From positions 1-46,112 of IMG/VR virus record IMGVR_UViG_3300022309_000010: a stretch of 46,112 bases of DNA; one strand, given 5' to 3'. Source of the stretch: a virus. Lineage: Duplodnaviria > Caudoviricetes. The notes under the pieces were generated by a model that was not told the DNA's origin, did no database searches, and saw only the letters and a program-made list of their open reading frames with translations. Both the position numbers and the translations under genes were made by a program. Numbering within the stretch: position 1 is the first letter of the stretch; every line of letters starts with the position of its first letter. This document shows positions 1-46,112 of this stretch, piece after piece.

Positions 1-8
1 ATTAATGT

Positions 9-134
9 GCCAGTCAGCACTACCACGTTGGGGATAGCTTAGGGCCGGGGGCGTCATGGTCCGTGTACACCGGATACACTCAGGGCAAGGGCACGCCGAA
101 TGGAACTAGCACCGTTGGCACATTAATAAATCCG
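9..134. repeat. 126-bp terminal direct repeat, left copy (assembly overlap of a circular or circularly permuted genome)
   Basis: 9-134 (gccagtcagcac...aataaatccg) is identical to 45987-46112. Confidence 0.97.
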
Positions 135-1313
135 GGGGAAATGCACGCGAACGTAGTTTATTTGCGCCCGGCGATATTGGTTAACTACTCATCCGTCGCA
201 GGCATCACCGAGATAGATTCTTTTGTTGTCGAAATCGGCGCTGATAATACTAAGCAAGCGATTGATGCTGGCATCGAATCAGATACAGGCTATTTGAGAA
301 ATGTAAATTGGACCACGACAGCTAAATTTTCGATTGACCAAAATAGTGGCAACCCGATGTATGGTATCGGCTCTACTACTTGGCATCCTGTTGTGTCAAC
401 GCCGCAGCTTATGCACTGGTGGAACGCTGGCAACCCGCGAATGTTCATGGGTGATTATGTTGGTAATAAATATTTGGAATACGACCACGGCACAGGTCAA
501 TTTAACGCAGCAGGTTTAACCTTCGATGCTGGCGAGATTTATTGCGACATTATAAAAGACAAAACATATCACTACAATGGCGTGTTTGTTACAACTAACA
601 AATATATAGCAAACAATGCACTAAATGTTGGACCGAACGTATCAACATATAGCGGCGGTGTGCTGTGGTCTATTTTATCTGTCACATATTGGGATATAAC
701 AAATCAGCGTGTAGTTGATGGAGATTTAATTGCCGTTACGAATTGGGTGCTTGGCACTGGGTGGACGCATGTATCAAAGTCGCTGCAAAAAACATCTGGC
801 AACACAAATACAATATCTAACAATTCGCTTAACGTGGCAATAAAAGGATTATCTGTATACTACATCGTGCGGGTGAGATGGGGCTGCGCCATTGGCAACA
901 CTCTAACATTAAATTTATGGGGCAACACTACTGTATTCACAAACACAGTTGGGTCTAATTATGTACAAACTTTTATGGGCACAATGACGGCAGGCACTGG
1001 CGCTGGAACAGCGTTAATAATAACGCCGTCTACAAACTTTGCGGGTAAAGTTTTTCATACGCTTATATCTACATCGCTTCCCTCTCTCAGGATGACATCT
1101 GTTCCATCTTACGGCCCTGCCGGTGATTACCACTACATACACAGAACATTGACAGCCCCGGCTACATCTATGACGGGGATTGTAGATATAGCAAATATTT
1201 TAACAGATAAACCTGTGTTTGCTACAGGCACATTCTTTTTCTCGGTAGCATTTAATTCGCAAGAAGCCGATGCGTGGAATCCAGTTGACGAAGGTGGCGG
1301 ATTGTCTTCATAA
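9..1313 (+). CDS. C-terminal part of the large tail-tip/host-specificity protein that starts at 42048
   Basis: ORF 63..1313 is in frame with 42048 across the terminal repeat (position 63 = 46041); G/T/N-rich, beta-type composition. Confidence 0.85.
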   Translation, partial: ASQHYHVGDSLGPGASWSVYTGYTQGKGTPNGTSTVGTLINPGEMHANVVYLRPAILVNYSSVAGITEIDSFVVEIGADNTKQAIDAGIESDTGYLRNVNWTTTAKFSIDQNSGNPMYGIGSTTWHPVVSTPQLMHWWNAGNPRMFMGDYVGNKYLEYDHGTGQFNAAGLTFDAGEIYCDIIKDKTYHYNGVFVTTNKYIANNALNVGPNVSTYSGGVLWSILSVTYWDITNQRVVDGDLIAVTNWVLGTGWTHVSKSLQKTSGNTNTISNNSLNVAIKGLSVYYIVRVRWGCAIGNTLTLNLWGNTTVFTNTVGSNYVQTFMGTMTAGTGAGTALIITPSTNFAGKVFHTLISTSLPSLRMTSVPSYGPAGDYHYIHRTLTAPATSMTGIVDIANILTDKPVFATGTFFFSVAFNSQEADAWNPVDEGGGLSS

Positions 1314-1328
1314 TCTTGCCATAACAAA

Positions 1329-1356
1329 TTGAAATAGTAGGATTTGCATGTATACT
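1329..1356 (+). promoter_or_regulatory. possible sigma70 promoter upstream of the lysis genes
   Basis: TTGAAA-16 nt-TATACT in an intergenic gap. Confidence 0.4.
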
Positions 1357-1393
1357 AACAACAACAACCACCGCAAACTTTTATGGACGCGAT

Positions 1394-1816
1394 ATGTCAG
1401 ACAGCAACGAAGCTTTTAAGGACTATTTAAGGCTTGGAGAAAGAGTGGCTCACATGGAAATGGCACTTGTAGATTTAAAAAAAGTGATTCGTATTGCGGA
1501 AGATTCGCATCGTGAACATTTAAAAAGTCACGATGAAGCGCAAAAAGAAATTATGTCTAACGTGTCTTTGTTTACTGTACAGATAAAAGACATGCTGTCC
1601 GACATTAAGCTAACATTGGAAAGACAGCGAGCGGAAAGTATTAAAGAGGCGGTGCGCGAGGCAATATCTAAAGCGGATGATAGATATGTGTCAAAAGAGT
1701 ATGGACACAAGACGGACCTTAAAGCTAACAAAGCGCTATGGGTATTCGCCGCGATTGGCTTTGCTAACATAGCGGTTATTTTTTTCATGAACATTTCAAA
1801 AATATTGGGGCAGTAA
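1394..1816 (+). CDS. coiled-coil protein with C-terminal transmembrane helix (holin/lysis-associated candidate)
   Basis: hydrophobic C-terminus ALWVFAAIGFANIAVIFF; directly upstream of the endolysin. Confidence 0.55.
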   Translation: MSDSNEAFKDYLRLGERVAHMEMALVDLKKVIRIAEDSHREHLKSHDEAQKEIMSNVSLFTVQIKDMLSDIKLTLERQRAESIKEAVREAISKADDRYVSKEYGHKTDLKANKALWVFAAIGFANIAVIFFMNISKILGQ

Positions 1817-1823
1817 AAGCATT

Positions 1824-2378
1824 ATGAGTAAATTCAGCAAAGAAATTTTAGAGAAAACGCTATCGAAAGAAGGCGGGTATACACTTTCAAATCATAAAAA
1901 TGATCGAGGCGGGTTAACCTTCGCCGGTATCTCACAAAAGATGCACCCAACCTGGTTTGGATGGTCGGCAATAAATGGGCAGTTAGAAAAAAACAAAGAC
2001 GCGGATATTCTTGTAACCAATGAAATTCAGGAGCTAGTGGAAGTTTTTTACCGTACAGAATTTTGGGACCGTGGCGCGCACAAAATAAAAAACTCAGAAC
2101 TTGCTGAGATTCTTTTCGACATATCTGTTAATATTGGATGGCGACAAGCTAACAAGATTCTGCAACGCTCAGCGAATAAAGCAAGCAATTGTCATATCGT
2201 AGTTGACGGCGTGCTTGGCCCGTTGTCGCTAACGTGTATTTCAATGTGCAATCAGGATGAATTGAAAATGACATTCTTACTTGAAACTATCGCGCACTAT
2301 TCAAAGATTGTTGAGAACGATCAAACTCAATCCGTGTTTTTGCGCGGGTGGGTGAACAGGGCTTTGTCACATGCCTAA
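1824..2378 (+). CDS. endolysin, glycoside hydrolase family 108 with C-terminal peptidoglycan-binding domain
   Basis: EGGY...D.GG.T..GI motif; VDGVLGP and FLRGWVNRA at the C-terminus. Confidence 0.9.
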   Translation: MSKFSKEILEKTLSKEGGYTLSNHKNDRGGLTFAGISQKMHPTWFGWSAINGQLEKNKDADILVTNEIQELVEVFYRTEFWDRGAHKIKNSELAEILFDISVNIGWRQANKILQRSANKASNCHIVVDGVLGPLSLTCISMCNQDELKMTFLLETIAHYSKIVENDQTQSVFLRGWVNRALSHA

Positions 2379-2742
2379 ACGCGCCTACTTGTGCAAACTT
2401 GAGCTAACGCCGCTACCTTATCAATCGTGGCGCGCTGCTATTACAAGCGAAGTTCTTGCGCAAGGAAACGGCGTTGAAATTTATCCAAATTGGGCGAACG
2501 AGCCAAATACAAGTCGAGGCTATCACGCCATATGCTTGGTCGATTCGCTATCGCCGATGACTCTAACAGATATTTACGACTTGAATATCCAAGCTGAAAA
2601 TATTAGCGATTGCATTACGCAAATTAATGCGCGCTCGGTTACATTGCCAAGCCAAGCGCAACAAGCATTATCAAACGCCGGGTTTAACGTGCAATCGTCT
2701 TTATCTGCAACACTATCACCGGTAATAAATCATTATGTCTGA
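2371..2742 (+). CDS. hypothetical protein
   Basis: 123-aa ORF overlapping its neighbours in the operon. Confidence 0.7.
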   Translation: MPKRAYLCKLELTPLPYQSWRAAITSEVLAQGNGVEIYPNWANEPNTSRGYHAICLVDSLSPMTLTDIYDLNIQAENISDCITQINARSVTLPSQAQQALSNAGFNVQSSLSATLSPVINHYV

Positions 2743-3379
2743 TAATTTTGATAGTGGATACAGTCGCGTAATTTGGAATACCTTTGGTGATACCGGTTCA
2801 GGATCTATCCAAGAAGCCGGTGGGAATCTTGAGACAACTATCATCAGCCCCGGCGGATGGAAGAGTGTTGGCCTAGTGACTAAGAGCGCTATTGGATTTA
2901 ATCCTGGTGCAGATGTTTATGCGGGTGTTGTAAAAAACACAGCACGTTATGCGATTTTACAAGTCGCTACCGTTGCGGTAACAAGCTCTGGTGATCCGTA
3001 CACGCTGAATGAATGGGTTCGCATTGTTCGAGGGGCAGGGTCAACTTGGGATGCGCAATATAAAACCGCTGGCGCTTCGCCCGTTACCGTTGCATCCGCT
3101 GGCATGGGCGCTTTGCCAATGTCGTTTGGTATCACGTTTCCAAGTTCGGGCAATCAAGTTCGCTACATCATCAACGGTGCGGAAGTGGCTTCGCTTGCGA
3201 CCTATCCGCTGACGTCAAGAAATTTATACATTCATTTATTTGGCAACTCTGATACATCCGCTGAAAATGATTTTAGTTATTCGACGTGGGTGGAAGTTGG
3301 GGCAAGTAGCGGCAGAATTATGGGCGGCCTTGTTGGCGCTGGTGGATTAGTTGGTTTCGGTGGAGGATTAGTTAGATGA
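2735..3379 (+). CDS. beta-rich, possibly lectin/concanavalin-like virion accessory protein
   Basis: beta-sandwich-like composition (VRYIINGAEVAS); Gly-rich tail. Confidence 0.5.
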   Translation: MSDNFDSGYSRVIWNTFGDTGSGSIQEAGGNLETTIISPGGWKSVGLVTKSAIGFNPGADVYAGVVKNTARYAILQVATVAVTSSGDPYTLNEWVRIVRGAGSTWDAQYKTAGASPVTVASAGMGALPMSFGITFPSSGNQVRYIINGAEVASLATYPLTSRNLYIHLFGNSDTSAENDFSYSTWVEVGASSGRIMGGLVGAGGLVGFGGGLVR

Positions 3380-5415
3380 GAGACATTATTTTAGGATCGA
3401 CGCAATATTTTAAATTTACGTCTCGATCATTTTCAACCGGCGCGCCAACAACATTATCAGGAACGCCGGTAATTTCTGTTTATGAAGAAAATAATTTAAC
3501 GCAAATCACGGCAGGCATTACGCTCACCGTTGACTATGACGCGGTGACAGGATTAAACGATGTGGCAGTTGTTGCGACCGCTGGAAACGGGTACGAAACT
3601 GGAAAAACATATCATTTAGTAATCACTACTGGAACAGTTGGCGGCGTTTCAGTTGTTGGCGAAGTGGTTGGAGAATTTTCTATCGAAGAAAGCGCAGCGT
3701 ATGGAATTGTAAATCACCCATCATATGGTAACGCGCAATTGGTTCGATCAGCTACGCCAGCAAACACATTAAAAGTCGATGTTAATAACAGGGCAGAATC
3801 TTTGCTCGGCGCTACAACACACACAGGGGCAGTAGTGCCTATCGTTTCCACCGTTACCGATGGCGCTAAATCAGCGACGGCATTAAGCAACGCAACATGG
3901 ACTGATGCAAAAGCGGCGCTTGTAGATGCTGCAATTTCTGGACGGCCAACACTTGCGCAAGTTGAAGCGTCTACGATATTAGCAAAAGAGGCTACCGTTG
4001 CAGCAAGAGCAACACAAGCAAGCGTCGATGGCAAGCCGACATTGGCACAGATTGAAGGATCTCTTGTGCTTGCGAAAGAAGCAACCGTTAGTTCACGCGC
4101 AAGTCAAACGAGCGTCGATGGCAAACCTACGCTAGCGCAAATCGAAGCAACGACCGTCTTGGCAAAAGAAACAACACTAACAAACAGAACATTGTTAGCC
4201 GTAAATTATTTTGACCCCGCGACCGATCCAGTACTTGTCGCGGAATCTTCGCAAGATTCTATTGTTGACAAATTGTGCGACGAAGCTATAAATCCAGCAG
4301 CTCACAACGTGCCAAACTCTTTGGCCCGCGTTGTATGGCAAAGCAAGGCCGCTGGTTCTTATTCATCTTTTATATGGGTTGATACGCTAACAGGGTCATC
4401 TGGCACAACGGCGGGCGAGAACGGAACAGAAAATAACCCTGTCAGCTTGTGGGCCGATGCTCTAACTCTAAATGCAGATCCAGAAACACCTAAAAATAGA
4501 TTCCATATTTCAGACGGCAGCAGCATTGCGTTAACGTCTGGAATCTCAAACTATGACATCGAAGGCGAGGCATGGTCGCTAGCATTAGGCGGACAATCAA
4601 TCAACGGCGCATACATAAAAGGCGCGACGGTTAGCGGCATTGGCACCGTTACAACAACGCCAGCAAATTTTGACCACTGCATTTTTTCATCGTGCACGAT
4701 AGGGAATGTGCATGCTCATTCTTCCCACGTCGATGGCACGATCAGCCTAGCCAACACTGGGACGTACTTTTTCGGCGTTTGCCACTCTGGGCTTAATGGC
4801 GGCCTGCAGCCTGTATTTAGTTTTGGTGCAGCGGCGGCGCAAACTTTAATCTTGCGCGGCTGGAATGGATCGGCAGAACTACAAACCATGGCGATTGGAG
4901 ACAAGGCCGATATAGATGGGGTAGGAAAGCAGGTAATCATAAACGCAAATTGCACGGGCGGAACTCTCACGGTGTCGGGATCGTTTGATGTGATAGATAA
5001 TTCTGGCGGCGCGGTCACAATAATTCAGCCATCAAATAACACTACGCAAATTTCCGCAGTTAATACAAAAATAGGAACCCCATCGGCTAGCGTGTCGGGC
5101 GACATTGCGGCGGTAAAAGCGGAATCATCCTCGTTGGTAAAAGGCATCATAAAAGCAAACGCCGCCGGTAAATTCCCGATCCGCATGGCAGACATTAACG
5201 GCGATTCTATCGCTTCGCAGCCGGTGACAGTCACGCGCAAAATAGACGCAGGAACTTGGGCCGCTATTGCTGGCTCAGGCACTGTTACAGACTCCGAGGG
5301 CGTGAGCATCATTAGTTATAATGCTGCGGATGTAAACGGCACAGATACCGTCTCATTTAAAATTACGGCCATTGGTGCGCGAACTGTTTACTTACATTTT
5401 AAGTTGAGCGCGTAA
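3376..5415 (+). CDS. large T/S/G/A-rich structural accessory protein with internal repeats and a beta-helix-like region
   Basis: 679 aa; three ~30-aa repeats; GT..NP motif before a beta-rich region. Confidence 0.6.
   Translation: MRDIILGSTQYFKFTSRSFSTGAPTTLSGTPVISVYEENNLTQITAGITLTVDYDAVTGLNDVAVVATAGNGYETGKTYHLVITTGTVGGVSVVGEVVGEFSIEESAAYGIVNHPSYGNAQLVRSATPANTLKVDVNNRAESLLGATTHTGAVVPIVSTVTDGAKSATALSNATWTDAKAALVDAAISGRPTLAQVEASTILAKEATVAARATQASVDGKPTLAQIEGSLVLAKEATVSSRASQTSVDGKPTLAQIEATTVLAKETTLTNRTLLAVNYFDPATDPVLVAESSQDSIVDKLCDEAINPAAHNVPNSLARVVWQSKAAGSYSSFIWVDTLTGSSGTTAGENGTENNPVSLWADALTLNADPETPKNRFHISDGSSIALTSGISNYDIEGEAWSLALGGQSINGAYIKGATVSGIGTVTTTPANFDHCIFSSCTIGNVHAHSSHVDGTISLANTGTYFFGVCHSGLNGGLQPVFSFGAAAAQTLILRGWNGSAELQTMAIGDKADIDGVGKQVIINANCTGGTLTVSGSFDVIDNSGGAVTIIQPSNNTTQISAVNTKIGTPSASVSGDIAAVKAESSSLVKGIIKANAAGKFPIRMADINGDSIASQPVTVTRKIDAGTWAAIAGSGTVTDSEGVSIISYNAADVNGTDTVSFKITAIGARTVYLHFKLSA
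3940..4179 (+). repeat. about 2.7 copies of a 90-bp (30-aa) coding repeat
   Basis: GRPTLAQVEASTILAKEATV / GKPTLAQIEGSLVLAKEATV / GKPTLAQIEATTVLAKETTL at 3940, 4030 and 4120. Confidence 0.9.
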
Positions 5416-5419
5416 AAAA

Positions 5420-5626
5420 ATGGAAATCAGGCAAGACGCGGTTAATTTTTTCGGCAATCGGATCCCGGCGCAATACGGCGCAGTGATCGCGGCGGTTAGC
5501 ATTGTAGGCGTGGGCGTGGATCTTGTTGCGAGTAACGCCCGTGCGCACCTGGTAGCGGAAAAATATCTTGCCAACCTGGTAGCCAATGTCAATCGCGCAC
5601 ACCTAAAAGTTGAAAAAGATGTTTGA
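5420..5626 (+). CDS. small hypothetical protein
   Basis: 68-aa ORF tightly packed in the operon. Confidence 0.55.
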   Translation: MEIRQDAVNFFGNRIPAQYGAVIAAVSIVGVGVDLVASNARAHLVAEKYLANLVANVNRAHLKVEKDV

Positions 5627-5870
5627 CGACCTAACCGAAATAGACAAATTAGCGCACGGGTACGCGGGGGTGTATGCTTTCGCCGGTGCTAGGTTAACCG
5701 CTTTAGCACTCGGTGCTGATATGCAAACTGCTAACGTGATAGGCGTATCGGCGGCGTTTATCGCTGGAGCAATAAAAGAGCATCTCGACCCGTCGCCAGA
5801 TTCAGCGGTGGATACATTAGCGACGGGACTTGGTGGTGTGTTTGGTTTAACTTTGACGATGAGGTTTTAA
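5610..5870 (+). CDS. small membrane protein
   Basis: DKLAH...G...KE..D pattern with hydrophobic helices. Confidence 0.6.
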   Translation: MKKMFDDLTEIDKLAHGYAGVYAFAGARLTALALGADMQTANVIGVSAAFIAGAIKEHLDPSPDSAVDTLATGLGGVFGLTLTMRF

Positions 5871-5873
5871 ATT

Positions 5874-6083
5874 ATGCAAGACGGAAATAAAGGTGCGTTA
5901 CAATCGAGCGGAATAGTTGGCAGCTTGACGGCTATCGTGATGGGCGTGGCGACCATTGCGGGTATGCAGCTTGATGTTAACGAAGTGACTACATTCTTCA
6001 CCGCCGCTGCAACAATTGTTTCAAGCGCGGTGGCTATGTATGGCCGGTATACAGCCGACAAGAAAATTAAGGGATTGTGGTAG
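5874..6083 (+). CDS. holin-like two-TM protein
   Basis: 69 aa, two hydrophobic helices, basic C-terminus (YGRYTADKKIKGLW). Confidence 0.6.
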   Translation: MQDGNKGALQSSGIVGSLTAIVMGVATIAGMQLDVNEVTTFFTAAATIVSSAVAMYGRYTADKKIKGLW

Positions 6084-6087
6084 GAGC

Positions 6088-6111
6088 TAGGGGAGGATTC
6101 TCCCCTATTTT
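6088..6111 (+). terminator. intrinsic terminator closing the late operon
   Basis: TAGGGGAG-GATT-CTCCCCTA followed by TTTT, between convergent genes. Confidence 0.7.
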
Positions 6112-6144
6112 ACATTACGCCCCATGAAAATTAGATACATAGAG

Positions 6145-6408
6145 CTACACTATATTAATACGCCCCGTGGCGTATATCCTGATAGCCCTTGGCGCGCTTG
6201 GGGCTGTTTTAATCGTGACCCATTGTGCCGATTGCGTGCCTTCCAGGTAGCCTATATCCTCAATCGTAGCGCCGTGGGCAAAGTAGTTCGCCAGCATTTG
6301 CATGATACCAATGTCCCGGTACAGCTCAAACAATTTATCATACGCTTGGTGATCGTACAGCGCCCGGATTCTGATGTCGTGGTGTCTTGAAAAATCTAGT
6401 GCTTCCAT
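6145..6408 (-). CDS. hypothetical protein, probably with its own promoter
   Basis: ATG at 6408 with GGAG RBS; TTGCTA-16-TATAAT at 6470-6443 on the - strand. Confidence 0.6.
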   Translation of the reverse strand: MEALDFSRHHDIRIRALYDHQAYDKLFELYRDIGIMQMLANYFAHGATIEDIGYLEGTQSAQWVTIKTAPSAPRAIRIYATGRINIV

Positions 6409-6567
6409 TTTTATTACTCCCTGTTTGTTGTTCCTACCGAAGATTATATTCAAAATTTCGACAGTAGCAAGCGAAAAGTTAAGATAATTTAACTATTTTT
6501 TTATGGCTTGTCACTTTTGAGTAAATTGGGCGGCGATTTTAGGAATAAAGCACATCTTTTGCCCGGT

Positions 6568-6591
6568 TGTGCGGCCTATTTGCTGTTATGA
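6568..6591 (+). mobile_element. collapsed attC-like mini-site at the left edge of the cassette array
   Basis: TGTGCGGCCTA-TTTGCT-GTTATGA; 22 bp identical to 8565-8586; GTT at 6585. Confidence 0.6.
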
Positions 6592-6750
6592 TGCCTTGGC
6601 AATCTCCGGCAGACCGGACAGGGCATCCCAATCTTTTTGGGTAGGCTCGTTTCCTATCTGCGATATGCGCCGAGGCGACACACCCCATCTTTTCGCCAAT
6701 GCTTGCGCCGTCCATCCTTTGGCGCGTAATTGCTTCACGAAATCTGTCAT
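6586..6750 (-). CDS. small helix-turn-helix DNA-binding protein (cassette 1)
   Basis: GWTAQALAKRWGVSPRRISQIG HTH; ATGA overlap with the upstream gene; stop codon inside the cassette GTTA. Confidence 0.8.
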   Translation of the reverse strand: MTDFVKQLRAKGWTAQALAKRWGVSPRRISQIGNEPTQKDWDALSGLPEIAKAS

Positions 6751-6974
6751 TTGCCGCCCCTCCAAATACAAGGGGCATAATCAAGAGGATGCCCGCCCAT
6801 CTTTCCCGGCTTTAAGTTCCACCCGCAACGGTAAGGGTCAACCATTGTTGCCAGTTCAGATCTTAAAGCGTTACGCTGGAGGGTAAACCCGTTAAATTTT
6901 TGTCTGTATCTGCACTCCGCCTCGCACTCTGGAGGCGTTGTCGGGTCATCTTGGCATAAGGGGGTGGGCCTCAT
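6747..6974 (-). CDS. hypothetical protein (cassette 1)
   Basis: MRPTPLCQ...; ATGA overlaps at both ends. Confidence 0.55.
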   Translation of the reverse strand: MRPTPLCQDDPTTPPECEAECRYRQKFNGFTLQRNALRSELATMVDPYRCGWNLKPGKMGGHPLDYAPCIWRGGK

Positions 6975-7168
6975 GGCCGCACCTCCGCAGGCTTGTTCGC
7001 CTGAAAAACAGGGACAAAAGAAGCGGGAGTATAAACCCGCGCTTGGTTCCGCCATCCCCAGTAATCCCGAGTGCGGAAACCGAAAAGAAGAGACCCGGAG
7101 GCAGTTTTTGCCTCAACAGCGATCTCGCCGTCAGAAAAAGTGTGGTTGGTAATGTATGCGTATTTCAT
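6971..7168 (-). CDS. hypothetical protein (cassette 1)
   Basis: GAGGAG RBS; first gene after the promoter. Confidence 0.7.
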   Translation of the reverse strand: MKYAYITNHTFSDGEIAVEAKTASGSLLFGFRTRDYWGWRNQARVYTPASFVPVFQANKPAEVRP

Positions 7169-7213
7169 TTGTGGTCTCCTCGTTGGTCGGCTTAATTGCC
7201 CTTTGTTAGATAC

Positions 7214-7265
7214 AAAATAGCATTATATTTCTATTGTGTCAAGAGTTATAGTAATATATTTCTAT
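7214..7265 (-). promoter_or_regulatory. sigma70 promoter with two 18-bp near-palindromic operators
   Basis: TTGACA-17-TATTTT with TGn extension; ATAGCATTATATTTCTAT (7217-7234) and ATAGTAATATATTTCTAT (7248-7265) flank the -35. Confidence 0.7.
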
Positions 7266-7296
7266 TTATTGAATCTAACCTCCGAGGTCTCCGGCA

Positions 7297-7386
7297 TCAT
7301 AACAAGCGCATCAACGCAGACGGCGGGGATGCGCGGTGGTTTTAGCGGGGCTCATAGGCCGCCGCTGGTTATGCTTGGCGTTAGGT
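7297..7386 (+). mobile_element. integron attC site (90 bp)
   Basis: TCATAAC-5nt-CAT[C]AAC[G]CAG[A]CGGCGG...CCGCCG CTG GTT ATG-6nt-GTTAGGT; three extrahelical bases on the left arm. Confidence 0.9.
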
Positions 7387-7719
7387 GTACAATTCTCTGT
7401 GTCGTTTAAGCTCATGCTCACCATCTAACCTTGGCAACATTTCCTGAGGCTCGCTACATTCACCTTTCAGATAAACGAAACAATCAGGCCCGCAGCCGCC
7501 ACTAATGCCCACATTAAAGCATTCGCTTGTGCCTACTGGATAGTCTCCAGTGTTCGCAAGCGCATTCCCGTGCTGACGAGCCTCCTCTTCATTTGAGGGC
7601 GGCGCTTCGTGCAGTAGTTTTATAGGGTCTGCCGAGTTACGTTTTGTTGTCGAATGCCAGCGGCCATAAGCCTGCTTATTCTTTTCAATCTCTTGCTCTA
7701 TAAATTGTTTCTTGTTCAT
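7381..7719 (-). CDS. hypothetical Cys-containing protein (cassette 2)
   Basis: GGAG RBS; stop codon inside the GTTA core. Confidence 0.8.
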   Translation of the reverse strand: MNKKQFIEQEIEKNKQAYGRWHSTTKRNSADPIKLLHEAPPSNEEEARQHGNALANTGDYPVGTSECFNVGISGGCGPDCFVYLKGECSEPQEMLPRLDGEHELKRHRELYT

Positions 7720-7738
7720 ATTTCTTGCTCCGTAATAC

Positions 7739-7795
7739 CCCTAACCAATAATTCCAGCGGACTCCTAACGTCGCCGCTGAATATGGTCGTTATGC
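7739..7795 (+). mobile_element. integron attC site (57 bp, 59-base-element size)
   Basis: CCCTAAC-5nt-ATT[C]CAGCGG[A]C...G CCGCTG AAT-6nt-GTTATGC. Confidence 0.9.
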
Positions 7796-8545
7796 CGCAC
7801 TAATCCTGTCCTGTGCAATCTTAAAGTATGCTTCATCTAGTTCTATCCCGATGAAGTGGCGGTTTAGATTCTTGCAAGCTACGCCAGTGGTTCCGCTTCC
7901 CATTGTGAAATCCAGTATAGTGTCGCCTTCGTTGGTGTAGGTTTTAATCATATACTCCATTAGGGCTACAGGTTTTTGTGTTGGGTGTACGCCTCTATCG
8001 CTCTTTATACGGTTATTGAAGAACTGCACACTACTCGGGTTTCTTAACTCTCCATATTTCTTCCCGTCTCTGTTCCTATTTATCCCTCCTGTAGCTTCGC
8101 CTTTCTCGTTCTTGCTTTGAGTTACTGTGTTTGTGTAATCTGGACTGACCCCCCTTTGAGTTCCTTTCCTTTCTTGCATCACAGGGAAATAGTTGTGTTT
8201 ACGCTTACTAAAAACCAACACGCTTTCATGTTCTTTCATTGGCTGGTGCTTTAATGTTGCAAAATTGCTACCAACAGCCTTTTCCCATATCCACTCATAC
8301 TTAAACATATCCAAGCCGCTATTTACCAGCACACTCGTGAACGGCTGGCTCGCAGTCATTACAATAGCCCCGTTCGGCTTAATTATCCGCTTCAACTGAT
8401 CCCACATTGGTTCAAGAGGGATAATAGAATCCCATTTACACGCCGTTGTTCCGTAAGGCGGATCAGCTAGAATCATATCTACCGATCCACTCTCAATCTC
8501 TTTCATACGTTCAAGGCAATCGCCTTGCATTAATCTTATTGTCAT
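7790..8545 (-). CDS. orphan DNA methyltransferase, N6-adenine/N4-cytosine, beta-class motif order (cassette 3)
   Basis: DPPY precedes HPTQKP and LDFTMGSGTTG; stop codon inside the GTTA core. Confidence 0.93.
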   Translation of the reverse strand: MTIRLMQGDCLERMKEIESGSVDMILADPPYGTTACKWDSIIPLEPMWDQLKRIIKPNGAIVMTASQPFTSVLVNSGLDMFKYEWIWEKAVGSNFATLKHQPMKEHESVLVFSKRKHNYFPVMQERKGTQRGVSPDYTNTVTQSKNEKGEATGGINRNRDGKKYGELRNPSSVQFFNNRIKSDRGVHPTQKPVALMEYMIKTYTNEGDTILDFTMGSGTTGVACKNLNRHFIGIELDEAYFKIAQDRISAA

Positions 8546-8565
8546 TAATTTAACCCTCAAAGTAT

Positions 8566-8588
8566 GTGCGGCCTATTTGCTGTTATAT
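8566..8588 (+). mobile_element. collapsed attC-like mini-site
   Basis: GTGCGGCCTA (9/10 complementary to the cassette start TATGCCGCAC, 7791-7800)-TTTGCT-GTTATAT. Confidence 0.7.
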
Positions 8589-8593
8589 TTAAA

Positions 8594-8836
8594 TCAAAGC
8601 ATGTCGCAATCACAGGAATCCTGACCACAATAAAAACATATATGAGCAGGGTCTACTCCACCATCATCCTCTTTCTCAACCCAATTGATTTTGGGTTCGC
8701 TAATTGGGTCTTGCCACTCGCATTCTTTATTCAAAATCGCCGCCTTTCCTTTTCGTCTGGCCTCCTCTTCTGAGGAAGCATCTACAAAAACAGAAACATT
8801 TATCAGAAAGTCTGCATTAACTTTATATTCAGCCAC
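8594..8836 (-). CDS. hypothetical protein with C-terminal Cys cluster (cassette 4)
   Basis: GTG start with GAGGA RBS; CFYCGQDSCDC. Confidence 0.65.
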   Translation of the reverse strand: MAEYKVNADFLINVSVFVDASSEEEARRKGKAAILNKECEWQDPISEPKINWVEKEDDGGVDPAHICFYCGQDSCDCDML

Positions 8837-8854
8837 TATCTTATCCTCTGTAAA

Positions 8855-8882
8855 ATATAACAACAGCTTGCACGCGGACAGT
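8855..8882 (+). mobile_element. truncated attC (left arm only)
   Basis: ATATAAC-5nt-CTTGCACGCGGAC; AAATATAAC complements GTTATATTT at 8582; no right arm or GTT before 8996. Confidence 0.65.
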
Positions 8883-8995
8883 CTCCGCAACAGCTACCGC
8901 GATAACAGCAATATTAGTGCACCTAGATTGCTGATGATTACTATTAATAGGGCGCAAATATATGCAGATTCATTATTCAAGTCGAACATCAAAAT

Positions 8996-9112
8996 GCCTA
9001 ACCATCGCATTGATTGGGACAATTGCTACGGCGCTTCGTCCGAAACAAATTTATTAAACGTGGGGCTAGATGGGCTTTCCACCGCAATTGCCCATCATGC
9101 AAAGCGTTATAC
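8996..9112 (+). mobile_element. integron attC site (117 bp)
   Basis: GCCTAAC-5nt-CAT[T]GAT[T]GGG[A]CAATTGC...GCAATTG CCC ATC ATG-6nt-GTTATAC. Confidence 0.9.
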
Positions 9113-9113
9113 G

Positions 9114-9269
9114 TCAGTTTAGCTCTACGTTATTTTCGCGCTCGCTAGATACAATAGCCTCCAATTTGCGCATAATATTTTCGAGGTCTCCAGCTGGCAC
9201 ATAATTAATCTCCCGGTCTTTTATTTCCCACTTTAACTCCTCAATTAATGCTTCTATTTTGCTTAACAT
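9114..9269 (-). CDS. 51-aa hypothetical protein in a cassette (below the ORF-track cutoff)
   Basis: MLSKIEALIEELKWEIKDRE...VELN*; GGAG RBS. Confidence 0.65.
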   Translation of the reverse strand: MLSKIEALIEELKWEIKDREINYVPAGDLENIMRKLEAIVSSERENNVELN

Positions 9270-9284
9270 ACAGCATCTCCATTA

Positions 9285-9304
9285 ACGTATAATTACTGTT
9301 AGGC
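9285..9304 (+). mobile_element. collapsed attC-like mini-site at the right edge of the array
   Basis: ACGTATAA (complement of TTATACGT at 9107)-TTACT-GTTAGGC. Confidence 0.7.
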
Positions 9305-9523
9305 GTCAATCTCGCGCACTGTAATTTCATATTTAGGCTTGCCGTTACACATAACTATTACAGGCTCGCCATTGGCTATAACATGCTCACATACCGCCCC
9401 GCATGCCTTGCCTGTCACATCCAGTTTATTGGCGCTCCATGTCATGCCGTCTTTCAGTACGTTACCGGCAAATATGCGGTTAGTCAGTGGGCTTGTCCCA
9501 ATGTGGAAATTTGATGTTTTCAT
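9299..9523 (-). CDS. phage hypothetical protein
   Basis: HIGTSPLTNRIFAG...DVT motif; stop codon inside GTTA. Confidence 0.75.
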   Translation of the reverse strand: MKTSNFHIGTSPLTNRIFAGNVLKDGMTWSANKLDVTGKACGAVCEHVIANGEPVIVMCNGKPKYEITVREIDA

Positions 9524-9819
9524 TACCTATCCTTTCTAAAATTCGTATAGCTAATTTTCATTTGTTCTCTCTCCGTTTCAAGTTTTCTAATCGGCGGGCC
9601 GGCTTCCGCTGGCCGGTCTTTGATCCACTGATCAGGAGCGGCAAGATATTTAGGTTCTCCGTCTTCAAAAAGAGAAAGTGCGAAAATCATCCCATTTGCC
9701 ATGCCGTGCATATATGGATCATAGTTCCAATTGCCGTCGCTGCATTGAATATCTATCATTTTTCGCAGCGACTTTACTGATTCCTGCAATTTGGTGGCAG
9801 TTGATTTATCAGTCATCAT
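9523..9819 (-). CDS. phage hypothetical protein
   Basis: IQCSDGNWNYDPYMHGMANG; GAGG RBS. Confidence 0.75.
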   Translation of the reverse strand: MMTDKSTATKLQESVKSLRKMIDIQCSDGNWNYDPYMHGMANGMIFALSLFEDGEPKYLAAPDQWIKDRPAEAGPPIRKLETEREQMKISYTNFRKDR

Positions 9820-10012
9820 ATTCCTCCCCGAGCGCTTCACGCGGCCCCCACGGGCCTTTTGCGCCGCTCCACTCTTGCGCACCTACTGACGCTAGCATCA
9901 AAGCGCGATACGGACGATGCACCCACACAGTGCGCTCAGTGAGTGCTTTGGAAACAAGATCCCCAAGCCAAAACAGCGACCACGACACAATCCAGCCAAT
10001 TGCTTTTTTCAT
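9809..10012 (-). CDS. hypothetical protein
   Basis: packed in the operon. Confidence 0.55.
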   Translation of the reverse strand: MKKAIGWIVSWSLFWLGDLVSKALTERTVWVHRPYRALMLASVGAQEWSGAKGPWGPREALGEEYDD

Positions 10013-10015
10013 TAA

Positions 10016-11086
10016 CTAAATTCTCATCGGCATAATAACGTGACAATCATTCCCACCGCTAGCCGGGATCAATATCGGGCGGTTATTATCTCCAGTGATT
10101 CCGATTTGTATAATATCATCGTCGATGGAATTTATGGCATCGCTCAAATAATGATGATTGATACCGACCTCAAAAACAATATTCGATCCGCCATCGTCAA
10201 ACGCAATACAGTCCACCGCGCTTTCGTTCAAATTGTTGTTGGATTTTATTTCCAACTCGCCTTTGCTAAACGACAACATAGCGCCGCTGAATTTATCAGT
10301 TGTAATCGACGAAACTCGATTTATGGCCGATTTTAACTCGCCCAGGTTAACCGCCACATATTGCAAATTGGTCGGCACTATCGCTGCGTAGTTCGGGTAT
10401 TTGCCGTCTATCAACATGGCCGTTACTCGCACATTGCCGGATGTAAATGTGGCAAGGTTTGCGCTTGATGTTAGTTTAATTTCGGTTGACTGCAACACCG
10501 ATAGCTTGCGAATGGTTTTTTTCGGCAAAATGAAACCTTCTTTCGTGTTTACTTTCGGCCTATCAATCTTGATTCCGCAATACGCTAACCGGTGGCCATC
10601 GGTTGCAACAATTCGATTCTGTACGATGTCGAAAAACGCTCCGTTTAAATAGTGCCTTACGTCATTATCGGCAACGGCATATTCAATCGTGCGAATCGCT
10701 TTCGCCAGCTCCGTACCGTCGATAACGTATTCATCACCCGCAGCGACCGGCATCAAAGGAAAATCATCGGCGGACATTTTTTCCAGCTTGAATCGTGAGC
10801 GGCCATATTTAACCGTTAGTTTTTCCGCATTATCAATAACAACATCGGAGTTATCCGGCGCGTTTTTCAAAACAGAATCCAGCTTTTCAAGATTAACGCA
10901 AAACCTTTCCGCGTCGCCTTCGTAGTGTGTAGATATTTCTATTTCCGCTGTTCCATCGGACGCAAGTATTTTCAGCTTGTTGTTGCCAGTCGTGATCATT
11001 GCGTTACTGTAAACTGCGTCTTTACGGTTAGATGCTGATTTAACCGCTGAAATTACAGAGTAGAAAATTTCTTTTTTGATTATCAT
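10016..11086 (-). CDS. dnaN: DNA polymerase III beta sliding clamp
   Basis: 356 aa; DVRHYLNG, VATDGHRLA, LIDGKYPNY, C-terminal VIMPMRI. Confidence 0.93.
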   Translation of the reverse strand: MIIKKEIFYSVISAVKSASNRKDAVYSNAMITTGNNKLKILASDGTAEIEISTHYEGDAERFCVNLEKLDSVLKNAPDNSDVVIDNAEKLTVKYGRSRFKLEKMSADDFPLMPVAAGDEYVIDGTELAKAIRTIEYAVADNDVRHYLNGAFFDIVQNRIVATDGHRLAYCGIKIDRPKVNTKEGFILPKKTIRKLSVLQSTEIKLTSSANLATFTSGNVRVTAMLIDGKYPNYAAIVPTNLQYVAVNLGELKSAINRVSSITTDKFSGAMLSFSKGELEIKSNNNLNESAVDCIAFDDGGSNIVFEVGINHHYLSDAINSIDDDIIQIGITGDNNRPILIPASGGNDCHVIMPMRI

Positions 11087-11136
11087 TTAATTCCCCTTTT
11101 GCATAAAAAATCTGAATCAAGCCTTATTTTTTGACG

Positions 11137-11607
11137 CTAGATCGACCGCCCATTATTTAACCTAAACGCCCCCTTGCTGGCCAAGATCCACCCAAAATAC
11201 GCAGCCGATCTTGTATCGGGGTTGCTCCTTTTGGTCCAGCCGGTCACCCGCTCAAACATGGCGCCATTGTTTTTCCAATCTGAGCGGCTTGGGCGCGACT
11301 TTGTGACACCATAGCCTAATCTGGCCAACATCCTTTCCAGTTCAACCTGGGCTTGCTGGCAGCGTCCTATGTGTATCCCCACCTTGCTTTGCGCCTCCTT
11401 CCCCGCTTGTCGATTTTTGGCGTATATCGTGTTTGTTGCTAGTGTATCCTCAATCGAAAATATCACGCCACTTTTATCACTCACATTTTCATTCAGCCAA
11501 TCGAACAGCTCGAACAATTGAAAACTATGAAGCGCAACAAGTTTTTCATTTTCAAATATCGCTATGCCATGCGCCTTGGAATCAGGATCAACGCCGATGA
11601 CTATCAT
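11137..11607 (-). CDS. RuvC-like (RNase H fold) nuclease, Holliday junction resolvase candidate
   Basis: VIGVDPD...GIAI at the N-terminus; IED; D.RSA at the C-terminus. Confidence 0.7.
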   Translation of the reverse strand: MIVIGVDPDSKAHGIAIFENEKLVALHSFQLFELFDWLNENVSDKSGVIFSIEDTLATNTIYAKNRQAGKEAQSKVGIHIGRCQQAQVELERMLARLGYGVTKSRPSRSDWKNNGAMFERVTGWTKRSNPDTRSAAYFGWILASKGAFRLNNGRSI

Positions 11608-11795
11608 TTAGCTTTAGTCGGCTGTTTTTTGTTGATCGTCGGGACGTAAGGATTAATTTTTGCATAATCGTTTGTAGCCATTCCAAACGGTACGACCGTA
11701 ACTTTTGAATCGTCATAATCGCTAGTTTTGTTCATTGTTTCGAGTGGTAGCGCTTCTTTGTTGTGTCGCACGGCTCTTAGGTCTAGTCTGTTCAT
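11604..11795 (-). CDS. hypothetical protein
   Basis: overlapping start/stop with neighbours. Confidence 0.6.
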   Translation of the reverse strand: MNRLDLRAVRHNKEALPLETMNKTSDYDDSKVTVVPFGMATNDYAKINPYVPTINKKQPTKAK

Positions 11796-12040
11796 TATTC
11801 CCCCTTCTTCAATTTGTTCACTTCGGCCATTCTCGAGACAAGTTCATTGACTCGCTCTTGTGACTTAGCCGCCATTTCTGTTTTACGCAATTCCCAAGCA
11901 GGGCGTCCTTCTTTCCTGAATATCACTATCCACGCACGCGCTTCACAATCAAGAAGCCATTCAGGGCAGTAAGAGCACCGATTGCCTTGCGTCGTTAGCT
12001 TGCTTTTTTCTTTGTCGCAATGGTCGCAGGTGTCGGGCAC
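11795..12040 (-). CDS. hypothetical protein with two CxxC motifs
   Basis: CDHC...CSYC. Confidence 0.6.
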   Translation of the reverse strand: MPDTCDHCDKEKSKLTTQGNRCSYCPEWLLDCEARAWIVIFRKEGRPAWELRKTEMAAKSQERVNELVSRMAEVNKLKKGE

Positions 12041-12339
12041 TCTATAAACTCACTTATCACCCCGGAAAACATCGTCATCATTGTATAATATTGCCGGTGG
12101 TCAAATACAAAAATGAAATCGCTTGTGCAATCAGGGCGATCTAGTCGAACGCACATTTCCACCGCGCATATTTCCATTACCTCATGGCACAAGATGGAAA
12201 AAACCATGTCTTCGCACTTGGTGCCTATGGTTATCAACATTTCCGAATAAGCAAACGACCCGCCCCACGAATCAGGGTTCCACTCTATCTTAAATTCGCG
12301 GCCATTTATTTTGACTTTATCCAATCGTTTTATTTTCAT
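11995..12339 (-). CDS. hypothetical protein, metallopeptidase-like HExxE motif
   Basis: ILCHEVME. Confidence 0.55.
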   Translation of the reverse strand: MKIKRLDKVKINGREFKIEWNPDSWGGSFAYSEMLITIGTKCEDMVFSILCHEVMEICAVEMCVRLDRPDCTSDFIFVFDHRQYYTMMTMFSGVISEFIECPTPATIATKKKAS

Positions 12340-12340
12340 T

Positions 12341-12724
12341 TTAGTGAAGGCCCATGTCTTGTGGTTTCTTTGTGGCTGGCGGGCCAATAGGTCGATCCTT
12401 GCTGCCTACCAGCGGCATTTTAAGCCATTCGCCGCTAACTATCGCAGCAATTATTTTATCAAGCGCTTTAATCATTTCCGGCGTCATGTTATCCGCTTTC
12501 ATGCCCGGCATAATATCAGCCAGCATTTTTGACTGTTCGCGCCATTCAATTTTAATTTCATTGACCTTGAGCGAACTTCTTAGCCAATTGTCGTTAACCC
12601 AATAATACACTTTGCCATCTGATATTTTATACATCAACCCTTTAATTTTAATAAAGGCATTGGCTGCTATCACTTCCGCAGCGGCTTTCTTTTGCAGTCG
12701 CATATCCATATCGCACATGATCAA
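12341..12724 (-). CDS. hypothetical protein
   Basis: GGAGG RBS; operon packing. Confidence 0.65.
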   Translation of the reverse strand: MIMCDMDMRLQKKAAAEVIAANAFIKIKGLMYKISDGKVYYWVNDNWLRSSLKVNEIKIEWREQSKMLADIMPGMKADNMTPEMIKALDKIIAAIVSGEWLKMPLVGSKDRPIGPPATKKPQDMGLH

Positions 12725-12900
12725 ACGGCCTCCAGGTTTTCATCTTCGTATGAGTAAATAGGCAACGGCGAGCAATCTTCACACAACGAAGCGCCAGGAT
12801 ATTTTATCTGCCACCTTGATGATATTAACATTCCGCACTTCATGCAGCAGTCCAATGCGGTGATCCCATTACACTCTTGCTCTTGTAGTTCTTCGTTCAT
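12721..12900 (-). CDS. small zinc-finger-like protein
   Basis: CMKC...CEDC; ATG at 12900 after a G-rich RBS. Confidence 0.55.
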   Translation of the reverse strand: MNEELQEQECNGITALDCCMKCGMLISSRWQIKYPGASLCEDCSPLPIYSYEDENLEAV

Positions 12901-12947
12901 TTCCCCTTCCCCCTTGTGTGTTGTTGTTAAACTTCGCTTATACGACA

Positions 12948-13145
12948 TCACCCTTCATAATCAAGCCAGACAGTAACTATCGATGCTGGATAAATAAAAA
13001 CGCCAATGCCGTGTACCACTTCGCATTTATAGTTATTGCTTGGCTCAAAATCACATTCAATAAATTTAACGGCATTGACTACCCACGGCGCGGCGAGCAA
13101 AACAAAAACTAGCGCGATTGATAGCAATAAGTTTTGTGTGCTCAT
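12948..13145 (-). CDS. small membrane protein
   Basis: N-terminal TM helix; CDFE...CEVVHGIG. Confidence 0.65.
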   Translation of the reverse strand: MSTQNLLLSIALVFVLLAAPWVVNAVKFIECDFEPSNNYKCEVVHGIGVFIYPASIVTVWLDYEG

Positions 13146-13747
13146 AATACTTTTTTAACCCCTCTTATAAAGTCGTCCATGGCATATTTAAAACCAGAAA
13201 ACATATCTTCAGCCGCACCGTCGTATGCTATTTTCCAGCTTGATATAATATATTTCTGTATATCTTTGGCGGTGTCGTTTATTGTCGTTGACTCGCCGTG
13301 GAATTTAATCAAAAGATGGTCGCCATCTTTTTTCGGCAAAACTCCAAACTCTTTTATTCTGTCGCGGTCTCCGTTGATAAGACTGACAACCGCCAACACT
13401 ACATCTTTAGCCGTGACAGCAAACGCGGCAGCTGCGCTCGCATAGACCAAAATTGCATCGTCAGAATGATCCATGTTTTCTGTCTCCAATATTTGAATGG
13501 CTTCTTTCAGCTTGAACGATTCATCATTCATCGCACGCGAAAACCAATCAGGATTATTCACAACCGGCGCAGCCTGCTTGCGTTCTTCGAGTATGCGCTT
13601 GTAAATGTCGCCTTTGTAAATCGGAACACTTCGTGGCGCGTCTATGCCAATGTTAACCGTGTCGGCTTCACCAAAGCCGGTTACACGAATAACAATGTCA
13701 TCACCTATGTGAATTGTTCCGTTTTTTCTCAGTGGTAAAATCAGCAT
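13142..13747 (-). CDS. CsrA/RsmA-like domain fused to a tape-measure-like domain
   Basis: aa 1-55 follow the CsrA pattern (MLIL...IGDDI.I.V...V.IGIDAPRSVPI...IY.RI); aa 82-186 align without gaps to tape-measure aa 112-216. Confidence 0.85.
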   Translation of the reverse strand: MLILPLRKNGTIHIGDDIVIRVTGFGEADTVNIGIDAPRSVPIYKGDIYKRILEERKQAAPVVNNPDWFSRAMNDESFKLKEAIQILETENMDHSDDAILVYASAAAAFAVTAKDVVLAVVSLINGDRDRIKEFGVLPKKDGDHLLIKFHGESTTINDTAKDIQKYIISSWKIAYDGAAEDMFSGFKYAMDDFIRGVKKVL

Positions 13748-13758
13748 TTTCTATCCCC

Positions 13759-13787
13759 ATGTTGTACATTAAAAAAGTGTACAACAT
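13759..13787. repeat. inverted repeat with 10-bp arms upstream of the csrA-like gene
   Basis: ATGTTGTACA-9nt-TGTACAACAT. Confidence 0.6.
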
Positions 13788-13805
13788 TATTCTGTTTTTT
13801 GCATA

Positions 13806-14000
13806 TCAAAAAATAACAATCTTCCGATAATTGTCGAAAGAAATGCTGCTGCCTGTTTCATTTTTTGTCGTAGTCGATAGCTTTTCGTGACCACATTTCA
13901 GACATCGGTGGCCAGATTTAAATGGCCCATGAAAAGTATCGACACTTTTAGCTCCACATTTTGAGCAAACAAATATTGGAGCTGTTGCGTAATGAGGCAT
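13806..14000 (-). CDS. small zinc-ribbon protein
   Basis: CSKC...CLKC. Confidence 0.6.
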   Translation of the reverse strand: MPHYATAPIFVCSKCGAKSVDTFHGPFKSGHRCLKCGHEKLSTTTKNETGSSISFDNYRKIVIF

Positions 14001-14016
14001 AGTGAGACGGCAATGC

Positions 14017-14415
14017 TCAATCTTGTTCCGACTGGAATTCCATCCAGTTATGCCAGAATTCTTTCTTTGCTTTTGCATAGTCCCATAGTTGCCGACCATC
14101 TGTTGGTCCATCAACATAAGGCCCTGTTTCATCGCTAAACCGGTTCTTTGTGCGTAGCGCAGATAAGATGCAAGCCGGACAGTTATTCGCAGATTTGCGC
14201 ATAGCTTCAAACCCTTCAGTATCTAAAATTCGCACAAGTTCATCGCGAGTCGGCGACCATTCTGCCAGCTTGGCATTTACCATCATTCTGCACATGCCGC
14301 ACACTCGATTAGGATTTAGTGTGCATCCAGATTCATGTCGTTTCATTGCGCTAGGGCTTCCATTCCCCTTGCTGCAATAATCGCAATAATATCGCGGCCT
14401 CATTGCAGTTCTCAT
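14017..14415 (-). CDS. Cys-rich phage hypothetical protein
   Basis: YYCDYC...HE.GC..NP.R.C..C...CPAC. Confidence 0.75.
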   Translation of the reverse strand: MRTAMRPRYYCDYCSKGNGSPSAMKRHESGCTLNPNRVCGMCRMMVNAKLAEWSPTRDELVRILDTEGFEAMRKSANNCPACILSALRTKNRFSDETGPYVDGPTDGRQLWDYAKAKKEFWHNWMEFQSEQD

Positions 14416-14615
14416 AAAACCTCCTCTGTATTTTTAGTAGATTCTGGCGTACACTTTTCCCGTATAAATTCTTGACCAACAGATACCAGAACGCCAGCAC
14501 GGTCAGGGTGCCGCCACAGGTTCCATGCAATTCTCAGAGCTTCCCAAGGGTTGCACGGGTTCATTAAATACCATCCCGACTTGCCCTGCACGATCAATTT
14601 CCTATATCTCGCCAT
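14412..14615 (-). CDS. hypothetical protein
   Basis: AGGAG RBS. Confidence 0.6.
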   Translation of the reverse strand: MARYRKLIVQGKSGWYLMNPCNPWEALRIAWNLWRHPDRAGVLVSVGQEFIREKCTPESTKNTEEVL

Positions 14616-14631
14616 GATCCATCTCCTAATA

Positions 14632-15024
14632 TCAACCGATATGTCTCGGAATAACCCCGTAAGCCAAGCAACCAAACCTGCTATCTACATCCATATCATC
14701 TTTCCGCATTAATCCCGTTTCCCCGTCAATGCTATCAGTTTCAAATTCATCTTTCAAAAAAGGGAACAGCCACAGCGGGATGAGCATCATTGGGTTATCG
14801 TCTTCCCATCGTTCAAAGCCAAGCTCCCGCATTTGATCCGCTGACATATCGCACGGGTCGATATTAAGCAAGTCTTTTCCTTTTTCGCTAGCGGCCAACT
14901 TCTCTGGGAGTTTGCGGATATTTTCCGATGAAAAATCATTTTCCCAGCTCTGATACACCATAATCTCAGCAGCACGGTTAACAATGATCTTGCGTAGCCT
15001 TACGCATTTTTCATATGTGTTCAT
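14632..15024 (-). CDS. phage hypothetical protein
   Basis: LGF.RW...LIPLW...D.D.RFGCLAYG; AGGA RBS. Confidence 0.75.
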   Translation of the reverse strand: MNTYEKCVRLRKIIVNRAAEIMVYQSWENDFSSENIRKLPEKLAASEKGKDLLNIDPCDMSADQMRELGFERWEDDNPMMLIPLWLFPFLKDEFETDSIDGETGLMRKDDMDVDSRFGCLAYGVIPRHIG

Positions 15025-15049
15025 TTCTATATCCTTTGTTTTGTCAATA

Positions 15050-15478
15050 TCAGAACGGAATATCATCGTCAAAATCAGGCGCACCACTCGAAGCGTTTGG
15101 AGCACTAGCCGCAGGATGTTGCGAAGGAGACGATTGGCCGCTTGGCTTGCCGTCGAGCATTTGAATTTCACTCGCAACAATTTGCGTAGTGTAGCGGTCT
15201 TGGTCGTTTTTGTCTTTCCATTTTTGCTCGACATATTTTCCGCTCACAAAAACCTTGGACCCCTTTTTACAATACTGCGCGATAATTTCGCCCAGCTTGC
15301 CAAACGCGACAACTCTAACCCAATTCGTGCGTTCGACTTTATTGCCCGACTTGTCTTTGTAGTCATCGCCGCAGCCAATCGAAAAACTAACCACCGATTC
15401 ACCGCTCGGCATGTACTTGGTTTCAGGGTCTTTGCCCATTCGTCCGATAAAATTACATTGGTTTAAATCTTTGGCCAT
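15050..15478 (-). CDS. ssb: single-stranded DNA-binding protein
   Basis: LN...IGR.GKDPE, KKGSKVFVSG, acidic tail DFDDDIPF. Confidence 0.96.
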   Translation of the reverse strand: MAKDLNQCNFIGRMGKDPETKYMPSGESVVSFSIGCGDDYKDKSGNKVERTNWVRVVAFGKLGEIIAQYCKKGSKVFVSGKYVEQKWKDKNDQDRYTTQIVASEIQMLDGKPSGQSSPSQHPAASAPNASSGAPDFDDDIPF

Positions 15479-15536
15479 TTTTTATTGGTCCTTTGCTAAG
15501 TTTATTCGTCATGCTTATTTGTGTCTCGTCCAATAT

Positions 15537-15737
15537 TCAACGCATTGCGCTGTACTTGCTTCTTGTTTCGCAGCCTAGAACTAATGATTTCCCGCCGACG
15601 CTAGTTGCCCAGCTAAATGATATATCTGTTATCTGTAAATTATGGTCATCACTAATATCCTGCAAAACTTTAATAAGTTCTTTTTGTAGCACAGATTCGA
15701 CACTTACCTTAACCGTTAAATTTTCTAAGCTAGCCAT
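15537..15737 (-). CDS. hypothetical protein
   Basis: AAGGAG RBS. Confidence 0.7.
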   Translation of the reverse strand: MASLENLTVKVSVESVLQKELIKVLQDISDDHNLQITDISFSWATSVGGKSLVLGCETRSKYSAMR

Positions 15738-15751
15738 TTTTTCTTGCTCCT

Positions 15752-15973
15752 TTATATCAAATTGTTCACGATCTGAGCTATCTTGCCTATGTCCAGTTGA
15801 TCAACTTTTTGTTCATATATCTGAGTTTCACGAACAACGGTTTTTTCTATCTCGGGAGTATACCCGTATGCAGAATCGGGAGCGGCGGAAATTTTCGCCC
15901 ACTCTTTCCCTGACTTTTCGACAGTCCGAACAACCGCTTTTACTGTTACAATGTAACTAATTGCGTCTTTCAT
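15752..15973 (-). CDS. hypothetical protein flanked by 19-bp direct repeats
   Basis: AAGGAG RBS; CATTTTTTCTTGCTCCTTT at 15735 and 15971. Confidence 0.7.
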   Translation of the reverse strand: MKDAISYIVTVKAVVRTVEKSGKEWAKISAAPDSAYGYTPEIEKTVVRETQIYEQKVDQLDIGKIAQIVNNLI

Positions 15974-15990
15974 TTTTTCTTGCTCCTTTT

Positions 15991-16815
15991 CTACATCGCG
16001 CCAACGATGTCATTATATTTAGCCATCACCGCTTTCATATCGTCCTGGCTCAACAAAGAGCTGGCCGTGGATAGCGCTGCATCGGCATCATCAAGATTCT
16101 TTGCAGATTCCAGCATTGACAGTGCTTCTTGTAGTGTAAATTCTGGCGATGTTTGATCGTCTGTTTTTGCCAAGTCTTTTGTGGTGACTTGATAAGTGCC
16201 AGAATCGTCAATTTCAGCATCGTAAGTATCCGCAATTTGATCCTCTGTTTGAAGGCCCATTGAAATTTCAGGCGCGACAGTATCAACCAGCCAAGCGGCG
16301 GCGCGATACATAAACATTTTTTCAGGCATTGTTTTCCATTTGCTGCCCGGCTTTTGGTCCCACTTCTCGCCACGCACTAGCGCCCATGTGATCCACGGTG
16401 ATTCCACTTTTGCGCCGGTAGATTTTTCTATTGCCCATGCTTTACATCCAAAGTCGTCGTTTTTTTCCGATCCTTTCCATTCATATCGGATAGATGAAAA
16501 TCGCCCACATTGATTGAATGACGCAATTAAAAACTTGGCTGACCAACCTGGCCGACCATGAACAACATATAAATTTTGCATCACCATCAAAGGCGAAGCG
16601 CCGACACGGTTTGCCATTTCCAACGCTATCACGCAGTTGGACAGGTTGTTTGTGTACTGAGCAGGAACCAGCGTAGACGCTGCCAGCATCTTTGCTTGTC
16701 GCTGCATTAGGGCAAACCCTGACTCACTGTTGAATCCAGGGATCACAGCGGCGCCATTCTGAGATGGCATTTTCTGCATTTGTGACAATGTAACTTGCTT
16801 AACTTCTTCGTTCAT
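15991..16815 (-). CDS. single-strand annealing protein (RecT/Beta-like)
   Basis: LVP.QY...NC.IALEMA.R.G.SPL.VMQNLYVVHGRP.W...W.TMPE.M..YRA; lies between the exonuclease and ssb. Confidence 0.8.
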   Translation of the reverse strand: MNEEVKQVTLSQMQKMPSQNGAAVIPGFNSESGFALMQRQAKMLAASTLVPAQYTNNLSNCVIALEMANRVGASPLMVMQNLYVVHGRPGWSAKFLIASFNQCGRFSSIRYEWKGSEKNDDFGCKAWAIEKSTGAKVESPWITWALVRGEKWDQKPGSKWKTMPEKMFMYRAAAWLVDTVAPEISMGLQTEDQIADTYDAEIDDSGTYQVTTKDLAKTDDQTSPEFTLQEALSMLESAKNLDDADAALSTASSLLSQDDMKAVMAKYNDIVGAM

Positions 16816-16830
16816 TTTCGTGTTCCTTTT

Positions 16831-17619
16831 TTATTTACGATAACTGCAAATATTGTATTTTGGGCAATACTGTTTGTGGCAAAGCATTGATTTAGGATTC
16901 CCCCAAAATACGCCAGAGTGAATTATTTTAGATGCTGTGTGTAATATTCCCGGAGAATCTTCGTCGCCAAGCAACACTTCCCTGGCGCCGTTTACTCTAC
17001 CCTTTCCTATTCGTTGCGCCGCGTCCGTTTTTGCGGTGTTTAGACCGATAATTTCAGCGTCGGCGGTTATGTTAACACCTGCACCAAATTCAGCAAGCAG
17101 CTCATAAACGCCAATTTGATACGCATGCCCTTTTGTGTTCACAGTGCCATCCGCACCAACCGCTTGCTTCCCTGTTTTAATATCGCGGATCCCGTATCCA
17201 TTTTCTGTTAGCTCTATTCTATCAGTAGTTCCTGTTAACGCAAGGCCCACATCAGTTATTTCTAGCCGGTCACACCTCACTTCAACTGCGTAATAATTTC
17301 GCTTTGGCGATTCAGTGCTGCAATATTTCTTGTGTAAGCTAACCGCGATTTTTTCCGCATCCTTTTGACTATCTTCGCCCCAGTCAACATCGTATTCAGG
17401 GTGATAGATAGCATCCACCGCAGCGCTAGCGGCGTCGTCAATCGTAATGCCGCTGCCATCTAGCGCGGACTGGTCAAAGACCGCCGTGCTAGCGTGTATG
17501 GCGGTTCCTAGTTGCGCCTTGCCATTGCTCGGCATGTACATATGGTTGATATTTTTTGCCTCCCACCTGGCCGGGCAATCAAACAGCTCACCTAGCGAAC
17601 TTGCTCTAATCGTGTACAT
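16831..17619 (-). CDS. PD-(D/E)xK exonuclease (RecB/Cas4-like, four Cys)
   Basis: DCP.RW, GTAIH, GTTD, DIKTG, Q...Y and C-terminal C...YC..Y..C. Confidence 0.85.
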   Translation of the reverse strand: MYTIRASSLGELFDCPARWEAKNINHMYMPSNGKAQLGTAIHASTAVFDQSALDGSGITIDDAASAAVDAIYHPEYDVDWGEDSQKDAEKIAVSLHKKYCSTESPKRNYYAVEVRCDRLEITDVGLALTGTTDRIELTENGYGIRDIKTGKQAVGADGTVNTKGHAYQIGVYELLAEFGAGVNITADAEIIGLNTAKTDAAQRIGKGRVNGAREVLLGDEDSPGILHTASKIIHSGVFWGNPKSMLCHKQYCPKYNICSYRK

Positions 17620-17627
17620 ACCATTCC

Positions 17628-17798
17628 TTAATATTTAACAAAGGCCTGATTCCAGCTCCTATTGGTCATCGATTCCCGGCAATAAAACGGCGAGCCTAAA
17701 ATCAAATTTATGTCATGCCGTCGTTTTACTTTTCCCCAAGACCTTTCCACTTTGTACCACTCAAAAAACTTCTTGATTATATCATGCGTCGCCTTCAT
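17628..17798 (-). CDS. 56-aa hypothetical protein (not in the ORF track)
   Basis: open frame MKATHDIIKKFFEW...FVKY* filling the operon gap. Confidence 0.45.
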   Translation of the reverse strand: MKATHDIIKKFFEWYKVERSWGKVKRRHDINLILGSPFYCRESMTNRSWNQAFVKY

Positions 17799-18045
17799 CT
17801 TCGCCCATCCTTATCATCATTATATCAATCAAAAATTGTAGCTCGTCGTAGATTCCCTTTTTGCCCATGATCCCAAACGATTCTTTTGCACCCGATAAAA
17901 TATCAATCACTGACAAAGCATAGCCACGGTCAATGTATGATATGGGCCACCATAATTTAGTGATACAAAAGACTAGGCCGCTGTAGTCTTCGATACCCGT
18001 ATCTATTTTTGCATGATCCGTTATTTTGATTATTTTCGCGCACAT
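17782..18045 (-). CDS. hypothetical protein
   Basis: operon packing. Confidence 0.6.
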   Translation of the reverse strand: MCAKIIKITDHAKIDTGIEDYSGLVFCITKLWWPISYIDRGYALSVIDILSGAKESFGIMGKKGIYDELQFLIDIMMIRMGEDEGDA

Positions 18046-18046
18046 A

Positions 18047-18418
18047 TTAACCGGCCTGATCAGTCAAAAAAATATACCGCGTTTCCCGTTCGATTCTTTC
18101 GCTTTCCCTTGCGTGGTCTTGTATAAATTCCAGCAGCTCCACTTCTACATTAAATTCAACATGCGCCAACAACCTTGCGCGCAAATACTTCCCAAGCGCT
18201 TCATCATTACCCATGCGCATATGGCATGATATTTCTTTTGCTTCATCCTCGCAAATGTTTTCTAGCTGGTCCCATGCGTCGCGCATTATTTCATGATCGC
18301 TCAAATATTTTAGCAATATGCGCTGGCGTTCGTTTTCAATTTCACGGGGTGACGGGTAATTCATTTTGTGTTGCCTTTGCTTGTTAAGCGCTTCGTTTTT
18401 TACAACGGCCATCTTCAA
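18047..18418 (-). CDS. hypothetical protein
   Basis: operon packing; start codon uncertain. Confidence 0.6.
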   Translation of the reverse strand: MKMAVVKNEALNKQRQHKMNYPSPREIENERQRILLKYLSDHEIMRDAWDQLENICEDEAKEISCHMRMGNDEALGKYLRARLLAHVEFNVEVELLEFIQDHARESERIERETRYIFLTDQAG

Positions 18419-18809
18419 CGACTTTCGGGAAAAATTTATGGCTCCCTATTTTGATGTAGTTTTTAGATGTCCAGCACGGTGAGACGTAATCAGCATGGTA
18501 ATGCAAGCTGCCCATAGTTACATCCATTTTTTCGGCCATTTTTAAAAAAACAAACTGGGCCGCAATGCGCCGCGAATCGTCCCAAGCTGCGCGGTCGAAT
18601 TTGTTTGTAATTTTTGGGAGCGAATGTTTTTTCTCTTTGAAATAAGAGAATTGGTTTTTTTCTGAGATAACGGCGCAAATATCAGACGGATAGCGCCCGG
18701 ACTTAACGCGGTTCATCACGACGTTAGCCACAGCTATTTTCCCAATTTCAGGCTGATTGCCTGCTTCGTAAAAAATAGCTAAGGCTAGACACATAAAGCT
18801 AGATAACAT
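18384..18809 (-). CDS. cell wall hydrolase, SleB/Hydrolase_2 family
   Basis: CLALAIFYEA, AVANVVMNRV, YP..IC.V....QFS, IGSH.F. Confidence 0.9.
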   Translation of the reverse strand: MLSSFMCLALAIFYEAGNQPEIGKIAVANVVMNRVKSGRYPSDICAVISEKNQFSYFKEKKHSLPKITNKFDRAAWDDSRRIAAQFVFLKMAEKMDVTMGSLHYHADYVSPCWTSKNYIKIGSHKFFPKVVEDGRCKKRSA

Positions 18810-18974
18810 GATCCCCCCCTTGATTTGACTACTCTTTTTTGCCTGCCTTAAGCGTTTCTTAATGTTGTTAGTGCTGGCAGACTTAATAAATCTTAACTTT
18901 TGAATGAATAGGCAGCGCCAGAATGATGGCGCTTACATGCTAAAAAAACTTTGTTAGAAAGTTAATGTAATCCG

Positions 18975-19024
18975 TTGCGTTGTTGGCATTAGGTAATTAA
19001 ACTAGATAAACAAACTAAAGTCAA
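18975..19024. promoter_or_regulatory. overlapping divergent sigma70-like promoters (PR/PL-like)
   Basis: + strand TTGCGT-17-TAAACT (18975-19003); - strand TTGACT-17-TTTAAT (19024-18996). Confidence 0.55.
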
Positions 19025-19041
19025 CACAGGCAGGAAAATAG

Positions 19042-19239
19042 ATGCGTGTAACGAAAAAAAGTGAAGCGGTGAAGTTGTTCGGAAGCATAAAAGAAATGTC
19101 AGACGCGGTTGGCGTTAGCCCGTCGGCTATCAGTCAGTGGTCGGAAGATTTGTCGAGAGCGAAACAAGATCGCGTTGAAATGGCACTGCTAAGACGACAA
19201 GCGAGGATCCAGCTTGAGGCAATAGCCAACGGCAAATAA
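19042..19239 (+). CDS. Cro-like HTH transcriptional regulator
   Basis: AVKLFGS...MSDAVGVSPSAISQW. Confidence 0.88.
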   Translation: MRVTKKSEAVKLFGSIKEMSDAVGVSPSAISQWSEDLSRAKQDRVEMALLRRQARIQLEAIANGK

Positions 19240-19243
19240 AAAA

Positions 19244-19269
19244 CGCGCCGGAGGAGAGTGACCGGCGCG
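19244..19269. terminator. GC-rich hairpin after cro (A-tract on the left, so a - strand terminator or a regulatory hairpin)
   Basis: CGCGCCGG-AGGAGAGTGA-CCGGCGCG preceded by AAAAAA. Confidence 0.5.
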
Positions 19270-19453
19270 CGAGGCTTCATGAGGAGTTTTAAGAAAGCCA
19301 ATGATACACAATCAATCTATTTATGTATAGACCAGCGCAAAATAATAACAACAATTCGCTAATTAACGAGGATGACATGAATCACTTTCACTCACGCACG
19401 GGGGAATTTTATGAGTAAACGGACCCCAATATCAAAGGCAAAAGGTGCTAACC

Positions 19454-20365
19454 ATGGCCAGAATTAGGACCGTCAAACCCGAGCTTTTTAGGCACGCCGA
19501 ACTGTACGAATTAGAGCAAGAGACCGGGCTTCCGGTCCGACTTTGCTTCATTGCACTATTCACTTGCTGTGACAAAGAAGGCCGATTTAAGTGGCGGCCA
19601 AAGGAGCTGAAATTGGACTGCTTGCCCTACGATGAAATAGACTTTTCACGCGTGCTCGACGCGTTGGCCGCGCGTGGCTTTCTCGTGAAGTACGCGTGGC
19701 GCGGTTCCCTTTTCGGGTGTATTCCGACCTTCCAACGTCACCAAATCATCAACAACAAGGAAAAAAACAGCATCTTGCCTGCTTTTACATCGGAAGATGC
19801 TCAACTCGTTGAAATCCAAGAAGATTCCACGCGTGCCTCACGCGTGCCTCACGCGTGCCTAACGCCACTTGGAAAAGGCAAAGGGGAAGGGAAGGGAAAG
19901 GAAGGGAAGGGAAAGGAAGGGGAACGGGAAGAGTCGCGTGACGCTCCCGTGACGGAAAATAAATTTTCCGCCGCCGACTTGGAAACCGCTGAATGGATTT
20001 ACGAGCGGTTGAAAACAATCAACCCGAACCACAAGCCGCCGTCGTTCCCGTCGTGGGCATCGGACATTAGGCTTATGCGAGAACGCGACAGCCGGAAAGA
20101 CGAAGACATTCGGGCTATATTCGCGTGGGCTAATGCCGACCAGTTTTGGCAAGCAAATATCCTCAGTCCAAAAAAATTACGCGAGAAATGGGACACACTT
20201 ATCCTGCAAAAAAACAGGAGGCCAGTTAACCGGCCCGAAACCCCGGAAGAGATCGACGCCCGGTTGACCGCATGGGCTAACGGCGACGATGGAAGCCAGC
20301 AGGGGATAACTATCGACAGCGAGGCCGTGAAAGAAGGCCTGTATGAACTTTGGGGGAGGGCGTGA
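19454..20365 (+). CDS. phage replication initiator protein (O-like)
   Basis: MARIRTVKPE N-terminus; low-complexity GKGKEG linker; C-terminal FWQANILSPKKLREKWDTL. Confidence 0.85.
   Translation: MARIRTVKPELFRHAELYELEQETGLPVRLCFIALFTCCDKEGRFKWRPKELKLDCLPYDEIDFSRVLDALAARGFLVKYAWRGSLFGCIPTFQRHQIINNKEKNSILPAFTSEDAQLVEIQEDSTRASRVPHACLTPLGKGKGEGKGKEGKGKEGEREESRDAPVTENKFSAADLETAEWIYERLKTINPNHKPPSFPSWASDIRLMRERDSRKDEDIRAIFAWANADQFWQANILSPKKLREKWDTLILQKNRRPVNRPETPEEIDARLTAWANGDDGSQQGITIDSEAVKEGLYELWGRA
19828..19933. repeat. putative replication origin: 3 x 11-bp iterons plus a purine tract
   Basis: CACGCGTGCCT x3 at 19828-19860, then a G/A-rich tract at 19871-19933, inside the initiator gene. Confidence 0.7.
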
Positions 20366-21105
20366 GCATGAATATGAAAACAAAACGAGATTTTGCGGAC
20401 GAATTAAAACTTAGCTACGCGATGCGCGGAAAAGTTCCGCCGACAGCGGCTGTGCTTAGCCGGTGGTGGGAACTCATCGGACATTACCCGGTGGATTTAA
20501 TTATCGCCGCGATCAAAGAGCACGACCGCGTAAGCCAATACGCGGCACAACCGGCGGACATTATCAAGCTGCTCGACACCATGGACGGCAGGCCCGGACC
20601 AGAAGAGGCTTGGGGCCTAGTTTTAAAATCCGCTGACGAGCTGGAGACGGTGGTATGGACGGATGAAATACTCGAGGCAAGATCCGCGTGTGAAAACCAA
20701 CTTTTAGCCGGTGACACGATAGCGGCGCGTAAAGCCTTCCTCGAGAAGTACGAAAAAACCGTAGCAGAAGCGCGCAGAGCGTTTAAACGCGCTAGGTGGC
20801 TACCTTCGTATGGGGCGTGCGTAGATCGTCGCGCTAGCGCAATCTCACGCGCAATTGCGACAGGAAAATTAAAACACGAACCGGCAGGGCTGATGCTTGA
20901 GAACAGAAGCCAGACTTTGGCAGCGCTCACGGATCAATCAAAAACAGCGCCCGAGCAAGCAAAAAAAGCTATCAGCCAGTTGCGTGAAATTTTGGACAAG
21001 ACGAAAAAAATGCAGCGCGAGCAGGCGGAAAAGGATAGAATTGATAAAGAAAACTTAATTAAGGAACTTGAAGCAAGAGAGCGGACCGGAATTAAGATAA
21101 CTTAA
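20362..21105 (+). CDS. replication-associated protein (helicase loader/inhibitor-like)
   Basis: follows the initiator with a GTGA overlap; WW.L...Y...P.DII...DGRPGPEEAW. Confidence 0.65.
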   Translation: MSMNMKTKRDFADELKLSYAMRGKVPPTAAVLSRWWELIGHYPVDLIIAAIKEHDRVSQYAAQPADIIKLLDTMDGRPGPEEAWGLVLKSADELETVVWTDEILEARSACENQLLAGDTIAARKAFLEKYEKTVAEARRAFKRARWLPSYGACVDRRASAISRAIATGKLKHEPAGLMLENRSQTLAALTDQSKTAPEQAKKAISQLREILDKTKKMQREQAEKDRIDKENLIKELEARERTGIKIT

Positions 21106-21140
21106 TCGCAATGTTAGAAAACTAATGTGACGGAGGGTAA

Positions 21141-21374
21141 ATGAGTAAGCACCAAATTTTACACAAAGAACCGGCCAATGACGATGATGCGGACATTGTT
21201 AAAACTACTCACGAAAGGGTACGATATGATTCTTTCAGCGAAACTTTTATAGTCGACCTTGGCCGAAGCTGTTGGGCCGAAGTTTACGGAAAAAACAGGC
21301 TGGCAAGGGCGGTTGATATTGCCGAAAAATGTTTTCTTGTAAACGAAAAATTAACGGCGAGAAAGGGGAAATAA
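21141..21374 (+). CDS. hypothetical protein
   Basis: GGAGG RBS. Confidence 0.7.
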   Translation: MSKHQILHKEPANDDDADIVKTTHERVRYDSFSETFIVDLGRSCWAEVYGKNRLARAVDIAEKCFLVNEKLTARKGK

Positions 21375-21375
21375 A

Positions 21376-21648
21376 ATGAGTGACGTAGGTTGCCCGTATT
21401 GTGGGGAAGATCAAGAAATAAATCATGATGACGGGTATGGATATGATGAAGATAAATGTCATGAACAAGAGTGCGTGAGCTGTGGCAAGAAATTCAAATT
21501 TACCATTCAGATAAGTTGTTATTACGAAGTTTTTTGTCAAGACGGGGATCATGATCTTGAGCAATCATCTAGAAATAAATACATATGGCGGTGCAATAAC
21601 TGCGACTGCCTTGAAATAAGGGGCTTAAAAAATGACAGTGAAGCATGA
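21376..21648 (+). CDS. zinc-ribbon hypothetical protein
   Basis: CPYC...CVSC...CNNC. Confidence 0.75.
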   Translation: MSDVGCPYCGEDQEINHDDGYGYDEDKCHEQECVSCGKKFKFTIQISCYYEVFCQDGDHDLEQSSRNKYIWRCNNCDCLEIRGLKNDSEA

Positions 21649-21716
21649 AAAAATAATCAAGCGCGAAAATGGGATCCGGGTGAAGATTGAGGTGCAAGCC
21701 GATACGAGGAAGCGGA

Positions 21717-22010
21717 ATGATCGACATTCAATTCGATAAAATTATTCGCGGTGCGCAAGTGACAATATTCGCAAATCATTTCGTTGAAGATAAATCGGTT
21801 GGATTGTTGTTTCGCCCCGATGAAATTTGGGCAGAAACTATGGACGGTGTTGATTTTCCGTTAACAAGTGAAGAGGTTGATTTATTTAGCGAAGAAGCCG
21901 CCGAGTTATTCCGCAATCGAATTATTGCGAAGGCTCAGGAAAGGTACAAAACTTTAGTAGATAAACAATGGAGCGAAGAATGGGCAACATCGAATTGGTG
22001 GATAACGTAA
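21717..22010 (+). CDS. hypothetical protein
   Basis: ATG after GAGG; start codon uncertain. Confidence 0.55.
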   Translation: MIDIQFDKIIRGAQVTIFANHFVEDKSVGLLFRPDEIWAETMDGVDFPLTSEEVDLFSEEAAELFRNRIIAKAQERYKTLVDKQWSEEWATSNWWIT

Positions 22011-22174
22011 TGCTAACGGCGGTTTATTTTTTTCTGATGACTGTTGTAGCGATATCAGTTTGCCCGAAAGATCCTGACAGAGTTAGCGATATGATCAAAA
22101 TCCCGCTGGTAGTTTTGTTTTTATTATCGGCAATCGTCCTAACAATTCTTATCCCGGTGCGGATATGGATGTGA
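22010..22174 (+). CDS. small two-TM membrane protein
   Basis: TAATG coupling; two hydrophobic segments. Confidence 0.55.
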   Translation: MLTAVYFFLMTVVAISVCPKDPDRVSDMIKIPLVVLFLLSAIVLTILIPVRIWM

Positions 22175-22250
22175 CAGAAAATAAATAATGACTACACCGC
22201 CGCAACAAGCTAATCTAGGTATGCGGCACAACTATTTTAACGGGGGGATT

Positions 22251-22499
22251 ATGCCTATAATTGACTTTAACCAATGCTGGACGACAAAAGACGAGATTAA
22301 ATTTCTCAACTATATGGCAAGCGAAGACAGCCGAGGAGAGAACAGGGGCGCACCGTCAATCGCGCAACGAAAGGAAAAAATAAAATCGTGGATGATAAAT
22401 AAAGATTCGCGAAAGTGGGTTGGAAGTGTCGATGTCAAGAAGTGTAACGACCACGCCATCATGCTGTTGGTGTCGTTGGCTATGCATGGGAAGAGGTGA
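22251..22499 (+). CDS. hypothetical protein
   Basis: G-rich RBS before ATG at 22251. Confidence 0.6.
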   Translation: MPIIDFNQCWTTKDEIKFLNYMASEDSRGENRGAPSIAQRKEKIKSWMINKDSRKWVGSVDVKKCNDHAIMLLVSLAMHGKR

Positions 22500-22502
22500 T
22501 TC

Positions 22503-22874
22503 ATGTCCGCACTAAGAACCCCAAGAGACAGCTACAAATTAACCGCGCCCGTTTGCGCTAGTTGCAGGCACCTGATAAAAGTTAGGGACCAGGAAGAAAA
22601 GAAAATCCGGCATGTGTGCGGGTATCATAATGCAATGCTTGTAAACAGAGAGTTCGGAACTTGCGGATGGCACACCAAGCTGAGTCCTCGAAGCCGGCGC
22701 AAGGTGACGTATGGCAGGGAATATGATCAAGCCGACCAATCGCCGCCAACTCTTAACGTCAAAGGCGGAATCGACATTGATGGGAAGCCATTCATCGACT
22801 TTTCCGACAGAGAAACCGCGCAAGATTTTCTTGATCAAGCGGAAAAATTTGAAAATATTAAAATTGAGAAATAG
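22503..22874 (+). CDS. hypothetical protein with Cys/His cluster
   Basis: CASCRH...C..H...C.WH; GAGG RBS. Confidence 0.65.
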   Translation: MSALRTPRDSYKLTAPVCASCRHLIKVRDQEEKKIRHVCGYHNAMLVNREFGTCGWHTKLSPRSRRKVTYGREYDQADQSPPTLNVKGGIDIDGKPFIDFSDRETAQDFLDQAEKFENIKIEK

Positions 22875-22932
22875 GACATAGAATGACAGAATATCATGAC
22901 AAATATAAACAACATGCAACGGAGGATTGGAA

Positions 22933-23115
22933 ATGGCCGAAGGTAAAGAAATGATTGACCGCGAGATAGCGGAATATAGATACAAAATAAAAACAACAGA
23001 GGAATACATTGCAAAGTTTAAGAGCGAATTAAAAGAGTGCGAGGCAGAAAAAGCGCGCTACTTGAAAGAAAATGAATATTACAGGGAAATGCTGCGTAGA
23101 CTGTTAGGCGTATAA
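22933..23115 (+). CDS. small coiled-coil protein
   Basis: GGAGG RBS. Confidence 0.6.
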   Translation: MAEGKEMIDREIAEYRYKIKTTEEYIAKFKSELKECEAEKARYLKENEYYREMLRRLLGV

Positions 23116-23152
23116 CAGAGGATATGCGGGATGACCGTGAAGAGGATATCGG

Positions 23153-23371
23153 ATGGAAAATTATTATTGGGATACTGAAGCGCCACACGCGAACAATCAG
23201 ACAACGATGTGCGACTGGATTGATAATCACAACTCATCGCTAGAAATAACTTTTGTCGATGGAACCTATGCCGAAGGAATTGATGTAAACGGCACTAAGT
23301 GGGGAATTCACGCAAGAGGGAGCGGTGGGTTTAACTTACATTGCGTTGAATTTGTAGAGATTGTCGAATAA
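23153..23371 (+). CDS. hypothetical protein
   Basis: GAGGA RBS. Confidence 0.7.
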   Translation: MENYYWDTEAPHANNQTTMCDWIDNHNSSLEITFVDGTYAEGIDVNGTKWGIHARGSGGFNLHCVEFVEIVE

Positions 23372-23392
23372 ATTAAACGCACGGAGCAAGCA

Positions 23393-23731
23393 ATGAAACT
23401 CGAAACGCTATCCACCATTCTTGCTCAAACAAAAATAAAAAAAGGCGGTCGAGCTGAAAGGGCCGCTGTTCTTTATTTTGTCGAAGGGCAAAAGAGCAAA
23501 ACTAAAATTGCGAAAGAGATTGGCACGTCGCTGGCGTTTGTGTCAAAGACAATAAAAAACATTATCGCAGCGCATAAAAACATGAAGCGAGTGCCGATGA
23601 ACTATGTGCCGTACACTATTTTTTTACCCGATGACGACGAAATAAAAAGGCAAGTTGAGAATTTTGCAGCTATAATAATCAAGATGCGAGAGGTTGAGAT
23701 TATTAGGGGGGGTGGAAATGCAAAAATTTAA
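23393..23731 (+). CDS. HTH DNA-binding protein (possible late-gene regulator)
   Basis: AAVLYFVEGQKSKTKIAKEIGTSLAFVSKTI. Confidence 0.7.
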   Translation: MKLETLSTILAQTKIKKGGRAERAAVLYFVEGQKSKTKIAKEIGTSLAFVSKTIKNIIAAHKNMKRVPMNYVPYTIFLPDDDEIKRQVENFAAIIIKMREVEIIRGGGNAKI

Positions 23732-23850
23732 TAAAGGCGACCATGTGTGGGGTGCAAAAGATTTGGGGCAAAAGAGAATAAAGAATTGAACGTGATATCA
23801 TAATCAACACGCCCGGCACCTCTGCACTTTGTGTACGTGTCGGCTTTCTC

Positions 23851-24123
23851 TTGATGAAATTGGTGGAAAATATTGGATCAAACAAAATGAAATGGCAACA
23901 ACCAGAAACAGCGCCGAGAGATGGCGGCGTGTTTATAGCAGATTTTGGCATTCCATGGCCGGTGATGGCTTGCTGGAATAAACTAGAACAGAAATATGCT
24001 TACTCTTTTTTACAGACTTGTTGGGTTGGTGTAAACGAAGACCTGTATTTTGAGAGTGAGCTAGCGGATGTTTCAGAGATGAAGCGGTGGATTTCTTTAG
24101 ATGACTTTTGGTGTGACAAATGA
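23851..24123 (+). CDS. phage hypothetical protein (WQP.ETAP.DG type)
   Basis: MKWQQPETAPRDG; probable start at 23887. Confidence 0.65.
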   Translation: MMKLVENIGSNKMKWQQPETAPRDGGVFIADFGIPWPVMACWNKLEQKYAYSFLQTCWVGVNEDLYFESELADVSEMKRWISLDDFWCDK

Positions 24124-24323
24124 CAGAATCAATTTGCATGGGCGATATAATGCCAACTAATGAATGTGGCCGGTGCGAGAAGTGCGAAGATCAAAAGCTT
24201 ACCGCCGATGAATTTAACGTATCTGCCTACGGAATCCACTACGTTAAGCTAAGCGGCGAGGATATAAAAAAAGCGGTCCAGCTTGTCGATAATGACAAAG
24301 CTGGACGTGAAGATGAAAAATAA
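24120..24323 (+). CDS. hypothetical protein
   Basis: ATGA overlap; CGRCEKC. Confidence 0.55.
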   Translation: MTESICMGDIMPTNECGRCEKCEDQKLTADEFNVSAYGIHYVKLSGEDIKKAVQLVDNDKAGREDEK

Positions 24324-24728
24324 TTATTCATCCATTTTTATTCCGCAAGCGGAAATTATTTGATCAAGGCCTTGTTCAACAACGGCGACGGTTGATTCTT
24401 CGCTTCCAAGTTTATTACGCAGCGCTTCCACCGATTCTTTTTGGTTCTCGATTGTGATCAAAGCCATTTTAAGAAGCCCGATTAATTTGAGCGTTATGCC
24501 TCGCTCGTCCTTGAGCGCTTGCTTGTATTGCTCCACCAGGTTCATGGCCTCGTCCGTTAGATCAACGTGATTAGCAAGCGGCGCACCATCAATAAACGAT
24601 GCTAGATTTACGTTTCTAATGCGCCTCACTTTTTCTAGCTCCGCCTCATAGATGTCGAAACCAATTTCTACGCCTTGCGCTAACAAGCCAGCGGTGTACG
24701 GGTTTTTTGGTCTGTTCATTATTTCCAA
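24324..24728 (-). CDS. hypothetical coiled-coil protein
   Basis: last gene of the leftward cluster. Confidence 0.65.
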   Translation of the reverse strand: MEIMNRPKNPYTAGLLAQGVEIGFDIYEAELEKVRRIRNVNLASFIDGAPLANHVDLTDEAMNLVEQYKQALKDERGITLKLIGLLKMALITIENQKESVEALRNKLGSEESTVAVVEQGLDQIISACGIKMDE

Positions 24729-25165
24729 CCTCTTTCGAGTTTTAGTTTTTCATACCATTCTAAGGGTGCTTTGCAATCCCTAACAAGCCAATAAGCTGCT
24801 GAGGAAGGATAACCTGTTTTAGCGTTTTCAATTACCTTCATAGCCCATTTTAAAGGTGCACCATATTTAGTAAGTTTATAAGCTTCCCAGGAAGGATTCC
24901 CTGTTTTAGCATTCTCAACTACTCTCATAGCCCATTCTAAAGGAGCAGCACCATATACCATAAGATAGTAAGCTGCTCCAGAAGGGGCTCCTGCGGTAGC
25001 CTCTTCAAAATATTTCATAGCAGGATTTAGAAGTTCCGGGAATTTTTTTGCAAAATCCCACCAACAATCTTTTTTCTTAACTTTAGAAACATCTCCACCA
25101 AGATATTTAACAAGTTGTTTTCCAAATTCTACGTCAAAATCATAAGGACAATCTGGCTTATTCAT
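24719..25165 (-). CDS. helical-repeat protein (three ~29-30-aa repeats)
   Basis: AM...E.A..G.PS..AY.L....APL.W x3; visibly AT-richer than its neighbours. Confidence 0.75.
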   Translation of the reverse strand: MNKPDCPYDFDVEFGKQLVKYLGGDVSKVKKKDCWWDFAKKFPELLNPAMKYFEEATAGAPSGAAYYLMVYGAAPLEWAMRVVENAKTGNPSWEAYKLTKYGAPLKWAMKVIENAKTGYPSSAAYWLVRDCKAPLEWYEKLKLERGWK

Positions 25166-25175
25166 TTCCGTGCTC

Positions 25176-25427
25176 CTAAATTTCCATCGACTTGAGTACA
25201 GTTCTTAGGGCATAGCGCGCCCAAGCTTTGCCTTTACTAGATTCCTCGACCAGGTTTAACACCGCGTCGAAAATGCCTTCAACGGGCGCTGGCCATCGTC
25301 CGCTAATTTCCCACCTATGCCAAGTTTGATACGGCGCTTTTTCGTTGCGCGTGAATATTTTTCCCGCTTCTGTTTCTGTCAGCTCAAGAGCCGCCCGCAC
25401 TTGTTGCGCTTTATTTTGATTTGCCAT
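25176..25427 (-). CDS. XRE-like HTH regulator
   Basis: QVRAALELTETEAGKIF...YQTWHRWE.SGRWP. Confidence 0.65.
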   Translation of the reverse strand: MANQNKAQQVRAALELTETEAGKIFTRNEKAPYQTWHRWEISGRWPAPVEGIFDAVLNLVEESSKGKAWARYALRTVLKSMEI

Positions 25428-25605
25428 TATCGTCACCTTTGCTTTTTATTTTGCTGTTACATTCGTCGGCAGATAAATGCCGAAACGATTCAACGTGCGG
25501 CGTATTGAGCCAACCCGAATCGCGCTGGATGTAGCGCTCGCAATCGAATCGGATCGAACATGCATGATCGTGGCATCGTGATATGTCGTTTAATAGTCTA
25601 GTCAT
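25411..25605 (-). CDS. small Cys-rich protein
   Basis: DISRC....C..R..CERY. Confidence 0.6.
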   Translation of the reverse strand: MTRLLNDISRCHDHACSIRFDCERYIQRDSGWLNTPHVESFRHLSADECNSKIKSKGDDNGKSK

Positions 25606-25786
25606 CGATTTTTACCGCGCAGCGAAAGCGAACGTCGCAAACTTCCGCCACGGCCTTGCCTGATTCTGCCAGCGCATCAAACCAACAATTGTTCGGCTCG
25701 ATTGCAGATTTATCTACGCCGATTTTTTTAGCGACAAATTCGGATAGTGCGCGAATTATTTCAGATTCACTCAATTTAATTTCCAT
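25598..25786 (-). CDS. hypothetical protein
   Basis: MEIKLSESEI; AGGGG RBS. Confidence 0.6.
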   Translation of the reverse strand: MEIKLSESEIIRALSEFVAKKIGVDKSAIEPNNCWFDALAESGKAVAEVCDVRFRCAVKIDD

Positions 25787-25787
25787 T

Positions 25788-26201
25788 TTAATTCCCCTTT
25801 TTGTCAATTTTAGCAATGCACGGCTTTTGCCAATCAATTTGCGAGTCGAGCAACTTGCAGAAGTGGTACATCTTCAAAGCTGTGTCGTCAGGGCTTGCGT
25901 TTTCAATTTGCAGCAACCTATCTTTCATATTCATTACATAATCATGCGCTTCAAAGATGAAATTTTCGCGAATAACGGACGTTAGTTCATAATCGCGCTC
26001 GATGTCCACCGGCCAAGAATCTGGCTGCCTATATCCGTCACCGTGAATTTCAGACATTACAAAATGCTGAATTTCGTCGAAGCACTGGCCGACAAAAGTT
26101 AAATTTTCAAAATCGGAATCCCAGCAATTCAAGCCGCATCGAGTTTTTACAACGTGCATATATGCGTCGCATCGTTGCGTCATTAGTTCTTTTGCGTCCA
26201 T
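25788..26201 (-). CDS. hypothetical protein
   Basis: operon packing. Confidence 0.7.
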   Translation of the reverse strand: MDAKELMTQRCDAYMHVVKTRCGLNCWDSDFENLTFVGQCFDEIQHFVMSEIHGDGYRQPDSWPVDIERDYELTSVIRENFIFEAHDYVMNMKDRLLQIENASPDDTALKMYHFCKLLDSQIDWQKPCIAKIDKKGN

Positions 26202-26204
26202 CGC

Positions 26205-26468
26205 TCAATCCTCAATTTCAACAACGTCAAAAGATATTCCATCATCGCTGATTCTGCAAAGTTCAGTATGTCCGGAAATTGAGTAATGACAAGATATTTC
26301 AAAACATGCAGAATTTCCTTCATCAATACTTTTTTCCACTTCGGCGGCCCATGCCCGGATCATGCTGTCGGTGAAATGGTCGCCACCAAGCTTGTGCTTG
26401 TCGGCCAAATGTTGCTTAATTTCAGCAAGCCCGATTGCGTTGACGTAATAAACGTTACATTTAGTCAT
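26205..26468 (-). CDS. hypothetical protein
   Basis: AGGGG RBS after a repeated hairpin. Confidence 0.75.
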   Translation of the reverse strand: MTKCNVYYVNAIGLAEIKQHLADKHKLGGDHFTDSMIRAWAAEVEKSIDEGNSACFEISCHYSISGHTELCRISDDGISFDVVEIED

Positions 26469-26483
26469 TTTGATTCCCCTTTG

Positions 26484-26514
26484 TTAGTTTGCCCGACCGT
26501 AGCCGGGCTTGGTG
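26484..26514 (-). repeat. 31-bp intergenic hairpin repeat, copy 1 (UACG loop)
   Basis: - strand CACCAA GCCCGGC TACG GTCGGGC AAACTAA. Confidence 0.85.
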
Positions 26515-26523
26515 GTTGCTCAA

Positions 26524-26718
26524 TTAATCGCTGTATCCATACTTTGCGAGTTTGCAGCGTATATGATCATTAAACCCGCCCCAAACCAGTGGGTTACATC
26601 CTCGCTTCGCCATATCATCTATTACAGCGCGATAAACATCTGCGTGACTATAGCTGTACGGCGACATTTTTGCGGATATGCGTTTAAAAGAATTATCGGT
26701 TCTGATTCTGTAGTTCAT
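26524..26718 (-). CDS. hypothetical protein
   Basis: GAGGA RBS after a repeated hairpin. Confidence 0.7.
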   Translation of the reverse strand: MNYRIRTDNSFKRISAKMSPYSYSHADVYRAVIDDMAKRGCNPLVWGGFNDHIRCKLAKYGYSD

Positions 26719-26731
26719 TTTTCTGATCCTC

Positions 26732-26762
26732 TTAGTTTGCCCGGCTTGCGCCGGGCTTGGTG
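26732..26762 (-). repeat. 31-bp intergenic hairpin repeat, copy 2 (GCAA loop)
   Basis: - strand CACCAA GCCCGGC GCAA GCCGGGC AAACTAA. Confidence 0.85.
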
Positions 26763-26763
26763 A

Positions 26764-27051
26764 TTACTCGATTGTTATGCCGCTAAATGCGCGGTCCCAG
26801 TCAGCCGCCGCGCCATCGCCGTCAGCGCCAAATATTGCGGCATCGTCATCGGCGTTAGTGTAGTACCATACTGTAATGATAGAGTCGTTGACTGTCACTG
26901 ATCGACACCACTCTGTGTATGTATCCCCCTGCATTGATCCGTTGTAGCCCACTGCGCAGGTAGGTTCCACGCCACGATTAAGCAGGTCGTCAATTACCTG
27001 TACACCAACGATGGCCTTAGCTTCCTCGACTGACAAATTTCCCTTAAACAT
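26764..27051 (-). CDS. hypothetical acidic protein
   Basis: AGGGG RBS; first gene after a promoter. Confidence 0.75.
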   Translation of the reverse strand: MFKGNLSVEEAKAIVGVQVIDDLLNRGVEPTCAVGYNGSMQGDTYTEWCRSVTVNDSIITVWYYTNADDDAAIFGADGDGAAADWDRAFSGITIE

Positions 27052-27101
27052 GATTATTCCCCTTTTTCGTTACCAGCCAAGCCCGCCTTGACTGTGACTA
27101 A

Positions 27102-27130
27102 AGTATATTACACTGTGTATCGTATTGCAA
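27102..27130 (-). promoter_or_regulatory. sigma70 promoter with a palindromic operator in the spacer
   Basis: TTGCAA-17-TATACT; TTACACTGTGTAT at 27108-27120. Confidence 0.7.
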
Positions 27131-27155
27131 GATAGTTTCTTAAATATTTTTTGAG

Positions 27156-27431
27156 CTACTCGCCCATTGTCATGTGCTTGACTTGTGCGGTGTACGAGTC
27201 GTCCATCATATCGCCTTGTGTTTTTTCGAAGACCTCATCAACTTGGATATTGCGATAGCTCAGCGCGTCGCCACGACCTGCGGCCTTTGTTGCGGCCTTG
27301 ATTTTGGCAAATGCGGCATCTGTCATGCGGTAATATTTGCTTGATACATCAACAGCCTCAATTTCGCCATTTGGGCGGCGGATAACCACTTCCACGCCTA
27401 TCGTTTTTTTGTAAGTCACTTTGTTGTCCAT
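27156..27431 (-). CDS. hypothetical protein
   Basis: MDNKVTYKK; AGGA RBS. Confidence 0.7.
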   Translation of the reverse strand: MDNKVTYKKTIGVEVVIRRPNGEIEAVDVSSKYYRMTDAAFAKIKAATKAAGRGDALSYRNIQVDEVFEKTQGDMMDDSYTAQVKHMTMGE

Positions 27432-27463
27432 TTTCCTGCCCTTGTTTGCTTGCCCATGGATTA

Positions 27464-27493
27464 ATCTTATTACACAGTGTAACGTCCCGTCAA
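27464..27493 (-). promoter_or_regulatory. sigma70 promoter with a palindromic operator in the spacer
   Basis: TTGACG-18-TAAGAT; TTACACAGTGTAA at 27470-27482. Confidence 0.65.
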
Positions 27494-27603
27494 GCCCCGC
27501 CTTTAACTTTTTTGTGATATTTCTTTTTTTTTGGCTATCTTTTATAAAAAAACGCAACTAAACTCTGGCACTATATACCCTAAATCATATAAGGGGGCGA
27601 AAA

Positions 27604-27741
27604 ATGCCAACGATTCAGGTACTTATCGAACCGGCGGAGGGCGAGAAAATAACGCAGGCCGAAATTGACGACCTGACCACACTTGTGGATTGGGCCATTA
27701 TCGATGCATTATTTCCCGAAATATCGGAGACAATCCATTGA
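27604..27741 (+). CDS. 45-aa acidic protein, first late gene (not in the ORF track)
   Basis: AAGGGGG RBS; MPTIQVLIEP...ETIH*. Confidence 0.5.
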   Translation: MPTIQVLIEPAEGEKITQAEIDDLTTLVDWAIIDALFPEISETIH

Positions 27742-28082
27742 TTTCAAAGCACATTATTAAAAAAGAGGTCGAAAAACCGGCGGGGGCATCATATCTAATA
27801 TCTATAGATATGCGCGGGCACCTGGACGCGGGGGAAACGATCACTAGCATCACGACAACGACGTCGGACGCGGGCATAACGATTAGCAACGTAGTCGCAT
27901 CGACAGCAGCGCGCACGATTGACGATGACTTGGTGCCGATCGGTCAGGCCATCCAAGCCCTAGCTGTCGGCGGCACAGCAGGCACTGCATATAATGTATT
28001 GATCAAATACACCACGTCTTCAACCCCGGCCCAGGTTCGGCTGGTTGGTTTCAAGATTAAAGTTGTCGCTGACGCAGCATGA
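27738..28082 (+). CDS. small Ig-like virion-associated protein
   Basis: TTG start after GGAG; K.....Y.ID....L..GETITS...GGTAGTAY.V pattern. Confidence 0.6.
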   Translation: MISKHIIKKEVEKPAGASYLISIDMRGHLDAGETITSITTTTSDAGITISNVVASTAARTIDDDLVPIGQAIQALAVGGTAGTAYNVLIKYTTSSTPAQVRLVGFKIKVVADAA

Positions 28083-28675
28083 TCGAAAGAAAAGAGTTCC
28101 TTCTAAAAAAATTAAGCCCTGAACACGCAGAGACATTTTCGCGTCTTGATGTAGATACTCAATTTTTTGTCACAGCGGTGGTTGAAGGTGAAAAGCCATG
28201 GTCCGCATACATTGAATTCATCAATGGACGAAAAACAAAAGCGTCGGCGGAAAAATTAGCGGCGGAAATACTTTCAGATAAAGCGATTAATGCGCTTGTC
28301 GAATCCGTTACGAGCGCCGAAGACGACGGCGACATCATGACAAGAAAAGAAGCGCTGCGAAGGCTAACGAGATTTGGTCGCGCTTCAATTTCTAAAATTG
28401 CTGAACTAACTAACGTTGAAATGGTGGACGCTAACGGGTTGTCGTTCAATTCGCTTAACGTATCTTTGAAAGATTCTACGAACTTAACGGACGATGACAT
28501 CTCAATCATTTCAGAAATAACAGCCAAAAACGGCGCGTTTAAAGTCAAAATTCATTCGCCGTTATCTGCCATTGAACAGATACGGAAGATGGAAGGCTGG
28601 GATAACGATAAGCCAATGCTAAATGATGACGTTGCCCGTATGCTAGGATTGCTAATCAGTTCGCGGCCATCATGA
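28079..28675 (+). CDS. terS: terminase small subunit
   Basis: directly before terL; IMTRKEAL.RLT...R and K.KIHSPL.A..Q..KM.GW. Confidence 0.8.
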   Translation: MIERKEFLLKKLSPEHAETFSRLDVDTQFFVTAVVEGEKPWSAYIEFINGRKTKASAEKLAAEILSDKAINALVESVTSAEDDGDIMTRKEALRRLTRFGRASISKIAELTNVEMVDANGLSFNSLNVSLKDSTNLTDDDISIISEITAKNGAFKVKIHSPLSAIEQIRKMEGWDNDKPMLNDDVARMLGLLISSRPS

Positions 28676-31080
28676 CCAATAGCGCAACAGCAAACAGAAT
28701 AAAAAAACAAGTGGATAGGTGGTATCCGCTGAAAGATGTTGCTGAGCAAATTCGCTTGGTGAAAGCCGCGAATGAAGGGCTTAGGTTTCCTGTTATCCCG
28801 GCGGGTCGCCGATGCTTGGAAGAAGGAACGCTTGTGGCCACGCCTAGCGGCCCTGTGGCCATCCAAAATCTAAAGGTGGGCGATTATGTAATCGGATATG
28901 ATAACGGCGCTCACGTCACTACAGTGACTGACATTTGGGATAATGGCGAGCAAGAAGTTATTGCGCTCAAAAGCAGAAACACTGAATTTTTAGCAGCAAC
29001 AAAAACACACAAGCTATGGGCCACTAACGAATCGATGCTTGATAAACGCAGGCCGCATATCGCTGAAAAATACAGCAGGGTTGAGGTAGGTAATCTAACA
29101 AAACGCAGCAGGGTTAAAAAGCAATATTGCCACGACCTGATAAACGGCGGCGAGAAAAATGTAAAATATACTTATGTTCTCGGCGCCATGTCAGGCAATG
29201 GTTGCTGTAGAGAGAGCGGCGGCGGTTCTGGGGTGCACCAAAAAAACCTGTATATTTCATCGCCAGATGACAGCGTGCCGAAAAAAATAGCGACCATGTT
29301 AGAGTGCGAATTTAAGAGCAACCACGAAGAAAACTACACATATGCTATTTGCTTGGGAAATGGTGCGGTTGAGAAAGTGCCGTTTTATAAAGCATGGATG
29401 CACAATCGATACAGTCACGAAAAAATATCGCCGTGGCCAGAGGTTGATCTTTGGGATAAAGAATCCGCTTTGTCTTTTCTTGCGGGTGTTCTTGATACCG
29501 ATGGCAGCGTTTATTTTAAGTCGGAATCAAGGAAAGAAATTGTTGTCGCTATATCAATGCAAGCTCTTGACGTTATAAAGACGTGCCAGAAGATAATATT
29601 CAAATACATGCAGGAGCTTTTTACAATACACGAAGATTCCCGAGAAAAATATAAGAATGGGAGCGTGCATTGTTTGCGGTCAGGATCGAACGGGCAAGCC
29701 TTGCATCTTATCGACTGCCTGAAAGAGTACTCTTTGCGGTGCCAGAATATAAATATTGATGACGTGTCTTGTAGAGGATCAGGCCATAATCGAATTGGAT
29801 TGGCAAAGTCATCGACGAGAATAGCGACGACTTACGATATAACGGTTGGCAATTCTACCAATCTGTATATCTTGCATCATGGCGGAATCGTTACATCTAA
29901 CTCGGGCAAAAGCGAACGAGCAAAGCGCCATATAGTTAAATCTGCGTTTAAAATTCCCGGCATGTACTTCGCCGCAGCTCCTACGCACGACCAAGCGAAA
30001 AAAATATTCTGGAACGATCTAAAAGATTTGGCAATATCAGCGGCACTTCCAAAGCCGCCATCGGAAAGTAACAGAATTATATTTTTACCTAACGGTTCTG
30101 AGATACACGTCATGGGCATGGATAAGCCGGAACGCATTGAAGGCATACCGTGGAAAGGCGGAATACTGGATGAGGTTGCGAATATAAAAGAGCACGCAAT
30201 CAATGAAAACATAATGCCCGCGCTTAACACCAAGACGCCAAACGACCCAAACTATAAAGCATGGTGCTGGTTCTTAGGTGTTCCAGAAGGTTTGAATCAC
30301 TACTATGACATGGCCATGCGCGCAAAGAGTGGCGTCGATCCTGACATGGGCTACTTCCATTGGTTAAGTTCAGAAGTTCTTGATGCGGACGTTTTGGAAA
30401 AAGAAAAAGCACGATTAAGCCCTAGGCAATATCGCCAAGAATATGAAGCAAGTTTTGAAACGGCATCGGGCCGAATATACGAAGATTACTGCGAAAAGAA
30501 TCACACTAGGCGAACAATCCAACCGCATGAACGTCTGATGTGGTGCCACGACCAGAACTTCACGCCGCTATCGTCTGCAATAGCAGTGAGAGAAGGCAAT
30601 CAGATTTTCTTGCTTGATGAAATTGTTTTAGAATCGGCGGTATCAAAACAATCGGCGATTGAGTTTGTCGATAAGTTCAGAAACCACCAAAATAAACACG
30701 TCCTGATTTATGGCGACCCATCTGGCAGAAACGGCGAGAAGCACGCGCACGAATCTGACTACGAAGAAATAGAAAAGGTTTTACGAAACAACAAATGGAC
30801 GTATGAGCGGCGTGTTGACACGTCACACCCTAGCATCAAAGATCGACAAAACGCAGTTCGTGCTAAAATATGTAATGCGTTAGGCAACCGAACTTTATTT
30901 GTAAATCCAGCAACGGCGAAATGGTGTGACAAAGGATTGTCTACAGTTCAGTTGCAAAAAGGATCTTCGTTTCAAGAAGATCAAACGAATCCGTATCAAC
31001 ATATAACCACGGCTATTGGATATATGACTAGTCGAGAATTCCCGATTCAGTCGGGCACTACAACCGTAGGAAGAATTTGA
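28672..31080 (+). CDS. terL: terminase large subunit with an intein
   Basis: Walker A AGRR/SGKS, APTHDQAK, Walker B ILDE, QEYEASF, nuclease domain (HDQN, YGDPSG). Confidence 0.95.
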   Translation: MTNSATANRIKKQVDRWYPLKDVAEQIRLVKAANEGLRFPVIPAGRRCLEEGTLVATPSGPVAIQNLKVGDYVIGYDNGAHVTTVTDIWDNGEQEVIALKSRNTEFLAATKTHKLWATNESMLDKRRPHIAEKYSRVEVGNLTKRSRVKKQYCHDLINGGEKNVKYTYVLGAMSGNGCCRESGGGSGVHQKNLYISSPDDSVPKKIATMLECEFKSNHEENYTYAICLGNGAVEKVPFYKAWMHNRYSHEKISPWPEVDLWDKESALSFLAGVLDTDGSVYFKSESRKEIVVAISMQALDVIKTCQKIIFKYMQELFTIHEDSREKYKNGSVHCLRSGSNGQALHLIDCLKEYSLRCQNINIDDVSCRGSGHNRIGLAKSSTRIATTYDITVGNSTNLYILHHGGIVTSNSGKSERAKRHIVKSAFKIPGMYFAAAPTHDQAKKIFWNDLKDLAISAALPKPPSESNRIIFLPNGSEIHVMGMDKPERIEGIPWKGGILDEVANIKEHAINENIMPALNTKTPNDPNYKAWCWFLGVPEGLNHYYDMAMRAKSGVDPDMGYFHWLSSEVLDADVLEKEKARLSPRQYRQEYEASFETASGRIYEDYCEKNHTRRTIQPHERLMWCHDQNFTPLSSAIAVREGNQIFLLDEIVLESAVSKQSAIEFVDKFRNHQNKHVLIYGDPSGRNGEKHAHESDYEEIEKVLRNNKWTYERRVDTSHPSIKDRQNAVRAKICNALGNRTLFVNPATAKWCDKGLSTVQLQKGSSFQEDQTNPYQHITTAIGYMTSREFPIQSGTTTVGRI
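28813..29901 (+). mobile_element. 363-aa intein with LAGLIDADG homing endonuclease
   Basis: starts CLEEGTLV, block B AT.THKLW, ends TYDITV...GIVTSN followed by Ser; YVLGAMSGNG and FLAGVLDTDG. Confidence 0.93.
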
Positions 31081-31082
31081 AA

Positions 31083-32466
31083 ATGAGCGAAAATGTATTT
31101 AGTAAAAGCGACTGGGCTAGCGAATACGAATCAGAGCTAAAACTTGTCGACGCGCTATGGGGTGGCACCAAGGCCATGCGCGAGAATTTAGAGTATTTGC
31201 CAACGAATACGAAAGAACATAAAGACGACTACGCCAATCGAGTATCAAAAACTTTCCTTACCAATTTTTTCAAAAAAACAATCTACGGCCATGCCGGTAG
31301 AATTTTTGAAGATGAAGTTATCGTCAAAGACGATGCGAAGATGGAAGAGTTCGCGCAAAATGTAGACTACGAAGGTCGCGACATTCATCGGTTTGCGTAC
31401 AGCCTAGCAACAAAGACCATGAGACGGTATTAGGTTTATTTTGATTGACGCGCCAAAAGCTGAAGGTGTTAAAACCCGTGCGGATGAAATAGCGCAAGGC
31501 ATACGCCCGTACTGGATTGAAATAGACCGCAGGCAGGTTTTAGGATTTAAATCGAAAGGAAATGTTTTAACGCTGGTTCGCATTTTGGAATCAGTGGAAG
31601 AAGATGCGGACGAATTTACAACGAAGATCATTGAGCAAGTCCGAGTGCTAGAGCCGTACCGAGTTCGCATTTATCGCAAAAATGAAAAGAACGAAGTATT
31701 TTTGTATGATGAATTTGAAACGACAATGCCAGACATTGGGCTGATTCCAGTGTACGCGATGCAAGATTCGTTTATGCAATCCGAGCCGCCTCTGATGGAC
31801 ATTGCTTACCTAAACATTGAGCACTGGCAAAAATCTTCTGACCAGTCCAATATTTTGCACTATGCACGCGTTCCGATAATGCACTATGCCGGGTATGACG
31901 CGAGCCTTAACGACGATGGAACGGAAAAAGAATTTGTTATCGGCGCAGGGAGCATGGTTAAAAACCGCAACCCTTCCGCAAAGCTTGAGTATGTTGAACA
32001 TAGCGGAGCGGCGATTGGCGCTGGACGGCAAGATTTAGTTGACATCGAGGACCGCGCTCACGCATTGGGCGCTGATTTTGCGGTAAACAAAACGGGCGAC
32101 ATTAAGGCTACGGTGCGAGTATTAAACGAAGCAGGCGCAAATAGCAAGCTGTGCGCGTTTGCGATTAATCTACAGGACTCATTAGAGCTTGCGCTTGAGT
32201 ATACCGCCAGATTATTTGGCGGAGAATTTAGCGGTAGCGTTTACGTTAATCGCGATTTTGGCATCAGTGAAAATCAGTTAACAGTTGAAACTCTGTTAAA
32301 GATGCGCGTAAGCCAAGAGATTGATCGCGAAACTTTCTGGAATTTGTTTAACGAGATAACAGGAAAAGAAATAAGTGGTAGCGAAGTCGGCGAGCGGCTG
32401 GAAGATGAAGGGTTAGGTTTCACGCTGCCAGAAATGCAGGAAGAAAATGCCGACATCAACGGATAG
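31083..32466 (+). CDS. portal protein (DUF4055-like), split by a frameshift at about 31422-31430
   Basis: ORFs 31077..31433 (L.GGTKAMR..EYLP...E...Y..R) and 31441..32466 (IDAP..RPYW..PPL.DIA.LN..HWQ.SSDQ.NILH.ARVP) are two halves of one protein. Confidence 0.88.
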
Positions 32467-33538
32467 AATCGCCGATGCGATGATCAGGCATCAAGTATAC
32501 TTGCTGCGTTATCACCGCAGCGTATACACGCAGCACGCCAAACTAATAGACCTGGCGCTTGCTGACTTGCTAATGCAGGCAGATAAATTAAAAACGCCAG
32601 CAGGATCGTTTACAGAGGTCCGATTAAAGGCGATGATCGACAATATAAAAAGCTGGAGCGACGGTTTTTATAAAGAAATAACCGATGTTACAGCGTCGGA
32701 AATGAAAACGCTAGCGGCGTTTGAATCTAGCTTTGCTGCTAATGCAATCGCTTCAGGATTCCCGATTGTGATGGACGTTGCAAAAGTAGCTCCCGCCAAA
32801 ATTCACGCGTCGGCAATGGCTAGGCCGTTTCAAGGTCGGTTGTTAAAAGATTGGTTTGCCGGTCAGAATTTCTCAATTCAAGAACGATTCAAAGCAGAGA
32901 TCAAGCTTGGATATGTCCAAGGTGAAACGCTACAGCAAATAAAATCTCGACTGAAAGGCGTTGGCAATCTGCAAAAGAATCATCTTGAGGCAGTTGTAAG
33001 GACGGCGTTAAAGCATACCAGCGCCGTGGCCATGGAAGAAACGGCCATGGCTAATGCGGACATCTTGGACGGCGAGATATGGGTATCTACGCTAGACGGC
33101 AGAACATCTTTAATCTGCCAAGGTCTGGACGGACAAGAATTTGAATTGGGCAAAGGCCCAAGGCCTCCGGCGCACATTTCTTGTCGAAGTGTTCGCGTGC
33201 CGAAAACCAAATCCTGGAAAGATCTAGGCTTTGATGATTTGGAAGATGACGATTTACTATCAAGCCGCCCGTATGTGAGAGACAAGCGAAAAGTGAAAGA
33301 CATTCCGAAAGACGAAAGAGATAATCTAATCGGAATCACTAAGTCAAGAACCTACAACGAATGGCTAAAGGCGCAACCAAGAGAATTTGTTAATGATACA
33401 CTGGGACCAACACGCGCTAAATTATATCTTGATGGTAATTTATCATTGGATAAATTCACGGACCGCAAAGGCACCAAGCTGACCTTGGCGGAACTTGAAA
33501 AGAAACATTCAGCGGCGTTTGAAAGGGCTGGTCTTTAA
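32447..33538 (+). CDS. head morphogenesis/minor capsid protein (SPP1 gp7, Mu F-like)
   Basis: VRTA, STLDGRTS.IC..LDG, PPAH..CRS. Confidence 0.9.
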   Translation: MPTSTDRIADAMIRHQVYLLRYHRSVYTQHAKLIDLALADLLMQADKLKTPAGSFTEVRLKAMIDNIKSWSDGFYKEITDVTASEMKTLAAFESSFAANAIASGFPIVMDVAKVAPAKIHASAMARPFQGRLLKDWFAGQNFSIQERFKAEIKLGYVQGETLQQIKSRLKGVGNLQKNHLEAVVRTALKHTSAVAMEETAMANADILDGEIWVSTLDGRTSLICQGLDGQEFELGKGPRPPAHISCRSVRVPKTKSWKDLGFDDLEDDDLLSSRPYVRDKRKVKDIPKDERDNLIGITKSRTYNEWLKAQPREFVNDTLGPTRAKLYLDGNLSLDKFTDRKGTKLTLAELEKKHSAAFERAGL

Positions 33539-33553
33539 TGAGGCAAGGAATTA

Positions 33554-33751
33554 ATGCTGCAACTAGTGAAAGGCGGCGGAAAGAAAACGGACGGCGAAAT
33601 AGTTCTATGTCCGCAATGTGGCTGCGCATCATGGGTGAGTGTAACGCACTCAGTGAGGCGCAAAAGAGGCAAGATAGACCGAGGTGTAAAAGCCTTGGCA
33701 TGTCTTGTGTGTTTGAGTAAAGGTAATGTTACGCATATAACCGGAGGATGA
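33554..33751 (+). CDS. small zinc-finger protein
   Basis: CPQC...CLVC; AAGGA RBS. Confidence 0.6.
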   Translation: MLQLVKGGGKKTDGEIVLCPQCGCASWVSVTHSVRRKRGKIDRGVKALACLVCLSKGNVTHITGG

Positions 33752-33755
33752 TTTT

Positions 33756-34463
33756 GTGGATGATTTAGATTTAGAATCGCTTGGTATCGGTGGCGAGTTA
33801 AAGCCTAAAATTTTGGAAGTTATCAATAAGGCGAAAGCCGGTGTCGATAACAAAAACAAAGAACTGCTTGGAAAGCTGGCAAAATATAAAGAGCAGCTTG
33901 GAGCGTATGAAGGAATTGACGACCCGGGCGAAGCCAAGGCGGCGCTAGCAAAGTTGAAGGAGCTGGAAACCAAGAAGCTAATGGACCAAGGCGAGTTTGA
34001 CAAGCTGTTAGCTAAGCACAAGCAAGAATATGACACCCAGGTGACGCAGCTTAAAAACGTGCTTGGCGAAAAAGATAGGGCGCTTGCGGAAAAGGAAAGT
34101 GCAATCAAGGAACACTTTACCGAACGTGCTGCCACCGATGCTATACTTGCATACGGCGCAAACAAGCATCTTTTGATTAACGTCGTTAAACCTTCGATAC
34201 GTGTTACACAAGAAAACGGTAAATTTGTTGAGCAGATTGTTGACGCGAATGGAAATGTTAGACTAAACTCTAACGGTGAGCCGATGACGCCTACGGAATT
34301 TGTCGGCACACTGAAAGATGTAGAGCATTACGCCCCCGCATTCCCGCCGGAAGTGAAGCAAGGCGGAGGGGCAAAGCAAACTAGGCAAGTCGGCGGTCGC
34401 GTCGATGTGTCTAACCTATCTGCCGAACAAAAGATGTCGTTAGGCAGGAAAGGTAAAAAGTAA
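33756..34463 (+). CDS. capsid scaffolding protein
   Basis: coiled coil, KNKELLG, G.GGA tail; lies just before the major capsid gene. Confidence 0.8.
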   Translation: MDDLDLESLGIGGELKPKILEVINKAKAGVDNKNKELLGKLAKYKEQLGAYEGIDDPGEAKAALAKLKELETKKLMDQGEFDKLLAKHKQEYDTQVTQLKNVLGEKDRALAEKESAIKEHFTERAATDAILAYGANKHLLINVVKPSIRVTQENGKFVEQIVDANGNVRLNSNGEPMTPTEFVGTLKDVEHYAPAFPPEVKQGGGAKQTRQVGGRVDVSNLSAEQKMSLGRKGKK

Positions 34464-34560
34464 AATCCTCATTCTTTGAGGTCGGTCACGCCGGTGATCT
34501 CTGGTTACGCTAGAGGCAATAATATTGTTTTTAACGTAAACTAACTGGAGATTATCGGCC

Positions 34561-35490
34561 ATGGCCATGACATTACCTGAAGCCGCCAAGCTTGAAACTG
34601 GCGACGTATTTAAATCCGGCGTTATTGAATTTTACGCTGGGTCATCTGGCGTTCTAACCGCGCTACCGTTCGAGAATATCAGCGGCAATGCGTACAAATA
34701 CAACACTGAATTGACTTTGCCCGGTGTTGGCTTTCGTGGCGTAAACGAAGGCTATACCGAGTCAGTCGGCGTTATCAATCCTCAAACGGAATCATTGGTA
34801 ATTGCCGGTGGCGATCTTGATGTAGATAAATTTATCATCGACACCATGGGCGACGGTGTGCGCGATAAGCATGAGCGTATGAAATTGCGCGCATTATCTT
34901 TGTCGTGGACCAAGAAGTTCGTCAAAGGCGATTCAACCGTCGATCCCCGTGAAATGGACGGCCTACAGCGTCGATTGGGCGGCAATCAGCTGATCCCCGC
35001 TGGCGCTACCTCTGGCGGCGATGCATTGAGCTTGTCAAAGCTGGACCAGCTTATCGACCAAGTAATTGACCCCACGCACTTGATAATGAATAAAACCATG
35101 CGTCGTCGCTTAACTGCTGCTGCGCGTAATTCATCCGTTGGCGGCTTTATTACTTTCGGCGTCGATGAGTTGGGCCGTCAGGTTGCGAAATATAATGACC
35201 TGCCAATTATCTTGCTGGATCTTGATGAAGCAGGAAGCCAGATTCTTGATTTCAACGAAGCAAACCCTGGCGGTGGTGGCAATGCGTCAACATCTATTTA
35301 CTGCGTGAATTTCAGCGAAAATGCGGTAATGGGGTTGCAAAATGGAAACATGGACGTACGCGATTTGGGCGAACTGGAATCAAAACCGGTTTTCAGAACT
35401 CGTGTCGAGTGGTATTCCACTTTCGGAATTTTCCACGGTCGCGGTGCTGCTCGCTTGAACGGCATTAAAGACGCCGCTGTTGTTGTTTAA
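34561..35490 (+). CDS. major capsid protein (HK97 fold)
   Basis: MTLPEAAK, LPGVGFRGVNEGY, GGDLDVD, DGL.RR, RTRVEWY. Confidence 0.9.
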   Translation: MAMTLPEAAKLETGDVFKSGVIEFYAGSSGVLTALPFENISGNAYKYNTELTLPGVGFRGVNEGYTESVGVINPQTESLVIAGGDLDVDKFIIDTMGDGVRDKHERMKLRALSLSWTKKFVKGDSTVDPREMDGLQRRLGGNQLIPAGATSGGDALSLSKLDQLIDQVIDPTHLIMNKTMRRRLTAAARNSSVGGFITFGVDELGRQVAKYNDLPIILLDLDEAGSQILDFNEANPGGGGNASTSIYCVNFSENAVMGLQNGNMDVRDLGELESKPVFRTRVEWYSTFGIFHGRGAARLNGIKDAAVVV

Positions 35491-35507
35491 TTTTGGAGGA
35501 TTAATAA

Positions 35508-35894
35508 ATGTCTAATCGTGTTCAACGCATCTATGATGCAGCGGTGGCCCTTCGCACTTCTGTATCCGCAATTACCACCACCACGTCAGATACGGGGATT
35601 TCATTTCCTGTCCGCAACATGGAAGACTACAAAGCTTCCATTTCGTATTCTGGCGTAGTGGGTACCGGAACGTATACGTTTGCTATCCAAGTCAGCAACT
35701 TGGTTGCAGGCACTTATACGACCATTGCTAGCGTGACTATCAACCCTGCCGTATCTTCTGGCCGTCTTGATATTCCGCTAAACGGCAAAATTGCAGAACA
35801 GCTAGATGATGATTCCGCCTTTATTCGCGTCACCGCGACATTGGGCGGCACTTCGCCATCAGTTGTTTACAACTGCTTTTTGTCAAAGGAGTAA
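35508..35894 (+). CDS. capsid decoration/cement-like protein
   Basis: beta-rich; follows the capsid gene with a strong GGAGG RBS. Confidence 0.6.
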   Translation: MSNRVQRIYDAAVALRTSVSAITTTTSDTGISFPVRNMEDYKASISYSGVVGTGTYTFAIQVSNLVAGTYTTIASVTINPAVSSGRLDIPLNGKIAEQLDDDSAFIRVTATLGGTSPSVVYNCFLSKE

Positions 35895-35897
35895 TCA

Positions 35898-36083
35898 ATG
35901 GCCAAGGTAAACATCTACCACAAAGCAAGTGGAGAGGTTTTAAGCCTTGAGCCTATTGATGCAAAAGAAACTTTGCAATTCAACAGCTCGGAATATTCTT
36001 CCGAGCCTGTTGTTAAAAATAAGCCCGGCCCAAAGCCAAAGCAGAAACAAGCGCAAGATTTAGATGTCGATGAGGATAATTAA
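35898..36083 (+). CDS. small hypothetical protein
   Basis: AAGGAG RBS. Confidence 0.7.
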   Translation: MAKVNIYHKASGEVLSLEPIDAKETLQFNSSEYSSEPVVKNKPGPKPKQKQAQDLDVDEDN

Positions 36084-36087
36084 ATAA

Positions 36088-36591
36088 ATGGCCTTGATCA
36101 TCGAAACCGGAACGATAGTAAGCAACGCAAACAGCTACGGCGATTTGGCCGGCTTGCGTGCGTTTGCGACGGCGCGGGGGATTGATTTAGTCCCGGCGGC
36201 AGATGCTGATCTTGACGTGCACATGATAAAGGCCATGGATTTTATCGAAGCGAAAAGGGCGCGGTTTAAGGGAATTAAAGCGACCGCTACACAGTCAACG
36301 CAGTGGCCAAGGATTGGTGTTGAAATTGATGATTACGCGCTTGAGTCAAACAAGATCCCGCGTGAATTGATTTACTGCCAGTTTTTTTTAGCGCTTGAAT
36401 CGTATCTTGGCAATGATTTATTGCCTACCAGGTTGCCGAGCGATAAAGGTTTGCTGACTGGCTCAGATGTCGGCGGCGCGATTAAAAAGACGTTTGAATA
36501 TCCGGACAAGATTGTAAATCCTGTATTCACCAAAGCCATGTCCGTGCTTTCTCCTTTGATGAATGCATCCAACAGAGTGTATCGATCATGA
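36088..36591 (+). CDS. head-tail adaptor (DnaT-like family)
   Basis: MALIIETGT...ANSY, A.DFIE, Q...WPR, IP. Confidence 0.85.
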   Translation: MALIIETGTIVSNANSYGDLAGLRAFATARGIDLVPAADADLDVHMIKAMDFIEAKRARFKGIKATATQSTQWPRIGVEIDDYALESNKIPRELIYCQFFLALESYLGNDLLPTRLPSDKGLLTGSDVGGAIKKTFEYPDKIVNPVFTKAMSVLSPLMNASNRVYRS

Positions 36592-36977
36592 GCATGAAAC
36601 TCGAAGCGCTTGGAATTTATCGCGACTTGATGGAAGACGGATTTGAGATTGAAATACTGCGTGAGAATTTAACTTATGACCCATCGACACAAAGTTCAGT
36701 GCCAACTAACCCGCAGCGCTATAAAACTTATGCGATAGCTCTACCCGCTTCTGGTGGTACTGTTCAAGCCTTCGATAACAGGGCTGAAAATCAGCAATTT
36801 CAGTTCATCCGTTTTTTCAAAATGTCGTCTATTGATGAAAATTTAGAATTTGCTTTTCAGCCATTGCCCGGTGACATTGCGCGATTTGGCGGCTACGAGT
36901 GGCAAATAATGGGATGCACTCCAGTAGCGCCGACTCCTGATTTTCCTTTGCTGTATAACGTGGGGGCCGGTCGATGA
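36588..36977 (+). CDS. head closure protein
   Basis: gene order; P.PGD....G..W.I....V.P. Confidence 0.65.
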   Translation: MSMKLEALGIYRDLMEDGFEIEILRENLTYDPSTQSSVPTNPQRYKTYAIALPASGGTVQAFDNRAENQQFQFIRFFKMSSIDENLEFAFQPLPGDIARFGGYEWQIMGCTPVAPTPDFPLLYNVGAGR

Positions 36978-37369
36978 GCTGGAATAGAGTAATAGATAAA
37001 TGGACCAAGAAAGTCCCTAGCGATATTTCAAAAGTTCAGCGGAAAATATCGCTCGACTTGTCTAGCAATGTAATCGTTAGAACCCCAGTTGATACCGGCG
37101 CGGCGCGTGGCGAGTGGCTTGGATCGTTTGATACTCCGGCATCTTCACCATCGGGCATGACTGATAAAACCGGCGCAGCTACACTCGCAAAAATATCCAA
37201 TGTGGTTTCTGGATTTGACGGAAAGAGTGACCAAGTTTTTTATCTAACAAACAATGCGCCGCATATTGTCAAGCTTGAATATGAATCTCACTCGCCACAA
37301 GCAGCAAATGGAATGGTCCGTGTATCAGTTGAACTTATCAAACGCAAATACAAGAGGCTTTTCAAATGA
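36974..37369 (+). CDS. neck/tail completion protein (HK97 gp10-like)
   Basis: TPVDTG.ARG.W, NNAPH...LEY..HS.QA..GMVR. Confidence 0.85.
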   Translation: MSWNRVIDKWTKKVPSDISKVQRKISLDLSSNVIVRTPVDTGAARGEWLGSFDTPASSPSGMTDKTGAATLAKISNVVSGFDGKSDQVFYLTNNAPHIVKLEYESHSPQAANGMVRVSVELIKRKYKRLFK

Positions 37370-37779
37370 GCTTTTCCGGCATCGATAGCGCGCTAATTAA
37401 ATCGTATTTGGATGGAAATTTTGGCCTAACAACAAAATATCCAAACGATAAATTTGCGCCGCCTTCGCCGAAAACAGCGTGGGCCGAAGTTGTTTTTTTA
37501 GATGTTGGAAATAATCCTTTCACGCTCGGCGACAATGGTCTTGATGAAATATTTGGAATCATGCAAGTCAATTTGCTTTATCCGAAAGACAGAGGATCAA
37601 GAGACGTAAAATTAAAAGCCGATCAGTTTCTAACGCAGTACAGAACAGGCAAAAGTTTTACTCATAATGGCGTAACAGTAGACATAAACGGTTGCAGAAT
37701 AGGACAAGGTTTTGATTCTCGGCAATGGTGGATGGTGCCGGTGTCAATTGAATATAGCGCGCATATAGCAAGAGGTTAA
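37366..37779 (+). CDS. tail terminator protein
   Basis: YPN..F.PP, GI.QVN...P...G, W.VPVSI.Y. Confidence 0.8.
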   Translation: MSFSGIDSALIKSYLDGNFGLTTKYPNDKFAPPSPKTAWAEVVFLDVGNNPFTLGDNGLDEIFGIMQVNLLYPKDRGSRDVKLKADQFLTQYRTGKSFTHNGVTVDINGCRIGQGFDSRQWWMVPVSIEYSAHIARG

Positions 37780-37784
37780 TTAAA

Positions 37785-38726
37785 ATGGCAGATGGTGCAA
37801 ATGTAAAAGTTTGGTATGTTGCAGAAGTTACGAGAGGAGTAACTCCAGCAAGCCCGGTGTGGAAGCAATTGCGAGTAAAGTCGATAGGTCTTGGCGGAAA
37901 AAAAGATGGGTTAATATCCGAAGAGCTAACCGGCGATAGGCAAATAGCTAGCTACGACAATACAACGCGGCGTTGCGAAGGGCCGATTAGTACCTATCTT
38001 TTTTACGGTAGCAATGATGATATTTTGCAGGCTGCGTTTATGGGGACGTGGGCGCTAAATACGCCATCGGTCGGAATAGATCAATTGAAAACAGGCGCAA
38101 CACGGCGCTATTTTTCAATCATGATTCACTACACGGATCTTTTAACAGCCGATAAGCCTTTCCATATTTTCACTGGCGTGGAATTTACCGGCATGAATAT
38201 ATCTACAGATCCGCAATCGTATGTAACGCTAGATTTTAACACACTTGGATTAGACTTTGCGGCCCCAGCGACAACCGCTCCAGCAAGCTCCACCTATGGA
38301 TCACTAAGCACAACCAAACCAATGCGAGCGGTGAGCGGCACGATAAAAGAAGGCGGCGTTACAACTGCGGCCATTACAGAGTTTTCACCATCACTTGATA
38401 ACGGCGTAAGTTTGCAATTTGCTATCGGCTCAGCGACGGCGGTGGAATCTTCAGTTGGCAATTCAAACTCAAGCGGCCAAGTTGTTTCGTTCTTCAAAAA
38501 CGCCACGTTGTTTGATAAATTCAGAAATGACACCGCGTCGAGTTTGGAAATAACCTGTCTTGACGATTTAGGAAATAGTTTGCGAATAGTGCAGCCAAGA
38601 ATTGTGTACACTGGCGCAGATTTACCAACAAGCGGTCAAGGTCAGATATTGATAACTCTACCCTATCAGGCAGTTAAAGACGGCACGACTAGCACAAACA
38701 TTTACATCGAGAGAGACCCCGTATAA
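37785..38726 (+). CDS. major tail tube protein
   Basis: YVAE.T.G.TPASP.W..LR, SEE...DRQ; siphovirus gene order. Confidence 0.85.
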   Translation: MADGANVKVWYVAEVTRGVTPASPVWKQLRVKSIGLGGKKDGLISEELTGDRQIASYDNTTRRCEGPISTYLFYGSNDDILQAAFMGTWALNTPSVGIDQLKTGATRRYFSIMIHYTDLLTADKPFHIFTGVEFTGMNISTDPQSYVTLDFNTLGLDFAAPATTAPASSTYGSLSTTKPMRAVSGTIKEGGVTTAAITEFSPSLDNGVSLQFAIGSATAVESSVGNSNSSGQVVSFFKNATLFDKFRNDTASSLEITCLDDLGNSLRIVQPRIVYTGADLPTSGQGQILITLPYQAVKDGTTSTNIYIERDPV

Positions 38727-39145
38727 TGAAACTAAGTGACTTGATTCCGCAAAACCGAGATGAAGTTTTCAAGGTTGAAATTACCGAAGGCGTGCAGCTT
38801 GATTGTGTGTCTTATTATTCTGACAAATGTCAGATAGCGCATAAAAAGCTGCACCAATATTTTCTTGAAAATCTAATGAAGGCAAAGACGGAAGATGAAA
38901 AAGATTTAGCGCGATTAGATTTTGAAGTTAAATATATCGCGGCTTGCGTCGTTGGCTGGAATTTAGAAACGAAATTCACGCAAGAAGATTTACTCTTGTT
39001 GCTGCGTAGTTCTCCAAAAATTCGCGGCCATATCGACAGTGAGGCCTCGTTGCGCGGTTTTTTTACGAAACAGCAAGACGCGACCTTGCCGAAAAAATCA
39101 AAGCCGCAGCAGAAATCGACAAATACCAAGAAGGATCGGAGCTAA
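38726..39145 (+). CDS. tail assembly chaperone (G-like)
   Basis: between the tube and tape-measure genes; A.CVVGWN; slippery site near the end. Confidence 0.8.
   Translation: MKLSDLIPQNRDEVFKVEITEGVQLDCVSYYSDKCQIAHKKLHQYFLENLMKAKTEDEKDLARLDFEVKYIAACVVGWNLETKFTQEDLLLLLRSSPKIRGHIDSEASLRGFFTKQQDATLPKKSKPQQKSTNTKKDRS
39056..39064 (+). other. programmed -1 frameshift site (GGT TTT TTT) giving the long G-T chaperone that ends at 39381
   Basis: T TTT TTT heptamer; the -1 frame is open (YETARRDLAEK...TGEMPEAL) into ORF 39190..39381. Confidence 0.85.
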
Positions 39146-39381
39146 CAATAAGACGGCATCTTGAGCGCGTTTATGAACAGACAGGAGAAATGCCGGAAGC
39201 GTTAGAAAAAGCACAGATCCCGATTGAATACGGATATTTAATCGGCATCTACGGCAAAGTTAAAGAATACAAGCAGCCGTTTTTACCGTCGTTGCTTGCG
39301 TGGTGTAATTTAACAGGCATTACTCTATCTCATTTTGAAATAGATATGCTCATTGACATAAACAGGTCATACAATGTCTGA
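39064..39381 (+). CDS. T segment of the tail assembly chaperone
   Basis: reached by -1 shift; HLERV..QTG.MP..L, AW..LTG..L...E. Confidence 0.8.
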   Translation, partial: YETARRDLAEKIKAAAEIDKYQEGSELTIRRHLERVYEQTGEMPEALEKAQIPIEYGYLIGIYGKVKEYKQPFLPSLLAWCNLTGITLSHFEIDMLIDINRSYNV

Positions 39382-41290
39382 TGAAATAGCACGTTTAGTT
39401 TTGCGCGTTGAGTCGCTTGAGGTTAAGCTTGCTGATGAGCGTACTAAAAAGCTAAATGACGCATTAAAGGGCTCTCCTGGTATTGTAGAAAATGCAGAGA
39501 AGTCATTTAAGAAATTCTATAAACAGCTTGTTGCTGGCGTAACTGTTCTAGCTGCGTTTAACAAATCACTCGGCGAAGCTAGACAGTTAAGTATTTTTGA
39601 TGCGCAATTGCAAACAGCTACCGGAAGCATTGAAGGTGCCGCCGATGCGTTTGAGCGCATGGAAAAGTTCGCAAGTAATACGCCGTTTGTTTTGCAGCAA
39701 TCAATCGATGCATTTGTTAAATTAAAAAACCTTGGTCTTGACCCGTCCGAAGAGGCAATGACTTCTTACGGCAACACGGCAGCGGCCATGGGTAAGGATA
39801 TGCTTCAATTAGTTGAGGCAACGGCAGATGCTGTTTCCGGGGAATTTGAGAGGCTCAAGGAGTTTGGAATAAAAGCCAAATCAGAGGGCGACCGCGTTAC
39901 GTTTACATTTCGCGGCGTGGCCACTGAGGTCGGTAAAAACGCAGAAGAAATCCAGCGCTATTTAATTTCAATTGGCCAAACAGAATTTGCAGGCGCTATG
40001 CAAAAGCGCATGGAAGGACTTGATGGTCTGATATCTAACTTGCAAGATTCTTGGGATTCTCTTTTCAGGGCCGTGAATGAAAATGGCGTGGGAAAAGTAA
40101 TTGAGTTAGGTATCCGTGGCGCGATTGTTGTCATTGAAGATTTGAAAGAATTGCTAGGCGTCACTAGCGCAGCATTGCGCGGCAATACCGTTGAAGTAAA
40201 TTCGATGACAGAAGCGGCCATTCGTTTTGGCGAATCGCAGCAACGAATAGCAGATAAAACGGAAGCAATAGAGAAAAGCCAAAAAGCACTTTTGGCCACA
40301 ATAAAAAACATTGAAGCGGCTAGAGATAAACAGGTAGCTCTAGCATCGGCTAACGCTACAAGTGAGGAAGCGATAGCGCGTGTTCGTGATGCAATTTCTA
40401 TTCGCTATAACAAGCAAATAGAATCTATAGTTGCAGCACAATCAGGCCACCATGAACTATTAAAAACCCAGCTTGCCGAAGAAATATTTATTCGGAATCA
40501 GCTTAACTCAGTTATAAAATCAGCCGTTCCACCACCGGAAGCAAAGAAAAAACAAGGTGCGTTTGGGCTGACATCGACGTTTGACGAGGAAATGGCAGAA
40601 ATGGAAGCCATGCGTCAAATGACGTATGCGTTTGGCATCAAGCGTTACGAAGAACACAAGGCAATTAACGACCAGATTATCGCCGACAAAAAACGAGAGG
40701 TTGACGAAGGTTGGGCGGCGTATTACGACCACAAGGCAATAAATGATGCGGCGATTGAAGATGAAAAGAGAAAAGCGCAAGCGATAAAGGCGTCGCGAGA
40801 ATCTATTCTAAGCTCTACCGCATCCATTCTTGGTTCACTTGCGTCTATGGAAAGCAGGGAGAGCCAAGCGAGTTTAGAGCGCTACAAAAAACTGGCTTAC
40901 GCTGAAACATTAGCGGCGACATATCTATCGGCGCAAAAAGCATGGGCAGAAGCGCCCGGTCCAATCGCTGGCGGCATAGCAGCAGCGGCGGCGACCGTGG
41001 CAGGATTGGCGAGAGCTAAGCAGATTAGTAATCTTAAACTAGGCAGTTCTGGCGGTGGTGGTGCCGGTGGAGGATTTGGCGGTGGCGTCGGAGGTGGTGG
41101 TGGCAATGAGCTAGCGCCACTCATTCCAAGTCCATTGCGAAGAGAGCAGCAAGATATCAATATCGTTGTTAAAATCGGCGAAGATGCTGCGATAGAAATT
41201 GCGCGAGTTGGTGTGCCGCTGGCCATCAACAATGATATGATTGTAATGCAAACAGCAAGCGGTCTTGAACGAGTTCAAATGGTGGCCTAA
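39374..41290 (+). CDS. tail tape measure protein
   Basis: 638 aa, Ala-rich and helical; FA..TPF, ERLKEFGI, SNL.DSW. Confidence 0.93.
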   Translation: MSDEIARLVLRVESLEVKLADERTKKLNDALKGSPGIVENAEKSFKKFYKQLVAGVTVLAAFNKSLGEARQLSIFDAQLQTATGSIEGAADAFERMEKFASNTPFVLQQSIDAFVKLKNLGLDPSEEAMTSYGNTAAAMGKDMLQLVEATADAVSGEFERLKEFGIKAKSEGDRVTFTFRGVATEVGKNAEEIQRYLISIGQTEFAGAMQKRMEGLDGLISNLQDSWDSLFRAVNENGVGKVIELGIRGAIVVIEDLKELLGVTSAALRGNTVEVNSMTEAAIRFGESQQRIADKTEAIEKSQKALLATIKNIEAARDKQVALASANATSEEAIARVRDAISIRYNKQIESIVAAQSGHHELLKTQLAEEIFIRNQLNSVIKSAVPPPEAKKKQGAFGLTSTFDEEMAEMEAMRQMTYAFGIKRYEEHKAINDQIIADKKREVDEGWAAYYDHKAINDAAIEDEKRKAQAIKASRESILSSTASILGSLASMESRESQASLERYKKLAYAETLAATYLSAQKAWAEAPGPIAGGIAAAAATVAGLARAKQISNLKLGSSGGGGAGGGFGGGVGGGGGNELAPLIPSPLRREQQDINIVVKIGEDAAIEIARVGVPLAINNDMIVMQTASGLERVQMVA

Positions 41291-42051
41291 TGTCATTCGT
41301 ATATTACGCAGCAACGAGAAAAATAAGATCTGCTTACGTTCCGGTTGAACTGGTAAGCATCGGCGGGTTTGATAGCGATACTATTTGGGTAAAAGGAGCC
41401 GGATGGACAATTGTCGGCGGTCTTGCTATCGGCGCGGCGGGCGTTGCTTCCGATCTTGAACAAGATATTACTGTCACGCAAAATCTTGTCTATAACTTTA
41501 CTGTTACCACGTCGGCAATCACCGGCGGCAATATCACGCCGAAAATTGCGGGCACATTAGGCGCGGCAATCACTGCAAACGGAACCTACACGCAAGAAAT
41601 AATTGCAGGCGCTGGACTTTCACCGCGTCTTGAGATAACGAAAAGCTCTACGTTTGCCGGTAGCATTGACAACGTGTCTGTAGTCATGGGAACAAATAGT
41701 TTTGAATTAAATGTTCCTATGCCGCAATATTCGTCTTCACCGATGGCAAGCAGGCAAAGCCATGTCGCCATATCAGGCACTGGGCAAACTGTTATAGCGC
41801 GAAATTTCAAACGATCTTACACTGTCACAAGTATGCCTATCATTGTCGATAGTGCTATCGATTTGCAATGGCAAGAATTTCTAAACTCAACACGGGAAGG
41901 AGAATCGTTTTTATTCGACCCGGTGTATACTGCTACTTATGCTTCACCATCTTCAAAGCTGGCAACGGTGCGCATGGATGATGGCGACTGGACAGAATCA
42001 TATTCGGTTCCGTTTTATATTCAATATTCATTTACCTGTGTTGAAATATGA
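41290..42051 (+). CDS. distal tail protein with an inserted carbohydrate-binding-like domain
   Basis: follows the tape measure; GGFDSDT.W.KG.GWTI..G...LEQ...F.GSIDNVSV insertion. Confidence 0.6.
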   Translation: MSFVYYAATRKIRSAYVPVELVSIGGFDSDTIWVKGAGWTIVGGLAIGAAGVASDLEQDITVTQNLVYNFTVTTSAITGGNITPKIAGTLGAAITANGTYTQEIIAGAGLSPRLEITKSSTFAGSIDNVSVVMGTNSFELNVPMPQYSSSPMASRQSHVAISGTGQTVIARNFKRSYTVTSMPIIVDSAIDLQWQEFLNSTREGESFLFDPVYTATYASPSSKLATVRMDDGDWTESYSVPFYIQYSFTCVEI

Positions 42052-45000
42052 GAACATTTAACGATAATTTTGAAGCGAAGAAAAATGCCGGTCAGCTAAA
42101 ATTAAGGCTGGCCATGCGGGTGGATTTTAACAGCAACTTCACCGATCCAGTTTGGTTCACTTCGCACGCAGATACCTCCGTACCTGGGGGCGCTGATGTC
42201 ATTCATGATGTGCTAGCTTCCGGCATCGTTAAGTCCCATTCGCTCGAAAAAATAGCTTCGATAGGCGGCGGTAACGTCATTATTGCCGATAGAAATAATC
42301 TCGTACACAACAAATTTAGGGCCAAGTTACAAGCAGGCAAAGGACTTCGCGCCAAGCGAGTCACGATGTATCTTGGGTTTTCTGGCGACAGTTTTTCATC
42401 CTACGAAAAGATGGGAACCTATCAATTTGCCAACTTGACCGAGAGCCTTAACGGGTACAAATTACAGTTAAAAGACATCTACCGAAAACTAAAGGATAAG
42501 ACGCTATTCACCCCGGTAGTAACAAATCTATCTAACCATATCCTTGCTGATATTGTTGCGTCTGATTTGAGCTTTGCCGCTGCCGATAAATCAATTAACT
42601 CGGTCAATACAAAACTTGACGTTTATAATGGCCGAGTAGGTCAGAAAATATATGTACAAGGCACGACTAGCAATAATGGCCATTTCACCATTGCTAGTGT
42701 TGCGGCCAACAAAATAACATTCACCGAAACGATAGTAAACGAATCGGCAGGTAATGAATTTATTTTGCAGCAAGGCACCATCGACGTATACGATACAAGC
42801 AAATATGACTTGTTTGCACACGATGGCAATTACGAAGATTTGCCTAACAAGGAAGTTGTTTATTTCCAGATAGAAAAGGAAATAATTTCCGCCGAAGTTA
42901 TCTCCCCCGGAAAATTCGACAAGTGCCGCAAAGGCGTATTAGGCACTAAATCTGTCGAGCATATTATTAATGCGACAGCGGACAATGGCAACAAGATTGA
43001 AGTTAAGAGTGTTGCTTACATGCAAGGCCCGATTGCTAAATTGCGCCTTGCCGTGTTACAGCGCGAAATTCCAAACCAGCCCGGAAAAGTTTTACCTATT
43101 AGCTGGACGGTCGATATTGACCCCGATCAATTAGATGAGGCTTCATTCACAAGTATCGGCTCAGATTTGTGGGATACAGCAACGGATAAAGGCCGTATCG
43201 GTCGATTCATTTTCACGTCCAGCGTTAGCGCAAAAGAATTGTTTGAGATTTATTTCAGCGATATGGACAACTGCTGGATGTCGATTAACTCAAGCGGCGA
43301 ATATGTTTTAGAGCGCCGCGTAAGCGTTACCGATACCGCTGCTTATGTCGATATTCTTGATGATTCAAACATCAAAGAAGGTCGCGAATTATCGTATGAC
43401 GCCGAAGACGTTAGGAACCACATCGAAGTAAATTGGCACAAGTCTTTGCTAGATGGGCAATTCAGGCGCAAAAATACTTATCTGCTATCACAGTCAATAA
43501 CAACGCACCAGCAAACAGATCCGCTTGTTGTTGATTTGCATGGCGCATATGGTGGTGCAGATAGCCGACAAACATTGGCTAACGTGGTATCGGCGCTAGC
43601 GCAAAAATATGCTAATCCGCCTCGCCGCATAACGCTTAATTTGTTGCCAATGATGATGCATCTTAATGTTGGCGACATCGTAAAACTTCGCACGTCTAAA
43701 GTGCGTGATTTTAGCGGCACAACGACAACAATTGATCGACAATTTGAAATAATCGAAACGTCGTTAAACATCGAAACGCTAGAAGTCACTGTGACGCTCG
43801 AAGGAACGAGCGGCAATGTAGGCCCGGCGATTATAGACGACTACTCTAACGCGCTCCCAGATTCATTCTACGGCGCTATAGCGGCGGGTACTGGAATATG
43901 GTCAGGCCGCAATCTTGTATCCAGCTTGCCCGGCTATAGTGCTGGCACACTATCCACTGCATCGACCATGACCGGCGGATCAACATTTATGTCGGGCGTT
44001 TGGTATCACGACGGCGATTTGAATATTAGCGCTGGCGTTATAAGTAACAACGTGCTTTTGATTGTTAAGGGGCATTTAACAATATCGGGAACGTTCACCG
44101 GTAAAGGTCGCGGGCTTGCTGGTAGAAGCGGGGTGGCGAGTGTAGATTCATATGCTCTGCTGAAGGGCGAGTCTGGCGGCTTTGGCCACACGACGCAAGG
44201 TTCCGGCATAGACTACATAGCTCAATCTGATAACATATGGTCTTCATCTAGCTTGCGAAGAAAGTTTTGGGTTTCCAGTCGTGGCGGCTGGCCATTTTTC
44301 ACGCCCGGAACATATTCGCAAGTTCCACATTTTAACATTGAGTGGAACGGCACTGAACTTACGGGCATGCCGACTGATTTGCGAGGCACGTCAGGCGGCC
44401 AAGGGTATGGAGTCGCTAGAAGGGTAATAAACGACACATCTGAAACGCTGTACGGAAGCGCTGGTGGTGCAGGTGGCGCGGCGCTTGCGACATTATCACG
44501 GGGAATGTCGTTTGCTGGCAGCGGCAAAATTGATTTGAGCGGAAACGACGGAGCGGCCCCATCGTATCTTGAAAAAAACGCATGGGCACCTAGAATTTAT
44601 GCTGGCGCTGGCGCTGGTGGATATAACGGCGCATGGCTTTGTCAGATCGACGGAACAAGCAATTCAACCCCGGAAATAAATGACGCTACTTTTATCGCTG
44701 AAACTGGCAACTATGGCGCGCAAGTAAATGTAGGCTTTCGTCCTCCTAAAATAAGTCAATTTGGCGGATATACAGATGTTGGCGCATACGAAAACTTAAC
44801 TTTCGCTGGAACATATGAGCCAGCCGCGAAATCTATAAACACATCGTCATCCTTCCGTCTGCAATTTATAAATCAAAACATTGCAAAAGAAGTAACGGAA
44901 GTTGAAGTTCCAAGCGCGATAATTGGCGTATCGTGCAACAGTGGCACAAACTATCTTGAGCGGTCATCGTCGACAGGGCAAGTGAATAGTTATATCGGCG

Positions 45001-46112
45001 TTTCATGGCCGCAATCAACCGATCAAAATGTTGTTGGTTATCGCGTCTTGTGGATTAGGGGACTAGCTCACAGGACGCCAAACGTGCACGAAGTACCGCG
45101 AAGAAGTGAAACATCTGTATGGATTGGCCCTGTCGTTGATGGCGAATCTTATCTTATCGGAGTTGTTGGAGTAAACGCGCACGGTGAAACGGGGTCGATG
45201 CTAAGGTGGACCATTCACACCGTCTTAGGCAAATCTGTTCCACCAACAAATATCACCGGCGCATCGGTAACAGGTAACAGTCGCGGAATAACTGTAAAAG
45301 TTACCGCAGCACAAATGCCGTCTGATCCCGATTTGAAAGCATTAGCTATTTACACATCCGCCACAAACGGCCGAGCAGCAGCGACAGAATACGCACGTTA
45401 TGATGTTTTCCCAAGCTCGCCGTTTGAGGTGACATTACCAATCGCGACAGGGCAAGCAAGATTCTTTTGGTTCAAAACTGTAGATACGAGCAAAAATCTA
45501 TCTACTCTGTTTTTCCCCAACACAACGACATCGACTTACACCACGGCAGCGACGGCGGCAAACGCGCTAACTGATTTGGTGTATAACGACCTAACGCCTA
45601 TCGAGAATTTACGCCCTGCTGAACCTGGCGCGGACGTAACAAAAGACCAGCCAGAGGTTTACAACAACGATGCCGGGTTTCGAGAAACTTGGGAGCGTGC
45701 AGATAGTATTATCCAGTGGCAGAACTACTCTGGCGCTGGCGAAATAAGCAGATTACAGTTAAGCGACGCCGTAACTGGCGGTTATGTTTTAAGAGTTGGA
45801 AATAATGCTGGCGACGATCAAGCTTGGCTGGTTAGTCGGACATCGATTCCGTTTGAGCCTACAAAATTATATAAAACCACTTTGAGGATTAGGCGCACGG
45901 CAGGGACCGGAATTGCTGCGGCTGGTTTTTTTGGTGTAGCGGCGGATGGAGTGACGCTGGTAAATACAACTGGAGCAAATTCAGTCGCCAGTCAGCACTA
46001 CCACGTTGGGGATAGCTTAGGGCCGGGGGCGTCATGGTCCGTGTACACCGGATACACTCAGGGCAAGGGCACGCCGAATGGAACTAGCACCGTTGGCACA
46101 TTAATAAATCCG
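42048..46112 (+). CDS. large tail-tip/host-specificity protein (continues across the junction to 1313; about 1747 aa)
   Basis: ATGA overlap; MRTFNDNFEAKK...; no stop in the segments I read and no terminated + ORF in the track; FN3-like domain near 45000-45260 (VSWP...GYRV.W...Y...V.GVN..G). Confidence 0.88.
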   Translation, partial: MRTFNDNFEAKKNAGQLKLRLAMRVDFNSNFTDPVWFTSHADTSVPGGADVIHDVLASGIVKSHSLEKIASIGGGNVIIADRNNLVHNKFRAKLQAGKGLRAKRVTMYLGFSGDSFSSYEKMGTYQFANLTESLNGYKLQLKDIYRKLKDKTLFTPVVTNLSNHILADIVASDLSFAAADKSINSVNTKLDVYNGRVGQKIYVQGTTSNNGHFTIASVAANKITFTETIVNESAGNEFILQQGTIDVYDTSKYDLFAHDGNYEDLPNKEVVYFQIEKEIISAEVISPGKFDKCRKGVLGTKSVEHIINATADNGNKIEVKSVAYMQGPIAKLRLAVLQREIPNQPGKVLPISWTVDIDPDQLDEASFTSIGSDLWDTATDKGRIGRFIFTSSVSAKELFEIYFSDMDNCWMSINSSGEYVLERRVSVTDTAAYVDILDDSNIKEGRELSYDAEDVRNHIEVNWHKSLLDGQFRRKNTYLLSQSITTHQQTDPLVVDLHGAYGGADSRQTLANVVSALAQKYANPPRRITLNLLPMMMHLNVGDIVKLRTSKVRDFSGTTTTIDRQFEIIETSLNIETLEVTVTLEGTSGNVGPAIIDDYSNALPDSFYGAIAAGTGIWSGRNLVSSLPGYSAGTLSTASTMTGGSTFMSGVWYHDGDLNISAGVISNNVLLIVKGHLTISGTFTGKGRGLAGRSGVASVDSYALLKGESGGFGHTTQGSGIDYIAQSDNIWSSSSLRRKFWVSSRGGWPFFTPGTYSQVPHFNIEWNGTELTGMPTDLRGTSGGQGYGVARRVINDTSETLYGSAGGAGGAALATLSRGMSFAGSGKIDLSGNDGAAPSYLEKNAWAPRIYAGAGAGGYNGAWLCQIDGTSNSTPEINDATFIAETGNYGAQVNVGFRPPKISQFGGYTDVGAYENLTFAGTYEPAAKSINTSSSFRLQFINQNIAKEVTEVEVPSAIIGVSCNSGTNYLERSSSTGQVNSYIGVSWPQSTDQNVVGYRVLWIRGLAHRTPNVHEVPRRSETSVWIGPVVDGESYLIGVVGVNAHGETGSMLRWTIHTVLGKSVPPTNITGASVTGNSRGITVKVTAAQMPSDPDLKALAIYTSATNGRAAATEYARYDVFPSSPFEVTLPIATGQARFFWFKTVDTSKNLSTLFFPNTTTSTYTTAATAANALTDLVYNDLTPIENLRPAEPGADVTKDQPEVYNNDAGFRETWERADSIIQWQNYSGAGEISRLQLSDAVTGGYVLRVGNNAGDDQAWLVSRTSIPFEPTKLYKTTLRIRRTAGTGIAAAGFFGVAADGVTLVNTTGANSVASQHYHVGDSLGPGASWSVYTGYTQGKGTPNGTSTVGTLINP
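45987..46112. repeat. 126-bp terminal direct repeat, right copy
   Basis: identical to 9-134. Confidence 0.97.

Follow-up and report, generated by a model that had tools for sequence, protein, structure and literature searches.

Integrons are usually viewed as bacterial devices that phages pick up now and then. A bacterial integron comprises an intI gene, attI, the Pc promoter and an attC cassette array. Clusters of attC sites without an integrase (CALINs) have been described in phage genomes by Qi et al. 2023 (PMC9892861). In the accessible part of that study, attI1 recombined with five of the six sites from virulent phages, both tested sites of phage H101 recombined with attI1 through IntI1, and the intI-bearing phages hold captured bacterial-type integrons. 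There, the arrays of TJE1 and H101 are termed typical, and antisense genes go unmentioned. Our re-analysis against the GenBank genes showed normal polarity in TJE1 and inverted polarity in H101 (four sites, including both tested) and MW202573; P12002L gave no covariance-model match. A further related arrangement is the inverted-integrase integron (PMC13323075), in which, as far as the accessible part of the report goes, intI points the same way as the cassette genes, as in the phage integrons considered here. In that arrangement, the orientation of intI to attC is reversed and gene polarity is normal, whereas in the phage integrons the intI/attC geometry is normal and the genes are flipped.

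The window, the whole 46,112-nt stretch analysed here, is a complete 46-kb tailed-phage genome from sediment. A preliminary description had called it apparently complete, and its 134-nt terminal repeat (130/134 identical) implies that it is both complete and circular. Small accessory genes of this phage sit between integron-type recombination sites, on the strand opposite to that of bacterial cassettes. The locus resembles the phage CALINs in the accessible part of PMC9892861 in being an integrase-less attC cluster with an orphan DNA methyltransferase among its cargo. Its features are as follows.

6088..6408, minus strand: end of the leftward early operon; 87-aa gene at 6145-6408, terminator-like hairpin at 6088-6107
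6573..6591, plus strand: putative attI-like simple site at the array start in the top-strand sense; 7-nt box, 5-nt spacer, G^TT at 6585
6586..7380, minus strand: cassette A, three ORFs (6586-6750, HTH, 54 aa; 6747-6974, 75 aa; 6971-7168, 65 aa); own ends 11/11
7297..7386, plus strand as top strand: attC, crossover G7380^TT, 24.4 bits
7381..7789, minus strand: cassette B, 112-aa gene (7381-7719), stop in a GTTA core
7739..7795, plus strand: 57-bp attC of a type known from bacterial integrons, crossover G7789^TT, 47.4 bits
7790..8582, minus strand: cassette C, orphan N6/N4 DNA methyltransferase (7790-8545, 251 aa)
8570..8588, plus strand: simple site, second copy of a 22-nt repeat, G8582^TT
8583..8880, minus strand: cassette D, 80-aa gene (8594-8836); own ends 10/11
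about 8855-8879, plus strand: left half of an attC beside cassette D, right half missing
8880..8995, no strand: remnant with no credible minus-strand gene and only a weak plus-strand ORF (score 4.3)
8996..9112, plus strand: 117-bp attC, crossover G9106^TT, 16.7 bits, canonical bottom-strand hairpin
9107..9298, minus strand: cassette F, 51-aa gene (9114-9269); own ends 8/8
9286..9304, plus strand: third simple site, G9298^TT
9299..9523, minus strand: DUF7446 gene, stop in a GTTA core
15991-17619: RecT and exonuclease genes, from PHROGs matches

On its left side, each of the three full attC sites has a 5-nt spacer and an 8-nt L'' that includes an extra base; on its right side, it has a 7-nt L' and a 6-nt spacer. 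Because the extra base lies in the left L'' (8 nt, compared with the 7-nt L' on the right), the plus strand is the attC top strand. A pattern detector scored only these three window sites at 14 or above, with a background of four such matches in ten shuffles (461,096 nt). A bottom-strand covariance model, trained on 55 bacterial attC only, ranked 7739-7795, 7297-7386 and 8996-9112 first to third, on the minus strand and at exactly these coordinates; the next matches reached 16.2 and 15.4 bits, so that 8996-9112 is marginal on this model alone. Bottom-strand folding, proposed in the preliminary description, gave a canonical lowest-energy structure for 7739-7795 and 8996-9112 (z-scores of only −1.1 and −0.9), but not for 7297-7386, whose canonical fold is rare in place (3.6e-4) and about 100-fold more frequent in the circular-cassette form.

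The array contains three attC, one half site and three 19-bp attI-like simple sites. Two of the simple sites, 6573-6591 and 8570-8588, are included in the exact 22-nt repeat (6568-6589 and 8565-8586), and the left part of 8570..8588 complements the own start of cassette C (9/10). The layout of 6573-6591 (7 + 5 + G^TT) is that of sites beside bacterial and phage intI, and by this analogy it may act as an attI-like site; compared with phage attI, the window simple sites share the layout and differ in sequence. Own-end complementarity, expected of a circular intermediate, is present in the window: own-end matches of 11/11 (cassette A), 9/11 and 10/11 (cassette D) are reached by 1/844, 5/844 and 1/844 AAC sites, respectively.

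The anatomy and covariance ranks thus agree with the preliminary description on the three complete hairpins, and the five end-complementary pairs lie where it had placed them. It had also noted four stop codons in GTTA cores, and TAA indeed starts 1 nt past the G at 6585, 7380, 7789 and 9298. Its division into units needs amendment: the first holds three ORFs and a promoter-like site (a sigma-70-like match at 7242-7214, inside cassette A), the methyltransferase unit and the 51-aa unit are each closed by a 19-bp simple site instead of a full attC, and 8855 marks a left half site only. Cassette B is the only single cassette with a full attC on both sides. The remnant at 8880..8995 was probably left by a deletion that took half of the preceding attC, and no own attC was detected upstream of the DUF7446 gene.

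With bacterial integrons, the window shares attC anatomy, the G^TT crossover, the own-end footprint, promoterless single-gene units and stops overlapping the core. It differs in that all eight array genes are coded on the attC bottom strand (minus), as the preliminary description had stated, with each attC upstream of its own gene; none of the eight follows the canonical cassette layout, in which the ORF is on the top strand and points to its own attC. The stops lie in R', whereas those of bacterial integrons lie in R''. The genes would be expressed from an early phage transcript that heads for attI, whereas bacterial integrons use Pc. A search for Pc yielded 13 matches, compared with 8.2 expected in shuffles, including one 9/12 plus-strand match at 6458-6485; the latter is irrelevant to minus-strand genes.

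The window genome also lacks the intI of a complete integron. The earlier statement that it has no recognisable tyrosine recombinase was upheld by a profile search without a PF00589 match in this genome and by tblastn against IntI (best E 0.29). With at least two co-oriented attC and no intI nearby, the locus is a CALIN. We consider it quite probable that the array consists of integron-type cassettes with strand-inverted genes at the far end of a leftward early operon, likely assembled by an IntI that acted in trans or has since been lost. It is likely an orphaned, partly decayed member of the phage integron arrays, and 6088..6408 would, by analogy, be the position where these carry intI.

The inverted polarity, which the preliminary description considered unusual, is not special to this phage; among the sampled phage sites it is the norm. 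The polarity, own-end, IntI-locus and breakpoint counts below use a detector with a 6-nt right spacer, which undercounts sites and misses those of TJE1 and H101. Same-contig repeats were removed before polarity counting (1/22 viral, 3/80 bacterial and 11/80 viral loci), and loci without flanks were excluded (42/122 and 47/127). A first attC pattern gave, for strong flanking genes, 33 antisense and 2 sense in 21 viral contigs, compared with 7 and 89 in 77 bacterial loci; a broader pattern gave 91 antisense and 9 sense in 69 viral contigs. The viral counts, here and below, are not independent, since several loci represent near-identical phages. Cassettes between two sites were antisense in 114 of 118 viral cases (1 sense, 3 empty) and sense in 67 of 81 bacterial cases (5 antisense, 9 empty). 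Beyond the R box, viral ends matched their own cassette better than the neighbour 85 versus 15 times (18 ties, p 5e-13), and bacterial ends 52 versus 14 times (15 ties), in keeping with end complementarity as the footprint of circular cassettes. The inverted layout is general among the phage sites examined and common to most of them, TJE1 and a few viral loci of normal polarity being the exceptions. Our literature searches found no description of it.

The survey also included 59 viral IntI loci. An upstream attC was found in 20, always in normal geometry to intI, and 19 of these 20 have inverted genes. All eight viral IntI tested passed TIGR02249. In a FastTree analysis that excluded L459, 29 distinct viral IntI formed a virus-only branch (0.979) with 34 bacterial IntI, a narrow sample of one class plus five loci, outside it; in an IQ-TREE run with only two bacterial rows, the viral branch received 88/88 and L405 fell outside it. 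Members of the virus-only branch are encoded downstream of inverted arrays and co-directionally with them. The gene upstream of intI was co-directional in 23/29 and absent in 6/29 of this branch, compared with divergent in 21/29, co-directional in 1/29 and absent in 7/29 of the bacterial set. Five orphan-array records contained no intI.

Other phages also bear on the prediction that breakpoints fall at G^TT. The viral loci L189 and L221 share 311 nt up to the G and 2 after it; on the far side of the inserted cassette they share 3 nt before and 244 after. L174 and L210 share 4|364 and 363|5 around G^TT. In these alignments, related phages are set apart by the presence or absence of whole cassettes, bounded by G^TT. 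Most junctions share just 1-4 nt before the G, too little for homology-driven exchange; at the right end of L161/L179, 31 nt are shared at the breakpoint, and homologous recombination fits as well.

For the window phage itself, no close relative was found in protein-anchored viral scans. Among the best 20 of 196 blastn matches in GenBank phages only the methyltransferase matched, and site 7733-7800 had no blastn match there. A metagenome pattern scan returned only the record of the window phage, which the database classes as linear with a completeness of 68%. The contigs of one sequencing run, probably its source, contained no excision or skipping joints. In the host search, 8996-9112 had no real match in plasmids or in five genomes, and one weak match in 400 genomes of one class.

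These data fit a scheme in which each unit extends from one G^TT to the next, with its attC upstream of its own gene start and its stop codon in or beside the preceding core. Excision by IntI would release the units as circles by way of the folded bottom strand, here the coding strand, and the circles would insert at an attI-like or attC site, new cassettes entering at the promoter-distal end. Most likely, the polarity descends from phage integrons with intI as the last early-operon gene: intI, attI and attC retain the usual arrangement there, so that a gene must be inverted to be on their transcript, and an early transcript running through cassettes, attI and then intI probably explains the inversion. 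The window array is a partly decayed case, with its three full, one half and three simple sites. The preliminary description had named the host IntI as agent. Its view of real attC sites and of cassette gain and reordering at G^TT held, the latter in other phages, but a phage IntI, either ancestral or from a co-infecting phage, is no less likely to have been the source, because in many phages such an array is directly followed by an IntI gene of the phage itself.

Decay also invites the reading that the IntI-built array is now a fossil, shuffled at present by the phage RecT and exonuclease acting on similar attC arms. The half site, the simple sites, the remnant, the poor canonical fold of 7297-7386 and the 31-nt stretch at L161/L179 would fit, as would the two recombination genes; we nevertheless consider it unlikely, given that three sites are intact, that the folding of two falls in the range seen for intI-adjacent bacterial sites, and that other-phage junctions mostly offer too little homology. 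This reading bears on present activity and not on origin.

In another reading, the hairpins would be kept chiefly for what they do as RNA in the early transcript (in its processing, stability or attenuation), and their likeness to attC would be secondary. This reading draws on the bottom strand being the mRNA strand and on the sites lying 15-20 nt upstream of the start codons of cassettes B, C and F. It would leave the own-end complementarity across hundreds of bases, the G^TT breakpoints and the adjacent intI unexplained, no Rfam family matched in the window, and we regard it as very improbable, although an RNA role may be added to the recombination role. Least credible of all is capture of an ordinary bacterial cassette block followed by inversion in the phage. 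Bacterial integrons do contain the 57-bp site type, and prophage capture of integron pieces is described in the accessible part of PMC9892861; inverting a cassette or block, however, leaves the relative strand of gene and attC unchanged, and the cargo has viral relatives. Insertion of normal cassettes via the top strand was rejected on similar grounds, as the relative polarity of gene and attC would stay normal.

Integrase-built cassettes remain the preferred reading, and the layout likely enables phages to exchange genes of their own by means of an integron integrase, an enzyme absent from this phage. We give an even chance to a broader proposal, that phages run their own integron system, in which a phage-specific IntI lineage, encoded by the last early-operon gene, shuffles a pool of oppositely polarised phage-gene cassettes, orphan arrays are serviced in trans, and host and phage cassettes are mutually silent. 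If so, host cassettes, many of them anti-phage, would not be expressed once in a phage array, nor would phage cassettes be expressed from the host Pc. Part of the mosaicism of phage early regions would have a site-specific mechanism, and so would the turnover of genes for counter-defence, orphan methyltransferases among them. The phage pool would also mirror the anti-phage cassettes of host integrons, as reported in the accessible part of 10.1101/2024.07.02.601686.

The cargo is phage-like, as the preliminary description had proposed: viral relatives were found, and none of 198 viral cassette proteins matched 128 bacterial cassette proteins, while 59 matched other viral ones (a small sample). 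Five of the eight array genes had no family in Pfam, NCBIfam or PADLOC; the PHROGs search of array genes missed the 75-aa ORF. The 65-aa protein of cassette A has nine relatives (73-84% identity). That of cassette B has six viral relatives (53-80%), 0/6 with a detected attC nearby; its atlas clusters are viral, as a lead only. DUF7446 relatives adjoin inverted attC in 3/8 viral loci. The methyltransferase matched PF01555 (E 3.7e-37), phrog_67 and PADLOC MTase_II. Its gene is usually no cassette, since an attC lies within 2.5 kb in just 3/80 viral loci, where 5/5 sites are inverted. Some genes are found in phages in two forms, as plain members of an operon and as cassettes, and for this reason phages would make the origin of cassettes tractable to study. 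A cultured phage with the inverted layout, H101, is available.

The array at 6568-9304 is a genuine cluster of attC sites lacking an integrase (CALIN), and its cassettes do not have the canonical integron polarity. The motifs quoted in the preliminary description were present at their coordinates, and the claimed complementarity between each cassette start and its own far end, the insertion footprint, was borne out for every cassette. An attC detector, designed with the window's own sites in view, returned three sites genome-wide at or above the score cut-off of 14, all within 7297-9112 with + as the top strand; ten shuffles of the window gave four matches ≥14. A covariance model of the attC bottom strand, trained on 55 bacterial sites without the window site's central motif, placed the same three sites at ranks 1-3 on the minus strand, the third just 0.5 bit over the next match. 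The bottom strands of two sites folded into the canonical hairpin. That of 7297-7386 folded otherwise; it was the only one to fold clearly better than shuffles, and its canonical fold was ~100 times likelier in circular form. Several short contigs (depth 8-32) of X1, the sequencing run that probably yielded the window, resembled parts of the 117-bp attC (window 8993-9116), with 2-5 differences per 34-52 nt, and possibly represent a repeated site of the host.

Six G^TT junctions were identified (6585, 7380, 7789, 8582, 9106, and 9298), three ending full attC sites and three ending 19-bp simple sites. The latter comprise a 7-nt box and a 5-nt spacer, a layout also seen at array starts of bacteria and phages, and their role as attI is putative; the one at 6573-6591 occupies the position expected of attI. 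In the other two, the left half is complementary to the start of the site's own cassette, so these may be attC/attI hybrids or attC sites stripped of their arms. Decay of the array shows in a half site at 8855, the left half of an attC, and in a remnant without a gene. Two full attC sites flank cassette B and the block 7790-9106, and nothing else in the array. Joining 6585 to 7790 restores the methyltransferase cassette's own junction, suggesting that cassettes A and B came later, into that G^TT, with the simple site serving as target. An exact 22-nt repeat was observed at 6568-6589 and 8565-8586.

All eight array genes, with ribosome-binding motifs, lie on the minus strand, as had been described, and four of them indeed stop in a GTTA core, at the first base after G^TT. 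Their expression by read-through is predicted. The array encodes:

6568-9304, minus strand, cargo: orphan N6/N4 methyltransferase, HTH protein, DUF7446, and five small unknown proteins

Relatives of three cargo genes were mostly ordinary phage genes without attC. Among cassette proteins, 0/198 viral ones matched any of 128 cellular ones and 59/198 matched other viral ones, a weak comparison because only 5/128 cellular proteins match one another.

The array belongs to a new, inverted-polarity variant of the integron cassette system that is widespread in phages. A pattern derived from site 7739-7795 retrieved 122 stretches from bacteria or archaea and 22 from viruses, and a broader attC pattern retrieved 127 viral stretches; loci with flanks were counted, one per contig, using a purpose-built gene scorer checked against the window alone. 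Inverted polarity, initially described as unusual, proved general: strong flanking genes were antisense to attC in 33/35 (site pattern) and 91/100 (broader pattern) viral cases versus 7/96 cellular cases, although the viral counts overstate independence because several loci are near-identical phages. Between paired sites, 114/118 viral cassettes were antisense, whereas 67/81 cellular cassettes were sense. In both sets, ends paired better with their own cassette than with the neighbour, beyond the R box. In three viral loci (L191, L195, L205) the gene to the left of attC is sense and the one to its right antisense; these are candidates for captured host-type cassettes.

Bottom-strand preference secures correct orientation to Pc (Loot et al. 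2017, PMC5371416). Qi et al. (2023, PMC9892861) reported 17 phage CALINs, with IntI1 recombining 5/6 sites; antisense genes go unremarked in the accessible parts of that paper. On re-reading the GenBank annotation, phages H101 and MW202573 are inverted like the window, whereas TJE1 has normal polarity; both H101 sites tested by Qi et al. are among the inverted ones. In the literature covered, mostly openly accessible with few subscription papers, we came across neither inverted phage cassettes nor a phage IntI lineage.

Whole-cassette differences separate related phages. Locus L221 has an extra cassette relative to L189; at one end of it the two loci are identical over the 311 bases that lead up to the G and the next 2, and at the opposite end over 3 bases preceding and 244 following. 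One cassette is common to L174 and L210 amid unrelated neighbours (4 and 364 bases either side of one breakpoint, 363 and 5 of the other). In L179, 1749 bases extra to L161 start 2 bases past a G, though the right end shares 31 bases. Such breakpoints are what site-specific recombination at G^TT would predict. The expectation that indels in relatives end at G^TT held in other phages; no relative of the window's own array was found, and action of IntI on it is predicted.

This tailed phage has lysis and tail genes up to ~6.1 kb and a leftward early operon extending from ~18.8 kb to 6145, followed by replication, head, and tail genes. The apparent completeness of the genome was upheld by a 134-nt terminal repeat (1-134/45979-46112, 130/134 identical), which points to a complete circular genome, with a tail gene spanning the ends; the IMG/VR class of the record is linear, 68% complete. 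Likewise, no tyrosine recombinase was found in the window by Pfam, PHROGs, or six-frame PF00589 searches, or by tblastn with IntI (best E 0.29). The large terminase (28672-31080, 802 aa) has Hint and endonuclease matches and probably carries an intein. Also encoded are a DNA polymerase III beta clamp (10016-11086) and a 201-aa protein (13142-13747) whose N-terminal part matches a CsrA domain. The cumulative GC skew changes direction at 18000-21100, close to the replication initiator gene, a pattern that may simply mirror coding-strand bias. A leftward fork would make the attC bottom strands the lagging-strand template, a location favouring attC folding (PMC5371416).

The viral contigs searched for IntI yielded 59 loci. 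In 20 of them attC lies upstream of intI, always in normal geometry relative to it, and in 19 of these the genes share the strand of intI. In 50 viral intI loci, 77/85 covariance-model matches had their bottom strand on the same strand as intI. Most of these loci have an attI-like G^TT between the last gene and intI, 60-154 bases ahead of the latter. The window's array resembles these phage integrons in position and polarity, minus intI. A phage array in L002 (2340-2900), with at least five inverted attC sites, a phage-type attI, and an adjacent 59-aa intI fragment, represents an observable transition from complete to orphan arrays. FastTree placed 29 of 43 viral IntI in one branch (0.979) containing none of the 34 bacterial sequences, a sample that is narrow, and IQ-TREE gave this branch lower support. 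The gene upstream of intI is co-directional in 23/29 loci of the virus-only branch and divergent in 21/29 bacterial loci. The inverted polarity would be most simply explained by intI having come to occupy the last position in a phage early operon; to share its transcript, cassette genes would have been forced onto the bottom strand. A second phage IntI group (L392-L395, L401-L402) lies inside co-directional operons, and L395 has four attC sites downstream of intI with normal gene polarity, the inverted-integrase layout (PMC13323075).

Follow-up and report, generated by a model that had tools for sequence, protein, structure and literature searches.

What could a phage gain from a single protein in which a CsrA domain and a TMP_3 tape-measure domain are joined in one frame? 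This question is raised by a 201-aa ORF in the window, that is, the whole 46,112-nt stretch of DNA that was analyzed. The window is a near-complete siphovirus-type genome of an uncultured phage from sediment, in which bases 9-134 recur at 45987-46112.

Genomic context of the fusion gene

The head and tail genes run rightward from 28 kb, and the leftward genes at 7.8-18.8 kb encode RecT, an exonuclease, SSB, a beta clamp, a Holliday-junction resolvase and a methyltransferase. The fusion gene lies in this leftward cluster; some 26 kb separate it from the tail genes, and from this position we infer that it is expressed early. A sequence-only reading of the window had likewise placed the gene in an early operon far from the tail genes, and its position is consistent with this. 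No integrase was found among the 88 ORFs (of 223 mechanically called) that were scanned against PHROGs, and the sole HTH protein among them is 65 aa long. The collections searched contained no close relatives of the phage, a pattern scan with its tape measure gave no relative, and the nearest viral relatives found for its DNA polymerase III beta clamp (10016-11086, minus strand) are eight loci at 24-29% identity. A single public run contains the fusion locus; it is a sediment metagenome and possibly the origin of the window. No RNA dataset with the locus is listed.

The features of the locus are collected in Table 1. The arm of the inverted repeat upstream of the fusion gene has no copies elsewhere beyond chance, and the 101-nt leader holding this repeat gave a z of -2.8. 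Promoter matches in the region are at chance level (22 found, 19.4 expected). The codon adaptation of the fusion gene is 0.77, within the 0.70-0.80 of 12 native genes, a value that mutation bias could also give.

Table 1. Coordinates of the fusion gene, its flanking signals and the tape-measure gene of the same phage.
Feature	Position	Strand	Basis or remark
Fusion ORF (P0001), 201 aa	13142..13747	-	Translation; identical in second assembly
Shine-Dalgarno-like GGGGA, 6 nt before ATG	13754..13758	-	Sequence
Perfect 10-bp inverted repeat, directly before ribosome site	13759..13787		Hairpin or operator candidate
Sigma-70-like promoter match upstream of fusion gene	13810..13837	-	Promoter scan
Next gene, 65 aa, phrog_6006	12948..13145	-	ATG overlaps fusion stop as ATGA
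Degenerate CsrA domain, residues 1-58	13574..13747	-	Pfam, PDB sequence alignment, column counts
TMP_3-like domain of fusion, ~residues 67-201, N-terminal edge uncertain	13145..13549	-	Profile, AF2, BFVD, ESM Atlas
Gapless core, fusion residues 82-186	13190..13504	-	Alignment to own tape measure
Tail tape-measure gene, 638 aa	39374..41290	+	Pfam/PHROGs annotation
TMP_3 domain (PF20155) of tape measure, residues 71-236	39584..40081	+	45.1 bits, cut-off 41

A 46,008-nt Logan contig (depth 13.4) spans both stretches of the window that were compared, the fusion locus (11500-15500) and the portal region. It may come from the same sample and counts as a second assembly, not as a second occurrence. 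At the fusion locus, this contig does not differ from the window; because it exposes an error in the portal gene (see the last section), the comparison is able to reveal errors. An assembly chimera, which the sequence-only reading had named as a danger, is therefore unlikely, since the second assembly carries the locus letter for letter; a chimera or frameshift at the fusion was rejected on this ground.

The CsrA half keeps its core and has lost its RNA-binding residues

The N-terminus had been described as CsrA-like, with the HREE motif reading YKGD, and both points held. PF02599 (CsrA) matched residues 1-52 with 54.9 bits against a cut-off of 27, and in an alignment to E. coli CsrA (1y00_A) the motif is replaced by Y44 K45 G46 D47, one residue being inserted earlier. 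The changes are, in E. coli numbering, T5P, R6L, E10G, R31N, H43Y, R44K and E46D. By column counts against 65 homologues, the core is retained (L2, L4, I14, G15, D16, I18, I20, V22, V31, I33, G34, A37, P38, Y49 and I52). R6 and R44 are conserved in 119/119 homologues, which are the best profile matches and thus biased to the consensus; the fusion has L6 and K45 instead.

CsrA is described as an intertwined dimer in which R44 is essential for RNA binding and its replacement abolishes binding (PMC7366521), and in RsmQ the H43A or R44A change is reported to lower RNA binding (PMC9928087). As judged from these residues, the CsrA half has likely kept its fold, and RNA binding is likely lost because R6 and R44 are gone. 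It would thus fail as a CsrA regulator, the Arg44/basic RNA surface being absent, yet it resembles a dimer scaffold. Pro5 sits in the swapped strand, and dimer formation may be impaired.

CsrA proteins on mobile elements are already known. A csrA gene is reported in 30/2517 phages (PMC7366521), and the closest of these systems is RsmM/Bci of Pseudomonas phage AUS531phi (PMC7546807, PMC7366521), which shares the N-terminal CsrA domain (46% identical over residues 1-52), has an extra C-terminal part and lies near exonuclease and RecT genes. The match is confined to residues 1-52. Bci keeps the RR and HR motifs and has a 70-aa extension without a tape-measure match, whereas the fusion has lost the RNA residues, has neither an intact HR motif nor a Bci-type extension, and continues as TMP_3. 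RsmQ of plasmid pQBR103 (PMC9928087) is another mobile-element CsrA, reported to heterodimerise with host Rsm proteins; unlike the fusion, it is described with an intact VHR motif that binds RNA, and it is unfused.

The C-terminal half is a diverged tape-measure domain

The sequence-only reading had aligned residues 82-186 of the fusion without gaps to residues 112-216 of the phage's own tape measure (39707-40021), with 32/105 identities. The exact count is the same. The Smith-Waterman score is 160, against a mean of 35.9 (sd 5.3, maximum 76) for shuffled sequences, none of which reached it (0/2000), and 32 for the reversed sequence; BLASTP of the fusion against the own tape measure gave an E of 2e-16. 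Chance similarity was rejected on the shuffles. A profile of 148 tape measures matched residues 87-192 (68.6 bits, E 3e-22), and PF20155 itself gave no match to the fusion at E <= 1, below the Pfam threshold. The best 150 of 1401 matches are tape-measure-like, and the best non-self match among 1.84 billion representatives is 37% identical.

That the domain is a copy of the phage's own gene, as had been claimed, stood only as far as tape-measure homology. Among 1400 non-self matches to the fusion, the own tape measure comes 28th, and in a 32-row tree the fusion and the own gene are not sisters in the best trees; constraining them as sisters was not rejected, with an AU p of 0.38 from 2000 replicates, which the program called too few. 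From these sequence comparisons, the own gene is a possible donor. The TMP_3 subfamily to which this tape measure belongs is found in 531 phage records. In comparison with siphovirus TMP_3 proteins (PF20155; Guernseyvirinae/Xp12/PaMx74-type), the fusion is homologous and has the same predicted helix and three-stranded beta-meander. It differs in standing alone, outside the tail module, and without the other traits of a tape measure, a long helical protein whose gene follows those of the tail chaperones; the fusion is 201 aa long, on the opposite strand and devoid of a long helical shaft.

Divergence, selection and predicted fold

Over the aligned segment, the own tape measure has a mean identity of 62% to 63 other tape measures, and the fusion 27%. 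In the 32-row tree the fusion branch is 2.8 substitutions per site long where the median is 0.22; the tape-measure half has evolved at about 13 times the rate of ordinary tape measures. Because identities to the own gene by codon position are 57, 64 and 34 of 105, silent sites are near saturation. Only 15/37 near-invariant TMP columns are retained, with 4/20 before residue 130 and 11/17 after (51/1000 when corrected for the scan). The motifs GNTAxAMGK and EAVADA no longer have their original sequence; RxKEFG is retained together with the beta-meander.

Such divergence raises a rather unlikely alternative to any function: a fragment of a tape-measure gene would have entered a csrA moron by recombination, and this product of gene shuffling would now be under relaxed selection, both halves losing their old functions while weak selection does no more than preserve an open frame and prevent toxicity. 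The loss of near-invariant functional residues in both domains, the long branch and the failure to find a second example in our searches all fit this drift. The comparison with simulated neutral decay, run without indels from about 72-73 tape-measure segments chosen because they resemble the fusion (among the best 80 of 349), gave a divided answer. Taken singly, the retention of hydrophobic columns (20/26; 299/2000 simulations as high) and of polar columns (34/44; 119/2000) is not significant and favors drift, and the second-position identity test (8% of neutral simulations) and the proline test (5.6%) are weak. Against drift, substituted pairs have a mean BLOSUM score of -0.09 where neutral decay gives -0.55 +/- 0.15, and 0/600 simulations were as conservative; a stop-free frame, which the fusion keeps open and gapless, survives in 5% of simulations after about 143 mutation events, and the joint hydrophobic and stop-free test was passed by 17/2000. 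Pure neutral decay is therefore disfavored by the conservative substitutions and the joint test. In addition, the 148-tape-measure profile detected no tape-measure remnant in the other frames of 11000-16000 beside the gene, and the ATGA coupling to the next gene also speaks against drift. If the gene were a mere drifting fusion, it would be a clean case of tail/early-module domain shuffling, of modest interest.

The structure check proposed by the sequence-only reading supports a TMP-like fold in AF2 with an alignment and in the ESM Atlas, and fails with the sequence alone. With the tape-measure family alignment, on which the value leans, AF2 reached a pLDDT of 80.6, residues past ~175 being poorly predicted, and single-sequence AF2 gave only 37. 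The Atlas's own model matched tape-measure models with TM 0.69-0.73, and BFVD returned six matches at E <= 0.001, of which the one named is a tape measure. A search of solved structures with the TMP-like model gave nothing at E <= 0.001, and the best Z in another search was 4.6. The simplest reading of these sequence and model data is that selection has continued to maintain the fold while the surface has changed.

Search for further fusions

No second CsrA-tape-measure fusion was found among 279 candidates of 110-352 aa or in viral contigs. CsrA stands alone at 20/21 metagenome loci, the remaining one being the window's own record, and at 9/9 genome loci. Records covering 80% of the fusion query numbered 0/74 for phages and 0/133 for plasmids. 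The CsrA profile matched 0/80 tape-measure loci and, among 241 proteins, the fusion query only; conversely, the tape-measure profile matched 0/120 CsrA proteins. The large-database searches gave no two-domain match among the best 150 of 1401 and the best 120 of 5754. Within a single bacterial class, 4/401 genomes have tape-measure matches, and each match lies in a frame of 683-994 aa. In one 2.4-Mb bacterial genome there are nine such matches (frames of 963-994 aa), which suggests nine related prophages.

We found no paper on a CsrA-tape-measure fusion in a literature search that included few subscription papers; PMC12038007 mentions both genes, separately. What is new is thus the architecture, in one example, while both parts, phage csrA and extended CsrA forms are already known. 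The fusion is a singleton, but the phage lineage itself is unsampled, and singleton status does not show that the fusion is transient. It does take away the best test of function, that of dN/dS and a conserved architecture. Of the sequence-only reading's proposed search, then, other fusions did not appear, and moderate signs of selection on the fusion protein did, judged from its sequence. With a significant alignment, no evident chimera and these signs of selection, the fusion withstood two of the three refutation tests set by that reading.

A proposed decoy against tape-measure-sensing defence and its alternatives

Tape measures have only recently been established as immune triggers or targets (Avs18, SNIPE, Tab). 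SeAvs18 is reported to sense a conserved tape-measure segment of ~130 residues, and Mu residues 62-196 alone trigger it (Lee et al. 2026, PMC13581612). SNIPE is reported to bind tape measures during injection and to cross-link to one, with escape changes at Bas14 residues 100-150 (bioRxiv 2025.11.03.685801), and Tab to block tail assembly via the tape measure's C-terminal region (PMC10884400). Like the proposed function, Tab/anti-Tab and SNIPE are conflict systems acting on tape measures; in the cited parts of these two sources neither is described as tape-measure-derived, and the target of Tab is the C-terminal region.

With this precedent, the reading to which we give the highest probability, roughly one in three, is that the fusion is an early-made, dimeric mimic of a tape measure, serving as a decoy for a host factor. 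The CsrA half, its RNA-binding residues lost, would act as a dimerisation scaffold only, and the putative dimer would present two predicted folded TMP_3 cores and so sequester a host factor that recognises tape measures. This partner, we infer, would be an Avs18-like or SNIPE-like defence protein and not a factor of phage entry. The selective retention in the CsrA half (the core with G15, G34, A37 and P38 kept while R6 and R44 are lost) supports the decoy, as do the conservative changes in the TMP half over 105 gapless codons with a predicted fold, the presence of a ribosome site, the ATGA overlap with the next gene, a codon use like that of native genes and, by analogy, the targeting of tape measures by Avs18 and SNIPE.

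We mapped the Avs18 epitope, which likewise lies in the TMP_3 region, has ~130 residues and is sensed by shape with tolerance of low identity (PMC13581612), onto the fusion. In Mu, Pfam assigns tape-measure residues 106-266 to TMP_3. Mu 111 aligns to residue 89 of the own tape measure, and the fusion homology begins near own residue 91; Mu 196 falls at about own residue 163, equal to fusion residue 133, as placed by eye, the direct profile match to Mu being weak. By this mapping, partly by eye, the fusion covers approximately the C-terminal 60% of the epitope equivalent, plus the beta-meander region beyond. The overlapping stretch is the fusion's most altered part, the one with 4/20 conserved columns kept. 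An altered epitope fits a ligand that binds the sensor without firing it, or that avoids it; it equally fits loss of function.

Against the decoy stand its singleton status, the 15/37 near-invariant columns, the partial and most-altered epitope overlap and selection tests that are weak when taken singly. Moreover, an intact epitope made early could trigger a sensor instead of blocking it, and Pro5 may hamper the dimer. A narrower form, distinctly unlikely in our estimate, would be a recycled piece of a virion protein, in which a reshaped tape-measure core binds an immune factor without activating it and is made bivalent by a de-armed CsrA dimer. If this form is true, the phage would have a counter-defence built from the immune trigger itself. 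The protein would also be an instance of CsrA reduced to scaffolding, and its diverged TMP_3 core, free of the tail and borne on a dimer, is a ready reagent for testing whether phages meet fold-sensing immunity with decoys made from their own structural domains.

The same kept dimer core and lost RNA residues would also suit a dominant-negative CsrA, an unlikely alternative in which the RNA-blind domain heterodimerises with host CsrA, disables it and reprograms translation, the TMP domain being a bulky or stabilising appendage. Plasmid RsmQ is reported to pair in this way with host RsmA/RsmE (PMC9928087), and phages are reported to carry csrA alleles, some of them C-terminally extended (PMC7366521; Bci, 123 aa). 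However, both Bci and RsmQ retain the HR motif, and poisoning of CsrA does not account for the preserved predicted fold of a TMP_3 core of 135 residues.

Exclusion of rival phages, as a superinfection blocker, had been put forward together with the decoy and with a link to translational control; the first two gain from the precedent of tape-measure sensing by Avs18 and SNIPE, whereas the third loses weight with the absence of the RNA-binding residues. For exclusion, the TMP-like domain would occupy an entry factor or co-assemble with the rival's tape measure and block the tail. The wide spread of the TMP_3 subfamily would provide many possible targets, Tab is a precedent for blocked tail assembly through the tape measure, by another route (PMC10884400), and a domain that has diverged from the own tape measure might spare the phage from poisoning itself; we consider exclusion quite improbable. 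A translational regulator, whose CsrA half would bind RNA and couple tail assembly to mRNA control, is highly improbable: the Pfam CsrA match, the positive charge kept by K45 and the hairpin candidate before its own ribosome site favor it, and R6L, R44K, H43Y and R31N oppose it, in view of the reported effects of R44 replacement (PMC7366521) and of H43A/R44A in RsmQ (PMC9928087).

Other features of the phage genome

In the window, the portal gene (31077-32466, plus strand) is broken into two ORFs. At 31420 the Logan contig carries two more bases, which shows the break to be an error of the window's assembly. Within the N-terminal half of the large terminase (28672-31080, plus strand, 802 aa) lie a Hint domain and a stretch resembling an endonuclease; together they probably form an intein with a homing endonuclease. 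A cell-wall hydrolase gene (Hydrolase_2; 18384-18809, minus strand) heads the leftward early cluster and is separate from the GH108 endolysin gene at 1824-2378. A second leftward cluster (24324-27557, minus strand) consists of small genes of no assigned function and repeated intergenic elements. It includes a 42-nt repeat with copies at 26484 and 26732, and the ORF at 24719-25165 has three internal repeats of ~29 codons each. Finally, the DNA methyltransferase gene lies between the two copies of an exact 22-nt direct repeat (6568-6589 and 8565-8586), a sequence arrangement that suggests an inserted cassette.
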